Notes: a model not told the origin generated them from the letters alone. 64,000 nt of DNA from Kiritimatiellia bacterium (GCA_024405265.1 JAKSOZ010000004.1:5289-69288); one strand, 5' to 3'; counted from the stretch's first letter, positions 1 to 64,000 are shown. Program-made: numbers and translations.

Positions 1-483
1 AGTTCCCTCTGCTTCTGTGGCAATCATCTTTTTAACAATCTCTGCTACATCATCTATCTTAAACCGATACCTACCAATATTCTTTTGAACCTTCTCAACA
101 ATGCTTTTATCTTGCAATGCTTCCTCTCCAAAATACATGAGAAGAAAATCAGCAGCTCTTTTTACGCCCAATGCATAAGCGCGCTCAAGCATAGTCCTAC
201 CTTTTATCGAATCTTTTGGCATTCCACTTCCATTAACACAACACACCCCCATATAAAACAACGCGAGTGGGTTATTCTTCGCTGACTCCTCCTTTAGAAT
301 TTCAACCTCTTCTTTAAAAATCGCCTCCTCTCTTTCTTTATTCTTCTCGCCTCGATACCCCATCCAATCCTGTTCTATGAGCAACCTTTTATGTTGCGCA
401 TTAACAAAACGCCCATTTATTGGATCATTATCACCGGGCTCAAAATATGGCCCGTTATCAATTTCGTCAAGCTCGTTATTCAT
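1..483 (-). CDS. Sel1-like repeat protein, N-terminal 161 codons; ORF continues past the left edge of the window
   Basis: Own translation. ATG at 483-481, and no tta/cta/tca triplet in frame down to nt 1 (MNNELDEIDNGPYFEPG...). The segment NPLALFYMGVCCVNGSGMPKDSIKGRTMLERAYALGVKRAADFL fits the Sel1/SLR repeat pattern. Missing from the ORF track because it is open-ended. AT-rich like the neighbouring gene. Confidence 0.5.
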   Translation of the reverse strand, partial: MNNELDEIDNGPYFEPGDNDPINGRFVNAQHKRLLIEQDWMGYRGEKNKEREEAIFKEEVEILKEESAKNNPLALFYMGVCCVNGSGMPKDSIKGRTMLERAYALGVKRAADFLLMYFGEEALQDKSIVEKVQKNIGRYRFKIDDVAEIVKKMIATEAEGT

Positions 484-502
484 ATTTATCCTTTCTATCG
501 AT

Positions 503-2224
503 TCATAAAGTGTCTACAGACCAGTACTTCATTGCCCAATCAATTATCTTAGTATGCCGCTTGGCAATTGCATCAACATCCCACACTCGACCATTTCGAG
601 CCTTATCAATACTTGCAAAATCTTTTATTTCCATCTGCTGACGCAACAATCCTAGTTCTTCGTACTCTTTTATCTTATCATCAAACGGATGATTACTAAC
701 CTTAATATTATGTTTAAGTGAAAGCAACACTAGATTTCCTAATGCATTCATCCATCCGCCTGTCACAATCCCTTTCTCCTTGTTATCTACATCTTCGTAT
801 GCTCCATAACCAGCGGCTATTGGATCATTATTGGTAGGCGTCTGAGGAGCGATATGCTCAATACTGGGACTCACAACTTCTGTTTTTATATCCGATGGCG
901 CATTATACCCTACGGTTCTCATGCTTCGCTCATATTGCCACAAAAGATATTCATCAACGGCATTATTATAAAAATCACTCTGATCCAATTTCCATCTGAC
1001 ATCAGAATCGCTCCAATATCCCCATTCTCGAATACCATTCTTGATACCTTCTATCGCCCTATCAACATTCTTGCTCTCGTAAAGTTCTTTAAGAACATTC
1101 CCCAACCGCGCATCCGTATCAACGTTCGCCCTTCGAGCACATAACTTCACCCTGAAAATTAAATTCTCCAGGCTTCTCAACATTCTCTCTTCAGTCTTTT
1201 CATCAACACTCAAGTGACCCATCCTAATAACAAACGGATAAACCAAGTCCAGCATACCTAAGGTCCGAAGTCTAATTGCTATATCAGTAGTATTGTCTCG
1301 AAAACTCTTTACCGATTGAAAAGCATCAGACAATTCTCTCGAAAAGTTTTTGATCCAGATTCCTTTATTCGACGATCCCTTCAACACCTTCTTAATTGAA
1401 GAAATGATATCATCAGAATAGAACCCGATCCTAGAGCGCCAATACGCAGCCAAAATAGAATCTTCTGCAATATCAACTTGAGCAATAAGTTGATAAATAC
1501 TAGCAAAGTTCTGACGAACACTCTCATCTATCTCATTTTGAGATTTCCGATTTTCTCCTTCCTTATAAACCTGAAGAAGGAAAAAAGCTTTTAGGATTTC
1601 AAGCTTCGACAAATCCTTGCCTCGATCATTTTGAAAGGAAAATATTTGCGCTGCCATCGCTCTGTCTTTTACTTCATACTCTGTAATCAAAGCGCTATTC
1701 AACCGAGTTGCTAAATTGCAAACCTCAGCATCTGGTAGCTCCTTGAGCTTCTTGCGGAAATATTCGAGCGCATCTACAAACGCATTCTCAGAAGTTGTCT
1801 TGCCGGGTATCTTTCGATTTTCGCCCTCTAGAATATACCTATTAAAGCACTCCCTGTCGTAATCAACCGTGCGAAAACGATACTGAGAATATTCGTCTTC
1901 CCGTATATATGTAGTTATGAGTTTATGCCTCAGTGCTTTGACTTCGCGCTCGGATGAACAAGAAAGAGCATCTATAACTGCCTTCATAAAAATGATGCTA
2001 GTCGTAACTCTCTGCTGCCCATCAATTAAGCCATATACTGAACTTCCATCTTCACCATTTGCAGTCTCAACCAAGAAATGTCCCAAATAATAATCACCTT
2101 GAGACTCTTGAAGATCTTCGAGAAATTGCTTCCACTGCTTCTCTCCCCATGCATATGCGCGTTGATATGTTGGAACAACAAAAAGCCGGCTTTGCGTTCC
2201 AATAAACTCTCCAAATTTTAGCAT
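503..2224 (-). CDS. GmrSD-family (DUF262 + DUF1524) putative type IV modification-dependent restriction endonuclease
   Basis: 573-aa ORF. N-terminal DUF262 signatures VVPTYQRAYAWGEKQW and LIDGQQRVTT. C-terminal DUF1524/His-Me-finger signatures SIEHIAPQTP and GNLVLLSLKHNIKVSNHPFDDK. AAAGGA lies shortly upstream of the ATG. Spot G+C about 40%. Confidence 0.8.
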   Translation of the reverse strand: MLKFGEFIGTQSRLFVVPTYQRAYAWGEKQWKQFLEDLQESQGDYYLGHFLVETANGEDGSSVYGLIDGQQRVTTSIIFMKAVIDALSCSSEREVKALRHKLITTYIREDEYSQYRFRTVDYDRECFNRYILEGENRKIPGKTTSENAFVDALEYFRKKLKELPDAEVCNLATRLNSALITEYEVKDRAMAAQIFSFQNDRGKDLSKLEILKAFFLLQVYKEGENRKSQNEIDESVRQNFASIYQLIAQVDIAEDSILAAYWRSRIGFYSDDIISSIKKVLKGSSNKGIWIKNFSRELSDAFQSVKSFRDNTTDIAIRLRTLGMLDLVYPFVIRMGHLSVDEKTEERMLRSLENLIFRVKLCARRANVDTDARLGNVLKELYESKNVDRAIEGIKNGIREWGYWSDSDVRWKLDQSDFYNNAVDEYLLWQYERSMRTVGYNAPSDIKTEVVSPSIEHIAPQTPTNNDPIAAGYGAYEDVDNKEKGIVTGGWMNALGNLVLLSLKHNIKVSNHPFDDKIKEYEELGLLRQQMEIKDFASIDKARNGRVWDVDAIAKRHTKIIDWAMKYWSVDTL

Positions 2225-2240
2225 ACTAAATTCCTTTCCA

Positions 2241-3680
2241 TTACAAATACTTCCGCACCGTATTCCGGGAGCAGTTGAGGGCTTCGGCGGCTTTAGTTAA
2301 GTTCTGCCCGTACTTATCGTATACGTGGCGAATGTGGTACTTCGTCGCCTCTTCGAGGTCATCGGGAACGACGCCGGAGTCCGACTTGCAAGCGACATCC
2401 ACTAGTCCCGCATTCATCTCGCGATGCTCCTTCAAAAGCGCGGCAAAATCGCTCTCCTCAAGAACAGTTGCACGCTCAAGAACATTCAGAAGTTCGCGCA
2501 CATTGCCAGGATAGTCATACTCTTTGAGCGCGGCGATTTGTTCTTCCGAGAGAGTCGCGTTATCGTGATGCTTGCGCCACCAAGAGTTGGCGATATCCCC
2601 GATATCCTCCTTGTGTTCGCGCAAAGACGGGATGCGAAGTTGAACGACATTGAGTCGTTGGAAGAGATCGGCGCGGAACTTCCCTTCTCTCACGCGGACA
2701 GGAAGATTGCGATTCGTAGCCGTGATAAGACGGACATCAACCTCGATCTCCTCATGTCCTCCAACGCGCATAAACTTCCCGCCTTCGAGAACGCGCAAAA
2801 GGAGCGCCTGTGCTTCCGGCGGAAGTTCGCCGATCTCATCGAGGAAGAGCGTTCCTCCGTTCGCCATTTGAAAAAGGCCATCCGTAGTTTTGTCCGCGCC
2901 TGTGAATGCGCCCTTCTCGTAACCGAAGAAGCGGCTCTCCAAAAGCTCGGGATTCACACTCGCACAGTTGAAAGCGATGAAGTTCTCCTCCTTGCGCGGC
3001 GACTTGGTGTGCAGCTGATTCGCAACAGTCTCCTTGCCGGTACCACTTTCACCGATAATGAGGACGCGGGCGTCACCATGCGCGGCAACTTTATTGATGC
3101 GCTCTTGGAGAGCTCGCATCTGGAGCGACTTGCCGACAAGCTCGCGATTTCCATAGCGACGATAATTATTGCGCAGCTTCTCAAGATCGGAAGGTAGCGT
3201 TTTCACGTTCTGCGCGATAAACTTGATCACCTTCCCGTAAGAGTTCTCGTCTTGATAGTTGCGATAAGCATACATCGCAGCTTCAATAAGCTCATCCGCC
3301 TGCTTCGAGCTATCATCCTCAACCACTATCCCGAACTCCTCTGCGACAGAATCCGTAAGCGAATCGGCAGGACGAACCTTCAGTTCCAACAATTCGGACA
3401 GCTCATCGGCAACATCGGTTTCAAAGACGCTGATCCAAGAGACTTGAACGCGCTTCTTTTGAAGCTTTACGAGCGACTCTTTCAAAGCTGCGGAATCTTG
3501 AGAGAGCGAAACGCCAAGAATCACGATGCGGTCGTACTTCGTGACCTCTCCCAGCAATTCAGGAAGCCGACGCTTGCTTACACCAAGCACATCGGCTTTA
3601 AACTCAAGCGCCATAAGAGCCACTGCCGCGGCAGTAGCATAATCATGGTGTCCCCACCCGGTCAAAATCAATGTCTTCAT
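2241..3680 (-). CDS. sigma-54-dependent transcriptional activator (bEBP) with Fis-type HTH and an atypical N-terminal domain
   Basis: AAA+ core with Walker A GESGTGKE, the sigma-54 contact loop GAFTGA (ESRFFGYEKGAFTGA), and Walker B TLFLDEIGEL. C-terminal HTH NLTKAAEALNCSRNTVRKYL. The N-terminal ~180 aa (MKTLILTGWGHHDY...) lacks receiver-domain signatures. Confidence 0.85.
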   Translation of the reverse strand: MKTLILTGWGHHDYATAAAVALMALEFKADVLGVSKRRLPELLGEVTKYDRIVILGVSLSQDSAALKESLVKLQKKRVQVSWISVFETDVADELSELLELKVRPADSLTDSVAEEFGIVVEDDSSKQADELIEAAMYAYRNYQDENSYGKVIKFIAQNVKTLPSDLEKLRNNYRRYGNRELVGKSLQMRALQERINKVAAHGDARVLIIGESGTGKETVANQLHTKSPRKEENFIAFNCASVNPELLESRFFGYEKGAFTGADKTTDGLFQMANGGTLFLDEIGELPPEAQALLLRVLEGGKFMRVGGHEEIEVDVRLITATNRNLPVRVREGKFRADLFQRLNVVQLRIPSLREHKEDIGDIANSWWRKHHDNATLSEEQIAALKEYDYPGNVRELLNVLERATVLEESDFAALLKEHREMNAGLVDVACKSDSGVVPDDLEEATKYHIRHVYDKYGQNLTKAAEALNCSRNTVRKYL

Positions 3681-3854
3681 ATTTCTTGTCCCTCTCTACG
3701 AGATATATTATACCATATTTTGACCTTAGCGGTTAAGATTTTACCGCAGCTTGCTCAAAAATCCGCGCCGCGCTAAGCAGAGGTGCGATGGCGGGTGAAT
3801 CGTGCAGATTCCTTGAAATATGTACGTTAATCCAACCGAATTCTGCGAAGACGA

Positions 3855-3883
3855 TTGTTCGACAAGAAGGGTTTTGTTATAAT
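3855..3883 (+). promoter_or_regulatory. putative sigma-70 promoter of ldhA (TTGTTC-N17-TATAAT)
   Basis: TATAAT at 3878-3883 and TTGTTC at 3855-3860 with a 17-nt spacer. GAAGGAG RBS lies before the ATG at 3914. Confidence 0.35.
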
Positions 3884-3913
3884 GGGGTCTCGATTAAATG
3901 AAGGAGTATTTTT

Positions 3914-4903
3914 ATGAAAAAGATCGCATTCTTCGGTGCCCAATCTTATGACCGCGAAGCTTTCGACGCGGCAAATAATGGTAGATACGAGTTGCGCTAT
4001 TTCAGAACTCGTCTCGCGCCGACCTCCCTTCCGCTTTCCGACGGATGCGACGCGGTGTGCGCCTTTGTAAACGACACGCTCAACAAAGAAGTAATCGCCG
4101 GCCTTAAAGTGCGCGGCATCAAGCTTATCGCGATGCGCTGCGCGGGGTACAACAATGTCGATCTTAAGGCCGCTTATGACGAAGGCATTACCGTAGTTCG
4201 TGTTCCCGCCTACTCGCCTTACGCGGTAGCTGAACACGCCGCCGCCCTCCTCCTTACCCTGAATCGCCATCTCCACAAAGCTGCCGCGCGAACTCGCGAC
4301 TACAACTTCTCGCTTAACGGCTTAACCGGCTTCGATCTCCACGAGAAGACCGCAGGCATCATCGGAGCGGGCAAGATCGGTCGCATTTTCGGCGATATAA
4401 TGAAGGGATTCGGGATGAAAGTCCTCGCTTTCGATCACTTCCCCGTCGAAGGTAATGGGTTCGAATATTGCGATATGGACCGCATTTTCAAAGAAGCGGA
4501 CGTGATTTCGCTTCACTGCCCGTTGACACAAGACAATCACCACCTCGTCAATGCCGAGAATCTCGCCATGATGAAGAAAAACGCAATCCTGATCAACACT
4601 TCACGCGGCGGACTTATCGACTCCGATGCGCTCCTCAATGCGCTGCGCGAAGGTCAAATCGGCGGAGCGGGGCTCGATGTCTATGAAGAAGAGGGAGAGT
4701 GGTTCTATGACGACCACTCCGAAACGATCAAGCAAAACAAGAATCTCTCGCTCCTCGTTTCAATGCCGAACGTGATCATCACTTCTCACCAGGCATTCCT
4801 CACCCACGAAGCGCTTTCGAATATCGCGACTATCACCTTGAAAAATCTCGATGATTTCTTCTCCGGCGCAGATCTCAAATCACGCGCCGTAGCGTATTCG
4901 TAG
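3914..4903 (+). CDS. ldhA: D-lactate dehydrogenase (D-isomer-specific 2-hydroxyacid dehydrogenase)
   Basis: 329 aa, colinear by eye with E. coli LdhA as recalled (AVCAFVND, MRCAGYNNVDL, VVRVPAYSPYAVAEH, NFSLNGLTGFDL, GIIGAGKIGR, VISLHCPLT, NTSRGGLID). Confidence 0.88.
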   Translation: MKKIAFFGAQSYDREAFDAANNGRYELRYFRTRLAPTSLPLSDGCDAVCAFVNDTLNKEVIAGLKVRGIKLIAMRCAGYNNVDLKAAYDEGITVVRVPAYSPYAVAEHAAALLLTLNRHLHKAAARTRDYNFSLNGLTGFDLHEKTAGIIGAGKIGRIFGDIMKGFGMKVLAFDHFPVEGNGFEYCDMDRIFKEADVISLHCPLTQDNHHLVNAENLAMMKKNAILINTSRGGLIDSDALLNALREGQIGGAGLDVYEEEGEWFYDDHSETIKQNKNLSLLVSMPNVIITSHQAFLTHEALSNIATITLKNLDDFFSGADLKSRAVAYS

Positions 4904-5927
4904 ATCGTATCGTCTTGGCAATCAAAATTACCAAAATCCCGGCGGCGACATGCTCGAAAATCGAGAGCTGCTCGACTTCACAGCACGCTGAAATGCGCGG
5001 CAAAACTTCAAAAGGCAGCATATTGACGGCGATACCGCAGAGTATCGCGCCAAGTGAGATGACGAGCGCATAAACGATAGTCGGCTTCTTACCGATCAAG
5101 GTCGCAACCGTCGAAAGCGAAGCCGCATTGATCGCGGGACCGACCATCAGGAAGACAAACGCCGCGCCTGGAGTAAGCCCTTTTAAGACCATCGAAGCGG
5201 CAATCGGAATAGAGGCCGTCGAACAAACGTACATCGGGAATCCGATAATGACCATCGCAGGCATCGCGAGAAAATCATTTCCTCCGAAAGCGGTAGCGAA
5301 AAAGTTCTCAGGAACGAGTACCGTCACAAGCGCCGCGACTACCAAGCCGAACGACAAAGGCTTCACGATTTCCGCGAAAAGTTCATCCGACTTCTTCAAG
5401 ACTTTCAAAACGACGTTCTCCTTCTTCGCTTGATCAGGAGAAGCCTCTTTTTCATGACTTCCGCAACAGCAGCAACAGCAATGACTTTTTTTCACGGTAG
5501 AGGGCTCGTCCGAATCTTTCTCGGACTTCGTCATGAGATTGACGGTCTCGCCTCCGATGATGCCGGTCAGAAACGCCGCGATAGGACGAGCAATGGCGAA
5601 AACCGGCCCTAAAAGCGCGTAGGTCGCGAGAATCGAGTCGATACCCGTCTGAGGCGTCGAAATCAAAAATCCGGCAGCCGCGCCTTTCGAAGCGCCCGAC
5701 TTCCGCAAGGCCTGAGCCAAGGGGAGAACACCGCACGAGCAAATCGGGAGCGGAACACCGATCAAGACGGCGTTAAGAACACCCTTCCAACCTTTGGCTT
5801 TGCCCATAGCTTTTTCCGCCCATTCGCGCGGCATTAAAACACCGACAACACCCGCCAAGAGAAAGCCGCCCAAGAGCCAAGGAGCCATCATCGCAAGAAC
5901 ATTCCAAAATGCAACGAGAATTTTCAT
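4875..5927 (-). CDS. DUF318/YraQ-type permease, probable thiophilic-metal (Cu/Zn) exporter with a hexa-cysteine loop
   Basis: 350-aa polytopic membrane protein with a PICSCG motif and a central loop KKSHCCCCCCGSHEKE. Sits immediately downstream of a CsoR-type repressor. The 3' end overlaps the ldhA 3' end by 29 nt (convergent). Confidence 0.65.
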   Translation of the reverse strand: MKILVAFWNVLAMMAPWLLGGFLLAGVVGVLMPREWAEKAMGKAKGWKGVLNAVLIGVPLPICSCGVLPLAQALRKSGASKGAAAGFLISTPQTGIDSILATYALLGPVFAIARPIAAFLTGIIGGETVNLMTKSEKDSDEPSTVKKSHCCCCCCGSHEKEASPDQAKKENVVLKVLKKSDELFAEIVKPLSFGLVVAALVTVLVPENFFATAFGGNDFLAMPAMVIIGFPMYVCSTASIPIAASMVLKGLTPGAAFVFLMVGPAINAASLSTVATLIGKKPTIVYALVISLGAILCGIAVNMLPFEVLPRISACCEVEQLSIFEHVAAGILVILIAKTIRSTNTLRRVI

Positions 5928-5967
5928 TTCTTTCCTCCCACTTCCACCTTTTAACTTCTAACTTGCA

Positions 5968-6243
5968 TTACGCGAGCTTGGAAAAGCTTTCGAGCGCTTC
6001 AGCGAGTGACTCAATCGTCTCGTCGGCATCGCCCTTTTCCATTCCTTCACGTACGCAGTGGCGAATGTGTTGATCGAGCATCAAAAAGGAGAGCTTGTGA
6101 AGTCCGCCATTGACGGCGTTGAGCTGAGTGAGGATGTCTTCACAAGCGACTCCGCTCTCGATCATATTCTTGATACCATTCATCTGCCCGATCAGCTTAT
6201 TGAGCCGAATCGTCAGCATCTTCGAGGTTTCTTCTGTACGCAT
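5968..6243 (-). CDS. csoR: CsoR/RcnR-family metal-sensing transcriptional repressor
   Basis: 91 aa. RLNKLIGQMNGIKNMIESGVACEDILTQLNAV...LDQHIRHCV matches the DUF156 helical-bundle pattern, with the C...H-x3-C ligand set. Confidence 0.8.
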   Translation of the reverse strand: MRTEETSKMLTIRLNKLIGQMNGIKNMIESGVACEDILTQLNAVNGGLHKLSFLMLDQHIRHCVREGMEKGDADETIESLAEALESFSKLA

Positions 6244-6270
6244 TGTCTTTATCGCCTTTCAATGCCGCAC

Positions 6271-6300
6271 ATTATACCATACCCCCGTAGGGTATGTCAA
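6271..6300 (-). promoter_or_regulatory. consensus sigma-70 promoter of the csoR-permease operon (TTGACA-N18-TATAAT)
   Basis: On the minus strand, TTGACA is the reverse complement of 6295-6300 and TATAAT of 6271-6276, with an 18-nt spacer. The ATG at 6243 lies 28 nt downstream of the -10. Confidence 0.65.
6279..6295. promoter_or_regulatory. candidate CsoR operator: inverted repeat ATACCC-N5-GGGTAT
   Basis: The 17-nt sequence atacccccgtagggtat has 6-bp perfect arms and a G/C-rich centre, as in known CsoR operators. It fills the spacer between the -35 and -10 of the csoR promoter. Confidence 0.55.
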
Positions 6301-6889
6301 GAACAAGGCGGCGATTCTAGGCTATGTCCGCCTGACGGCGGGGTTCGCGCCACTAAGATTCTCCGTTCAGGAGAAGCGCCGAAGGAGCGAGCAAGAGACG
6401 CTCCTTAAGTTAGGTGAGGCTAGTGACGCGAACTTGAGTGTCGAGCTGAGTGATTGAGAGCGTTTCGGTTCGGCTAGAGAGCGTTTAGGCGCAAGCGAGA
6501 CGAGGAGTTAAAGACGGCGGGACGCCGGATAAGACGACGAAGTATCGCGATGCGAATAGACGCTATTATAGCCGGGAGAAACGCTCTTCAAAAACGGGCG
6601 CGAGACCGAAAGCGAAGCGGCAGCTCGCCGAATACGACCAGGGTGCCATGCGCGGCGAATTTGGCCGCCGTCAGCCGAGCGGACTAGACTGAGAAGATGA
6701 CTCGCTTGAAGCGGCTCGGGTTGAGACTAATCTAAAGATTGTCGAAACCCGTAGACGCCGAAAGCGAGGCTCTTATCAGTCAGGAGCACGGTTGCGGGCA
6801 AATTCGCCGACACGCTGACAAGGCAACAGCTTCAATCTGCGTGCTGCTTTTCCGAAACTTCTCCGTAGAGAGCACTGTGTCAAAATTAT

Positions 6890-6936
6890 GAGAATAAACG
6901 AAAGAGTACTACCCTCACAGGTGAGAGTAGTACTCT
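6890..6936 (-). terminator. rho-independent terminator of the lipoprotein operon
   Basis: Hairpin AGAGTACTACCCTCAC/GTGAGAGTAGTACTCT (15 of 16 bp) at 6903-6936, 22 nt past the stop at 6958. On the minus strand it is followed by CTTTCGTTTATTC. Confidence 0.55.
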
Positions 6937-6957
6937 AGGAGTCGATAAGGCTATATT

Positions 6958-8037
6958 TTATTCTTCGACGAGAGCCTTAGGCGCGGGAGCGACCTTGGCG
7001 ACGGAGACGGTAGCCGTCTTCTTGTTCGGGCCGATCGTCACCTTCTTCTGCGCGACGCGGAACTCTTCGTTAGCGACGACGGCGGTGACCGTGTGGTTGG
7101 CGTTGAGCGCGCGGAAAGGCTCGTTAGCGGTAACGGGCGTACCTTCTTCGACGACTTCGTCGCCCTTGACGACGCGGTCGAGATAGAGCTCGACTTCTTC
7201 GGGCTGGATCTCGTCGGCAAGCTTCTTCGGGACGACGACCTTAACCGTGAACTCCTTGACGAAGCGCTCTCCCACCTTCTTGGCGATCTGCTTCATCGCG
7301 TCCTCGATAAGCTTAGCTTCGATAAGCTCATCATTTCCGGTCGTCGCGGCCACGCTCGTCTGACGGAGCGAAGCGGTCGCGGTCACGTCGCAGGAGAAGA
7401 CGCGGACGTTATTGAAGTCGCTGACCTTGGCCGTCGCCTTACGAGTGAACTGAGTCGTCTTGACCTGAGTATCGCCGACAGGAACCGTTTTCGTGGTCTT
7501 TATGGGGTCGCCGAGCGTGACCGAGAGGAAGAGCGTCGCGGGCGAGACTTCAGTCTGTTCCTGGTTCGAAATCGCCTTCTCGACTTCCTGCAAGGACGCG
7601 TCGGAACGATCGACGATCGAAATGAACTCGGAGTAATCTTCGAGGCCGCTCGCGAGGTAATCCTTCGCGATCACCATCGTGCGATTTTCGCTGGTGCCGA
7701 CGATGCTGTTGCGAAGACCTTCGATAATCTTGCGACGACGAGCGTTCTCTTCGTCGACCGACTTACGATCATGGAAGTATTCGGCGACGCCGGAGAGCCA
7801 GTTGAGAGTGACGGCGCGCTTCTGCAAATCGGGATCGACGATATTTTCCGCCGCGGAAGGCTTAGGAGGATTGGCGAGCGAAACGCGATCCTGCGCGGCC
7901 ATGAACTTCTCGGTCTTGGCGACAGTATCGATCGAACCGACGTCGACGAGGAGCATGTTGATCTTAGTGGGGACGACGCCGTCGGCGAAGAGGCCGAGAG
8001 AGAGCATCGCGGTTATGGCGAACATAAGCTGCTTCAT
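6958..8037 (-). CDS. secreted protein of unknown function (last gene of the lipoprotein operon)
   Basis: 359-aa ORF with signal-peptide-like N-terminus MKQLMFAITAMLSLGLFADG. Its codon usage resembles that of its neighbours. No motif recognised. Confidence 0.7.
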   Translation of the reverse strand: MKQLMFAITAMLSLGLFADGVVPTKINMLLVDVGSIDTVAKTEKFMAAQDRVSLANPPKPSAAENIVDPDLQKRAVTLNWLSGVAEYFHDRKSVDEENARRRKIIEGLRNSIVGTSENRTMVIAKDYLASGLEDYSEFISIVDRSDASLQEVEKAISNQEQTEVSPATLFLSVTLGDPIKTTKTVPVGDTQVKTTQFTRKATAKVSDFNNVRVFSCDVTATASLRQTSVAATTGNDELIEAKLIEDAMKQIAKKVGERFVKEFTVKVVVPKKLADEIQPEEVELYLDRVVKGDEVVEEGTPVTANEPFRALNANHTVTAVVANEEFRVAQKKVTIGPNKKTATVSVAKVAPAPKALVEE

Positions 8038-8080
8038 GTTATTTTTCCTTTATTATTTGAGGGGGATTCAAAAGAGACGA

Positions 8081-8677
8081 TTAGAGTCCGAGCAAGGTCT
8101 TTTTCTCAATCTTGCGGATCTCCTTTTCATCCGACCAAGCGATTTCGCCGGTGGCAAGATCCTTCACGTTAAGCGTGAACTTATAGTAGCGATCGGTGAC
8201 GCCGTTGATCTGGCTACGCATTTCCGAAAGCGAGCCGTACATATACATCTGAGTCGCCGACTGCTTACCCATCTTAACGACCTTCTCGGGGTCGGCGTTC
8301 ACGGCGGCGGCACCTTCGGAATATTCGATATCCGTCTTGACCGTCGTCTTGTCGAGGAACTTGAACTTACGCGAACGAAGAAGCTGCATACGAATCGAAT
8401 CGGTGATCGATTTCATATCGAGATGCATCGACGAACGATTCTTGAAGTCTTCAATATCGAGGACCGGGCGCTTGGCGACGTATTCTTCAAAAAAGTCAGG
8501 ATTATCCAACATTTCATGAACCATTTGATTGACCGTTTCACGAACGTCTTCCGGTCCGATAGCCGAGGACTGGGTCTTGCGATCGAGGTCGACGCGTCCG
8601 CCCGTAGTCTGACAGCCGGTAAGCGCCGCGAACGATAACGCGAATATACCGAGAATTGCGATGGAGGAGAGTTTCAT
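8081..8677 (-). CDS. LpoB-like outer-membrane lipoprotein (COG3417 family)
   Basis: Lipobox ALTGC. PVLDIEDFKNRS...FKFLD...MYMYGSLSE...YYKFTLNVKDLATGEIAWSDEKEI follows the LpoB/COG3417 pattern as recalled. Confidence 0.7.
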   Translation of the reverse strand: MKLSSIAILGIFALSFAALTGCQTTGGRVDLDRKTQSSAIGPEDVRETVNQMVHEMLDNPDFFEEYVAKRPVLDIEDFKNRSSMHLDMKSITDSIRMQLLRSRKFKFLDKTTVKTDIEYSEGAAAVNADPEKVVKMGKQSATQMYMYGSLSEMRSQINGVTDRYYKFTLNVKDLATGEIAWSDEKEIRKIEKKTLLGL

Positions 8678-8692
8678 TGTCTTTTACCTTTC

Positions 8693-9937
8693 TTAATTAT
8701 GAATCCAAATGATTTTCGTCTGCCCCGCGGCGATTTCCCCGCTCGGTTCGACTTCCGCTTCCCAAACGTACTGCGCGTTCGGCAGCGTCACCCAGCTACG
8801 CGTATCTGCGCGTCGAATCGCCGATACTACGGCATTACCCGCAAGGACCGCAAGCTGAACATAGCCGTTACCGGCATTATTCGCGGCAGCTTGCGCGGCG
8901 ATTTGAGTAGCAGCGCGCGTGATATTGCGCGTTATGACGCCGGGAAGTTGATCTTGGAGATCGCGATAAGCGAGCGCGCGCACATCGACGGCGAGGCTGA
9001 GAAGCTTGCCGTCGACGGTCTTCTTCGCGGGAAGCGCTGAAGCGGTATGGTTACGATAAGAAGGAATATCGATCGACATCGCCGTATATACAGGAACGGG
9101 GACCTTAATCGACTCGCGCATTGGAATAATCCCGTCCTCGTAAATCACGATAAGGCGACCTTTATTTTGATCGAAGCGCTTGGTCCTACTCGCCGCGCGC
9201 ATGAAAACTTCGTTATCGGGCTTGATAATCGCAGCTTTTTGATACGATTTAAGCGCCATTTCAAAGCTTTCATCTTCATCGGCCTCGAACATCACCCCGG
9301 TCAAGTACCACAAAAGCGGATTCTCATAGGAATTGCGCGTTCCCTCCATCAATTCCATTACCGCGGCATTTTCCTTCTCCATAACCTCGCTCGTGCCCTT
9401 CTTCGCGCCCTCTCGGTTCTTCTCGAGGTCGGCGCCGTAGGTCGAAACCAGCGTATCTTGGACATAAACCGCCAGACGGCTATCGACTCTCGCCGAATCA
9501 AGATCCCCCTTCATTGCCTGCAACAAAATCGCGTATTCGAGCGCAAGATTAAGCTCATAAGGCGAAAGATAATATTCGCGCGTTCTATCGTCAGTTATGG
9601 TAGCCGCGAGAACCGTATTTCCAACGTCCGAGAGCTTCAACACCGGAGCGGATTCATTGCGATCGACAGCGGAATCGATCGCCATACGAAACGATTCGAG
9701 CGCTTTATCGCGATCACCCGCGAGCATATTGACACGGCCAACTTCCAATAGCCCCCAATTCTTCGAATAAGTCGACTTTTGAGCGAGTTTTTCACTCCAT
9801 TCCAGCGGATATGCGAAATTACCGACAGCGAGGTCGTTACGTGCGCGACGAGCCTCATTGTCAACGCTTACGCAACCGGCAGCGGCTAAAAGCGCAAAAA
9901 CGGCTAATACTCCGAAGTTCCGCATATCAGATCTCAC
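8693..9937 (-). CDS. lipoprotein of unknown function, helical (TPR-like) N-terminal half
   Basis: 414-aa ORF with lipobox LLAAAGC. An alternative start at M5 (9925) would remove the 11-nt overlap with the upstream gene. Possibly COG3014-like, not verified. Confidence 0.6.
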   Translation of the reverse strand: MRSDMRNFGVLAVFALLAAAGCVSVDNEARRARNDLAVGNFAYPLEWSEKLAQKSTYSKNWGLLEVGRVNMLAGDRDKALESFRMAIDSAVDRNESAPVLKLSDVGNTVLAATITDDRTREYYLSPYELNLALEYAILLQAMKGDLDSARVDSRLAVYVQDTLVSTYGADLEKNREGAKKGTSEVMEKENAAVMELMEGTRNSYENPLLWYLTGVMFEADEDESFEMALKSYQKAAIIKPDNEVFMRAASRTKRFDQNKGRLIVIYEDGIIPMRESIKVPVPVYTAMSIDIPSYRNHTASALPAKKTVDGKLLSLAVDVRALAYRDLQDQLPGVITRNITRAATQIAAQAAANNAGNGYVQLAVLAGNAVVSAIRRADTRSWVTLPNAQYVWEAEVEPSGEIAAGQTKIIWIHN

Positions 9938-10322
9938 GAATCCGGATGATTGCCGTCACGCCCTTCGCGTTCGGCGACATCCCAGTTATGACCGCTTCTT
10001 CGTAACCGTCGATGATAAGCGAATGAAACGCGGCGCTATCCTCCATAATCGGCGCGCCGTCCGCGTCAAGCCAGCTGACGCGAGCTTGGAGATTCAAGCG
10101 ATACTTTCGATTCGACCTTACCGTAACGATTGCCTTCTTCAAATCCCCTACTTCAACGTAGTTCGTGCCAATGACGTCGAGCTTACCGTCAAGGAACGGC
10201 GAATTCTCGACAATCGTCTTCGCACCGGTTTCGGTATTGATCGTGACACGTGTGTTACGTGTCTCATGACAACCGCAGATAAACGCGGCCATTACAAGTA
10301 AAATCCAAGAAAGATTTTTCAT
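9927..10322 (-). CDS. YcfL-like (DUF1425) lipoprotein
   Basis: 131 aa with lipobox FICGC. VTVRSNRKYRLNLQARVSWLDADGAPI resembles the YcfL core (YRFYWYDxxG) as recalled. Confidence 0.55.
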   Translation of the reverse strand: MKNLSWILLVMAAFICGCHETRNTRVTINTETGAKTIVENSPFLDGKLDVIGTNYVEVGDLKKAIVTVRSNRKYRLNLQARVSWLDADGAPIMEDSAAFHSLIIDGYEEAVITGMSPNAKGVTAIIRIREI

Positions 10323-10436
10323 CGTTCACACTCTCCTTTAAATTTTTCATTTCATATTTTACTAAATTGCCGTGGCTTTGCCAAGGGGATTCGTCAAACC
10401 GATTTATATGTCCATAGAAAAATGTTACACTTGCGC

Positions 10437-10465
10437 TTGACCGAAAGACGGAAAAAAAGTATAAT
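10437..10465 (+). promoter_or_regulatory. sigma-70 promoter of the V-ATPase/ftsH array (TTGACC-N17-TATAAT)
   Basis: TTGACC at 10437-10442, a 17-nt spacer, and TATAAT at 10460-10465. This is 34 nt upstream of the ATG at 10499. Confidence 0.55.
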
Positions 10466-10474
10466 ATTCGCATA

Positions 10475-10486
10475 CTTATCGATAAG
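10475..10486. promoter_or_regulatory. perfect 12-bp palindrome CTTATCGATAAG at the predicted transcription start; candidate operator
   Basis: Lies 10 nt downstream of the -10 hexamer and overlaps the SD (AAGGA). The identical 12-mer recurs at 11367-11378 inside the second gene of the operon. Confidence 0.3.
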
Positions 10487-10498
10487 GAATATTTAACC

Positions 10499-11065
10499 AT
10501 GGAAGACCTCCAGAGCTTGCTCGAAAAAATCAACCGCGATGGCGTCGAAAAAGCGAACGCTACCGCTAAGACCATCATCGACGAAGCGACCGAAAAAGCC
10601 GCCAAAATCTTAGCCGACGCGAAGGCCGAAGCCGCCGCTACAGCTGCTAACGCGAAAACTGAAGCCGAGGGCTATCAGAAGCGCGCCGAAGAGACCATTA
10701 AGCAGGCCGCTCGCGACGTCATTTTGAACGTCGAAAGCTCGATCACCAAGATGCTCGAAGGCCTTCTTCTTAAGGATGTCGAAACGGCGCTTACCGACGA
10801 GAAGGCCGCGACCGAGCTCGTATTAAGCGCGATCAAAGACGTCACGGCCGATGCCGAAATCGCCGCGGGTGAGAAGCTCGCCGCGACGTTGAAGGCCTCG
10901 CTCGCCGCGAAGAAGAACTTTACCGTCATCACCGATTCCCAAGCGGAAACCGGCTTCTCCGTGAAGCTTGATGGGGGCCGAGTCGAACACGCGTTCACCG
11001 CGGGCGTAATCGCCGCGGAACTCTCGAAGCGCCTTCGTGCCGACCTCGCGAAACTCTTGAAATAA
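10499..11065 (+). CDS. ntpE: V/A-type ATPase subunit E
   Basis: 188 aa. Long Ala/Glu/Lys-rich N-terminal helix plus a C-terminal globular part (GFSVKLDGGRVEHAFTAGVIAAELSKRLR), typical of subunit E. Sits at the head of the A/B operon. Confidence 0.75.
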   Translation: MEDLQSLLEKINRDGVEKANATAKTIIDEATEKAAKILADAKAEAAATAANAKTEAEGYQKRAEETIKQAARDVILNVESSITKMLEGLLLKDVETALTDEKAATELVLSAIKDVTADAEIAAGEKLAATLKASLAAKKNFTVITDSQAETGFSVKLDGGRVEHAFTAGVIAAELSKRLRADLAKLLK

Positions 11066-11096
11066 GGTCAAGGGACTTTGGTCAAGGTGAAGTGAT

Positions 11097-11561
11097 ATGT
11101 TGCCGACCGATTTTATCGTCTCGAGCTTGCCGACTTTAAGTTTCGACGCACCCCCCGCGATTACGTGGGAAAAGTTCGTCGAGACCGTAGGCGAGCTCTC
11201 GACCCCGCCCGCAGAGTGGACGGATCTCGAGACTCAACTTCGAAACGCGCTCGCTGAAGCGCGTGGTGGCGAGAAGTATAAGCGTCCCGCCACCGGAGCG
11301 TCGCTCTATTGGAAAAACCGAATTCTCGCCGCTTTTCAGGAAAAGGATGTTTTAAAGCGCGACGAGCTTATCGATAAGGTTTGGTGGGACGCGGCGGGCG
11401 AACTTACGCCGGTCGCAAGTCCCCTTTCCAAAGGCGCGCTTCACACGTACTCGGTACGTCTTAAAATCGCTTTGAAACGCGCGCTCCTCTCCGAAAAGGA
11501 AGGCAACGCCGCATTCGATCGTCTTACCGCCGAAACTAAAATGGAGAATATTTTATCATGA
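11097..11561 (+). CDS. DUF2764-like V-ATPase-operon protein (short form)
   Basis: Position between E and A as in Chlamydia/Bacteroidetes operons. The N-terminal DFIVSSLPTLSF resembles the DUF2764 start motif. ATGA overlap with subunit A. Confidence 0.5.
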   Translation: MLPTDFIVSSLPTLSFDAPPAITWEKFVETVGELSTPPAEWTDLETQLRNALAEARGGEKYKRPATGASLYWKNRILAAFQEKDVLKRDELIDKVWWDAAGELTPVASPLSKGALHTYSVRLKIALKRALLSEKEGNAAFDRLTAETKMENILS

Positions 11562-13327
11562 CCACGAATGGAAAAATCGTAGCGGTCAACGGCAACATGA
11601 TCACCGTCAAGTTCGACGGCGCCGTGGCCCAGAACGAAGTCGGTTACGCCAAACTCGGCGATCAGCGCCTCATGGCCGAAATCGTTCGTGTTCGCGGAGT
11701 CAAGTGTGATATGCAGGTCTTCGACTCGACTACCGACCTCTCGGTCGGCGACGACGTCGAATTCTCGGGCGAACTTCTCGCCGCGGAACTTGGGCCCGGC
11801 ATGCTCACGCAGGTTTACGATGGCCTCCAGAACCCGCTCGCCGAACTCGCGAAAGAAGCGGCGAAGATTTCGAAGGACGCCGAATTCTTCCTCCAGCGCG
11901 GCATGTATCTCCCCGGCCTTCCGCGTGACAAGAAGTGGGACTTCCACCCGACCGCGAAAGTCGGCGACAAGGTCTCGGCGGGCGATAAGCTCGGTTGGGT
12001 CACGGAAGGCATCTTCGACAATAAGACGATGCCCGGCCACAAGATCATGGCGCCCTTCGCGCTTAAAGGAAATTACACCGTCAAGACCATCGCTCCCGAA
12101 GGCGACTACACGGTAACCGAAGAAATCGCGACGCTCGCCGATCCCTCGGGCAAGGAAGTCAAGGTCACGATGATGCAGCGCTGGCCCGTCAAAGTCCCGA
12201 TCAAGTGCTTCACCGAGCGCCTCGCTCCCGAAGAAACGCTCGAGACGACCGTCCGCACGATCGATACCTTCTTCCCCGTCGCTGTCGGCGGAACGTACTG
12301 CATTCCCGGCCCCTTCGGCGCGGGCAAGACGGTTCTTCAGCAGACGACCGCGCGTTACGCGAAGGTCGACATCGTCATTTCCGCCGCGTGCGGTGAACGC
12401 GCCGGCGAAGTCGTCGAAACTTTGAAGGAATTCCCCGAGCTCGTCGACCCCAAGACGGGTAAGAGCTTGATGGAAAGAACGATCATCATTTGCAACACCT
12501 CGTCGATGCCGGTCGCTTCGCGTGAAGCTTCGGTTTACACCGCCGTCACTCTCGCAGAGTACTTCCGTCAGATGGGTCTTAACGTCCTCGTTCTCGCCGA
12601 CTCGACTTCGCGTTGGGCGCAGGCGATGCGTGAACTTTCGGGCCGTCTCGAAGAAATCCCGGGCGAAGAAGCGTTCCCCGCTTACCTCGAATCGCGTATC
12701 GCGGCGTTCTACGAGCGCGCGGGCCGCGTCAAATTAAAAGACGGCACGATCGGCTCGGTCACCATCGGCGGCACGGTCTCGCCCGCAGGCGGTAACTTCG
12801 ATGAACCCGTAACTCAGGCGACCTTGAAGGTCGTCGGCGGCTTCCACGGCCTTTCGCGTGCGCGTTCCGACGCTCGTCGCTACCCCGCTATCGACCCACT
12901 CGATTCTTGGAGCCACTACAACTCGGTCATCGAACAGACGCGAGTCGAAACCGCTCGCAAGATCCTTCGCAAGGGTAACGAAGTCGGCCAGATGATGAAG
13001 GTCGTCGGCGAAGAAGGTACGTCCTTAGAGGACTTCACGACCTATCTCAAGGCCGAATTCCTCGACGCCGTTTACCTCCAGCAGAACGCGTTCTCCGATA
13101 CCGACGCGACGACTCCCGTCGAGCGTCAGAAGATCATGTTCACGGTCGTCGAAAAGGCGCTCCTTAGCTCCTACAAGCTCGCCGATAAGGATACGACGCG
13201 TAAGTTCTTCATGGATCTTCAGCAGACCTTCATCGACTGGAACGATAAGCCGATGGGCAGCGCGGAGTTCGAAACGATGAAGGCGCAGCTGATCGAGAAG
13301 ATCGAAACAGCAGCGAGTGATAAGTGA
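11558..13327 (+). CDS. ntpA: V/A-type ATPase catalytic subunit A
   Basis: 589 aa with Walker A GPFGAGKTV, plus SRWAQAMRELSGRLEEIPGEEAFPAYL and the non-homologous insert typical of A subunits. Confidence 0.95.
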   Translation: MTTNGKIVAVNGNMITVKFDGAVAQNEVGYAKLGDQRLMAEIVRVRGVKCDMQVFDSTTDLSVGDDVEFSGELLAAELGPGMLTQVYDGLQNPLAELAKEAAKISKDAEFFLQRGMYLPGLPRDKKWDFHPTAKVGDKVSAGDKLGWVTEGIFDNKTMPGHKIMAPFALKGNYTVKTIAPEGDYTVTEEIATLADPSGKEVKVTMMQRWPVKVPIKCFTERLAPEETLETTVRTIDTFFPVAVGGTYCIPGPFGAGKTVLQQTTARYAKVDIVISAACGERAGEVVETLKEFPELVDPKTGKSLMERTIIICNTSSMPVASREASVYTAVTLAEYFRQMGLNVLVLADSTSRWAQAMRELSGRLEEIPGEEAFPAYLESRIAAFYERAGRVKLKDGTIGSVTIGGTVSPAGGNFDEPVTQATLKVVGGFHGLSRARSDARRYPAIDPLDSWSHYNSVIEQTRVETARKILRKGNEVGQMMKVVGEEGTSLEDFTTYLKAEFLDAVYLQQNAFSDTDATTPVERQKIMFTVVEKALLSSYKLADKDTTRKFFMDLQQTFIDWNDKPMGSAEFETMKAQLIEKIETAASDK

Positions 13328-13345
13328 TTAGTGATAAGTGATAAA
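13318..13345 (+). repeat. 4 x 7-nt tandem array TGATAAG-TGATTAG-TGATAAG-TGATAAA spanning the ntpA stop codon
   Basis: Read directly from the sequence. It is 26/28 identical to the sense-strand array at 62482-62509. Stop codons close all three frames within 12 nt. Confidence 0.9.
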
Positions 13346-13363
13346 TTAGAGGAGACTTAAACA

Positions 13364-14665
13364 ATGTTCAACAATAAAGTTTATCACAAGATCGATGCTC
13401 TTTCGGGCTCTGTCGCGACGCTTCGCGCTGAAGGCGTGAAGTACAACGAAATCGCCGAAGTCGAATCGCGTGCGGGTACGTCCCTCGCTCAGGTCATCAA
13501 GCTCGACGGCAACAACGTCACCCTCCAGATCTTCGCGGGTGCGCGCGGCGTCGATACTTCCGCCAAGGTTCGCTTCCTCGGCGAAACGATGAAGGTTCCG
13601 TATTCGAGCGCCCTTTTGGGTCGTGCGTTCACGGGTTCGGGCGTGCCGCGTGATGGTGGCCCCGAAATCAAGGATAATCCTTCTCCTATCGGTCAGCCCT
13701 CGGTGAACCCCGCGAAGCGTATCATGCCGAACGAGATGGTTCGTACGAACATCCCGATGATCGACCTCTTCAATACGCTCGTGAAGAGCCAGAAGCTCCC
13801 GATCTTCTCGGCCGCGGGTGAACCTTACAACGAACTCCTCGCGCGTATCGCCCTTCAGGCCGACTCCGATGTCATCATCATCGGCGGCATGGGACTTAAG
13901 TATGACGAATACCTCAAGTTCCGCTCGACCCTTGATAAGTCCGGCGCGCTCGCGAAGACGGTGATGTTCGTTCATACCGCCGCGGACCCGACGGTCGAAT
14001 GTATGCTCGTTCCTGATGTCTCGCTCGCGGTCGCCGAAAAGTTCGCGCTCGAAGGTAAGAACGTCCTCGTCCTCTTAACCGACATGACGAGCTTCGCCGA
14101 CGCGATGAAGGAAATCGCCATCACCATGGAACAGATTCCTTCGAACCGCGGCTACCCCGGCGACCTCTACTCGCAGCTCGCCGCCCGTTATGAAAAGGCG
14201 GTCGACTTCGATGGCGCCGGTTCGATCACGATTCTCGCGGTAACGACGATGCCGGGCGGCGACGTCACTCACCCCGTTCCGGACAACACGGGCTACATCA
14301 CGGAAGGTCAGTTCTACCTTAAGAACGGCCGTATCGAACCGTTCGGTTCCCTCTCCCGTCTTAAACAGCAGGTCAACAAGAATACGCGCGAAGACCACCG
14401 CACCATCATGGACGCGATGATCAAGCTCTACGCGCAGTACAAGGAAACCGTCGAAAAGCAGTCGATGGGCTTCAAGATGTCGGCCTGGGACAATAAACTC
14501 CTTAAATACGGCGCCGACTTCGAAAAGCGCATGATGGACCTCTCGGTCAACATCTCGCTCGAAGACGCGCTCGACTTGGGCTGGAAAACGCTCGCAGACA
14601 ACTTCGACAAGACCGAAGTCGGTATTCCTTCGAAGCTCTCCGATAAGTTCTGGCCCAAAAAGTAA
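13364..14665 (+). CDS. ntpB: V/A-type ATPase subunit B
   Basis: 433 aa with a degenerate P-loop, plus [36 protein letters not shown] and ITEGQFYL, as in B subunits. Confidence 0.95.
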
Positions 14666-14668
14666 TAG

Positions 14669-16507
14669 ATGGCGAGAAAGAAGAATAAAAACGTAAATAT
14701 GGCGGCGCTGCGATCTTGGCTAATGATCGCGGCGCTTGTCGCCGTATTCGTGGGGACATTTCGTATGTCCCCCGAGAAGCATAAAATCACCGAGCTTACC
14801 TTAACCGAGTTCTATCAAAAGCTCGGCGCGGGAGAAATCACCTCTCCCATTACCCGCGTCATCGATCATGACGGCGGGGAGACGTATCTTAAGGGCAAGG
14901 ATTGGCGCGTCAATCTCGTTCCCGGCGAAAACGAGGCCTTCATGAAAGACCTTTTCGCCCGCGGCATCCCTGTCAAAGTCGAACATGAGCGCAATCCTTG
15001 GATCGGATTTCTAACCCAGATTCTCTCGTTCGTCCTCTTCATCGGCTTCTTCTACTGGCTCTTCTACAAGAAGATGGGCGGGGCAGGTGGTCCATTCAGC
15101 TTCGGGAAATCCAAAGCTAAAGTCCTGAACGGCAAGGAAGACAAGAAAGGCGCGATTTCGTTCGCCGATGTCGCAGGCGTCGACGAAGCAAAGGAAGAAG
15201 TCCAAGAGATTGTCGAATTCTTGAAAGAGCCCGCTGCGTTTCAGAAGCTCGGCGGTAGAATCCCTAAGGGTGTTCTCCTCGTGGGACCGCCCGGAACGGG
15301 TAAGACCCTCCTCGCGAAAGCTATCGCAGGCGAGGCGAAAGTTCCCTTCTTCGCGATGAGCGGCAGTGACTTCGAAGAAATGTTCGTCGGTGTCGGCGCG
15401 AGTCGTATGCGTGATATGTTCGCCGAAGCGAAGAAAGCCGCGCCTTGCATCATCTTCATCGACGAAATCGATTCGATTGGTATGAAGCGTACGGGCGCCG
15501 GAGCTTTAGGTGGTTCGCATGCCTACGAACAGACCTTGAACACGATGCTCGTCGAGATGGACGGCTTCACTTCCTCCGAAGGCGTTATCGTAATCGCCGC
15601 GACGAATCGTCCCGATACGCTCGACTCTGCGCTTATGCGCCCCGGGCGCTTTGACCGCCAGGTGATGATTGATCTTCCAACCTTGAAAGGTCGCGAAGAA
15701 ATTCTTGCTCTCCACGGCAAGAAGATCAAATTCGCTCCGGATGCGGACTTGAAGCGCGTTGCCCGCGGCACTCCCGGCTTCTCGGGCGCGGATCTCGCGA
15801 ACTTGCTCAACGAAGCCGCCCTCCTGGCGGTAAGAAAGAAACTCGAAGGTGTCGATATGGCGACTCTCGACGAAGCGCGCGATAAGGTTCTTTGGGGGCG
15901 CGAGAGAAAGAGCTCGGGCTACAGCCAAAAAGATCGCGAAACTACCGCTTGGCATGAAGCGGGGCACGCGCTATTGCAGGTTCTTCTCCCTGATACAGAT
16001 CCCGTTCACAAGGTGACGATCATTCCTCGCGGAAGAGCCCTCGGCGCTACCATGTCGCTTCCTGAAGAAGATGTTCTCAACCATACGAAGAACTACTTCC
16101 TCTCGCTGATGGCTGTCTGTTGCGGTGGACGCATCGCTGAGGAAATCTTTACCGGTGATATCTCTACCGGTGCAAGCCAAGACATTCGTCAGGCAACGGC
16201 CATTGCCCGCGATATGATCTGCCGCTTCGGCATGAGCGAGCGCTTCGGCTTTCAGGCCTTTCAGGAGCCGAGCCAATTCACCGGCGAAGAACTTTCCCCC
16301 GCTTTCAGCGAAAAGACCTCGCAAGAAATCGATGACGAAGTCAAGAAGATGATCGACTCGGCATACACCCTCGCAGCCAAGCTTATCCATGAAAATCGCG
16401 ATAAACTCGAAACTCTCGCCAAACGGCTCTTAGAGAAAGAGACGATGGACGGATTGGAGGTCGAGAAGATCGTAAAGGCGGAAATTTCCAATGATGACTT
16501 GGCTTGA
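14669..16507 (+). CDS. ftsH: ATP-dependent zinc metalloprotease FtsH
   Basis: Two N-terminal TM segments, Walker A GPPGTGKT, Walker B IIFIDEID, an SRH region, and the zinc site HEAGHA. Confidence 0.95.
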
Positions 16508-17330
16508 AACACTCTATGACAAAACGGACTTCTCGGCGATAATCCAGATCGCCATCCTCTATCTTGTCATCTACTCGATTTTGAAAGCGGCGAAAGGTTC
16601 ACGATTCGGGCAGCTGTTGATGGGCGTCGGCATCCTCGCCTCGCTACTCGTGGCTTTTACCTACCTCTTCAACTTCGACGTTCTCTCGCGAATCATCCAG
16701 TTCTTACTCGTGTACCTCGCGATTTCGTCGGTCGTGCTCTTTCAGCCTGAGATCCGCCGAATTCTCGCGCAAATGGGAGCTTTGGGATTTGGAGAAAAGC
16801 CCAAACACGATACTAACGGCGCGGCGACGGCGGAATTCATTACGGAAGTCATTCTCTCGCTGGCCAAGCAGCGCGTTGGCGCGCTATTCGCCTTTGAAAA
16901 CGGCATTTCGCTTCGTAGCTACGAAGAAACCGGTATCACCACGAACGCCACGATTTCTCATGAACTCATCATGTCGATCTTGACGCCTCCGATGCCGCTA
17001 CACGATGGAGGATGCATTATACGCGAAGGTCGTCTCTCTGCCGCGCACTGCATCTTCCCCGTCTCCAATAATCCGAACCTCATCTCGTCAGGCATGCGGC
17101 ATCGAGCGGCCGTCGGGCTTTCCGAAGAAACCGATGCCGTCGTGATCGTCGTCTCCGAGGAATCGGGTGCTGTCTCCGTCGCCAATAACGGCAAACTTTA
17201 TCGCTACAAAAACGACACCCGCGAACAGTCACTCAAACGATGGGTAACGAAGGCGATGGGCGTAGACAACGAAAGCGGTAAGCTCTCATCGCTCATTTAT
17301 TCTCTTCTTCCGCAGAATCTCAAAAAATGA
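16491..17330 (+). CDS. cdaA: diadenylate cyclase CdaA (c-di-AMP synthase)
   Basis: Three N-terminal TM helices plus a DAC domain (PLHDGGCIIREGRL, GMRHRAAVGLSEETDAVVIVVSEESG). Confidence 0.9.
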   Translation: MMTWLETLYDKTDFSAIIQIAILYLVIYSILKAAKGSRFGQLLMGVGILASLLVAFTYLFNFDVLSRIIQFLLVYLAISSVVLFQPEIRRILAQMGALGFGEKPKHDTNGAATAEFITEVILSLAKQRVGALFAFENGISLRSYEETGITTNATISHELIMSILTPPMPLHDGGCIIREGRLSAAHCIFPVSNNPNLISSGMRHRAAVGLSEETDAVVIVVSEESGAVSVANNGKLYRYKNDTREQSLKRWVTKAMGVDNESGKLSSLIYSLLPQNLKK

Positions 17331-17473
17331 TCGACTTCATTAAAAACAATTGGGGATTGAAGATACTGGCGCTATTACTCGCGTTAGTGGTCTATCATTC
17401 ACTTAAAACCAATTCCTCTTCCAGATATCAACATAATGACCGCACAATCTTCCAACCTAACCCCGGAGCATAA
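17327..17473 (+). CDS. 48-aa membrane peptide matching only the N-terminal anchor of CdaR/YbbR (mini-CdaR or gene remnant)
   Basis: Own translation from the ATGA overlap with the cdaA stop: MIDFIKNNWGLKILALLLALVVYHSLKTNSSSRYQHNDRTIFQPNPGA. Compare the B. subtilis CdaR N-terminus MDKFLNNRWAVKIIALLFALLLYVAV (recalled). No YbbR domains follow. Overlaps the ftsK start by 38 nt. Confidence 0.35.
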   Translation: MIDFIKNNWGLKILALLLALVVYHSLKTNSSSRYQHNDRTIFQPNPGA

Positions 17474-19937
17474 GTCGTATCTGGGGCTGCTCTTGTTCCC
17501 CATCGCACTTTTTCCGTTCGTCGCGCTTTTAACCTATGACTCGCGGGTCGTCACTTCTTATCCGCCTTTACCAAGTACCAACTGGATAGGAGCCCTCGGA
17601 GATCATTTCGCTTACTATGGCTATATGCTGTTCGGTCTAGCGATATGGATCGTACCTCTACTTTGCATCATCGCCGGTATTTGCCTGATTCTTGGGCGCA
17701 AAATGAACAGCATTCGCCGCGCATCATGGCTGCTGGCTATAGTCATCGCGTTATCGAGCCTCATTCAAGTAGCAGGTAATTACGGAGCGGGAATCAAAGC
17801 TGCTTCAGAAGCGATCAATATCGCCAACCCAGGAGGCGCTATCGGCTATTTGCTGATGACGAAGTGCCTCTCGCCGCTCCTCTCGGACTTCGGTTCCTCG
17901 GTCATTATGACCTCCTTTTTGCTAATCGCCATCGTTGCGGCTATCGGCGCACATAACCTTCTTAATTTCTTCCTGGCCATTTACCATTGGGCGATACTCG
18001 GTAAATATCTGAAGAACGTCGAACACAACGAAGCTCCGGCTTGGCGTAAAGAAGAACAAACCATCAACGCTTCTGACGCTTACGATCCGATCAAGGCGGC
18101 TTACGAAGCTAAAGCTGCCGCGCAGGCCCAGCTTAAAGCGGAGAAAGAAGAGGCAAGGGCGAGACGTCTGGCCGAACGTGAACAAGCGAGGGCCCTGAAA
18201 CTCGCAGAAAAAGAAGCTCTTAAGGCAGCGAAAGAAGCGGAAAAAGAAGCAGCGGCCGAGAAGAAAGTCGTCGCTCGCGCTAACGACAAACCGACGCCGA
18301 GTCACGAAGAAGGAAACAAAGACGAGCTCGGACCGTATATTCTTCCCGATGTCTCGCTTCTAAGCCCGCTCAAGAAGCAAGCTGCCGATCATGGTGACGT
18401 AGGCGAGATGTCCAAGAAACTGATCGATACCTTAAAACTCTTTGGCGTCGATGCAACTATAGCGTACACGATTCAGGGCCCGGTCGTAACGAAATATGCC
18501 GTCCAGCTTGAACCGGGCACGATGTACAGCGCGGTCACTAAGATCGAAAAGAATCTGATGGGCGCCTTGCACGCGAGATCACTTCGCATCGAAGCACCTA
18601 TTCCCGGAGAAGAAAATGTCGGCATCGAAGTGCCTAATCGCACGGCGATCGGCATCTCCTTCCGCGAAATCTTCGAATCCGAAGCTTGGAAGAAAGCTAA
18701 CCAGAAATGGGCCCTACCCCTTCTCTTCGGTAAGGACGCTGCGGGCAATGACCTCGTTGCGGATTTGGCGACAATGCCGCACATGCTCGTCGCCGGCGCT
18801 ACCGGCCAGGGTAAGTCGGTCTGTCTCAACGCGCTCATCAATGGCTTACTTATGACGCGCACGCCCGAGCAACTCAGATTCATAATGGTCGACCCGAAGT
18901 CGGTCGAATTCGCTTCTTACGCGTCGATCCCTCACCTTCTCGTCCCGGTAATCACCGATAACAACAAAGTGGTGGGCGCGCTTAACTGGGCGGTTGTAGA
19001 GATGGAGAAGCGCCTGAAGATGTTCGCGCGCGCGAAAGTCCGTAATATCGCCGACTTCAATAATCGTCCGCAGTTCACTCAGGTCGATATGTTCGGCGCA
19101 GATACCGAGGTTGCCTCGGATATGCCTAAGACCGTCCCCTACATCGTCATAATCATTGACGAAGTCGCAGATTTGATGCAAGCCGCAGCGAAGCAGGTAG
19201 AGCCCGGCATCGCGCGACTTACCGCGAAAGCTCGCGCCGCCGGCATTCACCTCATCCTCGCAACTCAACGTCCTGACGCGAAGGTCATTACGGGCACGAT
19301 CAAGGCTAACATTCCCGGACGCGTCGCCTTCAAGACGGCAACCGGCATCGACTCGAGAACTATTCTCGACGCCACCGGAGCTGAAAACTTGATCGGTCGC
19401 GGCGATATGCTCTTCAAAACGAAAGAAGGGCTCCTGATCCGCGCACAGGGCGCCTGGATTCAAGATATAGAAATCGAACGTATCACCTCCTTCATCGAAC
19501 AACACGCTGTTCAGAAGTTCGACGACAGCTTCACCAAGAAACTCGCTAAAATAAAAGAAGCTTCGCTTGAAGATGAAGATGAGGAGGAAAGCGAGGAAGA
19601 GGCCGCCGCCCAAAAGCAGGCTCAACGCGAGCAGGTCAAGGCTGATGAAAACGCAAGCGACTTCAAGAAGGCGATCGAGTGCATCATCAATACGAATCGC
19701 GCGTCGACCTCGCACTTCCAGCGCAAGCTCGGGTGGGGCTATAACCACTCGGCGAAGATCATGGATATGCTCGAGGAAGCGGGCATCATCGGGCCTCAGG
19801 TCGGAGCCGGTCCCAGACAAATCACTATGGACCAACAACAACTTCTCGCCATGTTCAACGGCACGGCAGAAAACGCTGCAGAGCAAATCGGCGATGATGC
19901 TTTGGAACAGGATTTATTCACTTCAGAGGAGCAGTAA
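17436..19937 (+). CDS. ftsK: DNA translocase FtsK
   Basis: N-terminal TM segments, a charged linker, a motor domain with Walker A GATGQGKS and Walker B IIIDEVADL, and a C-terminal gamma winged helix (STSHFQRKLGWGYNHSAKIMDMLEEAGIIG). Confidence 0.92.
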   Translation: MTAQSSNLTPEHKSYLGLLLFPIALFPFVALLTYDSRVVTSYPPLPSTNWIGALGDHFAYYGYMLFGLAIWIVPLLCIIAGICLILGRKMNSIRRASWLLAIVIALSSLIQVAGNYGAGIKAASEAINIANPGGAIGYLLMTKCLSPLLSDFGSSVIMTSFLLIAIVAAIGAHNLLNFFLAIYHWAILGKYLKNVEHNEAPAWRKEEQTINASDAYDPIKAAYEAKAAAQAQLKAEKEEARARRLAEREQARALKLAEKEALKAAKEAEKEAAAEKKVVARANDKPTPSHEEGNKDELGPYILPDVSLLSPLKKQAADHGDVGEMSKKLIDTLKLFGVDATIAYTIQGPVVTKYAVQLEPGTMYSAVTKIEKNLMGALHARSLRIEAPIPGEENVGIEVPNRTAIGISFREIFESEAWKKANQKWALPLLFGKDAAGNDLVADLATMPHMLVAGATGQGKSVCLNALINGLLMTRTPEQLRFIMVDPKSVEFASYASIPHLLVPVITDNNKVVGALNWAVVEMEKRLKMFARAKVRNIADFNNRPQFTQVDMFGADTEVASDMPKTVPYIVIIIDEVADLMQAAAKQVEPGIARLTAKARAAGIHLILATQRPDAKVITGTIKANIPGRVAFKTATGIDSRTILDATGAENLIGRGDMLFKTKEGLLIRAQGAWIQDIEIERITSFIEQHAVQKFDDSFTKKLAKIKEASLEDEDEEESEEEAAAQKQAQREQVKADENASDFKKAIECIINTNRASTSHFQRKLGWGYNHSAKIMDMLEEAGIIGPQVGAGPRQITMDQQQLLAMFNGTAENAAEQIGDDALEQDLFTSEEQ

Positions 19938-19939
19938 CT

Positions 19940-20515
19940 ATGGAATTCGGTAAAACACTCCGCGCGGCCCGCGAAGCAAGGGGCAAAACGATTGAAGAAA
20001 TCGCTCGCGAAACGCGGCTCATGTCTCAGATTATCAGTGATCTGGAGAATGAAAATATGAGCCGAATCGCAGCTCCGATTTACGGACGCGGTTTCGTAAA
20101 ACTATACTGCGAAGCGATTGGTCTTGAAGCGAAACCGATGATCGATCAATTCATGAACATCTATAACGGCAATCATGAACCGATAATCCTTGAAAAGAAC
20201 GATAGCGAGTCCGAGCCCTCAATTACCGAACCCGACCTGCTCAGTCCGACGCTCCCGACTGAGGAGCCGGCAATCTCCAGATATTCGGCGCCTATCAGCG
20301 AAGGCAGCTTGCCGTCCATGCCGACTATCAATCCCGCCGTTTGGAGAATTGCTATTGTAGCGGTCGTCGGCATCGCGATCATTTGGTTAATTTGCAAGAT
20401 TTTCATGGCACTTTTCAGCCTCTCTACGTCAGCCCCCTCGCCGGAAGAGCCGCGCATCATTCACGAGACCGAACCGCGCGAACAAGTCGAGATACCCGCC
20501 CTTTACATCGACTGA
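19940..20515 (+). CDS. RodZ-like HTH (XRE-type) membrane protein
   Basis: N-terminal HTH (FGKTLRAAREARGKTIEEIARETRL, IYGRGFVKLY) plus a single TM (VWRIAIVAVVGIAIIWLI). Confidence 0.55.
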   Translation: MEFGKTLRAAREARGKTIEEIARETRLMSQIISDLENENMSRIAAPIYGRGFVKLYCEAIGLEAKPMIDQFMNIYNGNHEPIILEKNDSESEPSITEPDLLSPTLPTEEPAISRYSAPISEGSLPSMPTINPAVWRIAIVAVVGIAIIWLICKIFMALFSLSTSAPSPEEPRIIHETEPREQVEIPALYID

Positions 20516-20530
20516 CTTACGTGATATAAT
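20502..20530 (+). promoter_or_regulatory. putative promoter of nagB with extended -10 (TTTACA-N17-TATAAT, TGn)
   Basis: TTTACA at 20502-20507 and TGATATAAT at 20522-20530. Located in the last codons of the RodZ-like gene. Confidence 0.45.
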
Positions 20531-20558
20531 TTTCTACACCTAAAACAAAGGAGTAACA

Positions 20559-21338
20559 ATGGAAGTCGTAATCTGCAAGACGAAAGAAGAAGCCTCGAAG
20601 CTCGCGGCCGATATGATTACCGCCGCCGTCAAGAAGAACCCCAAGACCGTCCTCGGTCTCGCTACCGGTTCGACGCCTGTTCTCATGTACAATGAGATGG
20701 CCAAGGCCGTTAAGGCGAAGAAGGTTTCTTATAAGGAAGTCAAGAGCTGGAACCTCGACGAGTACTATGGCCTCGCCGGCACTCATGACCAGAGCTATCG
20801 TTACTTCATGAACGAGAACCTCTTCAAGAAAATCGACATCAAGATCTCCAATACCCACGTTCTCAACGGCCTCGCCAAGGATCCCGAAAAGGAATGCAAG
20901 GCGTACGAGGCCCAGATCAAGAAAGCCGGCGGTATCGATATTCAGGTTCTTGGTATCGGCTCCGATGGCCACATCGCTTTCAACGAACCCGGCACCTCGC
21001 TCAATAGCCGCACCTCGATCGTTTACCTCACTCCTTCGACCGTAAAGGACAACGCTCGTCTCTTCTTCAATGGCGATATGGAAGCCGTTCCTAAGAGTGC
21101 GCTTTCCATGGGCGTCGGCACGATCTGCGAAGCGAAGAAGATCATCCTCCTCGCTTTCGGCGAAAACAAGCAAGACGCGATCAAGGGATGCGTCGAAGGT
21201 CCGATGTCGCAGTTCTGCACCGCGTCCGCCCTTCAGGCTCATAATGACGCGTGGATTTTCTGCGACGAAGCCGCCGCCAAGAAGCTCAAACTCAAAAAGT
21301 ACTACGCCTGGCGTAGCGCTACCAAGCTTGGACTCTAA
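20559..21338 (+). CDS. nagB: glucosamine-6-phosphate deaminase
   Basis: 259 aa with LGLATGSTP, WNLDEY and GIGSDGHIAFNEPG motifs. Confidence 0.92.
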   Translation: MEVVICKTKEEASKLAADMITAAVKKNPKTVLGLATGSTPVLMYNEMAKAVKAKKVSYKEVKSWNLDEYYGLAGTHDQSYRYFMNENLFKKIDIKISNTHVLNGLAKDPEKECKAYEAQIKKAGGIDIQVLGIGSDGHIAFNEPGTSLNSRTSIVYLTPSTVKDNARLFFNGDMEAVPKSALSMGVGTICEAKKIILLAFGENKQDAIKGCVEGPMSQFCTASALQAHNDAWIFCDEAAAKKLKLKKYYAWRSATKLGL

Positions 21339-21341
21339 GCC

Positions 21342-21566
21342 ATGGAAGACAACGGATTCATCAGTTTTCTTTGCGATAAGTGCAAAACCGAAATCGAAGC
21401 AACACTCGATTTGATCGGTCAGGACACGGAATGTCCCGCCTGCGGCGCTCATATCATCGTCCCCGATAATCGCGACGATGGTATTAAGCGCCATAGCGCC
21501 GATGAAGATGACGATCGTTCGCACCTTCTAAAGGGTCGCACCATTCGCATCGAATTGGATCTATGA
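21342..21566 (+). CDS. small acidic zinc-ribbon protein
   Basis: 74 aa with CDKC...CPAC and an acidic tail (DNRDDGIKRHSADEDDDRS). ATGA overlap with the nuclease gene. Confidence 0.55.
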   Translation: MEDNGFISFLCDKCKTEIEATLDLIGQDTECPACGAHIIVPDNRDDGIKRHSADEDDDRSHLLKGRTIRIELDL

Positions 21567-22606
21567 GCCACAAGAAGCGTCAAGGCCGCAAAACGCGTAA
21601 TTACGCGCGCAGGACACCGCTTTGGTTAAGCGTGCTTCTGGCGGCAGGCCTGACGCTCTTCAGCATCTTCTCGGTTTGGTATGTCCATCATCCGAGAAGA
21701 TGGCTTATCGCATATGAGGATATTTTGCCTAGCTATATTACAGCGGCGATTTATTCCTTCGGCAATCCCATAGGCGATATTACCGATTCGCTGGGATTAA
21801 CCGGCCACGACACCATCTACGAATACGACGAGCTGGCGCCGGAAAACAGTGTTCATTTCGCCGGGCTTCCTGTTCGCATCGGCTCTCCGGCTCCCGCCGA
21901 CATCCGAGTCCTTAATCGTGGTGATTTCATTATCGGTTGGTCCGACAGCCTTCGCCACCCGGTATGGGTCGCGTATCATGTTCCTGCAGAAGCGCGATTC
22001 CCTTCTTTAAGTCGGCCGGCCTTCACTAAGGACAAAGGACTCGAGCTTTCGCCAGCGCCGCAGGCATACACCAACTCCGGTATGGATCGCGGACATATGG
22101 CACCAAACTATGCAATCGCGACCAGATTCGGCGAAGGAGCTCAAAAGCTTACTTTTCAGATGAGCAATATCGCGCCGCAAACACCCCAACTCAATCGCGG
22201 TGTTTGGCGCGATGTCGAGCATCGAATTGCCGATTTATGGACGGCTAAATACGGAGAGATTTGGGTTATCGTCGGATGCTTCGGCAGCGTCAACGGTTCG
22301 CAGTTCATCATCTCCGACCATATCGAGATTCCTGAGTATTTCTATCAAATCATAGTAGCGCAAGAAGGCTACAACGTGCGTGCGATGGCAGTTCTCTTTG
22401 ATCAGGATGTGGGTTGGAACGACTGGGCTGCGCGCCACTTGATTTCCATTGATGAGCTCGAAGATTTGACGGGGCTCGATTTCCTAAGTGAGTTGCCCAG
22501 TTTCATTCAGAACCCGCTCGAAGCGGAACTACCTTCTCGCCTTTGGCCGGTAAAACCGACCGACGCGTTAAAATCGCTTTTAAATCACTTCGGCGGGAAT
22601 CGCTAA
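21563..22606 (+). CDS. membrane-anchored DNA/RNA non-specific endonuclease (Endonuclease_NS/NucA family)
   Basis: N-terminal TM (LWLSVLLAAGLTLFSIFSVWYV). Catalytic motif SGMDRGHMAPN followed by NIAPQ...N. Confidence 0.85.
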   Translation: MSHKKRQGRKTRNYARRTPLWLSVLLAAGLTLFSIFSVWYVHHPRRWLIAYEDILPSYITAAIYSFGNPIGDITDSLGLTGHDTIYEYDELAPENSVHFAGLPVRIGSPAPADIRVLNRGDFIIGWSDSLRHPVWVAYHVPAEARFPSLSRPAFTKDKGLELSPAPQAYTNSGMDRGHMAPNYAIATRFGEGAQKLTFQMSNIAPQTPQLNRGVWRDVEHRIADLWTAKYGEIWVIVGCFGSVNGSQFIISDHIEIPEYFYQIIVAQEGYNVRAMAVLFDQDVGWNDWAARHLISIDELEDLTGLDFLSELPSFIQNPLEAELPSRLWPVKPTDALKSLLNHFGGNR

Positions 22607-22619
22607 CCACCTTCCCGAC

Positions 22620-23492
22620 TTACCACACGAGCGCGCCTAGGGCGTCACTCATAAGACGACCGGCCGCTGTATCGCGCTCGACGGCGCTAGCCGAACCTAC
22701 GACAACGACAAGCGCGCGCTTGCCTTGGCGAGACCCTGTCAATACGATAGAACTTCCGCCGGCATCATGGTAGCCGGTCTTAAGACCATCGACTTCTTTC
22801 ATACGCCACTGCTTCTTCCAAAGGAAGTTATTGTGATTCTGCATATCCAGCAGGCGCCCGTCTCGAGCTTTTATTTCAGGAATATTCAGCGTTATGATCG
22901 AAGTATATTCAAGCGCCTCAGGCTGTTCTTTCAATATCGCGAGCCCAAGCTTCGCCAAATCAGCGGCCGTCGAGACGTCATAGCCGCGTTTCGAAGCACC
23001 CGGAGGATATCCGTTCGGCGTCACGTACTTCGTCGAAGTCATGCCCAAAGCACGAGCCTCCTCGTTCATCATTTCGATGAACGCAGCTTTAGACCCGGCA
23101 ACCTTCTCCGCGAGCATCACCGCCGCATCATTCGCACTTTTGACCATAATGGCCCCGAGAGCACTTTTAACCGATATCGATTCGCCCTCCTTCAAGCCAA
23201 GCGATGAAGGCTTCTCTTGAATCGCAACCCGACTGGCATAAACCCGATCCTCAAGATCCAACTTACCTTCCTTAATTGCCTTCAATGTCAAACGAAGCGT
23301 CATCAGTTTCGTACAACTCGCGGGGTAACATTCCTTGTTGGAGTTATCCTCACGCAGGACTCTACCGGACTGCACATCAATCGCAATCGCGCCTACATAA
23401 GGGGAGCGGCGATGTGCGGTCTGGACCGGACCTTTGTTTTGTGCCGGAAGCGCCGCAAACAAGAGAATTAACGAAAAAAGTAGCGAGTGCAT
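22620..23492 (-). CDS. D-alanyl-D-alanine carboxypeptidase (peptidase S11, low-MW PBP)
   Basis: Signal peptide plus SxxK (ASCTKLMT), SxN (KSANDAA) and KTG (LKTGYH). Confidence 0.85.
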   Translation of the reverse strand: MHSLLFSLILLFAALPAQNKGPVQTAHRRSPYVGAIAIDVQSGRVLREDNSNKECYPASCTKLMTLRLTLKAIKEGKLDLEDRVYASRVAIQEKPSSLGLKEGESISVKSALGAIMVKSANDAAVMLAEKVAGSKAAFIEMMNEEARALGMTSTKYVTPNGYPPGASKRGYDVSTAADLAKLGLAILKEQPEALEYTSIITLNIPEIKARDGRLLDMQNHNNFLWKKQWRMKEVDGLKTGYHDAGGSSIVLTGSRQGKRALVVVVGSASAVERDTAAGRLMSDALGALVW

Positions 23493-23499
23493 TTAACTT

Positions 23500-24324
23500 T
23501 TACTTGACGTATTTACGCGTAGCCTTCTGCAAAGCCTTCCAGAGAGCCTTCGAATCAGCGGCTTCGATAACAGACTTTCGGCTTTCGGCCTTGATAAACG
23601 ACTGCGTGATACCGGCCATAAGACGAAGATAAAACGCGGAAACGGCTACCGGGATAGCAGAAAGAAACACAATATTGACCTTAACTCCATCCCAATCGAT
23701 GCCCTTCTTGGAAATACCCATCGCGAGGGTAAGGCCACCCCCTTCAACTCCGCGAACATGCGGGAATGCGATACCTTCATCCATTGCCGTCGAAAGCACT
23801 TCTTCGCGCTCCATCGCCGCCGCCGCAAGACTATCGGCATTAGCGATGAAGTCATTGCTTTCCATCGCCTTCGCAAGCGTCTTGATAGCATCTTCGCGGC
23901 TCATGTCGTCCAAGCCGACAATCATCAAGTCTTCAGACGAGAAACGCGTGATCCCATCTTTAGGCTCGTCCTTCGAGGGTTGAGAGACGTTACGCGGCTG
24001 TTTCGCATCGGAAGCGAAAAGGACGCGACCGCAGCTAGAACACGTGACAAGATGCTGCGCGAGCTTAACCTGCTGGGCTTGCGCGATCGGAACCTGCATT
24101 CCGCATACCGCACAACATCCGTTATTCATAGCCGAGATAACGACATGACTTTTCTTATAGAGGCGATCATAGAGCGCCGAAACGGTAGGTTCAAGTTGCT
24201 CACGGATATTACCGATCGCATCATTAAGAGACTCCATGTGGCTTCCATCACCCGTCTGAAAGTGTTCATCACGAGTAAGCACGAGTTCCTGAAGTTGTCT
24301 TAAGGCATTGATTTGACTACGCAT
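23500..24324 (-). CDS. fusion protein: C4 zinc-ribbon (COG1579-type module) + PTS EIIA-2 (PtsN-like) domain
   Basis: N-terminal part LYDRLYKKSHVVISAMNNGCCAVCGMQVP...VTCSSCGRVLF. C-terminal part with the EIIA-2 signature GIAFPHVRGVEGGG...NIVFLSAIP. The start is taken at the second Met (MRSQINAL), which gives an 8-nt overlap with the upstream gene. Confidence 0.65.
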   Translation of the reverse strand: MRSQINALRQLQELVLTRDEHFQTGDGSHMESLNDAIGNIREQLEPTVSALYDRLYKKSHVVISAMNNGCCAVCGMQVPIAQAQQVKLAQHLVTCSSCGRVLFASDAKQPRNVSQPSKDEPKDGITRFSSEDLMIVGLDDMSREDAIKTLAKAMESNDFIANADSLAAAAMEREEVLSTAMDEGIAFPHVRGVEGGGLTLAMGISKKGIDWDGVKVNIVFLSAIPVAVSAFYLRLMAGITQSFIKAESRKSVIEAADSKALWKALQKATRKYVK

Positions 24325-24694
24325 TTTGATTAATCTCCATGTAGGAACGGATTCTTTCAAGCGTTTCCGCCGATAGAATATGTTCCATTATGCAAGCATC
24401 TTTGTCCGCGATAGCGGTCGAGACACCTAGTTTGATTAGAAAACTTTTGATCAGATTATGACGACGAAGGACCTGCGCCGCGGCACGAGAACCTTTAATG
24501 GTCAAACTTACCGGCTGATAGGGCTCTTGAACCGCCAATTCCTGCTTTTTCAAGTCTCGAAGAGTCTTGACTACCGTAGCCATTTTAACGGAAAGCATTT
24601 TTGCGATATCTCGGATTTGAGCGCCTTCACCCTTCCGCGATAAAAGATATATCGCTTCCAGATAGTCCTCTTGATTATGGGTAACCGTCGCCAT
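24317..24694 (-). CDS. DtxR/MntR-family metal-dependent repressor (HTH + dimerisation domain only)
   Basis: 125 aa with EDYLEAIYLL, VKMATVVKTLRDLKKQEL, and RHNLIKSFLIKLGV...ACIMEHILS. Confidence 0.75.
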   Translation of the reverse strand: MATVTHNQEDYLEAIYLLSRKGEGAQIRDIAKMLSVKMATVVKTLRDLKKQELAVQEPYQPVSLTIKGSRAAAQVLRRHNLIKSFLIKLGVSTAIADKDACIMEHILSAETLERIRSYMEINQNA

Positions 24695-24698
24695 AAGA

Positions 24699-25766
24699 TC
24701 ACTTCCCGAACGAGCTGGTCTTTTTCATAAGCGCCGCGAACTTAATCGCCTCGAGCGAATCTTCGAGCGTATATGGATAAGGCGCCGCCGTTCGAATCGT
24801 CGCGTACACCCGATGCCAAAATTCCGAAACTCCATGACCCGTGCCCGGTGGGAGTGTCACTTTCTCGGTCACGACCGGAATCTCTTCGTGCATATCGGAG
24901 ATTTCCGGAGTACGCACGGAGGATCGACGGCGAGGGAAGTTATGCTTCGGGTCTATGATTATGAGTTCGCCTTCAGTCGCTCCGGGTCGAACCGTAAACG
25001 TCCCTCGCTCCGCGCGAATCATGAACGACGGGCTTCTTGAAGGAGCAAGCACACCGCCATTGAATTCGACATCAGCCGAGATTTGGCCTCGCGTGCGAAG
25101 ATTCACGTGCGCATAGTCTTCAGCGTCACCTAGAGAAGCGATGCGTTTAAGCTCGCTCCACATCTGAATCGGGGGCAATGGCAACAATTTTAGCGCCTGA
25201 ATGATCAAATCAGTCATCGCATAATATGTCGCGCCTCCCCCCAGGCGCTTAACGACCTGCCAGTCGTCACGACGTATATAATCTTCCTGTCGAATGACGA
25301 TTTGGTGAATCTCACCGAGGCGGCTATCGGTCATCGCCATCTTAGCAAGCTGGAAGTCGGCATCAAAAAGTCCTCGCTGCATTGCGATAAGGCGATTCTT
25401 GGACTTCTGAGCTTGTCCTCGAAGGATCTGTGCATCTTCTAACGTTAACGCGATCGGCGTATCGAGAAGAGTCCAGAAACCCTTTTGCAGAGATTCCATC
25501 GCGTGCTTAACATGATCTACAGAGCAAGTGGAGATAACCACCAAATCGATGTCGCGCTCATCGAGCATATCCGTATACTGACGAAACATCTTGCACGAAG
25601 GGAAGTCCTTCGCTACAATATCACGGCGCTCTTTGATGATATCACAAGCGGCAACGACTTTAAATAACGAAGGGTGACGTTTGAATATAGGAAAATGGTC
25701 GAAGAACATGGACCTCCCCAGGCCCATGAGCGCGACCTTCAAAGGGGGTCTTTGATACTCGCTCAT
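24699..25766 (-). CDS. Gfo/Idh/MocA-family oxidoreductase
   Basis: 355 aa. N-terminal Rossmann-type segment LKVALMGLGRSMFFDHF, and length and pattern typical of the family. Confidence 0.8.
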   Translation of the reverse strand: MSEYQRPPLKVALMGLGRSMFFDHFPIFKRHPSLFKVVAACDIIKERRDIVAKDFPSCKMFRQYTDMLDERDIDLVVISTCSVDHVKHAMESLQKGFWTLLDTPIALTLEDAQILRGQAQKSKNRLIAMQRGLFDADFQLAKMAMTDSRLGEIHQIVIRQEDYIRRDDWQVVKRLGGGATYYAMTDLIIQALKLLPLPPIQMWSELKRIASLGDAEDYAHVNLRTRGQISADVEFNGGVLAPSRSPSFMIRAERGTFTVRPGATEGELIIIDPKHNFPRRRSSVRTPEISDMHEEIPVVTEKVTLPPGTGHGVSEFWHRVYATIRTAAPYPYTLEDSLEAIKFAALMKKTSSFGK

Positions 25767-25770
25767 ATTC

Positions 25771-26214
25771 TCATTTCCTTACAATTTCCGTGATAGCCGA
25801 AAGAAACTGCGCAACATCGGTAAACTGGCGATAAACACTAGCAAAACGAATATACGCTACTTCGTCGACACGATGAAGCTCTTCCATCACAAGCTCTGCT
25901 ATCCTATCGGCCTTCACTTCTTCGGAATCAAGCTTCGCGACGATATTGTCGATCATCGATTTGATTTGATCCTTAGATACCGGTCTTTTCCCGCAGGCAT
26001 GTTCGATCGCACACTCGATTTTCGCGCGTTGAAACGGTTGCCGCGATCCATCACGCTTAATCACCATTACCTCATCGCGCTCGATCTCTTCATAGGTGGT
26101 GAATCTCGATCCACAACTCAAACACTCGCGACGGCGGCGAATCGCCACTCCGTCTCTAGCGGACCGAGAGTCCAACACCTTATCATCATCTTTACCACAT
26201 TTTGGACACTTCAT
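25771..26214 (-). CDS. nrdR: transcriptional repressor NrdR
   Basis: MKCPKCGKDDDKVLDSR...CLSCGSRFTTYE zinc ribbon plus an ATP-cone. The start is set at the internal ATG, which forms an ATGA overlap with the rluB stop (26211-26214). Confidence 0.9.
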   Translation of the reverse strand: MKCPKCGKDDDKVLDSRSARDGVAIRRRRECLSCGSRFTTYEEIERDEVMVIKRDGSRQPFQRAKIECAIEHACGKRPVSKDQIKSMIDNIVAKLDSEEVKADRIAELVMEELHRVDEVAYIRFASVYRQFTDVAQFLSAITEIVRK

Positions 26215-26927
26215 AAGAGTATTATATCTTTTTGCTCTTCTCGCGTCAAGTCTCTCCACTCTCCTGGATTAAGCTCCTTCGGCAATTCGAATCTACCTAC
26301 CGCTACTCTCTTAAGCTCCAAAACGACCAAGTGAGCAAGCGAGCACATCTTTCGAATCTGTCGTTTGCGCCCCTCCCCAAGTACAAACCGCAACAGGCGA
26401 GTGTTATTGCTCCATTCCTTTACAACCTCTACCGGGACCGGCCTGATGGTATATCCGTCATCAAGCGTTAACGGGGATCGTAGCGTCCTGAGCTTTTCCT
26501 CACTCCAACGACCGGCGACTTTAACAAGATAAGTTTTCCGATGTTCATAGCGTGGATGCGTGAGCTGATTAACGAGCTCTCCATCGTTCGACATCAATAG
26601 CAATCCTTCGGAATCTTTATCGAGTCGGCCAACCGGCACCAATCGCTCCGGAACCTTAACCAAGTCCGCGACCGTCTTCCCGCCAAAAGGATCGCTCATC
26701 GTGGAGAGAACGCCAACGGGCTTATAGAGGACGATAGTACGCTTCTTCTCGGCTGTTTCGATTCTTTTACCGTTGACTTTAATCTCGTCCGTTTCTTCGA
26801 CACGATACCCGGGCTCCTTGATGACGAGCGAATTTACGGTAACAACGCCCGATTCGATAATCGCCGCGCTTGCGCGCCGCGAGGCGACGCCCGCGTGAGC
26901 GAGAACATTTTGAAGACGCTCCGCCAT
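26211..26927 (-). CDS. rluB: RsuA/RluB-family pseudouridine synthase
   Basis: S4 domain (RLQNVLAHAGVASRR) plus a catalytic core (VGRLDKDSEGLLLMSNDG, KTYLVKV). Confidence 0.85.
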   Translation of the reverse strand: MAERLQNVLAHAGVASRRASAAIIESGVVTVNSLVIKEPGYRVEETDEIKVNGKRIETAEKKRTIVLYKPVGVLSTMSDPFGGKTVADLVKVPERLVPVGRLDKDSEGLLLMSNDGELVNQLTHPRYEHRKTYLVKVAGRWSEEKLRTLRSPLTLDDGYTIRPVPVEVVKEWSNNTRLLRFVLGEGRKRQIRKMCSLAHLVVLELKRVAVGRFELPKELNPGEWRDLTREEQKDIILL

Positions 26928-27484
26928 CAGCCTACCTTATGGTACTTTTCGATTTGCGCCTTGAAAGCTTCGGTGTTCACGAAGCCGCAGCACTTGAACT
27001 CCGGGCAGAATCCACGGTAGACACATTCGGGAACGCAGCACTCGGCGACTTCGGGCTCGACCTTCGCCACTTCATCAATCACGAGCTTCCACGCGGCGCG
27101 AGTTTCGGGACTAGCCTGCGTGCAAAGACGACGACGCGAGATGAACATCAGCTCTGCGGCATTCGCGAAGCACTCGTGCATGACAGGCGCGTCCTGTGTC
27201 TTCTCCGTACGATCCTCACCCGTACGATCCGTGCGCTGTGTCGAGACGAAGTGTTCGATGCCGAACTTATGGCGAACGAAATGCACCGAGACCCAGTAAG
27301 GAAGATCAATCCACTTCCAGTTGAACATCAGCTTTCTGATCGGCGAGTGCTCCGCGAGAAGAATGCGCTTCTTCCACTTGGAAGAAGGTTCTTTCGTGCC
27401 TTCATCCTGACGAATCGTCGTGCGCGCCGCGTCGGCGACATCACGCCAAGTACCTAAGACTTTAAGAAACTTGATAGCTGCCAT
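26927..27484 (-). CDS. divergent ThyX-fold (Thy1-like) protein with a Cys-rich C-terminus
   Basis: LAEHSPIRKLMFNWKWIDLPYWVSVHFVRHKFGIEHFVSTQRTD aligns by eye with the ThyX core [40 protein letters not shown] (recalled). Here RHR is replaced by RHK and SGRY by STQRT. The protein is only 185 aa and its tail reads ECCVPECVYRGFCPEFKCCGF. Confidence 0.5.
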   Translation of the reverse strand: MAAIKFLKVLGTWRDVADAARTTIRQDEGTKEPSSKWKKRILLAEHSPIRKLMFNWKWIDLPYWVSVHFVRHKFGIEHFVSTQRTDRTGEDRTEKTQDAPVMHECFANAAELMFISRRRLCTQASPETRAAWKLVIDEVAKVEPEVAECCVPECVYRGFCPEFKCCGFVNTEAFKAQIEKYHKVG

Positions 27485-27489
27485 TTTCT

Positions 27490-28938
27490 TTACCTCCCGA
27501 ATACGTTGGTGACGCTCTCATCAAGCCCACCGGGACGATTTTGTTTTAACCAGATTTCACGATAAGCAGGTTCATAAAACGCGCGGAAGTTGTTCACTTG
27601 TCCGCATTCGTTCTTATATTGGACGGCCGAAGCGAGGAGATCAAGAAGCGCCAAGTCCTCCTTTACCCAAGTCTTAATCTCCTTCTTCTCCGCTTGGGAA
27701 TTCATCTTTATGCGCAGCTCGTAGTAACGATCAGTGGCCACATTAACACTTTCCTTAGTCGCACCATCACGATACTGATAACTCGACGAATCGACTAACA
27801 TATGATAGAGCTCCGTCGAGTTCCCCTGGCGTCCTCCGGCGATTTTGTAGAGATTCCCGATTTCGATCAGCTCATTTCCGATTTTGCCGCCCGTAATCTC
27901 GTCGATCTTTGCGGCGACTTCTGCCTTAGTCGGCGCTTCAACGCCCTTCGCTTTAAGAGAAACATAGACTAACGCGGGAAGCGAAACGAGCCATGGCTGA
28001 GGATGACCCCCGTCTCCCCAATCGGCAAGTAGAAGTCCATCCGCTCCGTATTCTTCCGCCGCCTTGAAAGCGTTGTCGACATTTTGCGTCATATTATCGT
28101 AACGCCCGAAGAGACTTCCCCATGCGCTCGTCCCGGGGCATACACGGAACTTACGCTTCGCTTCCCTGAAGGCCTTGCCGTTCCGCGAAAAATCGGTAGT
28201 CGCTTCATATCCCCAATCCAGCCCCACGACATTCTCGGGAAGTTCTTTCACCATTTCAGGATGCTTCAAGAATCCATCCGCCCAAAACATCATCGAGACT
28301 CCCCGCTTCTCACAAGCGGCATGAAGCTTCATCAAATACTCGAAGTAAACGCGATGAGCCCCCTTCTCGGCGATTTCCTTATGGCTTCTTCCCGTGCCAT
28401 CGGCGAATTCGATTTCAAGCGCCTCGTCGCAACCGACATTGATCTTCTTCGACTTGAAGCATGGAAGAAGTTCATCATATAGTCCTTCCACCAGTTCCAA
28501 ACTTCTCGGATCGGTCGGATTAAGTGTATCGGGGCGCGGCAAAACGAAATTTCCCCAGGGCTTGATGACCGCGCCGCCCTGCGGCATTTCAGCGAGGCAA
28601 TTATACTCCGGGTGACGAAGCCAACGCCCGAAATGGGCGAAAGAATTTTGGTTAGGAACGAGCTCGATACCTTTCGATTCACAGTACGCATCGAGCTCTT
28701 TTATCTCTTCGCTCGTCATCGGCGAAGAATAGCGCCAGACCGTCTCATGCTTCGAATACTTGAAGGTGTGCTCGGTATAAAGTTGAAACTCCGTAAAGCC
28801 AAGCGTGGATAAAACGTCGACCCTGGACTTCAAAGTGTCCAAGGTCGGCACTTTAGTGCGGGAGATGTCGAGCTGATACCCGAGAGGGAGCGCGGCAAAA
28901 AGCGCCGCGCCGATCAAGCTCGAGAAACCCGAAATCAC
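27490..28938 (-). CDS. GH20-family glycoside hydrolase (beta-N-acetylhexosaminidase-like catalytic domain)
   Basis: [38 protein letters not shown]...[10 protein letters not shown]...INVGCDEA follows the GH20 TIM-barrel pattern. The annotated start is GTG in a GTGA overlap with leuS. Confidence 0.65.
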
Positions 28939-31544
28939 TTCACGACGAAGTTGACCATTCGCTTCGGAATGGCGATTACCTTAACGATCGTCTTACCTTC
29001 GAGGAACTTCGCGACATCGGGATTCCCCTTCGCCGCCTCTTCCATTTCCTTCGGCGTCGCCGCCATAGGAACGGTAACACGACCGCGAAGCTTACCGAGA
29101 ACCTGGACAGGAATCTCGATTTCGTCTTCGACGAGCGCCTTCGGATCGAATTCCGGCCAGGGCTCGTAAGCGAGCGTATTTGCGTGACCCAAGGTTTCCC
29201 AGAGCTCTTCGCCGAGATGCGGCGCATAAGGCGAGAGGCAGAGAACGAACTTCTCGAGGAATTCCTTCGGGAGATCGCCGGCCTTCGCTTCTTCTTCAGC
29301 TTCGTTGATGAAGACCATCATCGCCGAAATGCCGGTATTGAACGCCATCGCCTCGAGGTCTTCACCGACCTTTTTGATCATCGCATTCAAAGTCTTCGTT
29401 TCGGCCTTAGTCATCGGACGCTCGGCGATCTTCGTTTCGGTGACGAGACGATTCGCGCGCTTGAGGAAGTTATGAACGCCCTTGACGCCCGAGGTCTGCC
29501 AAGGCTTGACGACCTGCAACGGGCCCATGAACATTTCGTACATGCGAAGCGAGTCGGCGCCGTAGTCACGAATGATATCGTCGGGGTTGACGACGTTCTT
29601 GAGCGACTTCGACATCTTCGCCGGGAACTCGACGAGCTCTTCCATTTCGGTAAGATCCGCGCCTTCCATGCCCCAATTCTTGGGCCCGAAGAACTTGCCG
29701 TCCTTCGTTTCCACATGATCCATCGGAATCAAAACGCCGCGCTTGTTTTTATAAGCCATGCCGAGAATCATGCCCTGGTTGACGAGCTTTTGGAACGGCT
29801 CGGAAGTCGGCACAAGACCGAGATCGAAAAGAACCTTGTGCCAGAAACGGCTGTAGAGGAGGTGGAGAACCGCGTGTTCGGCTCCGCCGACATAAAGATC
29901 GACGGGGAGCCATTCCTTCAAAAGCTCAGGATCGCAGAACGCCTTGTCGTTCGTCGGGTCGATGTAGCGGAGGTAGTACCAGCAGCTGCCGGCCCACTGA
30001 GGCATCGTGTTCGTTTCGCGAACGCCCTTGACACCATCAGCGCGAGTGACGTTAACCCACTCGGTCGCCTTTGCGAGCGGCGGCTCACCGGTACCCGTCG
30101 GCTTATAGTCAGCGAGTTCTGGAAGCGAGAGCGGGAGATCATTTTCATCGACGAGCGACTGAGTGCCGTCTTCCCAATGAATAACCGGGAACGGTTCGCC
30201 CCAATAACGCTGACGCGAGAAAAGCCAGTCGCGAAGCTTGTACTGAGTCTTCGCCTTACCTACGCCCTTTTCTTCGAGCCACTTGATCATCGCGGGACGC
30301 GCGTCGCTCACGGAAAGGCCCGTCAAGAAGCCCGACGAAACCATGACACCCGAGTAGATGTCGGTAAACGCGGCATCCTTCGTGTAAGGAACGGGATCCT
30401 TGGAAGCGTTCTTCGCCTCTTCAGAATCCGCCGCAGCAACGACCTGGACAATCGGAAGCGAAAAGACTTTCGCGAAATCGAAGTCGCGCTCGTCGTGAGC
30501 GGGAACGGCCATAATCGCGCCCGTACCGTAAGAAGCGAGGACGTAATCGGAAATGAAGATCGGAAGCTCGGTATCGTTAACGGGGTTATGGCCAGTCACG
30601 CCTTCCAAGCGGACACCGGTCTTTTCCTTATTAAGCTCGGTACGCTCCAAATCGGACTTCGAAGCGGCCTTCTTCTGATATTCCTTAACGACACCTGAGT
30701 TCTTGATCGTGCCGTCATTAAGCCACTTCTCGATGAGCTTATGTTCGGGCGAAAGAACCATATAAGTCGCACCGAACAAGGTATCGCAGCGAGTCGTATA
30801 GACGGTAATAGTATCTGCTGTTCCGGTAGCCTTGAAGTCCACGAGCGCGCCCGTCGACTTGCCAATCCAGTTACGCTGCATTTCCTTGACGCCTTCGGGC
30901 CAATCGAGATCATCGAGCCCTTCAAGGAGCTTCTCGGCGTATTCGGTGATCTTAAGCATCCACTGGCGCATGGGCTTGCGGATAACGGGATGATTTCCAC
31001 GCTCCGATCTGCCGTCGATGACTTCTTCGTTCGCGAGAACCGTGCCCAAAGCGGGGCACCAGTTAACGGGGACTTCGGCGACGTAAGCAAGGCCCTTTTT
31101 GTAAAGCTGCTCGAATATCCACTGCGTCCACTTATAATACTTCGGATCCGTCGTATTGACTTCACGATCCCAATCATACGAAAAGCCGAGAGCCTGAATC
31201 TGCTCGCGGAAACGGTCTACGTTCTTCTTCGTAGTGATCGCAGGGTGAGTACCCGTCTCGACCGCGTACTGCTCAGCAGGAAGGCCGAACGCGTCCCATC
31301 CCATCGGATGAAGGACGTTAAATCCCTTCATGCGCTTATAGCGGCAGAGAATATCGGTAGCGGTATAACCCTCAGGGTGTCCGACATGAAGCCCCGCGCC
31401 CGAAGGATACGGGAACATATCAAGACAATAGAATTTCGGCTTCTTATCGGAGCCGTCGACTTTAGTCGACGTCTTGAAGGTCTTGTTGGTAAGCCAGTAG
31501 TTCCGCCACTTCTTCTCTATGGCGGAAAAATTGTAATCGCTCAT
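28935..31544 (-). CDS. leuS: leucine--tRNA ligase
   Basis: 869 aa with HVGH (HIGH motif), KMSKS, and a CP1 editing insert. Confidence 0.97.
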
Positions 31545-32602
31545 TATTTGCTCGTTTCAGCCCCATCGGCGTATTCGGCGATCGATTTCTTAATCAGTCC
31601 CGAAACGTCGTTGGTCGCCGCAGCGACGCCGGCTCGAACGGCATGATAAATTCCCTTGTGCGAGGAATTCCCGTGAGTGATGATAACGGTTCCGTTAACG
31701 CCGAGAAGCGGCGCGCCGCCATACATCTCGGGATCCATCTGACGCTTGAGCGCCTTGAACGCAGGCTTAAGCAAGAGCGCCAAAATCTTACGGAAAGGCG
31801 TAGCGGTGATTTCCTTCTTGAGCCACGAGCCGATTGCTTTTGCAACGGACTCGACGGACTTCAAAATGACGTTGCCGACGAAACCGTCACAAACCGCGAC
31901 GTCGACCGTACCTTCGCAAACGTCATGCCCTTCCATGTTGCCGCGGAAGTTGATGGACTTCGCTTCCTTAAGCATCGGATAAGTGTCGTGCACGAGCTGA
32001 TTACCCTTGCACTCTTCCTCGCCGATCGACATGAGCCCGACAACCGGCTCCTTCTGATTGAACACCTGCTGCGAATAGACGCTACCCATAATCGCCCACT
32101 GCACGAGCCACTCCGGCTTGCAGTCGCAGTTAGCGCCCGAATCGAGAAGAACGAGCGGCTTACCGGGAACCTTAGTGGGGATGATCATGGCGATAGCGGG
32201 ACGATGAACGCCGTCGATACGCTTCAAGGTGAACATCGCGCTCGCCGCAACCGCTCCGGAGTTACCGGCGGAAACGAACGCGTCCGCGCGGCCTTCCTTA
32301 ACGAGGCGCATCGCCACGTTAATCGAGCAATCGGGCTTACGAAGAATGGTCTTGGCCGCCGACTCATCCATCTCCGCGACTTCGGGGGCGTGGATGATTT
32401 CGAGCGAACCTTTTTCGATAGCGGATTGGGCGCGAGCTTTAAGTTCTTTAGGAAGAACTTCAAGTTCGGCTTGGATGGCACTCATCTGACCGACCAAGAG
32501 AACCTTGGCGTCAGACATTTCCGTCGCGGCTTCCACCGCTCCGATAACCACTTGTTTCGGAGCGAAGTCTCCACCCATTGCATCCAGCGCAATCCGTACC
32601 AT
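31544..32602 (-). CDS. plsX: phosphate acyltransferase PlsX
   Basis: 352 aa. [15 protein letters not shown] start, plus the classic yceD-rpmF-plsX context. Confidence 0.93.
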
Positions 32603-32633
32603 GGGATGACCTCCCTTAAGTTTGTTTATTCAA

Positions 32634-32813
32634 TTAACCGACCGCGAGGATCTTACGACCCTTGTACATGCCGCACTTCGGGCACGCACGATGGGAACGA
32701 ACAACCGCGCCACATGCGGGGCAGGTGCCGGTCGAGGCGAGAATCGGCTTCTCGAGCTGAGCGACGCGCTGACGCTTACGCATTTTGGACTTCTTATGTT
32801 TGGGCATTGCCAT
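32634..32813 (-). CDS. rpmF: 50S ribosomal protein L32
   Basis: Own translation; 59 aa, below the ORF-track cutoff: MAMPKHKKSKMRKRQRVAQLEKPILASTGTCPACGAVVRSHRACPKCGMYKGRKILAVG. Confidence 0.9.
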   Translation of the reverse strand: MAMPKHKKSKMRKRQRVAQLEKPILASTGTCPACGAVVRSHRACPKCGMYKGRKILAVG

Positions 32814-32817
32814 GGCT

Positions 32818-33255
32818 TTATTCTCCTTCTACTTTCAAATTATCGAGCGCTCCCCACCTGTCATCGGACAAGTGCTCGGCCTTCTGCTGAATACCGGGAC
32901 AGTCCTCCGAACAAAGCGGATAGCTACTTAAGTTGAGTATTATACTCTCTCTGAGCTCATTCGTCAAATCGACCTCGCTCTGCTTTTCGTCGATTTCGAC
33001 GGAGGTGACGAAGTCTTCGACCTTAATGGTCGTATCGAAATCCTCGCCGCAGCGCGAACAAACGAGCTCGAAGTCCTGCTCGATCTTGCCGCGCACGAGG
33101 AGCTCGGAGCCGAGCGCCTGAACGAAGAGATCGTAGCGAATACCTCCAAAAGGATGAACGAATTCTTCTTCGAGATCGATCGCATCGACCTCGCCTTCGA
33201 ACCGCTCTCCTCCTTCTTCAAGACGAGAAATATCGATTATGAGTTTCTCATCCAT
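32818..33255 (-). CDS. yceD: YceD/DUF177-family protein
   Basis: 145 aa, acidic, with CxxC...C motifs (LVCSRCGEDF, PLCSEDCPG). Conserved position upstream of rpmF. Confidence 0.75.
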   Translation of the reverse strand: MDEKLIIDISRLEEGGERFEGEVDAIDLEEEFVHPFGGIRYDLFVQALGSELLVRGKIEQDFELVCSRCGEDFDTTIKVEDFVTSVEIDEKQSEVDLTNELRESIILNLSSYPLCSEDCPGIQQKAEHLSDDRWGALDNLKVEGE

Positions 33256-33730
33256 GAAGACGCTTTTCGACCGCGGAAGTCACGAATTCCGACGTATCGC
33301 CTTTGTAGCGAACGAGCTCACGAACCGACGAAGCGGTGACGCAAGAGAGGTGTTCGCTCGGCAACATAAAGAGAGTTTCGATTTCGCCCGCCATCTTGCG
33401 ATTGATGAGCGCCATCTGAAATTCATATTCGAAGTCGCTGTAAACTCTCACGCCACGGAGAACGACCTTCGCGCCCTCGGCGCGGCAAAAGTCGACCAAG
33501 AGTCCGGAGAGAACTTTGACTTCCACATTGGTGATTCCGGCCGCCTCGACATCTTCGCGAATCATCGCGAGGCGATCGGCAATCGGGAACATCGCGCCTA
33601 CCTTAGTACTCTTTTCCAAGACCGCGACAATAAGCTTGTCATAGAGCTTCGAGCCTCTGGAAATGAGGTCGAAATGGCCCTTGGTCATAGGGTCGAAAGT
33701 GCCGGGGTAGACTGCGATGCGCTCCGCCAT
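33248..33730 (-). CDS. coaD: pantetheine-phosphate adenylyltransferase
   Basis: IAVYPGTFDPMTKGHFDLI (HxGH-type motif), 160 aa. Confidence 0.93.
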   Translation of the reverse strand: MAERIAVYPGTFDPMTKGHFDLISRGSKLYDKLIVAVLEKSTKVGAMFPIADRLAMIREDVEAAGITNVEVKVLSGLLVDFCRAEGAKVVLRGVRVYSDFEYEFQMALINRKMAGEIETLFMLPSEHLSCVTASSVRELVRYKGDTSEFVTSAVEKRLHG

Positions 33731-33734
33731 TTAC

Positions 33735-34778
33735 TTAGTTCTTGTAAGTGACGATACCCTTGCCCTTGCGGATAACACCGATGATGTTATACTGCTGGTG
33801 CTGGGCCTTCAAAATATTAGTGGCCTTGGTGAGCTCGGCCTTCGGAATGATGACGACGAAACCGATGCCCATATTGAAGACGCGGTACATTTCGTCATGA
33901 TCGACCTTGCCCTGGCGTTCGATGAACTTGAAGATCGTAGGAACTTCCCAAGACGCGCGATCGATTTCCGCGTTAACGGCCTTCGGGAGGACACGCGGAA
34001 TATTGTCCGGGAAACCGCCGCCGGTGATGTGGGCCATACCGGTAATCTTGATCTTGCGCTCGAGGAGCTTCGCGACGGGCTTCAAAAAGCTCTTGTGAAC
34101 CGCGAGGAGCGCGTCGCCGAAAGTCTGGTTCGTACCGGGGATTTTGTCACGGCAGCTGAGCTGGCACTGATCGAAAATGACGCGGCGAGCGAGAGAGAAA
34201 CCATTCGTCTGAAGACCGCCCGAGGGGAAGCCGATGATGACGTCTCCGGCGCGGATGGACTTACCGGTGATGAGCTGCTTCTTGGAAACGCAGCCGACGA
34301 TCGTACCGACGAGATCGTACTCGCCCGCAGGATACAACCCGGGCATCTCGGCGGTTTCGCCGCCGAGAAGCGCCATGTGGTTTTCCTTACAAGCTTTGCA
34401 GAGACCCGAGACGATCTGCTTGAACTGGAGAGGATCGACCTTGGAAGTGCCGACGTAGTCCATGAAGAAGAGCGGCTTCGCACCCTGAACGAGAATGTCG
34501 TTAACGCAGTGGTTGACGATATCCTGTCCGACGGTGTCGTGCTTGTTCATCATCGCGGCGACTTTGAGCTTGGTGCCGACGCCGTCTTCCGAAGCGACGA
34601 GGATCATGTCCTTGCCGGTCGGGACTTTGTGGAGGCCACCGAACGCGCCGATGCCGCCGATGACGTTCGCCGTCTTGGTGGCGGCGACCATCTGCTTGAT
34701 GGAGCCGACCGCGTTCATCTTGACGTCGATATCAACGCCGGACTGGGCGTAAGCCGATTTCTTCTTTTGTTCTGCCAT
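33735..34778 (-). CDS. purM: phosphoribosylformylglycinamidine cyclo-ligase (AIR synthetase)
   Basis: 347 aa with YAQSGVDID, DGVGTK, GGETAEMPG and MAHITGGG. Confidence 0.93.
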   Translation of the reverse strand: MAEQKKKSAYAQSGVDIDVKMNAVGSIKQMVAATKTANVIGGIGAFGGLHKVPTGKDMILVASEDGVGTKLKVAAMMNKHDTVGQDIVNHCVNDILVQGAKPLFFMDYVGTSKVDPLQFKQIVSGLCKACKENHMALLGGETAEMPGLYPAGEYDLVGTIVGCVSKKQLITGKSIRAGDVIIGFPSGGLQTNGFSLARRVIFDQCQLSCRDKIPGTNQTFGDALLAVHKSFLKPVAKLLERKIKITGMAHITGGGFPDNIPRVLPKAVNAEIDRASWEVPTIFKFIERQGKVDHDEMYRVFNMGIGFVVIIPKAELTKATNILKAQHQQYNIIGVIRKGKGIVTYKN

Positions 34779-34827
34779 TGTCTTTAGGTCTCTCTTGAAG
34801 CTTGTAAGGATTCGCTCTTTTTAAGGA

Positions 34828-35826
34828 TTAGAGCTTGTCGTTCGAGCCGAGAACGTTGAGAATCTTGTGAACGTACATCGCCTTCATCGCGTCACGAGCA
34901 GGCGTCAAGTACTGGCGAGGATCGAAGTGACCGGGATTTTCAGCGAAGTGCTGACGGATCGCCGCGGTCATCGCGAGACGCGAGTCGGAGTCGATGTTGA
35001 TCTTGCAAACGGCGCTCGAAGCGGCCTTGCGGAGCTGCTCTTCGGGAATGCCGACCGCGTCGGGGAGCTTGCCGCCGAACTTGTTGATCGTGTCGACGTG
35101 ATCCTGCGGAACGGAGGAAGAGCCGTGAAGGACGATCGGGAAGCCGGGGAGCTTTTCTTCGATGGCCTTGAGGATGTCGAAAGCGAGAGGCGGGGGAACG
35201 AGCTTGCCGGTCTCGGGATCGCGCGTGCACTGAGCGGGCGTGAACTTGTAAGCGCCGTGCGAAGTGCCGATCGAGATGGCGAGCGAGTCGCAGCCGGTGC
35301 GGGTCGCGAAGTCGATGACTTCTTCAGGCTTCGTGTAGTGGGATTCCGCGGCGGAGACTTCGTCTTCGACACCGGCGAGAACGCCGAGTTCGGCTTCAAC
35401 CGTGACGTCGTGAGCGTGAGCGTATTCGACGACCTTCTTGGTGAGAGCGATGTTCTCTTCGTAAGGAAGGTGGCTTCCGTCGATCATGACGGACGAGAAG
35501 CCCGTGTCGATGCAGCTCTTGCAAGTTTCGAAGCTGTCACCGTGGTCGAGGTGAAGAACGATCTGAGGAGCGGGGCAGCCGAGTTCCTTGGCGTATTCAA
35601 CCGCGCCCTGAGCCATGTAGCGAAGGATCGTGGGGTTCGCGTACTTACGCGCGCCCTTCGAGACCTGCATGATGACGGGAGACTTCGTTTCGACCGAAGC
35701 CTGAACGATGGCCTGCATCTGCTCCATCGTGTTGAAGTTGAACGCGGGGATGGCGTAGCCGCCCTTGACCGCCTTGGCGAACATTTCCTTGGTGTTGACG
35801 AGACCAAGTTCCTTGTAGCTGACCAT
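34828..35826 (-). CDS. fba: class II fructose-1,6-bisphosphate aldolase
   Basis: 332 aa with GGYAIPAFNFNTMEQ, LHLDHG and LHGSSSVP. Confidence 0.93.
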   Translation of the reverse strand: MVSYKELGLVNTKEMFAKAVKGGYAIPAFNFNTMEQMQAIVQASVETKSPVIMQVSKGARKYANPTILRYMAQGAVEYAKELGCPAPQIVLHLDHGDSFETCKSCIDTGFSSVMIDGSHLPYEENIALTKKVVEYAHAHDVTVEAELGVLAGVEDEVSAAESHYTKPEEVIDFATRTGCDSLAISIGTSHGAYKFTPAQCTRDPETGKLVPPPLAFDILKAIEEKLPGFPIVLHGSSSVPQDHVDTINKFGGKLPDAVGIPEEQLRKAASSAVCKINIDSDSRLAMTAAIRQHFAENPGHFDPRQYLTPARDAMKAMYVHKILNVLGSNDKL

Positions 35827-35875
35827 GTTTCTTTTCTCCTTAAGATATTTCCCTCTTCTGAGGGATTTGTGTGAT

Positions 35876-35884
35876 ATTATACCA
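35876..35884 (-). promoter_or_regulatory. extended -10 element (TGGTATAAT) upstream of fba
   Basis: Reverse complement of 35876-35884. It is followed by a 6-bp hairpin (TCCCTC-AGAA-GAGGGA) and the SD AAGGAG before the ATG at 35826. Confidence 0.35.
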
Positions 35885-35916
35885 AAATTCCCCTACGAAA
35901 ACAAGGTGCCAATCCG

Positions 35917-37302
35917 TTAATCGAATTTGGCGGCGTTTTTGCGATAGCGCGACCAAAACTCCAAAAAGTCTGCCGCGAGATCGCGATCCGCGACACATTC
36001 GAACGCTTCGTTGCTGGCCTCAATTGCGCTGGCTCCGCGATTCATCGCCTCGAGGTAAGTCGGAATCACTTTACGATATTCCTTGAATTTCTCGACCGCG
36101 GGAGCGCCTTTTTGCAGAAAATAAATGAGCGCCCAGCCCGTACAATAATTCGAATTGACATCTCCCGAGTAGTACGCTTGGCGGTCCATATGGATCAGTC
36201 TTCTCATGTTTTGGGCGCACAGTCGAAGATTTTTCGCTACCCACATCGCGCGATTGCCTTCTTCGATGATTTTAACGGTATTTTTCGCGCTATTGTACTT
36301 GATGTTCTCGAAGAAGGTGGCGTGCCCCTCGTTGAACCACATCGCGTGATCGCCTCGCCCTGTCGCGTAATAGAGGTACTGATGAAAGCCTTCGTGTCTC
36401 ATCGTACTTCTCGCCAAATCTTTGTCTTCCGCGGCGATCAAAAGCTCCTCGCGTCCGGGATCCCAGAGTCCGCAGCTCATTTGGTCGTCCGATCCCGTGG
36501 ACTTGCGATATTCGCGATATCCTTCGAGCGTCTTGAAAACACGAACCGTGCACAAACCGACCTTTTTATCGGCAGGAACATACTTTTCATACGCTTTTCT
36601 CATCGCTTCGGCGAGTCTTGACGTATCCGAGACGAACCTCCCTCCCTTCGATTTATCGAGATCGGTCAAGAATTTGTAGTTTTTTGTCTCCGTACTCCAC
36701 CACTTCATCGACGAATAGTCGCTCGTCATTCCGGAGGTCGAACTCGAAAGCGAAGCCGAAGCGTCTTTCAGCAGTCGCTTTTCGACCTCCGGCTTGACCG
36801 TCTCGGCGAAAGCGAACTCGATCAAATAACTCTTGCCGCTCTTGGTAGTGGCGATCGTCGAACAATTGAGCGCTTTCCAAGCCTTCTTCCAAGCCGCGAA
36901 AGTTTCTTCATCTTGGACGAAGGAGTCGCGAGAGGCTTTCATCGCGTTTTCGGCGTCTTCTTTTTTGATCAGCACACCGAAATTCGTCTCTCTACCCTCC
37001 GGCGGAAGCGAATCGACGCGTACGAGCCTAAGCTCATTCCCCTTCTTGTCCTTCCACGTTCCCACTATCGAACTCGAACGCCAAAGATCATCGGACTTGC
37101 AATACTGCATCTTCTCGCCGGCGGAGCTGATCATTTTGGTAATGACGAGCGTCGGCGGAGGTAGACCATGCGAATTGGCGAGGACCTTCATCTTAATCCC
37201 CTCTTTTTCATCAACCAATTCCGCCTGCGCTTTAAGCTGCGGAGCCGAATAAGCCGAGAGCGCTGAAGCGAGAATCGCCGCTACCAGGGCTAATCGATTC
37301 AT
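35917..37302 (-). CDS. DUF1570-type secreted putative zinc metalloprotease
   Basis: Signal peptide and an HExxH-type motif in MRHEGFHQYLYY. Size and pattern match DUF1570 as recalled. Confidence 0.6.
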   Translation of the reverse strand: MNRLALVAAILASALSAYSAPQLKAQAELVDEKEGIKMKVLANSHGLPPPTLVITKMISSAGEKMQYCKSDDLWRSSSIVGTWKDKKGNELRLVRVDSLPPEGRETNFGVLIKKEDAENAMKASRDSFVQDEETFAAWKKAWKALNCSTIATTKSGKSYLIEFAFAETVKPEVEKRLLKDASASLSSSTSGMTSDYSSMKWWSTETKNYKFLTDLDKSKGGRFVSDTSRLAEAMRKAYEKYVPADKKVGLCTVRVFKTLEGYREYRKSTGSDDQMSCGLWDPGREELLIAAEDKDLARSTMRHEGFHQYLYYATGRGDHAMWFNEGHATFFENIKYNSAKNTVKIIEEGNRAMWVAKNLRLCAQNMRRLIHMDRQAYYSGDVNSNYCTGWALIYFLQKGAPAVEKFKEYRKVIPTYLEAMNRGASAIEASNEAFECVADRDLAADFLEFWSRYRKNAAKFD

Positions 37303-37940
37303 TTCCGCAGCTCCTCTATCGCCGCGTCAAGCGTCGGATAGACCGCGGCGATTTGTCGTATTTCGCCGGTGGGCTCCGCTTGATCGGGGATTAAAATCGG
37401 CTTCATGCCCGCCGCATGTGCGCCGCGGATCCCACTGAAAGCGTCCTCGAAAACGGCGCAATCCTTCGGCTCGATACCGATCTTGGACGCGGCGAGGAGG
37501 AAGATGTCGGGAGCGGGCTTCGAATTGACGACCTCTTCTCCGGTAGTTATCGCGTCAAAATAGTCGATTACGCCCGAAGAGGTAAGATTATGGCGAACTA
37601 TGTGAATTCGCGAGGAAGAGGCGACGGCGGTCTTGATGCCATTCTCGCGGCAAAAGGAAAGCATCTCGATAAGCCCCGGCTTCTTAGGCGGAATCGATGA
37701 AAGCTGCTCGTTCCAAGCGAGTTCAATAGCGGTTTTCGAATATTCTTCCCAATCAAGCAAAGGATATTCAGCGGCAATTATCTCTTTTATGAGCTTTCGG
37801 CCCATCCCCGAAAAGCGCCGCGGAACGGCGGGATCGATTATGACTCCCTGACGCCGTCCCGCTTCGATCCAGGCGCGCTGATAGACGGACTCGGTATCGA
37901 ACAAAAGCCCGTCTTGATCGAAAATCGCGCCTTTAATCAT
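37299..37940 (-). CDS. HAD-superfamily hydrolase (subfamily IA, beta-phosphoglucomutase-like)
   Basis: Motif I (AIFDQDGLLFDTE) and motif IV (VFEDAFSGIRGAHAAG). The start is set at the internal ATG, which forms a TAATG overlap with the GH89 stop. Confidence 0.8.
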   Translation of the reverse strand: MIKGAIFDQDGLLFDTESVYQRAWIEAGRRQGVIIDPAVPRRFSGMGRKLIKEIIAAEYPLLDWEEYSKTAIELAWNEQLSSIPPKKPGLIEMLSFCRENGIKTAVASSSRIHIVRHNLTSSGVIDYFDAITTGEEVVNSKPAPDIFLLAASKIGIEPKDCAVFEDAFSGIRGAHAAGMKPILIPDQAEPTGEIRQIAAVYPTLDAAIEELRK

Positions 37941-40525
37941 TATTTCTTCTTTTTCATCAATATCTCGACCGCACCCGTCGAATCCTTGGAGTTCTGAGTG
38001 CGAACGGTGATGACGACATTGCAACTGTTGTTGCCGGTCACTTCCGGCCCGATGTCGTAAAGAAGAACATTGTTATCCTGCTTCGTGCCGGTAAAGCCGA
38101 ACTTATCGGACTTGGCGACGATCTTGCCGTCCATTTCAATCGCGATGCGCTTGATTTCGAGACGTTCAGCGCCTCGGATATAACGGAGGCGAATCGCGCG
38201 GCCCGAGCGGATGTCCGCCGTCGAGCAAGGAATCACGATATCCTTCCAAGTATTGAGCGAGACCGACTTGGGATCCCATCCTCCGATGGCCTTGACGTTC
38301 GAAACCTTCGCGGCATTCGGGTCGCCGACGAGCGACTTCACGATCTTGGTCGAATCATGAACCATTGCAACCGCTGCAACTACAGGATCACGGTAGGGCT
38401 TCACTTCGCTAAGTCCCGTCTTCTTTTCGACCCACTCGCGCTCCCACTGAGAGCGATTGACGCTGGATCTGCCGCGTTTGTTGTCGATATAAATCTTACG
38501 ACGCTGAACATAATAGTCGCGAATAAGTCCCGACCAGACCTTGCAAGCATAGTCATCGACGGGCGGTCCCCAGATCGTGACGATGCGACGTGCGTTCTTT
38601 TCGTAGTAATCGGCGAGCTTATCGTTCTTCCCAGCGTGCGCGCGAGCGAAGTCGATCCACCGCTTAAGCGAGTAGTGAGGATGGGACTCAAGGAGGCGGT
38701 CCATCGCCATCAAGAGACGCTCGATCCACTGCTCGCAAGTGTCGCTTACCTCATCCTCGCCTTCGCGCATAGCTCTTTCGCTCTCGACAATCAAGTCTTC
38801 GACGCGACCGGCCGCATAAGCGACGGCGTATTCGATCAAATCGGCCTCAAAAAGCGGAGAGTCACTGAACTTCTTGGCGACCGATGCGAAAGCCTCGATG
38901 CCACGATAGTAGTCGGAATTCGTCTTGATCGAGCCCTTGCCGTCACGACCCGGGCCGAGCTGCCATGTGAACTGCGGGTGGTCGGCGAACGAACCATAGC
39001 AGCTCTTGAGCATTCCGTCCCAGAATTCATCGAACGCCGGATCGTACTTCCCGTAACGAGCGGTCGTATAATCGCGGAGAAGCTGACGGATATCGGCTTT
39101 TTCCGTGCGCCACGCGGCGTCGGCCATTATCTCATAGACGACCTGATTGTTTTCGATACCTTCAGGGGCCATGCCGTGACCTACGAGGTGTCCGCGGTTA
39201 GGCGAATTGAGCGCTTCGAGGTGCCCGTTCGCGTAGAAATCGAGGACGCCCGTAAGGCCGCACTTTCCGCCCATATTCGGAATCACCGAATAGATCCAGC
39301 GCTTATTGTAAAAGCCCTTGTGGAAATCCCAGTTGACCTGATTGTGCCACCAGTGCTTGTTGTAGTCGACGGCCTCATCGAGGAGGATCATCTTGTCATC
39401 GGGGACTTTCTTGACGAGTGCCGCGAGAGTTTCCTGATCCCAGACATAACGCTGATAACCGAACATCCAGCCCTGCATGACCCAAACCGCGTCGGGATTC
39501 GCGTTAGCAATCGAACGATAGACTTTTTCGCCGTATTCGTTCATGAGATTGTAGCGCTCCGCCGTGCCCTTCGGAGGGAAAGGCGTTTCCATTTCATTGA
39601 AGGAGTCGATAAGATACATATCGCACTTGCCGAATTCCTTCTCCCATTCCTTGATGAAAGCGGTGCCGATCTTCTCGAAGACGGGGTGGTTGGGCATAAC
39701 CATCCAGTTGTGGAATCTGCCGCCGCACCACTTCGTTTCGACGAGCTCGAGGTCGGGATAGATGCGCTTCAAAGCGGGCGGAACGAAGCCTGCGAAGCCG
39801 GGGCAAATCGGCTTCATCTTAAGCGCGCGCATCTTTTTGAGGATCTTATGCTGAAGTTGTATTTGATCCGTGTGCCACTCAAGCGGCATCGGGGAGTCGA
39901 GGCCCGAGATATTGCCCATGCGCATCCAAGGAAGATGAGCGGGGCCGACGAAGTAGCTCTGAATTTCGTCGTCGGTGAGGCCCAAGGACTTGAAGACGCG
40001 CGCCATAATCGCTTCTTGGGCGACGAGCGTAATCGGGGAGTTGATGCCGTGAAGCGCCATATAGTCGATTTCCTGACTCCAACGCTTCCAAGTCCAATAA
40101 GGCATCGTGTAACCGTAAGTTACGACGTTGAAGTAGTAGCGATAATCGAAAGGCGTCGAACCCGAGACTTCCGCTTCCTTCTTCCAGGGCTCATCGGCGA
40201 AGCGATTCCCCGCCCAGCCGTTCATGCCGCGTTTTTGGGCTTTCGTAGCCGTATAAAAGCCGCGAGTAAGAGCGATGGGGCTATTGCCGGTGACAATGAG
40301 CTTATCGCCCTTCACCTCGGTCTTGAACCATTCCGCACCACTCTCTTGACCTTGACCTTTAACCTTGGTCTTCGCGTCGAGAACTAACTCGACGCGGGGG
40401 TCGACTTCGCCCGCAAAGCGACGGATGACCTCATACGCGGCCTTCGTACCTTCATCGGCCTTCGGAGCCGCAAACGAAGTGACCGTACCTAATGCAATAG
40501 CGCCTAATAAGATAATATTCTTCAT
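37940..40525 (-). CDS. alpha-N-acetylglucosaminidase (GH89/NAGLU family) with an extra C-terminal beta-domain
   Basis: Signal peptide. YYFNVVTYGYTMPYWTWKRWSQEIDYMALHGINSPI and the following TIM-barrel segments match NAGLU as recalled. About 140 aa of C-terminal extension. Confidence 0.85.
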   Translation of the reverse strand: MKNIILLGAIALGTVTSFAAPKADEGTKAAYEVIRRFAGEVDPRVELVLDAKTKVKGQGQESGAEWFKTEVKGDKLIVTGNSPIALTRGFYTATKAQKRGMNGWAGNRFADEPWKKEAEVSGSTPFDYRYYFNVVTYGYTMPYWTWKRWSQEIDYMALHGINSPITLVAQEAIMARVFKSLGLTDDEIQSYFVGPAHLPWMRMGNISGLDSPMPLEWHTDQIQLQHKILKKMRALKMKPICPGFAGFVPPALKRIYPDLELVETKWCGGRFHNWMVMPNHPVFEKIGTAFIKEWEKEFGKCDMYLIDSFNEMETPFPPKGTAERYNLMNEYGEKVYRSIANANPDAVWVMQGWMFGYQRYVWDQETLAALVKKVPDDKMILLDEAVDYNKHWWHNQVNWDFHKGFYNKRWIYSVIPNMGGKCGLTGVLDFYANGHLEALNSPNRGHLVGHGMAPEGIENNQVVYEIMADAAWRTEKADIRQLLRDYTTARYGKYDPAFDEFWDGMLKSCYGSFADHPQFTWQLGPGRDGKGSIKTNSDYYRGIEAFASVAKKFSDSPLFEADLIEYAVAYAAGRVEDLIVESERAMREGEDEVSDTCEQWIERLLMAMDRLLESHPHYSLKRWIDFARAHAGKNDKLADYYEKNARRIVTIWGPPVDDYACKVWSGLIRDYYVQRRKIYIDNKRGRSSVNRSQWEREWVEKKTGLSEVKPYRDPVVAAVAMVHDSTKIVKSLVGDPNAAKVSNVKAIGGWDPKSVSLNTWKDIVIPCSTADIRSGRAIRLRYIRGAERLEIKRIAIEMDGKIVAKSDKFGFTGTKQDNNVLLYDIGPEVTGNNSCNVVITVRTQNSKDSTGAVEILMKKKK

Positions 40526-41046
40526 AATAGTATTATATCATAATTTTGGCCATCGTAAAAGCCGAAGCTCTTTGCCGTTCCGCCCTTCGGAAGCGAAACC
40601 GAACCGGGGTTGAAGAGTTTAAGACCACAAGATAAAGTCTTCTTTTCAGCGATATGCGTGTGGCCGTTTACCATCACCGTACCTATCCCGATCGGCGGCA
40701 GCTTCCACTCGTTAAAGAGGTGTCCGTGGGTCAAGAAGAACGTCTCATTTCCCGCCTCCAGAATTTGGTAGTCGGCCATAATCGGGAATTTGAGCATCAT
40801 CTGGTCGACTTCAGCGTCACAATTGCCGCGGACCGCGATGATTTGGGACGCTCGCGCATTAAGAAGCTCAGCGACTTTAACGGGATCGTAGAAGTTGGGG
40901 ACGCCGTTTCTCGGACCGTGATAGAGGAGGTCTCCTAAAAGCGCGATCTTTTCCGCGCCAAGTTCATCGGCCTTTTTGAGCGCCGCCTCCAACGTCGACG
41001 GTACGCCATGCACGTCACTTATAAACGCTATCTTCATAACCACCAT
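40522..41046 (-). CDS. YfcE-type metallophosphoesterase
   Basis: MKIAFISDVHG, LLGDLLYHGPRN, GNCD and THGH motifs. Confidence 0.8.
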   Translation of the reverse strand: MVVMKIAFISDVHGVPSTLEAALKKADELGAEKIALLGDLLYHGPRNGVPNFYDPVKVAELLNARASQIIAVRGNCDAEVDQMMLKFPIMADYQILEAGNETFFLTHGHLFNEWKLPPIGIGTVMVNGHTHIAEKKTLSCGLKLFNPGSVSLPKGGTAKSFGFYDGQNYDIILL

Positions 41047-41056
41047 TTCGTCAAGG

Positions 41057-42157
41057 TTAGACGAACTCCGTCTCGATCGTTAGGACGACTTCATTCTCGG
41101 GGAAGTTCGTCTTCATATAGCTTAAGAACTTCGCCTTAAGCGCTTCCCAATCCCGAAGATGATAATCGACGATGAAATCGACGTAGAGCTTTTTCGTTTC
41201 GGGCTCGACATAGACCGCGTGGAAGCTCTTCACGAATTCTTCGCCGCGCACAAACTCAGCAACCGTTTTGCGGATGTGCCGCGTTTCTTCATGATCGTTA
41301 TCAACCGCATAAACACCGAAGACCATCGTCACATGTTCCTCGTGCATGATCTTGAGCTGCAAGGCATGAAGGAAGTCGTAGATTTCTCCGACCGTCTTCT
41401 CATGGTCGATCTCGACATTGACGGAACCCGACCAAGCGTCCGGCCCATAGTTATGAAGAATCATATCCGCCGCGCCCAAAATGCCGGGAGTCGTGCGAAT
41501 CATCGTGTAGATTTTGTGGGCAAGTTCTTTCTCTCCGGCCTTGCCGATCAAGTCGGCCAAAGTCTTCGCGAGAACATCATAACCCGCTTTCAAAATCACA
41601 CCGGCCATAATGACGCCCGCATACGCATCGATAGAGACATCGAAGATAATGAAGACGAGCGCCGAGATGATCGTGATGATCGAAACATACGCGTCACTCT
41701 TGCAATCTGCCCCCACTCCGACAAGCGCTTCCGACGTCGCCTCCTTGCCCTTCTTCATCGTATAAAGGCCGAGAACATATTTAAGGACGGCGGAAACGGC
41801 GATGATACTCAAGGAGACATACGATATCGCCAAGGGCTCGGGCTTGAAAATGAGCTTCACCGCTTCGATGAGCATCTGGAAGCCGGAGAAGAGAATGACG
41901 GCCGCAATGACAAGCGCCGTCAAATATTCGATTCGCCCATAGCCGAATGGATGCTTCGCGTCAGGATGTCGCGCGGCAAGCTTCGTTCCGACGAGCGTGA
42001 GAATCGAGGTAAGCGCATCCGCGGCATTGTTGATACCTTCGGAGATAATGGCGATTGAGGAGGCGGCAATACCCGCAATGACCTTAATCGCGGCAATCAA
42101 GATGTTCGCGACGACTCCCAAGATGGATGTGCGAACGATTATTTTATCACGAGTCAT
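41057..42157 (-). CDS. cation diffusion facilitator (CDF) transporter
   Basis: Six TM helices with NILIAAIKVIAGIAASSIAIISEGINNAADALTS, plus a C-terminal cytoplasmic domain. Confidence 0.85.
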   Translation of the reverse strand: MTRDKIIVRTSILGVVANILIAAIKVIAGIAASSIAIISEGINNAADALTSILTLVGTKLAARHPDAKHPFGYGRIEYLTALVIAAVILFSGFQMLIEAVKLIFKPEPLAISYVSLSIIAVSAVLKYVLGLYTMKKGKEATSEALVGVGADCKSDAYVSIITIISALVFIIFDVSIDAYAGVIMAGVILKAGYDVLAKTLADLIGKAGEKELAHKIYTMIRTTPGILGAADMILHNYGPDAWSGSVNVEIDHEKTVGEIYDFLHALQLKIMHEEHVTMVFGVYAVDNDHEETRHIRKTVAEFVRGEEFVKSFHAVYVEPETKKLYVDFIVDYHLRDWEALKAKFLSYMKTNFPENEVVLTIETEFV

Positions 42158-43353
42158 TATTCGGTGCGACCGGTGTAAGCTTCGGCCTGAGAGTTATCGA
42201 TCGTTTCGGCGAAGAACTTGTCGGCAGCTTCATTGAACACGTTTTCGAACGCGCGGAAGCCTCCACGAAGCTGCACGACCCAAAGCTTGAGTTCGCCCTT
42301 GTGATAATTGACCATGCAGTTCGTACCGAAGGCGCCGCCATGTCCGAACCAGCCGTTCTCGTTGTCCTCGGGAGGCGCGACGAGTCCGAGCGAATATCCG
42401 CCCGCCATTGCTCCGCGTGTCGAAACGGCGAGAATCGACTTGACCGTCTCTTCCTTAAGAACGCGAACACCATTGTCGCCGAGACCCAAGTTCATGAGCA
42501 TCTTATAGAACTTGACCTGATCGCGAGTAGTTGTCCAAATACCCGCTCCTGCGCTTGTGAAGACGTGGTCATCATTATAAGGACGCTGTTCCCACGGGTC
42601 TTCCGCTCTCCAAGTCGCTTTGCGGCCGACTCCGCAATCATACATCTCGATCTTGCGCGCGATTTGCTCCTCGGTCGGCTTGAAGGTGGTTTTCTTCATT
42701 TCCAAGGGATCGGTGATTATCTCTTTAACGAGGACTTCAAACTTCTTCCCCGTCGCAACTTCTGCACACGCGGCAGCAATGTCGATTCCCGTATTCGAAT
42801 ACTGCTGACGAGTTCCCGGCTCGAAGAGAATCGGAGAATTCGCGGCAATCGAAGCGACCGAACGAAGCGGAGCGCCGCCCGACCAACCGCCGCCTCTGAT
42901 CCACGCCTGCTTGCAGCAAATCTCGAACGGAAAGCCGCCCGTATGATTGAGGACGTTCTTAACGGTAAGGACGTTTCTCGCTTTGACCAAAGTCTTCACG
43001 TCGTCCTTAACGCCCGCGTTAATCCACAAAGTTCCGAATTCGGGAAGATACTTCGAAACGGGATCTTCGAGCGACATGACGCCGTCTTCAACGAGCTTCG
43101 CTACGACGACTCCGCAAAAGCCCTTCGTCTGAGAGCACTGCATGAAAGGATCGTCGAGCGTGATCTTGCGACCCTTGTCGACATCGGCGAAACCGAGGCA
43201 AGCGACTTCTTCAGCACCGGGCTTGATGAGAATCGCAACCGCTCCCGGGAGTTCTCCCGATTCGACGTATGGCTTGAGCGCGTCTTCGACGAAAGTCGAA
43301 GCGCTAAGTCCGAGCGAGAAAAGCGCGGCGGTTAAGAGCGAAAAGTATTTCAT
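42157..43353 (-). CDS. secreted serine hydrolase, beta-lactamase/transpeptidase-like fold
   Basis: Signal peptide and SxxK (CSQTKGF). 398 aa, with class C/EstB-like length. Confidence 0.8.
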   Translation of the reverse strand: MKYFSLLTAALFSLGLSASTFVEDALKPYVESGELPGAVAILIKPGAEEVACLGFADVDKGRKITLDDPFMQCSQTKGFCGVVVAKLVEDGVMSLEDPVSKYLPEFGTLWINAGVKDDVKTLVKARNVLTVKNVLNHTGGFPFEICCKQAWIRGGGWSGGAPLRSVASIAANSPILFEPGTRQQYSNTGIDIAAACAEVATGKKFEVLVKEIITDPLEMKKTTFKPTEEQIARKIEMYDCGVGRKATWRAEDPWEQRPYNDDHVFTSAGAGIWTTTRDQVKFYKMLMNLGLGDNGVRVLKEETVKSILAVSTRGAMAGGYSLGLVAPPEDNENGWFGHGGAFGTNCMVNYHKGELKLWVVQLRGGFRAFENVFNEAADKFFAETIDNSQAEAYTGRTE

Positions 43354-45845
43354 TCCGTCACCTCAGTCGTGGTCACCTCAGTCGCCGGAGCGTCCTCTTC
43401 ATTTTCGGCAGCTTCGCAAACCGAGACACTGACGAGCTTAGCGCCTTCGGAGAGACGAACGAGCTTCACGCCCTGAGCCATGCGGCCCTGGACATTGAAC
43501 TGGGAAACGGGCGAGCGAACCATCTGCTGATCGCTCGTAATGGAAATGACGTTCTCATCGTCGGCAACAGCATGCGCGGCAACGACTTCGCCATTGCGCT
43601 CCGCACCCTTAATGCCGATCATGCCCATGCCGCCACGATTGTGACGCGTGAAGTCCTTGAACTCGCAGCGCTTACCATAACCGTTGGCAGTCGCGATGAA
43701 CAAGGTCTTCGAGTCGTCGACCACATCGAACGAAACGACCTCGTCCCCTTCCATAAGCTTGATACCGCGGACGCCCGTAGCAGTGCGTCCCATCCGGCGA
43801 ACATCAGTCGCCGCGAAGCGCATCGCGCGCCCATTCTTCGTGAGCATCAAAACATCGTCCGAGTCCTTGACGAGACGAACTTCGACGAGCTCGTCATCTT
43901 CTTCGATGTTGATCGCGCGGATACCCGCCTTGTTGACGTTCGCGTAATCTCCAAGGAGCGTCTTCTTAACCGTTCCGTTCTTGGTCGCGAAGAAGACGTC
44001 GACATCGCCTTCGAACGAGCGGATCGGGAGAAGCTCGAGGACCTGCTCGCCCTCCTGCAAGTTGAGGAGATTGATGAGCGGACGGCCGAAGCTCGTCTTC
44101 TGGGCTTCGGGAATTTCGTACGCGCCCTTAACGAAGAGGCGACCCTTGTTGGTGAAGAACATGAGCTCGTCGTGAGTTTCAGCGACGAAGACGAGGCGGA
44201 TGAAATCTTCTTCCTTCACCTGAGCGCCACGTACGCCATGTCCACCACGACGCTGTTCCTTGTACTCGGTAAGAGCGACGCGCTTCACATAACCGCGATT
44301 CGAGAGCGTGATGACGCAGGGCTCGTCGGCGATAAGATCCTTAATCGAAACTTCGTTCGCATCGGCGACAATCTCGGTGCGGCGCTTAGCCTCTTCCTTG
44401 AGGCAGTAGCGGTTCTTGATGTCGGCGAGGTCTTCGCGGATGATCGCGTAGATTCGCTCGGGGTCGGCGAGAATCGCTTCGTAGTCGGCAATTGCCGCGA
44501 GAAGTTTCGCGAGTTCGTCGGTAAGCTTATCGCGCTCGAGTCCCGTGAGCTGATAAAGACGCATTTCGAGAATCGCGTTGACCTGAAGATCGGTAAAACC
44601 GAAGCGCGCCTGGAGGCGACCCTTCGCTTCTTCACGATTCGAGCTCGAGCGGATAATCGAGACGACTTCATCGAGATTGTCGATAGCGAGAAGAAGACCG
44701 TCGATAATGTGCTTACGCGCTTTCGCCTTCTTGAGCTCGAACTGGGTGCGACGAGTGATGACTTCGAAGCGATGATCGACGTAGCACTTGAAGAACTCTT
44801 TGAGATTCAAGATCTTAGGTCTCCCGTCGACAATCGCGAGCATGATCGCGCCGAAAGTCGACTGGAGCGCGGTGTGCTTGTAGAGGTGATTTAAGACCAC
44901 CTCGCCCATCGCGCCCTTCTTGATTTCGACGACGATGCGGATATCGTCCTTCGATTCATCGCGAATATCCGAGATGCCTTCGATGACCTTGTCTTTGACG
45001 AGCTCGGCCATGTGCTTGATCATCTCGGTCTTGTTGACCTTGTAAGGAATCTCGGTAATGATGATGCGCTCGCGTCCATTCTTCTCGACCGTGACTTCCG
45101 CTTTGCCGCGAACGGTGAGCTGGCCTCGCCCGAGCTTGTACATCGCGTTGATGCCGTTATAGCCGCAGACTTGCGCGCCCGTCGGGAAGTCGGGGCCCTT
45201 GACGAACTGCATGAGGTCGTCGATCGTCGCTTCTTCGCGATGCTGAACGTAGTAGTCGATGCCGTCACAAAGTTCGCCGAGATTGTGCGGAGGAATGTTA
45301 GTCGCCATACCGACCGCAATGCCCGAGGAGCCATTGAGGAGGAGGTTCGGGAGTTTCGCGGGAAGGACGGTCGGCTCTTCCAAAGTTTCGTCGTAGTTCG
45401 GGATCATGTCGACCGTGTCCTTCTCGAGGTCTCCGAGAAGTTCTTCCGTCACTCTCTGCATACGAACTTCGGTGTAACGCATAGCTGCCGCGCCATCACC
45501 ATCGATCGAGCCGAAGTTACCATGGCCATCGACGAGCGGGACACGAAGAGAGAAGCTCTGAGCCATACGGACGATCGTATCGTAAACGGCGGTATCGCCA
45601 TGCGGGTGATACTTACCGATAACGTCGCCGACAACACGCGCGGACTTGACGTGCTTCGTGTTCCAGGAGTTTCCGAGCTTGTGCATCGCGTAAAGGCAGC
45701 GGCGATGCACGGGCTTAAGTCCATCTCTCACATCCGGAAGCGCGCGTCCGACAATAACGCTCATCGAGTAGTCGATATAGTCTCTCGACATCTCGTCTTC
45801 GATGTTGACGTCTTCGAAATTGGTAACAGAAATCTCTTCGCTCAT
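43350..45845 (-). CDS. gyrA: DNA gyrase subunit A
   Basis: GLKPVHRR, the catalytic Tyr context [11 protein letters not shown], and a C-terminal beta-pinwheel. No gyrB adjacent. Confidence 0.97.
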
Positions 45846-45881
45846 ATTCTTGGCTCTAGCTTATTATTTATAATATATTAT

Positions 45882-45890
45882 ATTATATCA
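45882..45890 (-). promoter_or_regulatory. extended -10 element TGATATAAT of the gyrA promoter
   Basis: Reverse complement of 45882-45890, inside a 35-nt almost pure A/T block. A poor -35 (TCGCGC) falls in an alternating pyrimidine-purine tract. Confidence 0.4.
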
Positions 45891-45938
45891 TATTTCACGC
45901 GCACGCGCGAGACTCATAAGATCAAGAAGCTCTTTATT

Positions 45939-46478
45939 TCAGGCTAACTCGGTGAACTCGCTTAAAACAGGAAGCCCCATGATATTCTCGTAGGAGCCTT
46001 CGTATCGTTCGACGATAAGACCGCCCGATTCGTCGATGTCGTACGCGCCGGCGCGGTCGGTAGGCTTCACCTCCGCGACGTACTTTTCAATCAAATCCTC
46101 GGATAGCTCGCGGAACTTCACCTTCGACTCGACGACCTTCGTTTCGAGCGCTCCGCCTTTCTTGCACCAAGCTACTCCCGTGAAGACCGAGTGATAATTT
46201 CCGGAAAGCTCGCGCAAATATTCCTTCGCTTCCTCGAGAGTCTTCGGCTTACCGTAGATTCGATTATCGAACCAAACGATCGTGTCCGCGGCGATTATCG
46301 ACTCATCGGGGAATAGCGCGCGGCACGCCTTAAGCTTGCGCGCCGCGTTTACCGTGACCGTGCGCTTCGGAGCGCGAGGAATCGAGACTTCCTCCGCCTC
46401 GGTCGGCACGACCTTAAACGCAAATCCAAGACCCGTTAGGATCTTGGATCTGCGAGGAGATTTGGAAGCGAGGATCAC
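45939..46478 (-). CDS. maf: Maf-family nucleoside triphosphate pyrophosphatase
   Basis: ILASKSPRR start motif and 179 aa. GTG start in a GTGA overlap with the upstream gene. Confidence 0.9.
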   Translation of the reverse strand: MILASKSPRRSKILTGLGFAFKVVPTEAEEVSIPRAPKRTVTVNAARKLKACRALFPDESIIAADTIVWFDNRIYGKPKTLEEAKEYLRELSGNYHSVFTGVAWCKKGGALETKVVESKVKFRELSEDLIEKYVAEVKPTDRAGAYDIDESGGLIVERYEGSYENIMGLPVLSEFTELA

Positions 46479-48982
46479 TTCTTCAACGTCTTAAGCGTAA
46501 GTCCCGTCAAGTCCTTGCCCTTCTCAGGGAGGATCATCGAAGCGATGAGCGCGACGACGACGCAGACGACGAGGCCGATACCGCCCAAGAGGAACGGGTG
46601 GAACTTAAGCCCGAAGACGTCGCAGTGGAGAATCTCGCAGCTGAAGCAAACGAAGTAGTTCGCGACGAGACCCAAGACCGCCGCGAGGCCCTTGATGCGC
46701 GGGAGGAAGACGCCCATGAAGAAGAGTCCCGTTAAGCCCGCCGTGAGCATCGCGATATACTTGTTGAAGTTATCGAACAACGCCGACGACTCCATGCGCG
46801 AGAGCGCGAGCGCGGCGCAAATACCGAGAACACCGACGACATAAGTGCAAACCTGACCCGAGCGAATCTGCGCCTTACCCGAGATGGTCGGATTGAAGCG
46901 CTTGATGAAATCGGTGACGACCGCCGTCGAAGCGGACGAGAGGTTCGCCGACAAGGTCGAGATCGTCGCCGCGAAGACCGCCGCGATAACGAGACCCGCG
47001 AGCCACGGCGGCATTTCCGTCGCCATGAAGATCGGGAGGATCGAGTCGCCCTTAGGCATCGTCACGTCCATCGCCGACGGATTCGTGTGATAGAACGCGA
47101 AGAGCGCCATACCGATTCCGTAGAAGACGATCTGCGCGAAGACCGACATGCACCCGTTGAACCAGAGGGAGCGCTTCGTCGCGTTTTCGTCAGGCGTCGC
47201 GATATAGCGCTGGATGACGCACTGGTCGGAAGTGTAGCTCGAGAGGTTCGAGATAAGGCCCTGAACCGCGACGACCCAGAATACCGGCTGCGAGAAGAGG
47301 AGACGGAAGTCCCACATCGTGTTCTTGTCGTAGGAGGAGGCGATATTCCAGAACGTGGCGAGGTGTTCGCCGCTCGCGCCCGTCTTCGAAATGAGGAGGA
47401 CGAGTACCGAGACCGCGCCGCCCATAAGGACGATACCCTGAACGAAGTCGGACCAGATAACGGCCTCGAGACCGCCCAACGAGCAGTAGATCATCGTGAG
47501 AACGCCGCAAATGAGAATACACGCGTCGATCGAAACGCCGGTCACCGCGTTAAGCGCGATCGCCGGGAGCAAGGTCACGACCGCGACGCGGCAGACCATG
47601 AACACGATGAACGCCGCGGAGCCGAAGAGACGAACGCCGAGGTTGAAGCGCTTCTCGAGATATTCGTACGCCGAGGTGATACCGAGGCGGCAGAAGAACG
47701 GGAGGTAGTAGTAGATCGCGACCGGCGCCATGCCGATGATGAAGAACGCCATCACGAAGTATCTCCAGTCCTGGAGGTACGCCTGAGTCGGGATCGCGAT
47801 AAAGGTGATCGACGAGAGCATCGTCGCGAAGATCGACATACCCGCGACATACCACGGAATCTTACCGCCGCCGCGGAAGTAATCGTTTTCGTCTTTCTTC
47901 TTGAAGATGAAGAAGCAGGCCATCGCGACCATCAAGCATGCGTAAATCGCGACGACGGCCCAGGCGCTGACGCCGAACTTCTTGGTCTTGAGGAAGTGAG
48001 CGGAAGTGACGCGGTCGGTGCGAACGCGCGGCGCTTCTTCGCCGCCGACGATCATGAGCTGATATTGCTCGGGAGTCTTGCCGCGCTTGAGGCTGGCGGC
48101 CGCGCCGCAACGAGGCTTATCGTCCTTCGCGAGAGTGCCGTATTCGCACCACGCGTCCGTGACGCAGTTGTAGGCCATGACTTCGCGCTGCCAGTGAGCG
48201 CCACCGCCGCGAACCCAGTCCGAGTAGCCGTAACCGCCGACGAGAAGGATGTGCTGGTGGCCGGAAGGGAGAAACGCCGCGCCGATCGTGGTGTGAGCGG
48301 TGAGCGGGGAGAGCGTCTTCCATTCGCCGGGCGCGGTAAGCGAGTAGCGATAGCCGTCGAGGAGGACAGGAGCGCCGGGAGCGCCCTTCTCATAACCGCC
48401 GAAGACGACGAGATACTTTTCCTTCTGATCGCCGTTCTGAATCGCCGCGACCATCTGCGAACGCGTCGCGGGGCCGGGGAGATCGGGAAGCGCCGTCCAC
48501 TCGTTCGCTCCTTCGGCGAGCTTCCAGACGTGATTACCGCCGATCACGTAGATCGTGTTGCCGTCTGCGGCCGCCGCGCCCATCGAAATCGGCTCGGGGA
48601 GATCGGGAAGCGCCTCGGTCGCGACGATGTCGCTCGCTTCCATGTTCGAAGGAATCTGCGGGTTGAAGAGATACGCGTCCTTGAACGTCGTTTCTCCGTC
48701 GGTACCGCCCGCCGCGAAAATACCCTTCGGCGTTTCGCAGGTTACGCCTTCAGCGACGTTATGCTTCGTGGAGCCTACGCGCGACCACTTACCCTCAAGG
48801 TCGCGAACGAAGACGTCGTTCTTATAAACCTTCTGATCGTTCTCGAAGTTCGAACCGCCCGCGATCAAGAATTGTCCGTCGGGGAGTAAGCCTCCGAAGG
48901 GACGCGCGACTTTGGTCGGAGCCGTTTCCGGATCGTGCCACTGGATCGCGATCGCCAGCGCTAATAACAATATCGATTTCAT
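46475..48982 (-). CDS. fusion: NanM-like Kelch beta-propeller (sialate mutarotase) + sodium:solute symporter
   Basis: Residues 1-~330 carry a signal sequence and Kelch blades with repeated (T)ALPDLP(G/E)P and the NanM-like GGEEAPRVRTDRV. Compare E. coli NanM GEAKPGLRTDAV (recalled). The remaining ~500 aa form a polytopic SSS-type permease. Confidence 0.8.
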   Translation of the reverse strand: MKSILLLALAIAIQWHDPETAPTKVARPFGGLLPDGQFLIAGGSNFENDQKVYKNDVFVRDLEGKWSRVGSTKHNVAEGVTCETPKGIFAAGGTDGETTFKDAYLFNPQIPSNMEASDIVATEALPDLPEPISMGAAAADGNTIYVIGGNHVWKLAEGANEWTALPDLPGPATRSQMVAAIQNGDQKEKYLVVFGGYEKGAPGAPVLLDGYRYSLTAPGEWKTLSPLTAHTTIGAAFLPSGHQHILLVGGYGYSDWVRGGGAHWQREVMAYNCVTDAWCEYGTLAKDDKPRCGAAASLKRGKTPEQYQLMIVGGEEAPRVRTDRVTSAHFLKTKKFGVSAWAVVAIYACLMVAMACFFIFKKKDENDYFRGGGKIPWYVAGMSIFATMLSSITFIAIPTQAYLQDWRYFVMAFFIIGMAPVAIYYYLPFFCRLGITSAYEYLEKRFNLGVRLFGSAAFIVFMVCRVAVVTLLPAIALNAVTGVSIDACILICGVLTMIYCSLGGLEAVIWSDFVQGIVLMGGAVSVLVLLISKTGASGEHLATFWNIASSYDKNTMWDFRLLFSQPVFWVVAVQGLISNLSSYTSDQCVIQRYIATPDENATKRSLWFNGCMSVFAQIVFYGIGMALFAFYHTNPSAMDVTMPKGDSILPIFMATEMPPWLAGLVIAAVFAATISTLSANLSSASTAVVTDFIKRFNPTISGKAQIRSGQVCTYVVGVLGICAALALSRMESSALFDNFNKYIAMLTAGLTGLFFMGVFLPRIKGLAAVLGLVANYFVCFSCEILHCDVFGLKFHPFLLGGIGLVVCVVVALIASMILPEKGKDLTGLTLKTLKK

Positions 48983-50130
48983 TTCTTCATTCCTTTCTTT
49001 ATTTCAGCCATGATGTCAGCGGCGGGAACGACCGCGAAGTCGATTACCTGATAGCCGGCGCCTTCCCAAAGAACACCGATCGACTTGTCTTTAAGAATCG
49101 TGATATCGGAGTAAGCCGAGCCGCCTTCGCAGATCGTGATACCCTCGGTCCAAGTCTTGCCGTCATCGGTCGACACGCGCAAGGTCACGTTATTGCGGCC
49201 CGAGGACTTGCAGCCCGTATAAAGGAGGATCTTCTTTTCGTTATTGCCGAAGCGCATGATCTGCGCGTTGCAGCCGGGATCCATAAGATTGTTGTCGAAA
49301 TGACTTTCCCAAGTCTCTCCCTTATCCTTCGAGATATGAATCAAACGTCTGCAGCCTCCGCAGCGCGAATTGATCATCCAACTTCCGTCGGCGAGTTCGA
49401 CGATCTTGCACTCGTCGCCGCCGTTCGTCGGCTTACCGAAGCTCTTCCACGTCTTGCCGTGGTCGAGCGAGCCGAAGATCGCGTTGCCGCGCTTCCCGTT
49501 AGCGTGTACGAGAGTATGGAGGAGCGCGCCCGACTTCGTCTGAATACCGGAACCCGAGGAGATGAAGATGAAGCCTGAGTCGCCGCGCTTAGCGAAGAAC
49601 GGCCAGTCCTCAAACGCGATCTCTTTCGTGATATCGCGAGGCTTTGACCAAGTCTTTCCGTTGTCGGCCGATTCCTGAACGTAAAAGAGGTAAACGCCGT
49701 TACCTCCCTCGGTCGTGGTCCAGTCCCAAACGTTATAAAAAAGGAAAATCTTCTTCGCCTTCTTGTCGACGATAAAGCTCGGATCGGAGCCCGACCACTT
49801 GCTGCCGGCTTCCCAAGGCCAGTCCCAAGAGTTGACCGGCTCGGTCCACGTCTTACCGTTATCGCTTGAGCGACGAATCGTGATGTTGATCGGCTGGTGA
49901 ACGTTGAGGTCGCCGCCGTTATTGGTACGCGCGTCACACGCGGCAACGAGATCTCCGTTCGGCGCCGTGCACAAGGCGGGGATTCGATACGAGCGGATTC
50001 CGTTATCGCCGGCGCGCCAGAGCGTCTGCGGTTCGCTCATCGCGGCGAAAGCGTTAAGCGCCAAGAGCGCCGCGCCGAGAATTATCGTTTTCTTCATGGT
50101 ATATTCAAGTCCTTTCTTTTTTAAATTCAT
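48979..50130 (-). CDS. exo-alpha-sialidase (GH33)
   Basis: RIP motif (SYRIPAL) and five Asp-boxes (SSDNGKTW, SADNGKTW, SLDHGKTW, SKDKGETW, STDDGKTW). ATGA overlap with the upstream gene. An alternative start at M12 (50097) sits right before the signal peptide. Confidence 0.9.
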   Translation of the reverse strand: MNLKKKGLEYTMKKTIILGAALLALNAFAAMSEPQTLWRAGDNGIRSYRIPALCTAPNGDLVAACDARTNNGGDLNVHQPINITIRRSSDNGKTWTEPVNSWDWPWEAGSKWSGSDPSFIVDKKAKKIFLFYNVWDWTTTEGGNGVYLFYVQESADNGKTWSKPRDITKEIAFEDWPFFAKRGDSGFIFISSGSGIQTKSGALLHTLVHANGKRGNAIFGSLDHGKTWKSFGKPTNGGDECKIVELADGSWMINSRCGGCRRLIHISKDKGETWESHFDNNLMDPGCNAQIMRFGNNEKKILLYTGCKSSGRNNVTLRVSTDDGKTWTEGITICEGGSAYSDITILKDKSIGVLWEGAGYQVIDFAVVPAADIMAEIKKGMKK

Positions 50131-52208
50131 TTGAGTTCGACTGAAACGCGGAAGAAGTGATCGTTCGCTTTCGCCTTATGCCACGCGCCGTCCTCGAGCT
50201 TCTCCTTACCCTCGACGGTATACTCGCGACTCGCGCCCAAATCCGGCTCCCATGTGACGAGCGGCTCTCCGTCTTCGCCGAGCGCGATCTTCGCTTTGAG
50301 CTCCCTCGCGTCGTCTTTCTTGCCCGTGACGAGATAGCGTCTCCAAGCCTCTTCTCCTTCCTCGTACGCCGCGAGTTCTTCCTCGCTGAGCGGCAAAAAG
50401 CGAATATCGTCGAGATAAATGAGCGCATCGCCATTAAGCCACTTGCTCGTACCGGCGAGCGTCGTTCTCATGACGATGGTAATAGTCGTGGATTTATTAT
50501 CTTCGCCGAGAACCGCGCTGTACGTTCGCCAATTTTCGTCGGTCGTAAGCTCGTTCCCATTGCATGACGCCGAAAGCGAACCACGATCACGCTCGTCGAA
50601 GCTCATGCGATAGGCGAAACTGAAGATTCCCTTACCCTTGAACGAGCAAGTGAGCGAGACGGTGTTTTTATTGACTCTATTGATTCTCGCCGACGCGGAG
50701 GTAGCACCTTTCTCGGCGCTTTCGTACGTAGCGGTAAAGTCGCTGCCGCTGACGACGACGTTATCGGCGTCGACGGCTTCGTTGAGCTCATCCTTCGCCT
50801 TCTTTTTCCAAATCGCGTAGAACGTAACGACTTCGCCTTCTTCGCTCGCGAGATTCATCAGCGGCTCGGGAAGCGGTTCGGCGACTTGCTTATCGAGGCT
50901 CCAAGCTACGAAAGTATAATCGGCGTGATAGAAAGCGTTCATCGGGAGAGTAACGGCGCTATCGTATACCGCGGCGATATCGTCCATCGCTCCGATCGCT
51001 CGCGCTAAATTCGCATCGAAGCGAACGACATAATGAATTTTCGCCTTATATACCGCCGTAAGCGCGTGGTTCTTCGCGACCTTGACGAGATCGGTTTCGG
51101 CGATGAACTTACCCTCGTATTGCCAGCCGACGAAATCATGCTCTGCCGGCGGCGTGGGCGAAGGAAGCGCGCCGTACTCGGAATCGAAAGTTACGATCTT
51201 CTCACTTGAGTCAATCGTCCCTTCGCCGGCGTTAAGCGTCACTTTATAGCTTTTCGCCGACCAGTGCGCATATAGCGTTTGGTCTTCGCAAATCTCAAAC
51301 TCCTTGCCGTTTACGATCTGTTCATCTTCGTCATCTTCCGATGCTTGATCCATCCACCAACCCTTGAATTCGTACCCGGCGCGCGAAGGCGTAGCCGCCG
51401 GCATCGGATAAGCGTCGGTATATCTTACCTCGTACGGACCGTAGGCGTCGGGGCTACCTGAGAAGTTACGGTCGTAAGTGACATAGTACTTCTTCTTCTC
51501 CATGACCGCCTTAAGCTCATGACATTCGGCATTGTCGACGAGCGCGTCCGCCTTGAGAAGCGACTCCCCCTGCTTCCAACCGGTTAATTCGTACCCGAGC
51601 CTGACCGGAGCCGGGAACGAATCGAAGGGATAAGGCTCGTCGAATTTCACTTTCGTCTCTACGCTCTTTACTCCGGCCTCGAACTCGCCCGTTTCGGTTG
51701 TTAAGGTGATGGTGACGAAGTTGTTGGTGAAGACAGGAGTGAGCGTAAAATATTGGATAGAGCAATACCCATCGAACGTCGGCGGCCTGGGGTTCATGTA
51801 GTAATATTCTATAAAAGTGAGGTCTCCCTTATCCTCATTTTCTACGAGGTCGTAATTCCCGGGATTATCTTCCGTACTATCGAGATTGGAGTATCTCCCT
51901 CCGATCACCCACTTCTCGAATGAGTATCCGGCCTTGGCCTCAGCATGAAATGAGAAGCCGCAAAGAAAGTCTTCGATTGCTCCGTTTATGCCGGTAACGT
52001 CAGATCTTACAACCGTACCGCCCTTATGGTTTACGATATTGAAAATCTTGGCATCTGCCGACCAAATCGCGTAACGCTTGGAGACTTCGTCGTACCAGTT
52101 CTTCGCGCTATGAGCGTCGTGCTCGAAACCGAAAGCGCTTATGCTTACGGCAAATGCGCCGCACCATAGAATGATGCGGCGCACGAGGCTGGACGCGTTA
52201 AAACGCAT
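50127..52208 (-). CDS. secreted InlB B-repeat (Listeria-Bacteroides repeat) protein
   Basis: Signal peptide and at least five repeats with the G-Y/H-x-F-x-G-W signature (GYSFEKWV, GYELTGWK, GYEFKGWW, HDFVGWQ, YTFVAWS). A C-terminal beta-rich region ends in HFFRVSVELK. Confidence 0.7.
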   Translation of the reverse strand: MRFNASSLVRRIILWCGAFAVSISAFGFEHDAHSAKNWYDEVSKRYAIWSADAKIFNIVNHKGGTVVRSDVTGINGAIEDFLCGFSFHAEAKAGYSFEKWVIGGRYSNLDSTEDNPGNYDLVENEDKGDLTFIEYYYMNPRPPTFDGYCSIQYFTLTPVFTNNFVTITLTTETGEFEAGVKSVETKVKFDEPYPFDSFPAPVRLGYELTGWKQGESLLKADALVDNAECHELKAVMEKKKYYVTYDRNFSGSPDAYGPYEVRYTDAYPMPAATPSRAGYEFKGWWMDQASEDDEDEQIVNGKEFEICEDQTLYAHWSAKSYKVTLNAGEGTIDSSEKIVTFDSEYGALPSPTPPAEHDFVGWQYEGKFIAETDLVKVAKNHALTAVYKAKIHYVVRFDANLARAIGAMDDIAAVYDSAVTLPMNAFYHADYTFVAWSLDKQVAEPLPEPLMNLASEEGEVVTFYAIWKKKAKDELNEAVDADNVVVSGSDFTATYESAEKGATSASARINRVNKNTVSLTCSFKGKGIFSFAYRMSFDERDRGSLSASCNGNELTTDENWRTYSAVLGEDNKSTTITIVMRTTLAGTSKWLNGDALIYLDDIRFLPLSEEELAAYEEGEEAWRRYLVTGKKDDARELKAKIALGEDGEPLVTWEPDLGASREYTVEGKEKLEDGAWHKAKANDHFFRVSVELK

Positions 52209-52224
52209 TTATCCTATTTCTTCA

Positions 52225-55200
52225 TTACTCAGCGGAAGGCGCCGCGGTAATCTCTTCTTCCGAGCCTTCAATCGAGTCGTTCGTGCGAACTTCACGACCG
52301 CTCGGGGTGATGAGACGACCGGTGACGAAGATGAGGAGGTTGCGCTTGACCGTCTGTTCCGCGTGGCTGCGGAAGAGGCGTCCGATGAAGGGAAGGTCGC
52401 CGAGGAACGGAACCTTATCGTCCATCGCCTTACGCTGCTCGGTGATGAGACCGCCAAGAACGACCGTCGAGCCGGGAGAGATCGAGACCGAAGTTTCGAT
52501 CTTACGAACGTGGAAGAACGGCTGTTCCATCGGAGCGTCGTAGTAGGTGATGTTCTTATCGCCCGTCTGGGTAAGCCCATCGAGCGCGGCCTGAGCGCTA
52601 TCCATCGCGCTGGAAGCGAGGGTAGCCTTAACCGTGTTCGGAATGGCCGTACCGAGCGTATCGAAGATCGAGGAGAGGCCAGTGAAGATTTCGCCGAGAC
52701 CGGTGAAGCTTTCGAGCGAGTTCGCGTTGCCCGAGAACGGAATCTTCATACCGTAGTTCTTCCAGGTCGGTTCGTCGACGACTTCAGGGCTGAGCTCGAG
52801 GTCGATGAGGCCGCCGTTACCGTCGGAGTAGGTCGGAGTAACGCGGAGGATGACGCCGACTTCGCGGGTAAGGAAGTTCTCAGGCTCGACGATCGCGAGG
52901 ACCGCGCTCTGCGAGCTGGAGTTGCTGCTGCCGGAAGAGGAGCTGGACTGGAGCTGAACGTTATAGTCGGACGGATAGATGAATTCGGTGACGACCTTGA
53001 TGACGGCCTCAGTACCGGACTTGGTGACGACCTTCGGAGCCGAGAGGAGGTCCGTGTCGCTACGCTGCGAGAGCATGTGGAGGATCATCGAGAGATCGGC
53101 GTTACCGAGAAACGCGTTGACCTTCATGAACTGGTCGTTAGTCGAACGGCCTTCGCCCGAGATGTGGTTACCCGAGGTCGAGAGGTAGCGGCTGCCGTTA
53201 CCGTAGTCGGAAGTGCCACCCATCGCGTCGATACCGATGTTACGAGTATTGCCGCCCTTCTGGAGCTTCGTGGTGGTGGTCGTCGTCGAAGCGCCGGCGC
53301 CCTGATAGTAGTTCTGACCGGCGTTGCTGTTAAGACCGCCCGCGGAAGACTGAGTCGTCGTCTCGTACTGCGCGTGCTTGACGCCGAGCGCCTTGCCGAG
53401 CTTATTGCCGACGTCGAGCGAGTAGTTGGAGTTGAGGATCCACTCGAAACCGAGCGAGTTCAAATCTTCCTGACTGACTTCGACGAAGCGAGTTTCGATT
53501 TCGATGAGCTTGGCGACGCCGCCGAGTTCGGAGAGCGCCTGCTCCATAAGCGCGAGGTTTTCACGAGTGTTGCGGACGCGGAGTTTGCCGATCGACTTGA
53601 TGTGGTAAATCGACGAACCTTCAGGCCAATCGACGCCGAGCTGCGTGAACACGCGCTTCCAAACGTCTTCGTCGCTTTCTTCGTCGTCACCGCTCGAGGA
53701 CGAGGAGGAGCGGCTCGAGAAGCTGCTGGCGCCCTTCATGCTGGTGATATCTTCGTTAGCGGTCGAGACGCGCTCCTGGAGAGTATCCGGGACGTTGTAG
53801 TTACGCGTGACCATTTCGTCGATCGACATCGACTTCTCCATGACCATGATGATCGAACCACGGACGCGGAACTTATAGCCGACCTGATCGCAGACGAGCT
53901 TGAGAGCTTCATAGAAGGAGATGTCGCTCGCGGTGATAGTCGGGATGACGGGGACGCCGGGCTGGCCGGAGGGGCCTTCTTCGTCGTCGCTACCCGCGAA
54001 GCTGTCGGACTCTTCTTCTTCGACCGCCGCGACCGCGCGAAGCGCTTCGGGCGTTCTCAAGACGAAGTTGAAGCCGCGCTTTTCGATTGGAATCTCAGGA
54101 CTATCGTAGTCCTTCGAAGCCTGGCGGAAGAAGTCGACGGCGTCGATGATCGTAGCCGGCGGCTTGAACGAGATCGTGGGAAGGCGCATATTCTTCATGC
54201 GCTTTTCGATATCCTGCTCCATCGTGTGTTCAGGATCTTCGCCTACGACGGCCTTCGAGGTTTCGGCGGGAGCGAAATCGAGCTGCGAAGCGTTGGTCGC
54301 GTACATCGGACGCCAAACCTTCTCGACGTCGGCGATCATGCCGTCACGAGCGGCGTCGCGTTCCTGAGTGACGATCGCGGCTTTCTTCTTGATGATCGTA
54401 CGACGGAGGCGGAGCGCTTCCTGGTTGTAAGGATCGTTGACGATAACGAGCTCGCACTCTTCGAGAGCGTTGTCGATATCACGAACGGCGAGATACTGAC
54501 GAGCGCGCTTCAAATGCTTACGGATATTGGTACGCTCGTTCTTATAGTCCTCTTCGTTGCGGCGGTGGGTGATTTCCGAAACGTCAGGCTTCTTGAGCGA
54601 CTCGGCGTCGGTATGGAGCCACTTTTCGAGCGTCTTAGCGGCCTTCGGGTGACGAACCTTAACGGCTTCCTGCATCGTCTGCATGGCCTGCTCATAGCGA
54701 CCGATATCATAAGCTTCGAGAGCCGAGCGATAGAGGCCTTCGGCGATGCCGTGTTCGCAGATCTTCTTGAGGTCACGGTTGGTGGGACGATCACCGAGCC
54801 ACTTGAAAGCGAGCGAGTAATAACGAACGGCTTCGTTGTAATCCTTCTCCTTCATCGCGCGCTGCGCTTCCTTCATCATGCGCTTGGCCTGGAGTTCGAT
54901 CGATTCGATACGAACCTTTTCGGTCGCGCGGATGTTGGCGAGGAGTTCCGCGTCGGGACCCTTAACGACGGGCGCTTCAGCGGGCTTTTCATCGACTTCA
55001 GCGGCGAGCTGATCGAGAAGATTGATGACGCTATCGACTTCCGCGTCGGTCACTTCTTCCGCCGGCGTGGGAATCTCGGCGGCAGGCTCCTCGACCTTAG
55101 CGGGAGCAGGCTCTTCGGTAGCGGGAGCAACCTCTTCGGCAGCGGGTTCTTCAGTGGGCTCTTCGGTAGCTTCAGCCGGTTCCTCAGCGGCCTCTTCGGC

Positions 55201-55686
55201 TTCCGCGGCAGGCTCTTCGGCTTCCGCAGGCTCCTCGGCTTCCGCGGCAGGCTCCTCGGCCTCTTCACCTTCTTCAGCTTCGGCTTCGGCTTCAGGCTCA
55301 GCGGCTTCAGCAGGCTCCTCGTCAGCAGGCTCTTCTGCGGCTTCCTCAGCCTCTTCACCCTCATCTTCTTCGGCTTCGGCAGCAGGCTCTTCGGCTTCGG
55401 CAGTCGGCTCTTCGGCTTCAGCGGCAGGCTCTTCAGCCTCTTCGCCTTCAGCTTCTTCCTCTACGGCTTCGCCTTCAGCTTCTTCCTCTACGGCTTCATC
55501 AGCCGGAGTAGTTTCTTCCGCTTCGGAGACTTCCTCCGTAGCTTCACCTTCGAGATCCTTTAAAAGGTCATCGAGGTCGTCCTGGGCAAAAGCCCCGCTG
55601 GACATGGTCGTGAATACCACGGCCGCGCCGATAGCGACAAGTGATTTGATGTTCGTCATAAGTTTCCCACTTCCTTTTGTGAACAT
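52225..55686 (-). CDS. secretin (GspD/PilQ superfamily; Amuc_1098-like position) with an acidic repeat and a TPR-like N-region
   Basis: C-terminal secretin domain (VVLGGLITEQRKAMDDKVPFLGDLPFIGRLFRSHAEQTVKRNLLIFVTGRLI) and a signal peptide ending AFA-QDD. An E/A/P-rich region spans ~170 aa. A TPR-like segment reads KDYNEAVRYYSLAFKW...GRYEQAMQTMQEAV. Confidence 0.9.
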   Translation of the reverse strand: MFTKGSGKLMTNIKSLVAIGAAVVFTTMSSGAFAQDDLDDLLKDLEGEATEEVSEAEETTPADEAVEEEAEGEAVEEEAEGEEAEEPAAEAEEPTAEAEEPAAEAEEDEGEEAEEAAEEPADEEPAEAAEPEAEAEAEEGEEAEEPAAEAEEPAEAEEPAAEAEEAAEEPAEATEEPTEEPAAEEVAPATEEPAPAKVEEPAAEIPTPAEEVTDAEVDSVINLLDQLAAEVDEKPAEAPVVKGPDAELLANIRATEKVRIESIELQAKRMMKEAQRAMKEKDYNEAVRYYSLAFKWLGDRPTNRDLKKICEHGIAEGLYRSALEAYDIGRYEQAMQTMQEAVKVRHPKAAKTLEKWLHTDAESLKKPDVSEITHRRNEEDYKNERTNIRKHLKRARQYLAVRDIDNALEECELVIVNDPYNQEALRLRRTIIKKKAAIVTQERDAARDGMIADVEKVWRPMYATNASQLDFAPAETSKAVVGEDPEHTMEQDIEKRMKNMRLPTISFKPPATIIDAVDFFRQASKDYDSPEIPIEKRGFNFVLRTPEALRAVAAVEEEESDSFAGSDDEEGPSGQPGVPVIPTITASDISFYEALKLVCDQVGYKFRVRGSIIMVMEKSMSIDEMVTRNYNVPDTLQERVSTANEDITSMKGASSFSSRSSSSSSGDDEESDEDVWKRVFTQLGVDWPEGSSIYHIKSIGKLRVRNTRENLALMEQALSELGGVAKLIEIETRFVEVSQEDLNSLGFEWILNSNYSLDVGNKLGKALGVKHAQYETTTQSSAGGLNSNAGQNYYQGAGASTTTTTTKLQKGGNTRNIGIDAMGGTSDYGNGSRYLSTSGNHISGEGRSTNDQFMKVNAFLGNADLSMILHMLSQRSDTDLLSAPKVVTKSGTEAVIKVVTEFIYPSDYNVQLQSSSSSGSSNSSSQSAVLAIVEPENFLTREVGVILRVTPTYSDGNGGLIDLELSPEVVDEPTWKNYGMKIPFSGNANSLESFTGLGEIFTGLSSIFDTLGTAIPNTVKATLASSAMDSAQAALDGLTQTGDKNITYYDAPMEQPFFHVRKIETSVSISPGSTVVLGGLITEQRKAMDDKVPFLGDLPFIGRLFRSHAEQTVKRNLLIFVTGRLITPSGREVRTNDSIEGSEEEITAAPSAE
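55044..55560 (-). repeat. coding low-complexity region: E/A/P-rich tandem repeats in the secretin N-terminus
   Basis: Encodes ...EAVEEEAEGEAVEEEAEGEEAEEPAAEAEEPTAEAEEPAAEAEE... and similar units. The DNA shows reiterated 18-nt and 27-nt units. Confidence 0.85.
55443..55496. repeat. perfect 27-bp x 2 tandem duplication
   Basis: cgccttcagcttcttcctctacggctt at 55443-55469 is repeated exactly at 55470-55496 (encodes EAVEEEAEG twice). Confidence 0.95.
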
Positions 55687-55705
55687 TATACTCTATTTCT
55701 TTTTT

Positions 55706-56836
55706 TTATTCAAGTGCCGAAATTGTTGTTTTTCGTCCGCTCGCCGCGTCCTCAATCAACACCTCCGGCCCATTGGCTCCGGTTTTAATCGTTAAAACCT
55801 TATATTTTGCGCCGCCGGTGAGCTCGAACTCGGCTCCTTCCGCGACGTTGAACGTGCGATCGCCGCCGCGCGTATACGTGAGCGTCGCTTCGGTGTCGAC
55901 CGCCGCGCGCGCCGCTTTCTTGGACTTCGCGAGGGTAAGCGTCACTTCCTTCGAGTCGCGCTTGCGAACGACTACGACCTCTGACGCGTCGACGGTTTTG
56001 GTAAGGCCGGACTCTTCCGAGCCCTTGATCGCGACCTTCTTCGACTTCTGTTCGTAGCTCTTGAGCGTGAAGCCGGTCTCGCCGATTTCTTCGCCCTCGA
56101 TCGCGGTCAAGGTTATGCCCTTGCGACCGTAGTCGTCCTTAGCGTCGGCCAAGTAGAAGCTGCAGCGATAACCGCTCGGGACCTTCGTCGCGGCCGTGAA
56201 GATGAAGGGCATCTTCGTTTCGGTAAGCTGCGCGCCGACCTTAAGCGACTTGAGATAATCGGGGTGGCTCGCGGCATCGGCGGGATTCGTCTCGGCGAGG
56301 AACTCCTCGAGGTTGGTGAAGCCGTCGTTATCGAGATCGCCGTTAGCGTCGCTCGGATCGCTCGGGTTAAGACCGTAAGCCTTCTCCCACTTGTCGGGCA
56401 TACCGTCATCGTCGGTATCGCTCGTCTGCGCGGCGACCGCCGTAGGCTGCTTCGCGCCGCAGAACGGGCAAACTTCGCTCTTCTCGGGAATCGGCATTCC
56501 GCAGCTCTTGTCGGCGCCGGCTTCGCCCTGCACGCAAAAAACGCGGCTCGCGGGAGCGAGGAAGCTCGCTTCGGTTTCGCCGAGTTCACGAATCTGGCCG
56601 GGCTTACGAACGGCCTTCAAAGCCGCCTTGTATTCGGTGAGGTCGACCGCGTCGACGCCGGTCGCGATATGCTTCTTGTCGACTTCGCTTAAACGTTCAC
56701 GCGCGACTTCGCCCGCGTCGATCGAGAACTCGCTGAGCATGACCGCGATCGCGATCGCGAGAACCGCGAGCGAACCTGCGAGCGCGAGGAAGTGCCAATA
56801 GTCGAAAAAGAAATTGCTTTTCTTTAAGGCGCTCAT
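55706..56836 (-). CDS. membrane-anchored protein with zinc ribbon + thrombospondin-type-3-like acidic repeat (Amuc_1099-like position)
   Basis: The start is set at MSALKK, which forms an ATGA overlap with the upstream stop. TM helix WHFLALAGSLAVLAIAIAVML. Also CGMPIPEKSEVCPFCG and DTDDDGMPDKWEKAYGLNPSDPSDANGDLDNDGFTNLEEF. The C-terminal half is beta-rich. Confidence 0.6.
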   Translation of the reverse strand: MSALKKSNFFFDYWHFLALAGSLAVLAIAIAVMLSEFSIDAGEVARERLSEVDKKHIATGVDAVDLTEYKAALKAVRKPGQIRELGETEASFLAPASRVFCVQGEAGADKSCGMPIPEKSEVCPFCGAKQPTAVAAQTSDTDDDGMPDKWEKAYGLNPSDPSDANGDLDNDGFTNLEEFLAETNPADAASHPDYLKSLKVGAQLTETKMPFIFTAATKVPSGYRCSFYLADAKDDYGRKGITLTAIEGEEIGETGFTLKSYEQKSKKVAIKGSEESGLTKTVDASEVVVVRKRDSKEVTLTLAKSKKAARAAVDTEATLTYTRGGDRTFNVAEGAEFELTGGAKYKVLTIKTGANGPEVLIEDAASGRKTTISALE

Positions 56837-57837
56837 TCCGCCACCTCGTCTTTCTTTTGAACGGTCGTCTTGGTATTGAAATCGTAGGTCGCGACGAAGA
56901 GCGTGCACTTGAGTTCGCCGCCCTGCGAAGCGTCGTTCACGTAGCCCGTTCTGACTTCGCTTTCTTCGGAGGCTTCTTCCTCCGCCTGAGCCTTGCGACC
57001 GCGGCCGCGACCGGCCTTCTTCGCGTCTTCTTTCTTACCGCTCGCGAGCGCGGCGGAAATCTGATCGTCCTCGTGTTCGAACGAGAGATTCTCGGTCGTC
57101 GCGAAGCGCTGAGTCGCCGCGAGCTCGTTCAAGAACTTGATATGCGCGGCGGGACGAGCGCGGTAGACGAGCATATAACGCTCAACCGCGAAATCGCTCT
57201 TGGCCTTAGGCTCTTCCTTCTTGACGTTCTTCTTCGCGGAAGCGCCGCGAGAACTGCCGCGAGCGCCCTTCTTCGGCGCTTCTTCGACCTTCTCTTCGGT
57301 CTTACCGGTGAGAATCACGATATCGAGGATTTCCGTCGCGCCGTCCTTGGCGAGCGCTTCGGTGAAGAGCTTGATATCGGACCACTGACGCGAGAGCTCG
57401 ACGATCTTTTCCGTCGGCGGAAGCGAACCGCCCGCGAGGAGGTCGCCGAAGCCGAAGCCGAAGTCCGCCTTGACGAGCGGAGCGCCGTTCGCGCCCTGAA
57501 GCGCCTTTAGTCCCGCCGCGTCGTTCATCATGCGCTCCTTGAAGAGCGAGGGCGAAAGCGCCGAATCGAGTTCGAGATCGCCGAGCTGAACGAATTCCTT
57601 CGCTTCGTTATACCACGCCTGAAGTTCGGCGGTGTTCTGATTGATCGCCGCGACGCTGTCGTTGATCGGAGCGATCTTCTCGTTGTTGATGCGGCGGACT
57701 TTCTCAAGCGCCGCGTCGATCGATTCGACCTTTTCTTCCTGTTCGGAGTAAGTCGAAAAGCCCATGTAGGCGAGAACGAGCGTCGCCAAAACGGCGATAG
57801 CTCCCGACGCGATCATGATGATTTTGTTCTTGTTCAT
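56833..57837 (-). CDS. bitopic coiled-coil protein, PilO-like role (Amuc_1100-like position and architecture)
   Basis: One N-terminal TM (IIMIASGAIAVLATLVLAYMGF), a coiled-coil segment and Lys/Arg-rich linkers. ATGA overlaps on both sides. Similarity to Amuc_1100 is judged from architecture and synteny only. Confidence 0.55.
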   Translation of the reverse strand: MNKNKIIMIASGAIAVLATLVLAYMGFSTYSEQEEKVESIDAALEKVRRINNEKIAPINDSVAAINQNTAELQAWYNEAKEFVQLGDLELDSALSPSLFKERMMNDAAGLKALQGANGAPLVKADFGFGFGDLLAGGSLPPTEKIVELSRQWSDIKLFTEALAKDGATEILDIVILTGKTEEKVEEAPKKGARGSSRGASAKKNVKKEEPKAKSDFAVERYMLVYRARPAAHIKFLNELAATQRFATTENLSFEHEDDQISAALASGKKEDAKKAGRGRGRKAQAEEEASEESEVRTGYVNDASQGGELKCTLFVATYDFNTKTTVQKKDEVAE

Positions 57838-59480
57838 TTGAACATGTGCTCCAATACGAATTGCTTGACTTCGCCCTTAGGACCGATAACGGTCTCTTCC
57901 TTCTGCGAGATGCTCTCGGGCGGGATCTGATTCGCGCGAGCGAAACGATCACGGACGATTTCCGCCGCCGTGAGCGTCGTGCCGTTCTTCTCGGTGTTGA
58001 GCTTGACGGCGGCTTCAGCGCGATCCTTCCAAGCGCGAATCGTCGCGCGAATGCCGGTCTTCGATTCGTTCGGGACCATCGAGTGGACCCAGAAGTCGCT
58101 ACCGAGCGCGGTACGAACGGCGACCGTACGATCGACGCCTTCGCCGCGCTTGATCATCAGCGCCTTGAGTTCAGCGGCCTTCGCGGTCATCTCGGCTTCT
58201 GCGGCCTGAGCTTTCTTGATATGGCCTTCGACGAGGGTAAGCGCGCTCGCGCGAGTCTCGACTTCGCTGAGCTCGGCTTCGAGCGTATCTCCGCGACGCT
58301 GAACGCCGACGAAGAAGCAGATGCCCGCGGCGATAAGAATGAGCGAAGCGGCGATCACGACGGGGATGCGCGCTTTTTCCTTACGATCGGCGATGATCGC
58401 GGGCGGGAGGAGGTTGATGTTGTAGCGACCCGAAGCGGAAGCCTGAACGGCGAGACCGGCCGAAGCGGCGAGGAGCGCCGCGTTGCTTTCGAGCTCGCCC
58501 ATATCGATCGAGGGCGAGGTCTGGATACGCTCGAACGGATTCAAGTACTCGACTTCGATTCCGAGCGCGCTCGAGAAGAACGTATCGATCTGAGGCATGA
58601 GCGCGACGCCGCCGGTGATGTAGAGCTTCGTCGGCGTACCGCCGCCCTGCTGGCTACGATAGAAGTTGATCGAGCGATTGACTTCGGCGTTAAGACGCGT
58701 AAGGATCGATCTCGCGGCCTTCGCGACCGCGCCCGCCTGCTCGTCTTCGTCTTCTTCGACGCCGCCTAAAGAGACGTAGCCCTTCTGAAGCTTGAGCGCT
58801 TCCGCTTCGTCGAGCGTGCAACCGAAGACCTGCGAGATTTCCTTGGTGATCGAGTTACCGGCGACGGGAACGGAACGGTTATAAAACTTTTCGCCCTCGG
58901 TGATGATGAGGTTCGTCGTCTTCGCGCCGATATCGAGGATAACGACGCAGTCGTCGCTACCGCCGAGATTGTACGAAAGCGCGTTCGCGACCGCGAGCGG
59001 CGCGGCGGAAACGACCATCGGCGAGAAGCCGCAGCTCATGATCGCGCTCGTGATGGGTTCGAGCTGATCGAGCTTCGAGGCGACGATCATGACGGACTTG
59101 TCGCCCGTTTCCGTATCGCCCAAGATCTGACTGTCGCAGACCATCTCGTCGAGCGGGAAAGGAATGTTCTGTTCGATCTCGTAGCGGATCATCTGGTCGA
59201 ACTTTTCCTGACCGCCGGCGAACGGAATCGCCGCGAACTTCGGGAAGACCATCTGACCGGAGACCGAGAGCGCGACCTGACCTGGGCGAATGCCCTTTTC
59301 GCGAACGATCTCGAGAAGCGCGGGCGAGAGAATCGCCGAAGCGTTTCCGCTATCGAGCGGCGCGGCGAGTTTCGCGACGCCGTAATTAAGGAGCTTGAGC
59401 GAGTTCTTGCCGAGAACTTCGTACTCGGCTAAGGTTACGCTCTGAGCGCCGATATTAAGAGTTTGGATTTTCTTGCCCAT
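57834..59480 (-). CDS. PilM-like actin-fold protein fused to a PilN-like TM/coiled-coil module (Amuc_1101-like)
   Basis: FtsA/PilM-type motifs (VVILDIGAKTTNLII, LYITGGVALMPQI), then a TM helix (IPVVIAASLILIAAGICFFVGV), a coiled coil and a C-terminal domain. Confidence 0.8.
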   Translation of the reverse strand: MGKKIQTLNIGAQSVTLAEYEVLGKNSLKLLNYGVAKLAAPLDSGNASAILSPALLEIVREKGIRPGQVALSVSGQMVFPKFAAIPFAGGQEKFDQMIRYEIEQNIPFPLDEMVCDSQILGDTETGDKSVMIVASKLDQLEPITSAIMSCGFSPMVVSAAPLAVANALSYNLGGSDDCVVILDIGAKTTNLIITEGEKFYNRSVPVAGNSITKEISQVFGCTLDEAEALKLQKGYVSLGGVEEDEDEQAGAVAKAARSILTRLNAEVNRSINFYRSQQGGGTPTKLYITGGVALMPQIDTFFSSALGIEVEYLNPFERIQTSPSIDMGELESNAALLAASAGLAVQASASGRYNINLLPPAIIADRKEKARIPVVIAASLILIAAGICFFVGVQRRGDTLEAELSEVETRASALTLVEGHIKKAQAAEAEMTAKAAELKALMIKRGEGVDRTVAVRTALGSDFWVHSMVPNESKTGIRATIRAWKDRAEAAVKLNTEKNGTTLTAAEIVRDRFARANQIPPESISQKEETVIGPKGEVKQFVLEHMFK

Positions 59481-59483
59481 GAC

Positions 59484-60332
59484 TTACAGAACCTTCTTGA
59501 TCTGATCGTAGTCGCCGAACGAGCCGTTGAAGAACGGAGTTTCAGAAATGTCGAGAAGGCCCCAGCGCGACTGGATCGCGGGAACGCCGGTCTTATTGTC
59601 GATGAGGTCGTCATCGCCGACGAAATTTTCCCACCACTTACCCTTCTTCGGGTCTTTGAGCGTGGAGAGGCGGGAGAGTTCCTTTATGTTGTTGCATATA
59701 ACGGGGAGCGCGATATCTACGCCGTCGCCGATCGACTGGGTGTTCATCGCGAGCATCGTGCCGTCAGGCGTCGCGATAACGACCGAAAGAACGTCAGGCT
59801 GGCCATAGCGCTCGATGATATCGGCGGGGAGGCACGCGGTGACCTTATGATCGCCCTTCTTGATATTGATGAAGGTCTTGGTCAAGGTGTAGTAAGTGTA
59901 GCGCCCGAGCTTCGGGAGCGCCTTCATATCGGCGGAACCCTGCGCGAGCGTATTGAACTTATACTGCGAATCCTTCGCCTGATTCATACCGTCGCAGATG
60001 ATATGCCAAGTAACGACGATTTCGTCCATCCACTCGACGTAGGTCGTGTAGTTCATCGTGAAGTATCCCCACTTGTGGGACTTCTTGGCGAGTTCGCCGG
60101 GAGCGTCACGAAGCGCCTGCGTGCCTAAGGGAGTAACTCTTTCGAGCTGAGTCTTTTCGATGGCCTTGCCGACCTTTTCGTCCAAGGCCGCGTCGCCCGT
60201 CGTCGCAATCGCCGAAGTGACATCGCCGGTAGCGGCGCGCGAGCCCTTCTTCGCCTTCGTCTTAGGCGCCGCGACCACGATCGCGGACATCATCGCAAGC
60301 GTCATAACTATCATCAACTTCTTCATACTCAA
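59484..60332 (-). CDS. secreted protein of unknown function (Amuc_1102-like position); first gene of the cluster
   Basis: 282-aa ORF with a signal peptide (MKKLMIVMTLAMMSAIVVAAP) and the SD AAAGGAG. No recognisable motif. Confidence 0.55.
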   Translation of the reverse strand: MSMKKLMIVMTLAMMSAIVVAAPKTKAKKGSRAATGDVTSAIATTGDAALDEKVGKAIEKTQLERVTPLGTQALRDAPGELAKKSHKWGYFTMNYTTYVEWMDEIVVTWHIICDGMNQAKDSQYKFNTLAQGSADMKALPKLGRYTYYTLTKTFINIKKGDHKVTACLPADIIERYGQPDVLSVVIATPDGTMLAMNTQSIGDGVDIALPVICNNIKELSRLSTLKDPKKGKWWENFVGDDDLIDNKTGVPAIQSRWGLLDISETPFFNGSFGDYDQIKKVL

Positions 60333-60348
60333 GCTCCTTTCGATTTAA

Positions 60349-60377
60349 ATTATACTAAAATTCTTTGTCTATCTCAA
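60349..60377 (-). promoter_or_regulatory. near-consensus sigma-70 promoter of the pilus-like/secretin array (TTGAGA-N17-TATAAT)
   Basis: On the minus strand, TTGAGA is the reverse complement of 60372-60377 and TATAAT of 60349-60354, with a 17-nt spacer. Lies in the 62-nt gap after kpsF. Confidence 0.5.
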
Positions 60378-60394
60378 CCTTTAAGCTCAACCTC

Positions 60395-61378
60395 TCACAA
60401 GACTTTCATCTTCGGAAGATCTTGGATATCGACGAGGCCGACGACCTGACCTTCTTTGTTGCAGACGGGAAGATCGTCGATACGCTTATGCTCGAAGACC
60501 TTCAAAAGCTCCGCGGCGTAAACGCTATCGTAAACGAACGAGGGGCCCTTCGTCATGTGTTCGGAAATGGGAGAGTGAAGGAGGACTTCCGCGCCCTCCG
60601 AGATCTGACGGCGGAAGTCGCCGTCGGTGAAGATGCCGAGGAGTTTACCCGTCTCGTCGGCGATGACCGCCGAGCCGCTCTTCGCCTTCGTCATGGCCAT
60701 CAACGTTTCCATCACGCTCGCCGTAGGCGCGACCTTCGCGAGCTTTTCGCCCGTGCGCATGATATCGGTCACCTTCATGACGAGCGCGCGGCCGATAGCG
60801 CCCGCCGGGTGATTGAGCGCGTAAGAAGAAAGCTCGAACTTCATCGCGTCGATCATGACCATCGCGAGCGCGTCGCCCATCGCCATCGTCGCGGTCGTCG
60901 AATTGGTCGGCGCCATGCCGAACGGGCAGGCTTCCTTGCCGCAGGGAATGGCGAGATGAATATCGGAAAGTTTCGCGAGCGTCGAGTCGGGTTTTCCGGT
61001 CATCGAAATGACCTTAAGGCCGTGACGACGGATAGCGGGGATGAGCTTTAAGATTTCGTCGGATTCGCCCGAGAACGAGAGCGCGATAAGGACGTCACGC
61101 GGCGCGACCATACCGAGGTCGCCGTGCATCGCCTGCACGGGATTGAGGACGATCGAGCGCGTACCGGTCGACGCGAAGATCGCCGACATCTTCTCGGCGA
61201 TCGCGAGGTTCTTGCCGACGCCGGAGACGACGATAATGCCGTCGTTCTTGACACACTCGAGCATAAGCGCGATCGACTCGGTGAACGATTCGCCGAGCGA
61301 AGCTTTGACTTTCTTGAGGCCTTCGATTTCGATATCGAAAACTTCATTCGCGCGCTTAAGCTGTTCTTCCTTCGTCAT
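60395..61378 (-). CDS. kpsF: arabinose-5-phosphate isomerase (KpsF/GutQ family)
   Basis: SIS domain (IVVSGVGKNLAIAEKMSAIFASTG) plus tandem CBS domains. 327 aa. Confidence 0.9.
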   Translation of the reverse strand: MTKEEQLKRANEVFDIEIEGLKKVKASLGESFTESIALMLECVKNDGIIVVSGVGKNLAIAEKMSAIFASTGTRSIVLNPVQAMHGDLGMVAPRDVLIALSFSGESDEILKLIPAIRRHGLKVISMTGKPDSTLAKLSDIHLAIPCGKEACPFGMAPTNSTTATMAMGDALAMVMIDAMKFELSSYALNHPAGAIGRALVMKVTDIMRTGEKLAKVAPTASVMETLMAMTKAKSGSAVIADETGKLLGIFTDGDFRRQISEGAEVLLHSPISEHMTKGPSFVYDSVYAAELLKVFEHKRIDDLPVCNKEGQVVGLVDIQDLPKMKVL

Positions 61379-61424
61379 CTTACCTTTCTCCCTTAACCTT
61401 CAACCTCAACCTTGACCTTCTCCC

Positions 61425-62462
61425 TTACTTCGTCGCGCTCTGAAGGAGCGTGACGCAGATCGTCCCCACGATATCCTCCGCGGAGCAGCCGCGCGAGAGG
61501 TCGTTCATCGCCTTCGCGAGACCCTGGAGGTTCGGACCGATCGCGGTCGCGCCGCCGAGGCGCTGAGCGATCTTGTAGCCGATATTGCCGGCCTGGAGAT
61601 CGGGGAAAATGAAGACGTTCGCGTTACCCTTGATTTCGCCCTTCGGGTTCTTGAGTTCGCCGACCGAGGGAACGATCGCCGCGTCGAACTGCATTTCGCC
61701 GTCCATCTTGATGCCCTTTTCGGCGAAGACGGGACGCGCGAGTTCGACGGCCTTCTGAACCTTCTCGACGAGCTCGCCCGCGGCGCTGCCCTTAGTCGAG
61801 AACGAGAGGTAAGCTACGCGAGGTTCGCAGCCGGTCAAATCCTTGTACGTCTGCGCGGTCGCGAGACCGATATCGACGAGCTGTTCCGCCGTCGGGTTAG
61901 GGATGACTGCGCAGTCGCCGAACGCGAGAACGCTGTCGCCCGAAGCGGTCGGAGCTTTAAGATCCATGATGAAGCAGCTCGAAGCGGTCTTGACGCCCTT
62001 CTGGGTGCCGAGCGTGTGGAACGCGGCTCTGAGCATATCGCCCGTCGAAGCGATCGAACCCGCGACGAGACCGTTGACGCGGCCGAGCTTGACCATCATA
62101 CCGCCGAAGTAGATGCGCTTCGTGCGCAAGGTCTTCGCGGCGGTCGCGAGATCGATGAGCTTCTGCTTTTCGGCGGGCTTCTTCGATTCCTTCAAGTTCC
62201 ACGCCTCGTAATAAGCCTTCTCGAGCTCTTCGTCGCCGAGCGTATAGTCGATCGTCTTGATGCCGTAATCGGCGAGGCTCATGTGAGCGAGCGATTCGGC
62301 GGTAGCGATCTCCGCGGGCGTTCCGAGAACTACGGGCGTGCAGATCTTACGCGAAACGCAAGCGCACGCGGCGGTAATGACGCGAGGGTCCATGCCTTCC
62401 GGGAGAACGATCGTGCCGTTCAACTTCGAGGCGTTTTCGATAATCTTTTTAATCGCATCCAT
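61425..62462 (-). CDS. pta: phosphate acetyltransferase (short PTA_PTB form)
   Basis: 345 aa with IVLPEGMDPRVI, FIMD and SRGCSAEDIV patterns. Adjacent to ackA. Confidence 0.9.
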   Translation of the reverse strand: MDAIKKIIENASKLNGTIVLPEGMDPRVITAACACVSRKICTPVVLGTPAEIATAESLAHMSLADYGIKTIDYTLGDEELEKAYYEAWNLKESKKPAEKQKLIDLATAAKTLRTKRIYFGGMMVKLGRVNGLVAGSIASTGDMLRAAFHTLGTQKGVKTASSCFIMDLKAPTASGDSVLAFGDCAVIPNPTAEQLVDIGLATAQTYKDLTGCEPRVAYLSFSTKGSAAGELVEKVQKAVELARPVFAEKGIKMDGEMQFDAAIVPSVGELKNPKGEIKGNANVFIFPDLQAGNIGYKIAQRLGGATAIGPNLQGLAKAMNDLSRGCSAEDIVGTICVTLLQSATK

Positions 62463-62481
62463 TTTCGTTCACCACTTCTCG

Positions 62482-62509
62482 TTTATCACTTATCACTTAT
62501 CGCTTATCA
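62482..62509 (-). repeat. 4 x 7-nt tandem array TGATAAG-CGATAAG-TGATAAG-TGATAAA (sense strand), starting with the ackA stop codon
   Basis: Reverse complement of 62482-62509. It is 26/28 identical to 13318-13345. Confidence 0.9.
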
Positions 62510-63640
62510 TTGCGCGAGCACGCGCACAGTGTCTTGAGCGATAGCGAGCTCTTCGTTCGTCGGAATCGCGATGACGGGGATCTTCGAATCCTTAGTGGAG
62601 AGAACGACGACCTGACCACGCTTCTGGTTGGCCTTCTTATCGAGCTTGATGCCGAGAGCGCCGAGGCGGTTGATGATGCGCTCGCGAACTTCGGACGAGT
62701 TCTCGCCGATACCGCCGGTCATGATGATCGCGTCGGCGCCGCCGATAACGGTGTTGTAGCCGCCGATATAAAGCGCGGTGCGATAGGCGAGCATTTCCAA
62801 AGCGAGCTCGGCCTGCTTGTTGCCCTTCTCGGCCTTACCGACGATATCGCGGCAGTCGCTCGAACCCGTGAGCGCGAGGAGGCCTGACTTCTTATTGAGG
62901 AGCGTATCGGCCTCGGCGGGAGTGAGCTTTTCCGCTTCCATGATCGAGAGAACCGCCGCCGCGTCGATATCGCCGCAGCGCGTTCCCATGACCATACCCG
63001 CGAGCGGAGTAAGACCCATCGTCGTATCGACGCACTGACCGTTCTTAACCGCCGCGAGGGAGCTTCCGTTACCCATGTGGCAAGTGACGAGATTGACCTT
63101 ATCGATCGGCTTCTTGAGGAAGGCTGCGGCTGCCGCGGTAATGAACTTGTGGCTCGTACCGTGGAAGCCGTACTTTCTGATACCCATCTTCTTGTAGTAC
63201 TTCGGATCGATCGCGTACATCGCCGCGCAGTCAGGCATCGTCTGATGGAAAGCGGTGTCGAAGACGGCGACGTTCGGAACGCCCTTGAAGATCTTCTCGC
63301 AGGCCTTGATACCGCCGAGGTTCGCCGGCATGTGCAAGGGGCCGAACTTGACGAGCTTCTCGAGCTTCTTCATATTGGCAGCTGTCGCCTTCACCGAATC
63401 CTTGAAGACCTCCGCGCCGTGGAGGACGCGGTGGCCGATGGCGTCAATTCCCTTCGCGAGCTCGCCGAGGTCCGCGACGACTTGGTCGAGCGCGGCGGTG
63501 TGGTCCTTAGGACCGCCGCAGCCGATACGTTCGACCAAACCCTTCGCGATACGCTCGCCCTTGACCATGTCGAAGACCTGGTACTTGAGCGAGCTGGAGC
63601 CCGAGTTGATTACGAGAACTGTCTTAATCGCCTTCTTCAT
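62507..63640 (-). CDS. ackA: acetate kinase
   Basis: VLVINSGSSSLKYQVF, GHRVLHG, FDTAFHQTMP and TCHMGNGSS motifs. Confidence 0.95.
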   Translation of the reverse strand: MKKAIKTVLVINSGSSSLKYQVFDMVKGERIAKGLVERIGCGGPKDHTAALDQVVADLGELAKGIDAIGHRVLHGAEVFKDSVKATAANMKKLEKLVKFGPLHMPANLGGIKACEKIFKGVPNVAVFDTAFHQTMPDCAAMYAIDPKYYKKMGIRKYGFHGTSHKFITAAAAAFLKKPIDKVNLVTCHMGNGSSLAAVKNGQCVDTTMGLTPLAGMVMGTRCGDIDAAAVLSIMEAEKLTPAEADTLLNKKSGLLALTGSSDCRDIVGKAEKGNKQAELALEMLAYRTALYIGGYNTVIGGADAIIMTGGIGENSSEVRERIINRLGALGIKLDKKANQKRGQVVVLSTKDSKIPVIAIPTNEELAIAQDTVRVLAQ

Positions 63641-63670
63641 TCTTTCTTGCCTGACTTTCTTTTCTCTCGA

Positions 63671-64000
63671 TTACTTCTGAGTGACAACGACCTTGTAGAA
63701 CGCGCCGGTAGCCTCCACGTCGAGGACGAGGTCTTCGCCGCCGATTTCGACTTCTTCAACCTTCACGACGGTCCAATCGTTCTGAGCGAGGTTATCCTTC
63801 GCGAGAACCTGAACGATCGCCTTGGCCTTACCATTCGTCGCGTAGAGCTTGGTCGCGCCCGAAGCGGAAGCGGTTTCGACTTCAGAGCCGACCTTAAGGA
63901 CGACCTTGCCGTTTTCGATCGCGAAGCCGGTGATGACGACCGAGTCTTCCTTGATCTGCGGCTCGAGCGCGCTCATGACCGAGCCCTCGTCGACCGAGAG
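63671..64000 (-). CDS. C-terminal part of a larger protein (ORF open to the right edge); beta-rich domain ending FYKVVVTQK
   Basis: The ORF track starts it at Met 63976. The frame stays open through 64000 (LSVDEGSV before the Met), and no signal peptide follows that Met. Confidence 0.45.
   Translation of the reverse strand, partial: LSVDEGSVMSALEPQIKEDSVVITGFAIENGKVVLKVGSEVETASASGATKLYATNGKAKAIVQVLAKDNLAQNDWTVVKVEEVEIGGEDLVLDVEATGAFYKVVVTQK

Follow-up and report, generated by a model that had tools for sequence, protein, structure and literature searches.

A predicted Amuc_1098-1102-like module in gut Kiritimatiellae and the sialic-acid genes that follow it in one species

Why should a secretin module with no pilin or motor gene beside it run straight on into an adhesin-like protein, a sialidase and a probable sialic-acid importer? 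The question arises in a Kiritimatiellae MAG, not in Akkermansia. The DNA analysed (here called the window) is one strand of 64,000 nt from Kiritimatiellia bacterium GCA_024405265.1 JAKSOZ010000004.1:5289-69288, in which the array occupies 45939-60377. An earlier note had proposed nine minus-strand open reading frames there, and all nine were found at their coordinates. They are listed in the direction of reading, together with two promoters that are predictions from sequence:

60349-60377, minus strand: sigma-70-like promoter site, TTGAGA-17-TATAAT, 11/12 match
59484-60326, minus strand: divergent Amuc_1102-family (MUL2A-like) protein with an N-terminal signal-peptide-like segment (hhalign)
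57834-59480, minus strand: PilM-PilN fusion, Amuc_1101 / MUL2B-like (NCBIfam Amuc_1101_fam, E 3.5e-115)
56833-57837, minus strand: Amuc_1100-like protein, hydrophobic segment at the N-terminus, standing where PilO would (NCBIfam Amuc_1100_fam)
55706-56836, minus strand: Amuc_1099-family protein, standing where PilP would (NCBIfam Amuc_1099_fam, 89.1 bits against a cut-off of 50)
55685-55713, minus strand: secretin promoter, sigma-70-type, TTGAAT-17-TATAAT, 10/12 match, overlapping the Amuc_1099-like stop codon
52225-55659, minus strand: large secretin, Amuc_1098-like (NCBIfam Amuc_1098_fam, E 2.8e-124; Pfam Secretin)
50127-52208, minus strand: Listeria-Bacteroides repeat (Flg_new / InlB B-repeat) surface protein (Pfam Flg_new, E 5e-20; TIGR02543)
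51033-52128, minus strand: strain-variable part of the Flg_new gene, from comparison with a same-species contig (L084)
48979-50130, minus strand: GH33-type exo-alpha-sialidase with a signal-peptide-like N-terminus (Pfam BNR_2 and BNR_3; NCBIfam neuraminidase)
46475-48982, minus strand: NanM-like mutarotase::sodium:solute symporter (SSS) fusion (Pfam NANM and SSF; TIGR00813 above cut-off)
45939-46478, minus strand: maf, nucleotide pyrophosphatase (TIGR00172 above cut-off)

Sequence comparison pairs the five upstream products, as homologues and in this order, with Amuc_1102, Amuc_1101, Amuc_1100, Amuc_1099 and the secretin Amuc_1098. The earlier note had drawn this likeness in types and order from the literature, and it is borne out by HMM matches to the Amuc_1101, 1100, 1099 and 1098 families, by profile-profile comparison for Amuc_1102 and by family profiles. 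In the MUL2 naming of the Amuc_1098-1102 cluster, Amuc_1102 is MUL2A and Amuc_1101 is the MUL2B PilM. The first product gives no match in direct Pfam and NCBIfam scans and has diverged, relative to Akkermansia, to the point where it takes profile-profile comparison to find it: hhalign aligns it over its full length, with two insertions, to a Kiritimatiellae family (probability 99.9%, E 1e-33) whose members match NCBIfam Amuc_1102_rel (E 7e-8) and Pfam PF28178 Amuc_1102. Its start is most likely ATG 60326, 7 nt after AAAGGAG, which we preferred to TTG 60332. The PilM-PilN fusion carries Pfam PilM_2 over residues 8-346 and exceeds the TIGR01175 PilM cut-off (143.7 bits against 133), and the profile of its C-terminal 205 aa matches M. 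xanthus PilN (3JC8, E 5.4e-6). The Amuc_1100-like protein scores 42 bits (E 6.5e-11) against its NCBIfam model, below the cut-off of 180; the sole matches of its family profile (A3) are two crystal structures of Amuc_1100, 6LAD and 6KNY (E 4e-5), the orthologue in a close relative (L001) matches Pfam PF28028 Amuc_1100, and the hhalign alignment of A3 with A4 is confined to the membrane-anchor region. In the Amuc_1099-family protein a hydrophobic segment at the N-terminus is joined by a zinc ribbon with four Cys and by a calcium-binding TSP3 repeat (Pfam Zn_Ribbon_1 and TSP3_bac); the four Cys, which are invariant, and the DxDxD motif appear in 31 orthologues. The secretin, which at 1144 aa is longer than the 805 positions of the Akkermansia family model, has an N-terminal region that is acidic and of low complexity, matches TPR weakly and carries a secretin domain that is split; it scores 416 bits against Amuc_1098_fam, below the cut-off of 750, and matches GspD, PilQ and MshL models at E 1e-28 to 1e-33. 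More than 1000 homologues of it were found, the named ones being Kiritimatiellae. Because three NCBIfam equivalog cut-offs (1101, 1100 and 1098 families) are missed, the module proteins rank by score as distant homologues, not equivalogs, of the Akkermansia families.

Akkermansia muciniphila has the same five families in the same order (PMC5332112, PMC13174399) in a different clade, and the fast sequence divergence despite kept synteny described for Akkermansia MUL2 (PMC13174399) is found here too. The genetic likeness to type IVa PilMNOPQ (P. aeruginosa, M. xanthus) lies in the PilM and PilN matches given above and in a collinear M-N-(O)-(P)-Q order with the secretin last. It is incomplete, in that PilM and PilN form one fusion protein, the set is headed by an additional secreted protein of the Amuc_1102 type, and the O and P positions are held by Amuc_1100-like and Amuc_1099-like proteins, the latter with no detectable sequence similarity to PilP. 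A PilO/PilN-like fold for Amuc_1100 has its support in the literature alone (bioRxiv 10.64898/2025.12.30.696933).

The array is part of a longer row of genes that all read the same way, and co-directionality alone is therefore unremarkable. Its flanks are:

63671-64000, minus strand: C-terminus of a giant surface protein that extends beyond the window edge, tail ...GAFYKVVVTQK followed by the stop
62507-63640, minus strand: ackA, acetate kinase, conserved upstream flank (Pfam Acetate_kinase, E 3.7e-133)
61425-62462, minus strand: pta, phosphotransacetylase, conserved upstream flank, syntenic (Pfam PTA_PTB, E 6e-98)
60395-61378, minus strand: KpsF/GutQ-like SIS+CBS sugar-phosphate isomerase (Pfam SIS and CBS)
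43350-45845, minus strand: gyrA, downstream flank (Pfam DNA_topoisoIV and DNA_gyraseA_C), separated from the array by a 93-nt AT-rich gap with promoter-like sites (45898-45863)

The secretin is encoded in 236 species-level genomes, and the 80 loci that we retrieved share the order ackA-pta-kpsF-1102-1101-1100-1099-secretin. ackA is syntenic in nearly all related loci, and kpsF is the conserved gene directly 5' of the module, its stop lying 10-25 nt before the Amuc_1102-like gene in most relatives. The giant surface protein tail matches no Pfam family. Its orthologues (4103-5098 aa, with TSP3 and LamG domains) lie directly upstream of ackA in L001 and two small genes away in L002, and a large ORF with the tail motif [FY][FY][KR]VxV stands just upstream of ackA in 41/54 loci. 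The conserved block runs, in about 70 related species, from giant surface protein through ackA, pta, kpsF, module and secretin to coaE-rho, and the secretin is followed directly by coaE-rho in 39 of 68 species. The drawing of Akkermansiaceae MUL2 in PMC13174399 likewise has dephospho-CoA kinase and rho beside the secretin. Gene order thus marks the locus as belonging to the syntenic core of gut Kiritimatiellae. The window is rich in glycoside hydrolases, with a GH89 at 37940-40525 and a GH20 at 27490-28938.

Is the array one transcription unit? Its junctions (3 nt, ATGA, ATGA, 16 nt, ATGA, ATGA and GTGA) are as the earlier note gave them, save that the gap between the Amuc_1099-like gene and the secretin is 46 nt, not 19 nt, because the secretin start was moved to ATG 55659 (MTNIKSL...). 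This start is the most likely one, since almost all relatives have the same ATGACGAAC start. The 46-nt gap contains a promoter that had been overlooked. An element CTTGAAY-N16/17-TATAAT precedes the secretin in 69/71 related loci, with a -10 hexamer of exactly TATAAT in 54 and a median of about 30 nt, including AAGGAG, from there to the ATG; comparable promoters occur at other junctions in 0-9 of about 68 loci. The site at 60377 is indeed present, but it has a counterpart in only 3/67 related loci, is missing in the closest relatives (L001 and L004) and is specific to this lineage. The claim that the whole array is read from it alone does not stand, and the array is, as far as its predicted promoters tell, not one simple operon. 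The absence of a hairpin terminator within it does hold: the window has 18 terminator-like hairpins against 24.3 +/- 4.7 in shuffles, hence no enrichment, and the minus-strand ones within the array are weak and located in coding sequence. That the secretin and the sialic-acid genes share a transcript is plausible. The tight junctions do not signal shared function, since in most species the secretin directly precedes coaE-rho.

The last three genes resemble nan-cluster sialic-acid units with an SiaT-kind SSS in having GH33 sialidase, NanM domain and SSS transporter side by side. They are unlike them in that a single polypeptide carries both NanM and the transporter. This fusion protein, widespread across the clade (1636 matches, both domains in 120/120 of those listed), is from its domains probably a sialic-acid importer. 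Pfam scans found no nanA, nanK or nanE type genes within the 64-kb window; one relative (L090) adds a DHDPS-family (NanA-like) gene and a GlcNAc 2-epimerase. Sialidase homologues number more than 2000, the named ones from Kiritimatiellae or Lentisphaerae. In the sister genome GCA_045598585.1 the trio lies on a different contig from the module: there (L088) GH33, NanM::SSS and maf form an unbroken row with overlaps like those here and 80% nt identity to window 45954-50028, and on its contig 52 GH33 has a different upstream neighbour. GH33 and NanM::SSS are also found together elsewhere, in unrelated contexts. Behind the module, the trio occurs only in same-species contigs (L084 and L085, at 98% nt identity); the contigs of the two closest relatives (L001, L004) reach only a little past the Flg_new gene. 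Its placement would thus be a rearrangement seen only in this species, and no conserved part of the machine.

These observations bear on the proposal that the nine genes form one operon from 60377 whose secretin machine exports or displays the Flg_new protein and the sialidase, so coupling the machine to sialoglycan harvest. The overlapping or very short junctions, the lack of a convincing terminator, the conservation of the arrangement in same-species contigs of other samples, the recurrence of a Flg_new gene beside the secretin and the reported importance of Akkermansia MUL2 for mucin acquisition (bioRxiv 10.64898/2025.12.30.696933; PMC13174399) all speak for it. We nevertheless consider it unlikely: a survey of neighbourhoods found GH33, SSS and maf within 10 kb of the module in 0/83 related loci, the trio is on another contig in the sister genome, the conserved promoter precedes the secretin, unrelated genes commonly abut one another closely at this locus (coaE-rho directly after the secretin in 39 of 68 species), the C-terminal tail common to the neighbouring large surface proteins is missing from the sialidase, and a window dense in glycoside hydrolases makes chance adjacency easy. 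Mechanistic coupling of the trio to the machine is not supported.

At the other extreme, the trio could be self-regulated, from a promoter in the 3' end of the Flg_new gene or in GH33, and its adjacency be without consequence. The trio is an independent unit in other genomes, and there is a weak promoter-like site (9/12) at 50108-50081, but this lies downstream of both candidate GH33 start codons, and the ATGA overlap of Flg_new stop and GH33 start, with no terminator, favours read-through; we hold this to be quite improbable.

The absence of pilin, PilB/GspE ATPase, PilC/GspF and prepilin peptidase genes from the 64 kb is upheld. Pfam scans of the candidate ORFs (four of which had no family match, a few short ORFs falling outside the scan) gave no T2SSE, T2SSF, pilin or peptidase A24 match, and a six-frame motif scan gave 0 prepilin motifs and 0 GspE-type Walker A boxes. 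It does not, however, set the locus apart from a standard one, as had been argued. Classic pilMNOPQ operons, for instance that of P. aeruginosa, are textbook cases of being unlinked to pilABCD, the pilin and ATPase genes included, and in known type IVa pilus systems it is PilM that engages motor and platform. Published descriptions of the Akkermansia cluster likewise show no pilin, ATPase or platform genes in it, and the type IV and type II pilins and pseudopilins that Akkermansia species express have their genes elsewhere (bioRxiv 10.64898/2025.12.30.696933). Such absence is normal for this type of locus. A self-sufficient secretin conduit without ATPase or pilus, passive or driven by proton-motive force, for example for mucin glycan uptake into the periplasm, would fit the missing genes here and within 10 kb in 82/83 related loci, and the tie of the Akkermansia locus to mucin acquisition, not motility (PMC13174399; bioRxiv 10.64898/2025.12.30.696933), but is very improbable given the role of PilM, the unlinked classic operons, the Akkermansia pilins expressed from elsewhere and the one relative (L039) with PilB-PilT-PilB directly 3' of the secretin.

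The explanation that we favour, and think likely, is that the locus is the Kiritimatiellae orthologue of Amuc_1098-1102 (MUL2), a pilMNOPQ-style set headed by an Amuc_1102-like secreted protein, with its motor elsewhere, at least two expression units and a trio that moved in. The inner-membrane proteins would form an alignment platform joining motor and pilin-like subunits to the outer-membrane secretin. A PilB/PilT-type cytoplasmic motor and the pilin-like subunits would be encoded elsewhere in the genome, as suggested by the lack of a motor gene in the window and by the motor genes of L039. The upstream four genes would be transcribed from the lineage-specific 60377 promoter or via read-through from kpsF, and the secretin from its deeply conserved promoter. 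In this one species, the conserved sialic-acid trio would have moved behind the secretin-Flg_new pair, with which it is probably co-transcribed, with no sign of mechanistic dependence on the machine.

The proposed link between machine and adhesin-like protein fares better, in part. In 15/68 species the secretin is directly followed by a Flg_new protein, 700 to more than 3300 aa long, and in 8 more a Flg_new protein follows rho. Comparison with L084, 97-98% identical on both sides, leaves a 1.3-kb segment non-alignable: at protein level near-identity over the first 25 aa gives way to roughly 32% identity in the middle (about aa 26-320, or 26-390 in L084) and returns to about 95% over the last ~310 aa, which end here in HFFRVSVELK and the stop. 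The Flg_new gene, absent from the Akkermansia cluster as is the species-specific trio, is by its synteny an accessory gene at a recurrent insertion site, optional before coaE-rho. The recurrent link of the module to adhesin-like proteins is a more interesting lead than sialic-acid coupling.

The TLR2-active protein Amuc_1100 of Akkermansia is a product of the Amuc_1098-1102 (MUL2) locus, and the locus in the window is of this known kind, in a lineage for which we found no earlier report. The earlier note had taken the correspondence from the literature, and it is borne out by NCBIfam and Pfam scans and by profile comparison, in which the Amuc_1101, 1100, 1099 and 1098 families are all matched. 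The nine minus-strand ORFs claimed within 45939-60332 are indeed present, and the five that make up the module are:

59484-60326, minus strand, first gene, Amuc_1102-like; assigned by hhalign to A2, the Kiritimatiellae family for this protein
57834-59480, minus strand, PilM-PilN fusion (Amuc_1101-like); Amuc_1101_fam, E 3.5e-115, residues 3-506
56833-57837, minus strand, Amuc_1100-like protein; Amuc_1100_fam, E 6.5e-11, with 42 bits against a cut-off of 180
55706-56836, minus strand, Amuc_1099-like protein with a TSP3 repeat and a four-Cys zinc ribbon; scores 89.1 bits with Amuc_1099_fam, whose curated cut-off is 50
52225-55659, minus strand, secretin (Amuc_1098-like) with a Secretin domain; Amuc_1098_fam, E 2.8e-124, residues 244-1134

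Only Amuc_1099_fam passes its NCBIfam equivalog cut-off. The PilM-PilN fusion reaches 386 bits where Amuc_1101_fam asks for 650, the secretin 416 where Amuc_1098_fam asks for 750 (yet this is the top-scoring of all secretin models), and with Amuc_1100_fam a third cut-off is missed, so that the module proteins are distant homologues rather than equivalogs. For the first gene, whose product has no direct family match in NCBIfam or Pfam, the link is indirect: hhalign matches the whole length of the protein to the family that takes this place in relatives (probability 99.9%, E 1e-33), members of which match NCBIfam Amuc_1102_rel (E 7e-8) and Pfam PF28178 Amuc_1102. Through the relatives' family, then, it appears to be the Amuc_1102 (MUL2A) homologue. 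The single-sequence AlphaFold2 model of this protein (mean pLDDT 36) is unfit for fold comparison with 7DSZ, profile A2 found no informative PDB entry, and phmmer searches of the PDB with the single sequences of the module's three small proteins gave nothing useful. The corresponding family profile for the Amuc_1100-like protein (A3) has as its sole PDB matches the crystal structures of Amuc_1100 itself (6LAD, 6KNY; E 4e-5).

Set beside a type IVa pilus, the locus has a recognizable PilM (TIGR01175, 143.7 bits over a cut-off of 133; Pfam PilM_2, E 8.6e-38), and the profile of the fusion's C-terminal 205 aa matches Myxococcus xanthus PilN (3JC8; E 5.4e-6, ~120 residues aligned), which supports the designation of a PilM-PilN fusion. 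A PilO/PilN-like fold has been stated for Amuc_1100 (bioRxiv 10.64898/2025.12.30.696933); in our hhalign comparison, the Amuc_1100-like profile aligned with that of the PilN-like tail at the membrane-anchor region only (probability 77%). The PilP position is taken by the Amuc_1099-like protein, without detectable PilP similarity: its profile (A5) retrieved neither PilP nor GspC from the PDB, only weak calcium-binding-motif matches. The secretin itself is PilQ-type (Pfam Secretin, E 1.9e-32; TIGR02515, E 9e-31, below that model's cut-off).

The lack of pilin, ATPase and platform genes, which the earlier note set against standard pilus or secretion loci, holds for the 64 kb. In all six frames of the window, neither a prepilin motif nor a Walker A box of the GspE type was detected, and the other candidate ORFs gave only housekeeping and glycan-related genes in Pfam, among them ackA, pta, a kpsF-like gene, gyrA, GH89 NAGLU, GH20, leuS, ftsK, ftsH and V-type ATPase subunits. 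At the low-GC left end (0.40 in 1-2000), a GmrSD-type restriction endonuclease gene, which may be an acquired defence gene, adjoins a sigma-54 activator gene (503-2224 and 2241-3680). The missing motor and pilin genes are, however, not unusual for such loci. In type IVa pilus systems, pilABCD lies apart from the classic pilMNOPQ operon. Descriptions of the Akkermansia cluster likewise list no pilin, ATPase or platform genes (PMC13174399; PMC5332112). The clade does have such motors, as one of 83 loci shows (L039, from UBA3761), the only one in which three T2SSE-family ATPases, PilB-like with MshEN, PilT-like and again PilB-like, lie directly 3' of the secretin (L039 12968-17535).

For the comparative set, species-representative genomes were scanned; secretin relatives are encoded in 236 of them, from which we took 80 loci. 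The named secretin homologues come from Kiritimatiellae, and the related genomes with informative titles are all gut or rumen Kiritimatiellae MAGs; the window is not from Akkermansia. In every locus with sufficient flank, the tblastn matrix recovered ackA-pta-kpsF-1102-1101-1100-1099-secretin, and the MUL2 gene order 1102-1101-1100-1099-1098 is thus common to the window and to all of these relatives. Directly 3' of the secretin, 39 of the 68 informative loci have coaE and then rho, 15 have the gene of a Flg_new-repeat protein of 700 to >3300 aa (with coaE next in seven), and 14 have something else; in eight further loci a Flg_new protein comes immediately after rho. Neither coaE nor rho is present in the window. 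Secretion channel, dephospho-CoA kinase and rho are also drawn as neighbours in the MUL2 of Akkermansiaceae (ISME J 2026, PMC13174399), and since these are the same coaE-rho neighbours, the synteny is old. Judged by gene order, the comparison shows the Amuc_1098-1102-type locus to belong to the core of Kiritimatiellae from gut and rumen, with its synteny kept. Our literature search found no report of a locus of this type in Kiritimatiellae and none naming them together with Amuc_1100; the survey in PMC13174399 covers Verrucomicrobiota orders only.

The array had been read as a single transcription unit, driven from 60377 and running from the module into sialic-acid genes. Its junctions are as described (3 nt, ATGA, ATGA, 16 nt, ATGA, ATGA and GTGA) but for the one ahead of the secretin, where the gap is 46 nt and not 19 nt because the secretin starts at ATG 55659 (MTNIKSL...), a start whose equivalent nearly all orthologues use. 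The most plausible start of the first gene is ATG 60326, 7 nt downstream of AAAGGAG. We likewise see no clear terminator within the array: the window scan gave 18 terminator-like hairpins against 24.3 +/- 4.7 in shuffles, that is, no enrichment, and those on the minus strand are unconvincing. Rfam and tRNA scans of the entire window had no match.

It is the conserved, predicted promoter of the secretin that argues for two units instead. A second promoter-like site (minus strand, 55713-55685, TTGAAT-17-TATAAT) lies directly ahead of the secretin, and in 69 of 71 related loci CTTGAAY-N16/17-TATAAT occurs near the Amuc_1099-like stop (130 nt scanned), with an exact TATAAT as -10 hexamer in 54 loci, and is followed by AAGGAG and the secretin ATG after a median of ~30 nt. 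The same scan at the remaining junctions found such elements in 0-9 of ~68 loci. The -35 overlaps the conserved ...LE-stop codons, and the -10 and the spacing are kept in otherwise variable non-coding sequence. We regard this as strong comparative evidence for a promoter of the secretin's own. The site at 60377-60349 is present and near-consensus (11 of 12 positions), but it is confined to the lineage, for the gap between kpsF and the Amuc_1102-like gene is usually 10-25 nt and promoter-free, with a promoter in only 3 of 67 loci and none at this position in the two closest relatives, L001 and L004. These gaps (60378-60394 in the window; also loci L002, L014, L017, L027, L049 and L071) often contain short direct repeats that differ between species, such as two copies of GGTTGAG in the window, GTCTTAG at L002, and arrays of the TCGAATGG type at L014, L017 and L027. 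Since a promoter at the junction 3' of the secretin is rare as well (3 of 70 loci), the secretin is probably co-transcribed with coaE in most species. In the window, we would predict a first unit with the promoter at 60377 and four genes, a second with the promoter at 55713 and secretin-Flg_new-GH33-NanM::SSS-maf, and a next one beginning with gyrA behind a 93-nt AT-rich gap. Tight junctions at this locus are no sign of shared function.

This matters for the coupling of the module to sialoglycan harvesting that had been proposed. The genes 3' of the window secretin encode a Flg_new protein with Listeria-Bacteroides repeats, a sialidase of the GH33 type, a fusion of a NanM domain to an SSS transporter (NanM::SSS), and Maf. 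At 98% nt identity to the window, short contigs of other samples (L084 and L085) carry the end of the secretin with Flg_new, GH33 and NanM::SSS, including a 100% identical copy of the sialidase, so the linkage of secretin and sialidase is real within the species. Beyond these same-species contigs it was not seen in the loci retrieved: GH33, NanM::SSS, maf and gyrA were found in none of them (tblastn matrix), and the sister genome GCA_045598585.1 has the module on contig 23 (L004) and the trio of GH33, NanM::SSS and maf on contig 52 (L088), where it keeps the same overlapping junctions, matches window 45954-50028 at 80% nt identity and is flanked by RecA-like genes. Other relatives have GH33-NanM::SSS beside scpAB or, in one case (L090), beside genes for a DHDPS-family protein and a GlcNAc 2-epimerase, and in further ones the sialidase stands by itself among unrelated genes; the protein 5' of GH33 in L089 was checked as a Flg_new protein and is not one. 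The trio is therefore an independent unit, put behind the Flg_new gene by a species-specific rearrangement, and operonic coupling to sialoglycan harvesting, the distinctive claim of the note, finds no support as a trait of the system.

The NanM::SSS fusion (46475-48982, one polypeptide) has both domains in all 120 matches listed of 1636, and shares 100% identity with a protein of GCA_024500545.1 (annotated as a Kiritimatiellae bacterium) and 73-87% with the others listed; it usually adjoins a GH33 sialidase and is, by these matches, a widespread gene in the clade. Compared with a nan cluster, the window has the sialidase, mutarotase and transporter (BNR_2, BNR_3; NANM, SSF) but not the linked catabolic genes (nanA lyase, nanK kinase, nanE/AGE epimerase), with no DHDPS, ROK or epimerase match among the ORFs scanned. 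A GH89 alpha-N-acetylglucosaminidase (37940-40525) and a GH20-like hexosaminidase (27490-28938) lie within the same 64 kb; with host-glycan hydrolases this dense in the genome, chance adjacency to any locus comes easily.

The module itself evolves fast. Protein identity to L001 and L004 is 95-97% for AckA, Pta and KpsF, 71-72% for the secretin, 67-68% for PilM-N, and 53-55%, 44-46% and 33-34% for the Amuc_1099-, 1100- and 1102-like proteins. This drop calls for no recombinational replacement of the entire module, as between L001 and L004, too, the module diverges at several times the rate of kpsF, and this rate roughly explains it; the Amuc_1102-like protein is the sole member more divergent than predicted. 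Variation of another kind is seen within the species in the Flg_new protein (693 aa in the window, 762 aa in L084, with a different repeat number): the first 25 aa are near-identical and the last 310 aa ~95% identical, and the N-terminal and central part (51033-52128 against L084 190-1492) has ~32% aa identity. The N-terminal half of this surface protein appears to vary between strains in the manner of a cassette.

Large surface proteins encoded to either side of the conserved block have in common a C-terminal tail, [FY][FY][KR]VxV, as in GAFYKVVVTQK-stop (63671-64000) and HFFRVSVELK-stop (50127-50170) of the window. Neither Pfam nor NCBIfam has a family that covers it; among 1097 ORFs examined, 50 carry it, none of them a housekeeping gene, and it may be a sorting signal. 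Across the relatives (L001-L083), the tail-bearing ORFs are a giant TSP3/LamG protein 5' of ackA and Flg_new-repeat proteins 3' of the secretin or rho, and nearly all gut Kiritimatiellae encode such large proteins on both flanks. We consider it unlikely that the secretin module is an export or display route for these very large, adhesin-like proteins sharing the tail. If it were, the Amuc_1098-1102-type system would be a secretion system for adhesins with a new sorting signal, and not (only) a pilus.

Beyond the homologies, gene order, synteny, conserved promoter motif and translocated trio documented here, we would picture the PilM-N fusion and the Amuc_1100- and 1099-like proteins as an inner-membrane alignment platform beneath the large secretin, which would cooperate with motors and pilin-like subunits encoded elsewhere and build a pilus-like or T2SS-like structure. 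On the basis of transposon mutants, as cited in PMC13174399 and bioRxiv 10.64898/2025.12.30.696933, the Akkermansia locus is reported to matter for mucin acquisition or attachment. If the secretin promoter also drove the sialidase and the importer, this would fit a mucin role, as a single-species feature, and the linkage, being that of one species, calls for caution against taking it as mechanistic evidence. Our comparison suggests that more interesting leads are the tail-sharing Flg_new and giant neighbours, the strain-variable half of Flg_new and the fast evolution of the module. The same coaE-rho neighbours, the deeply conserved secretin promoter and the recurrent adhesin-like neighbours widen the comparative base from which the role of this machine can be approached.
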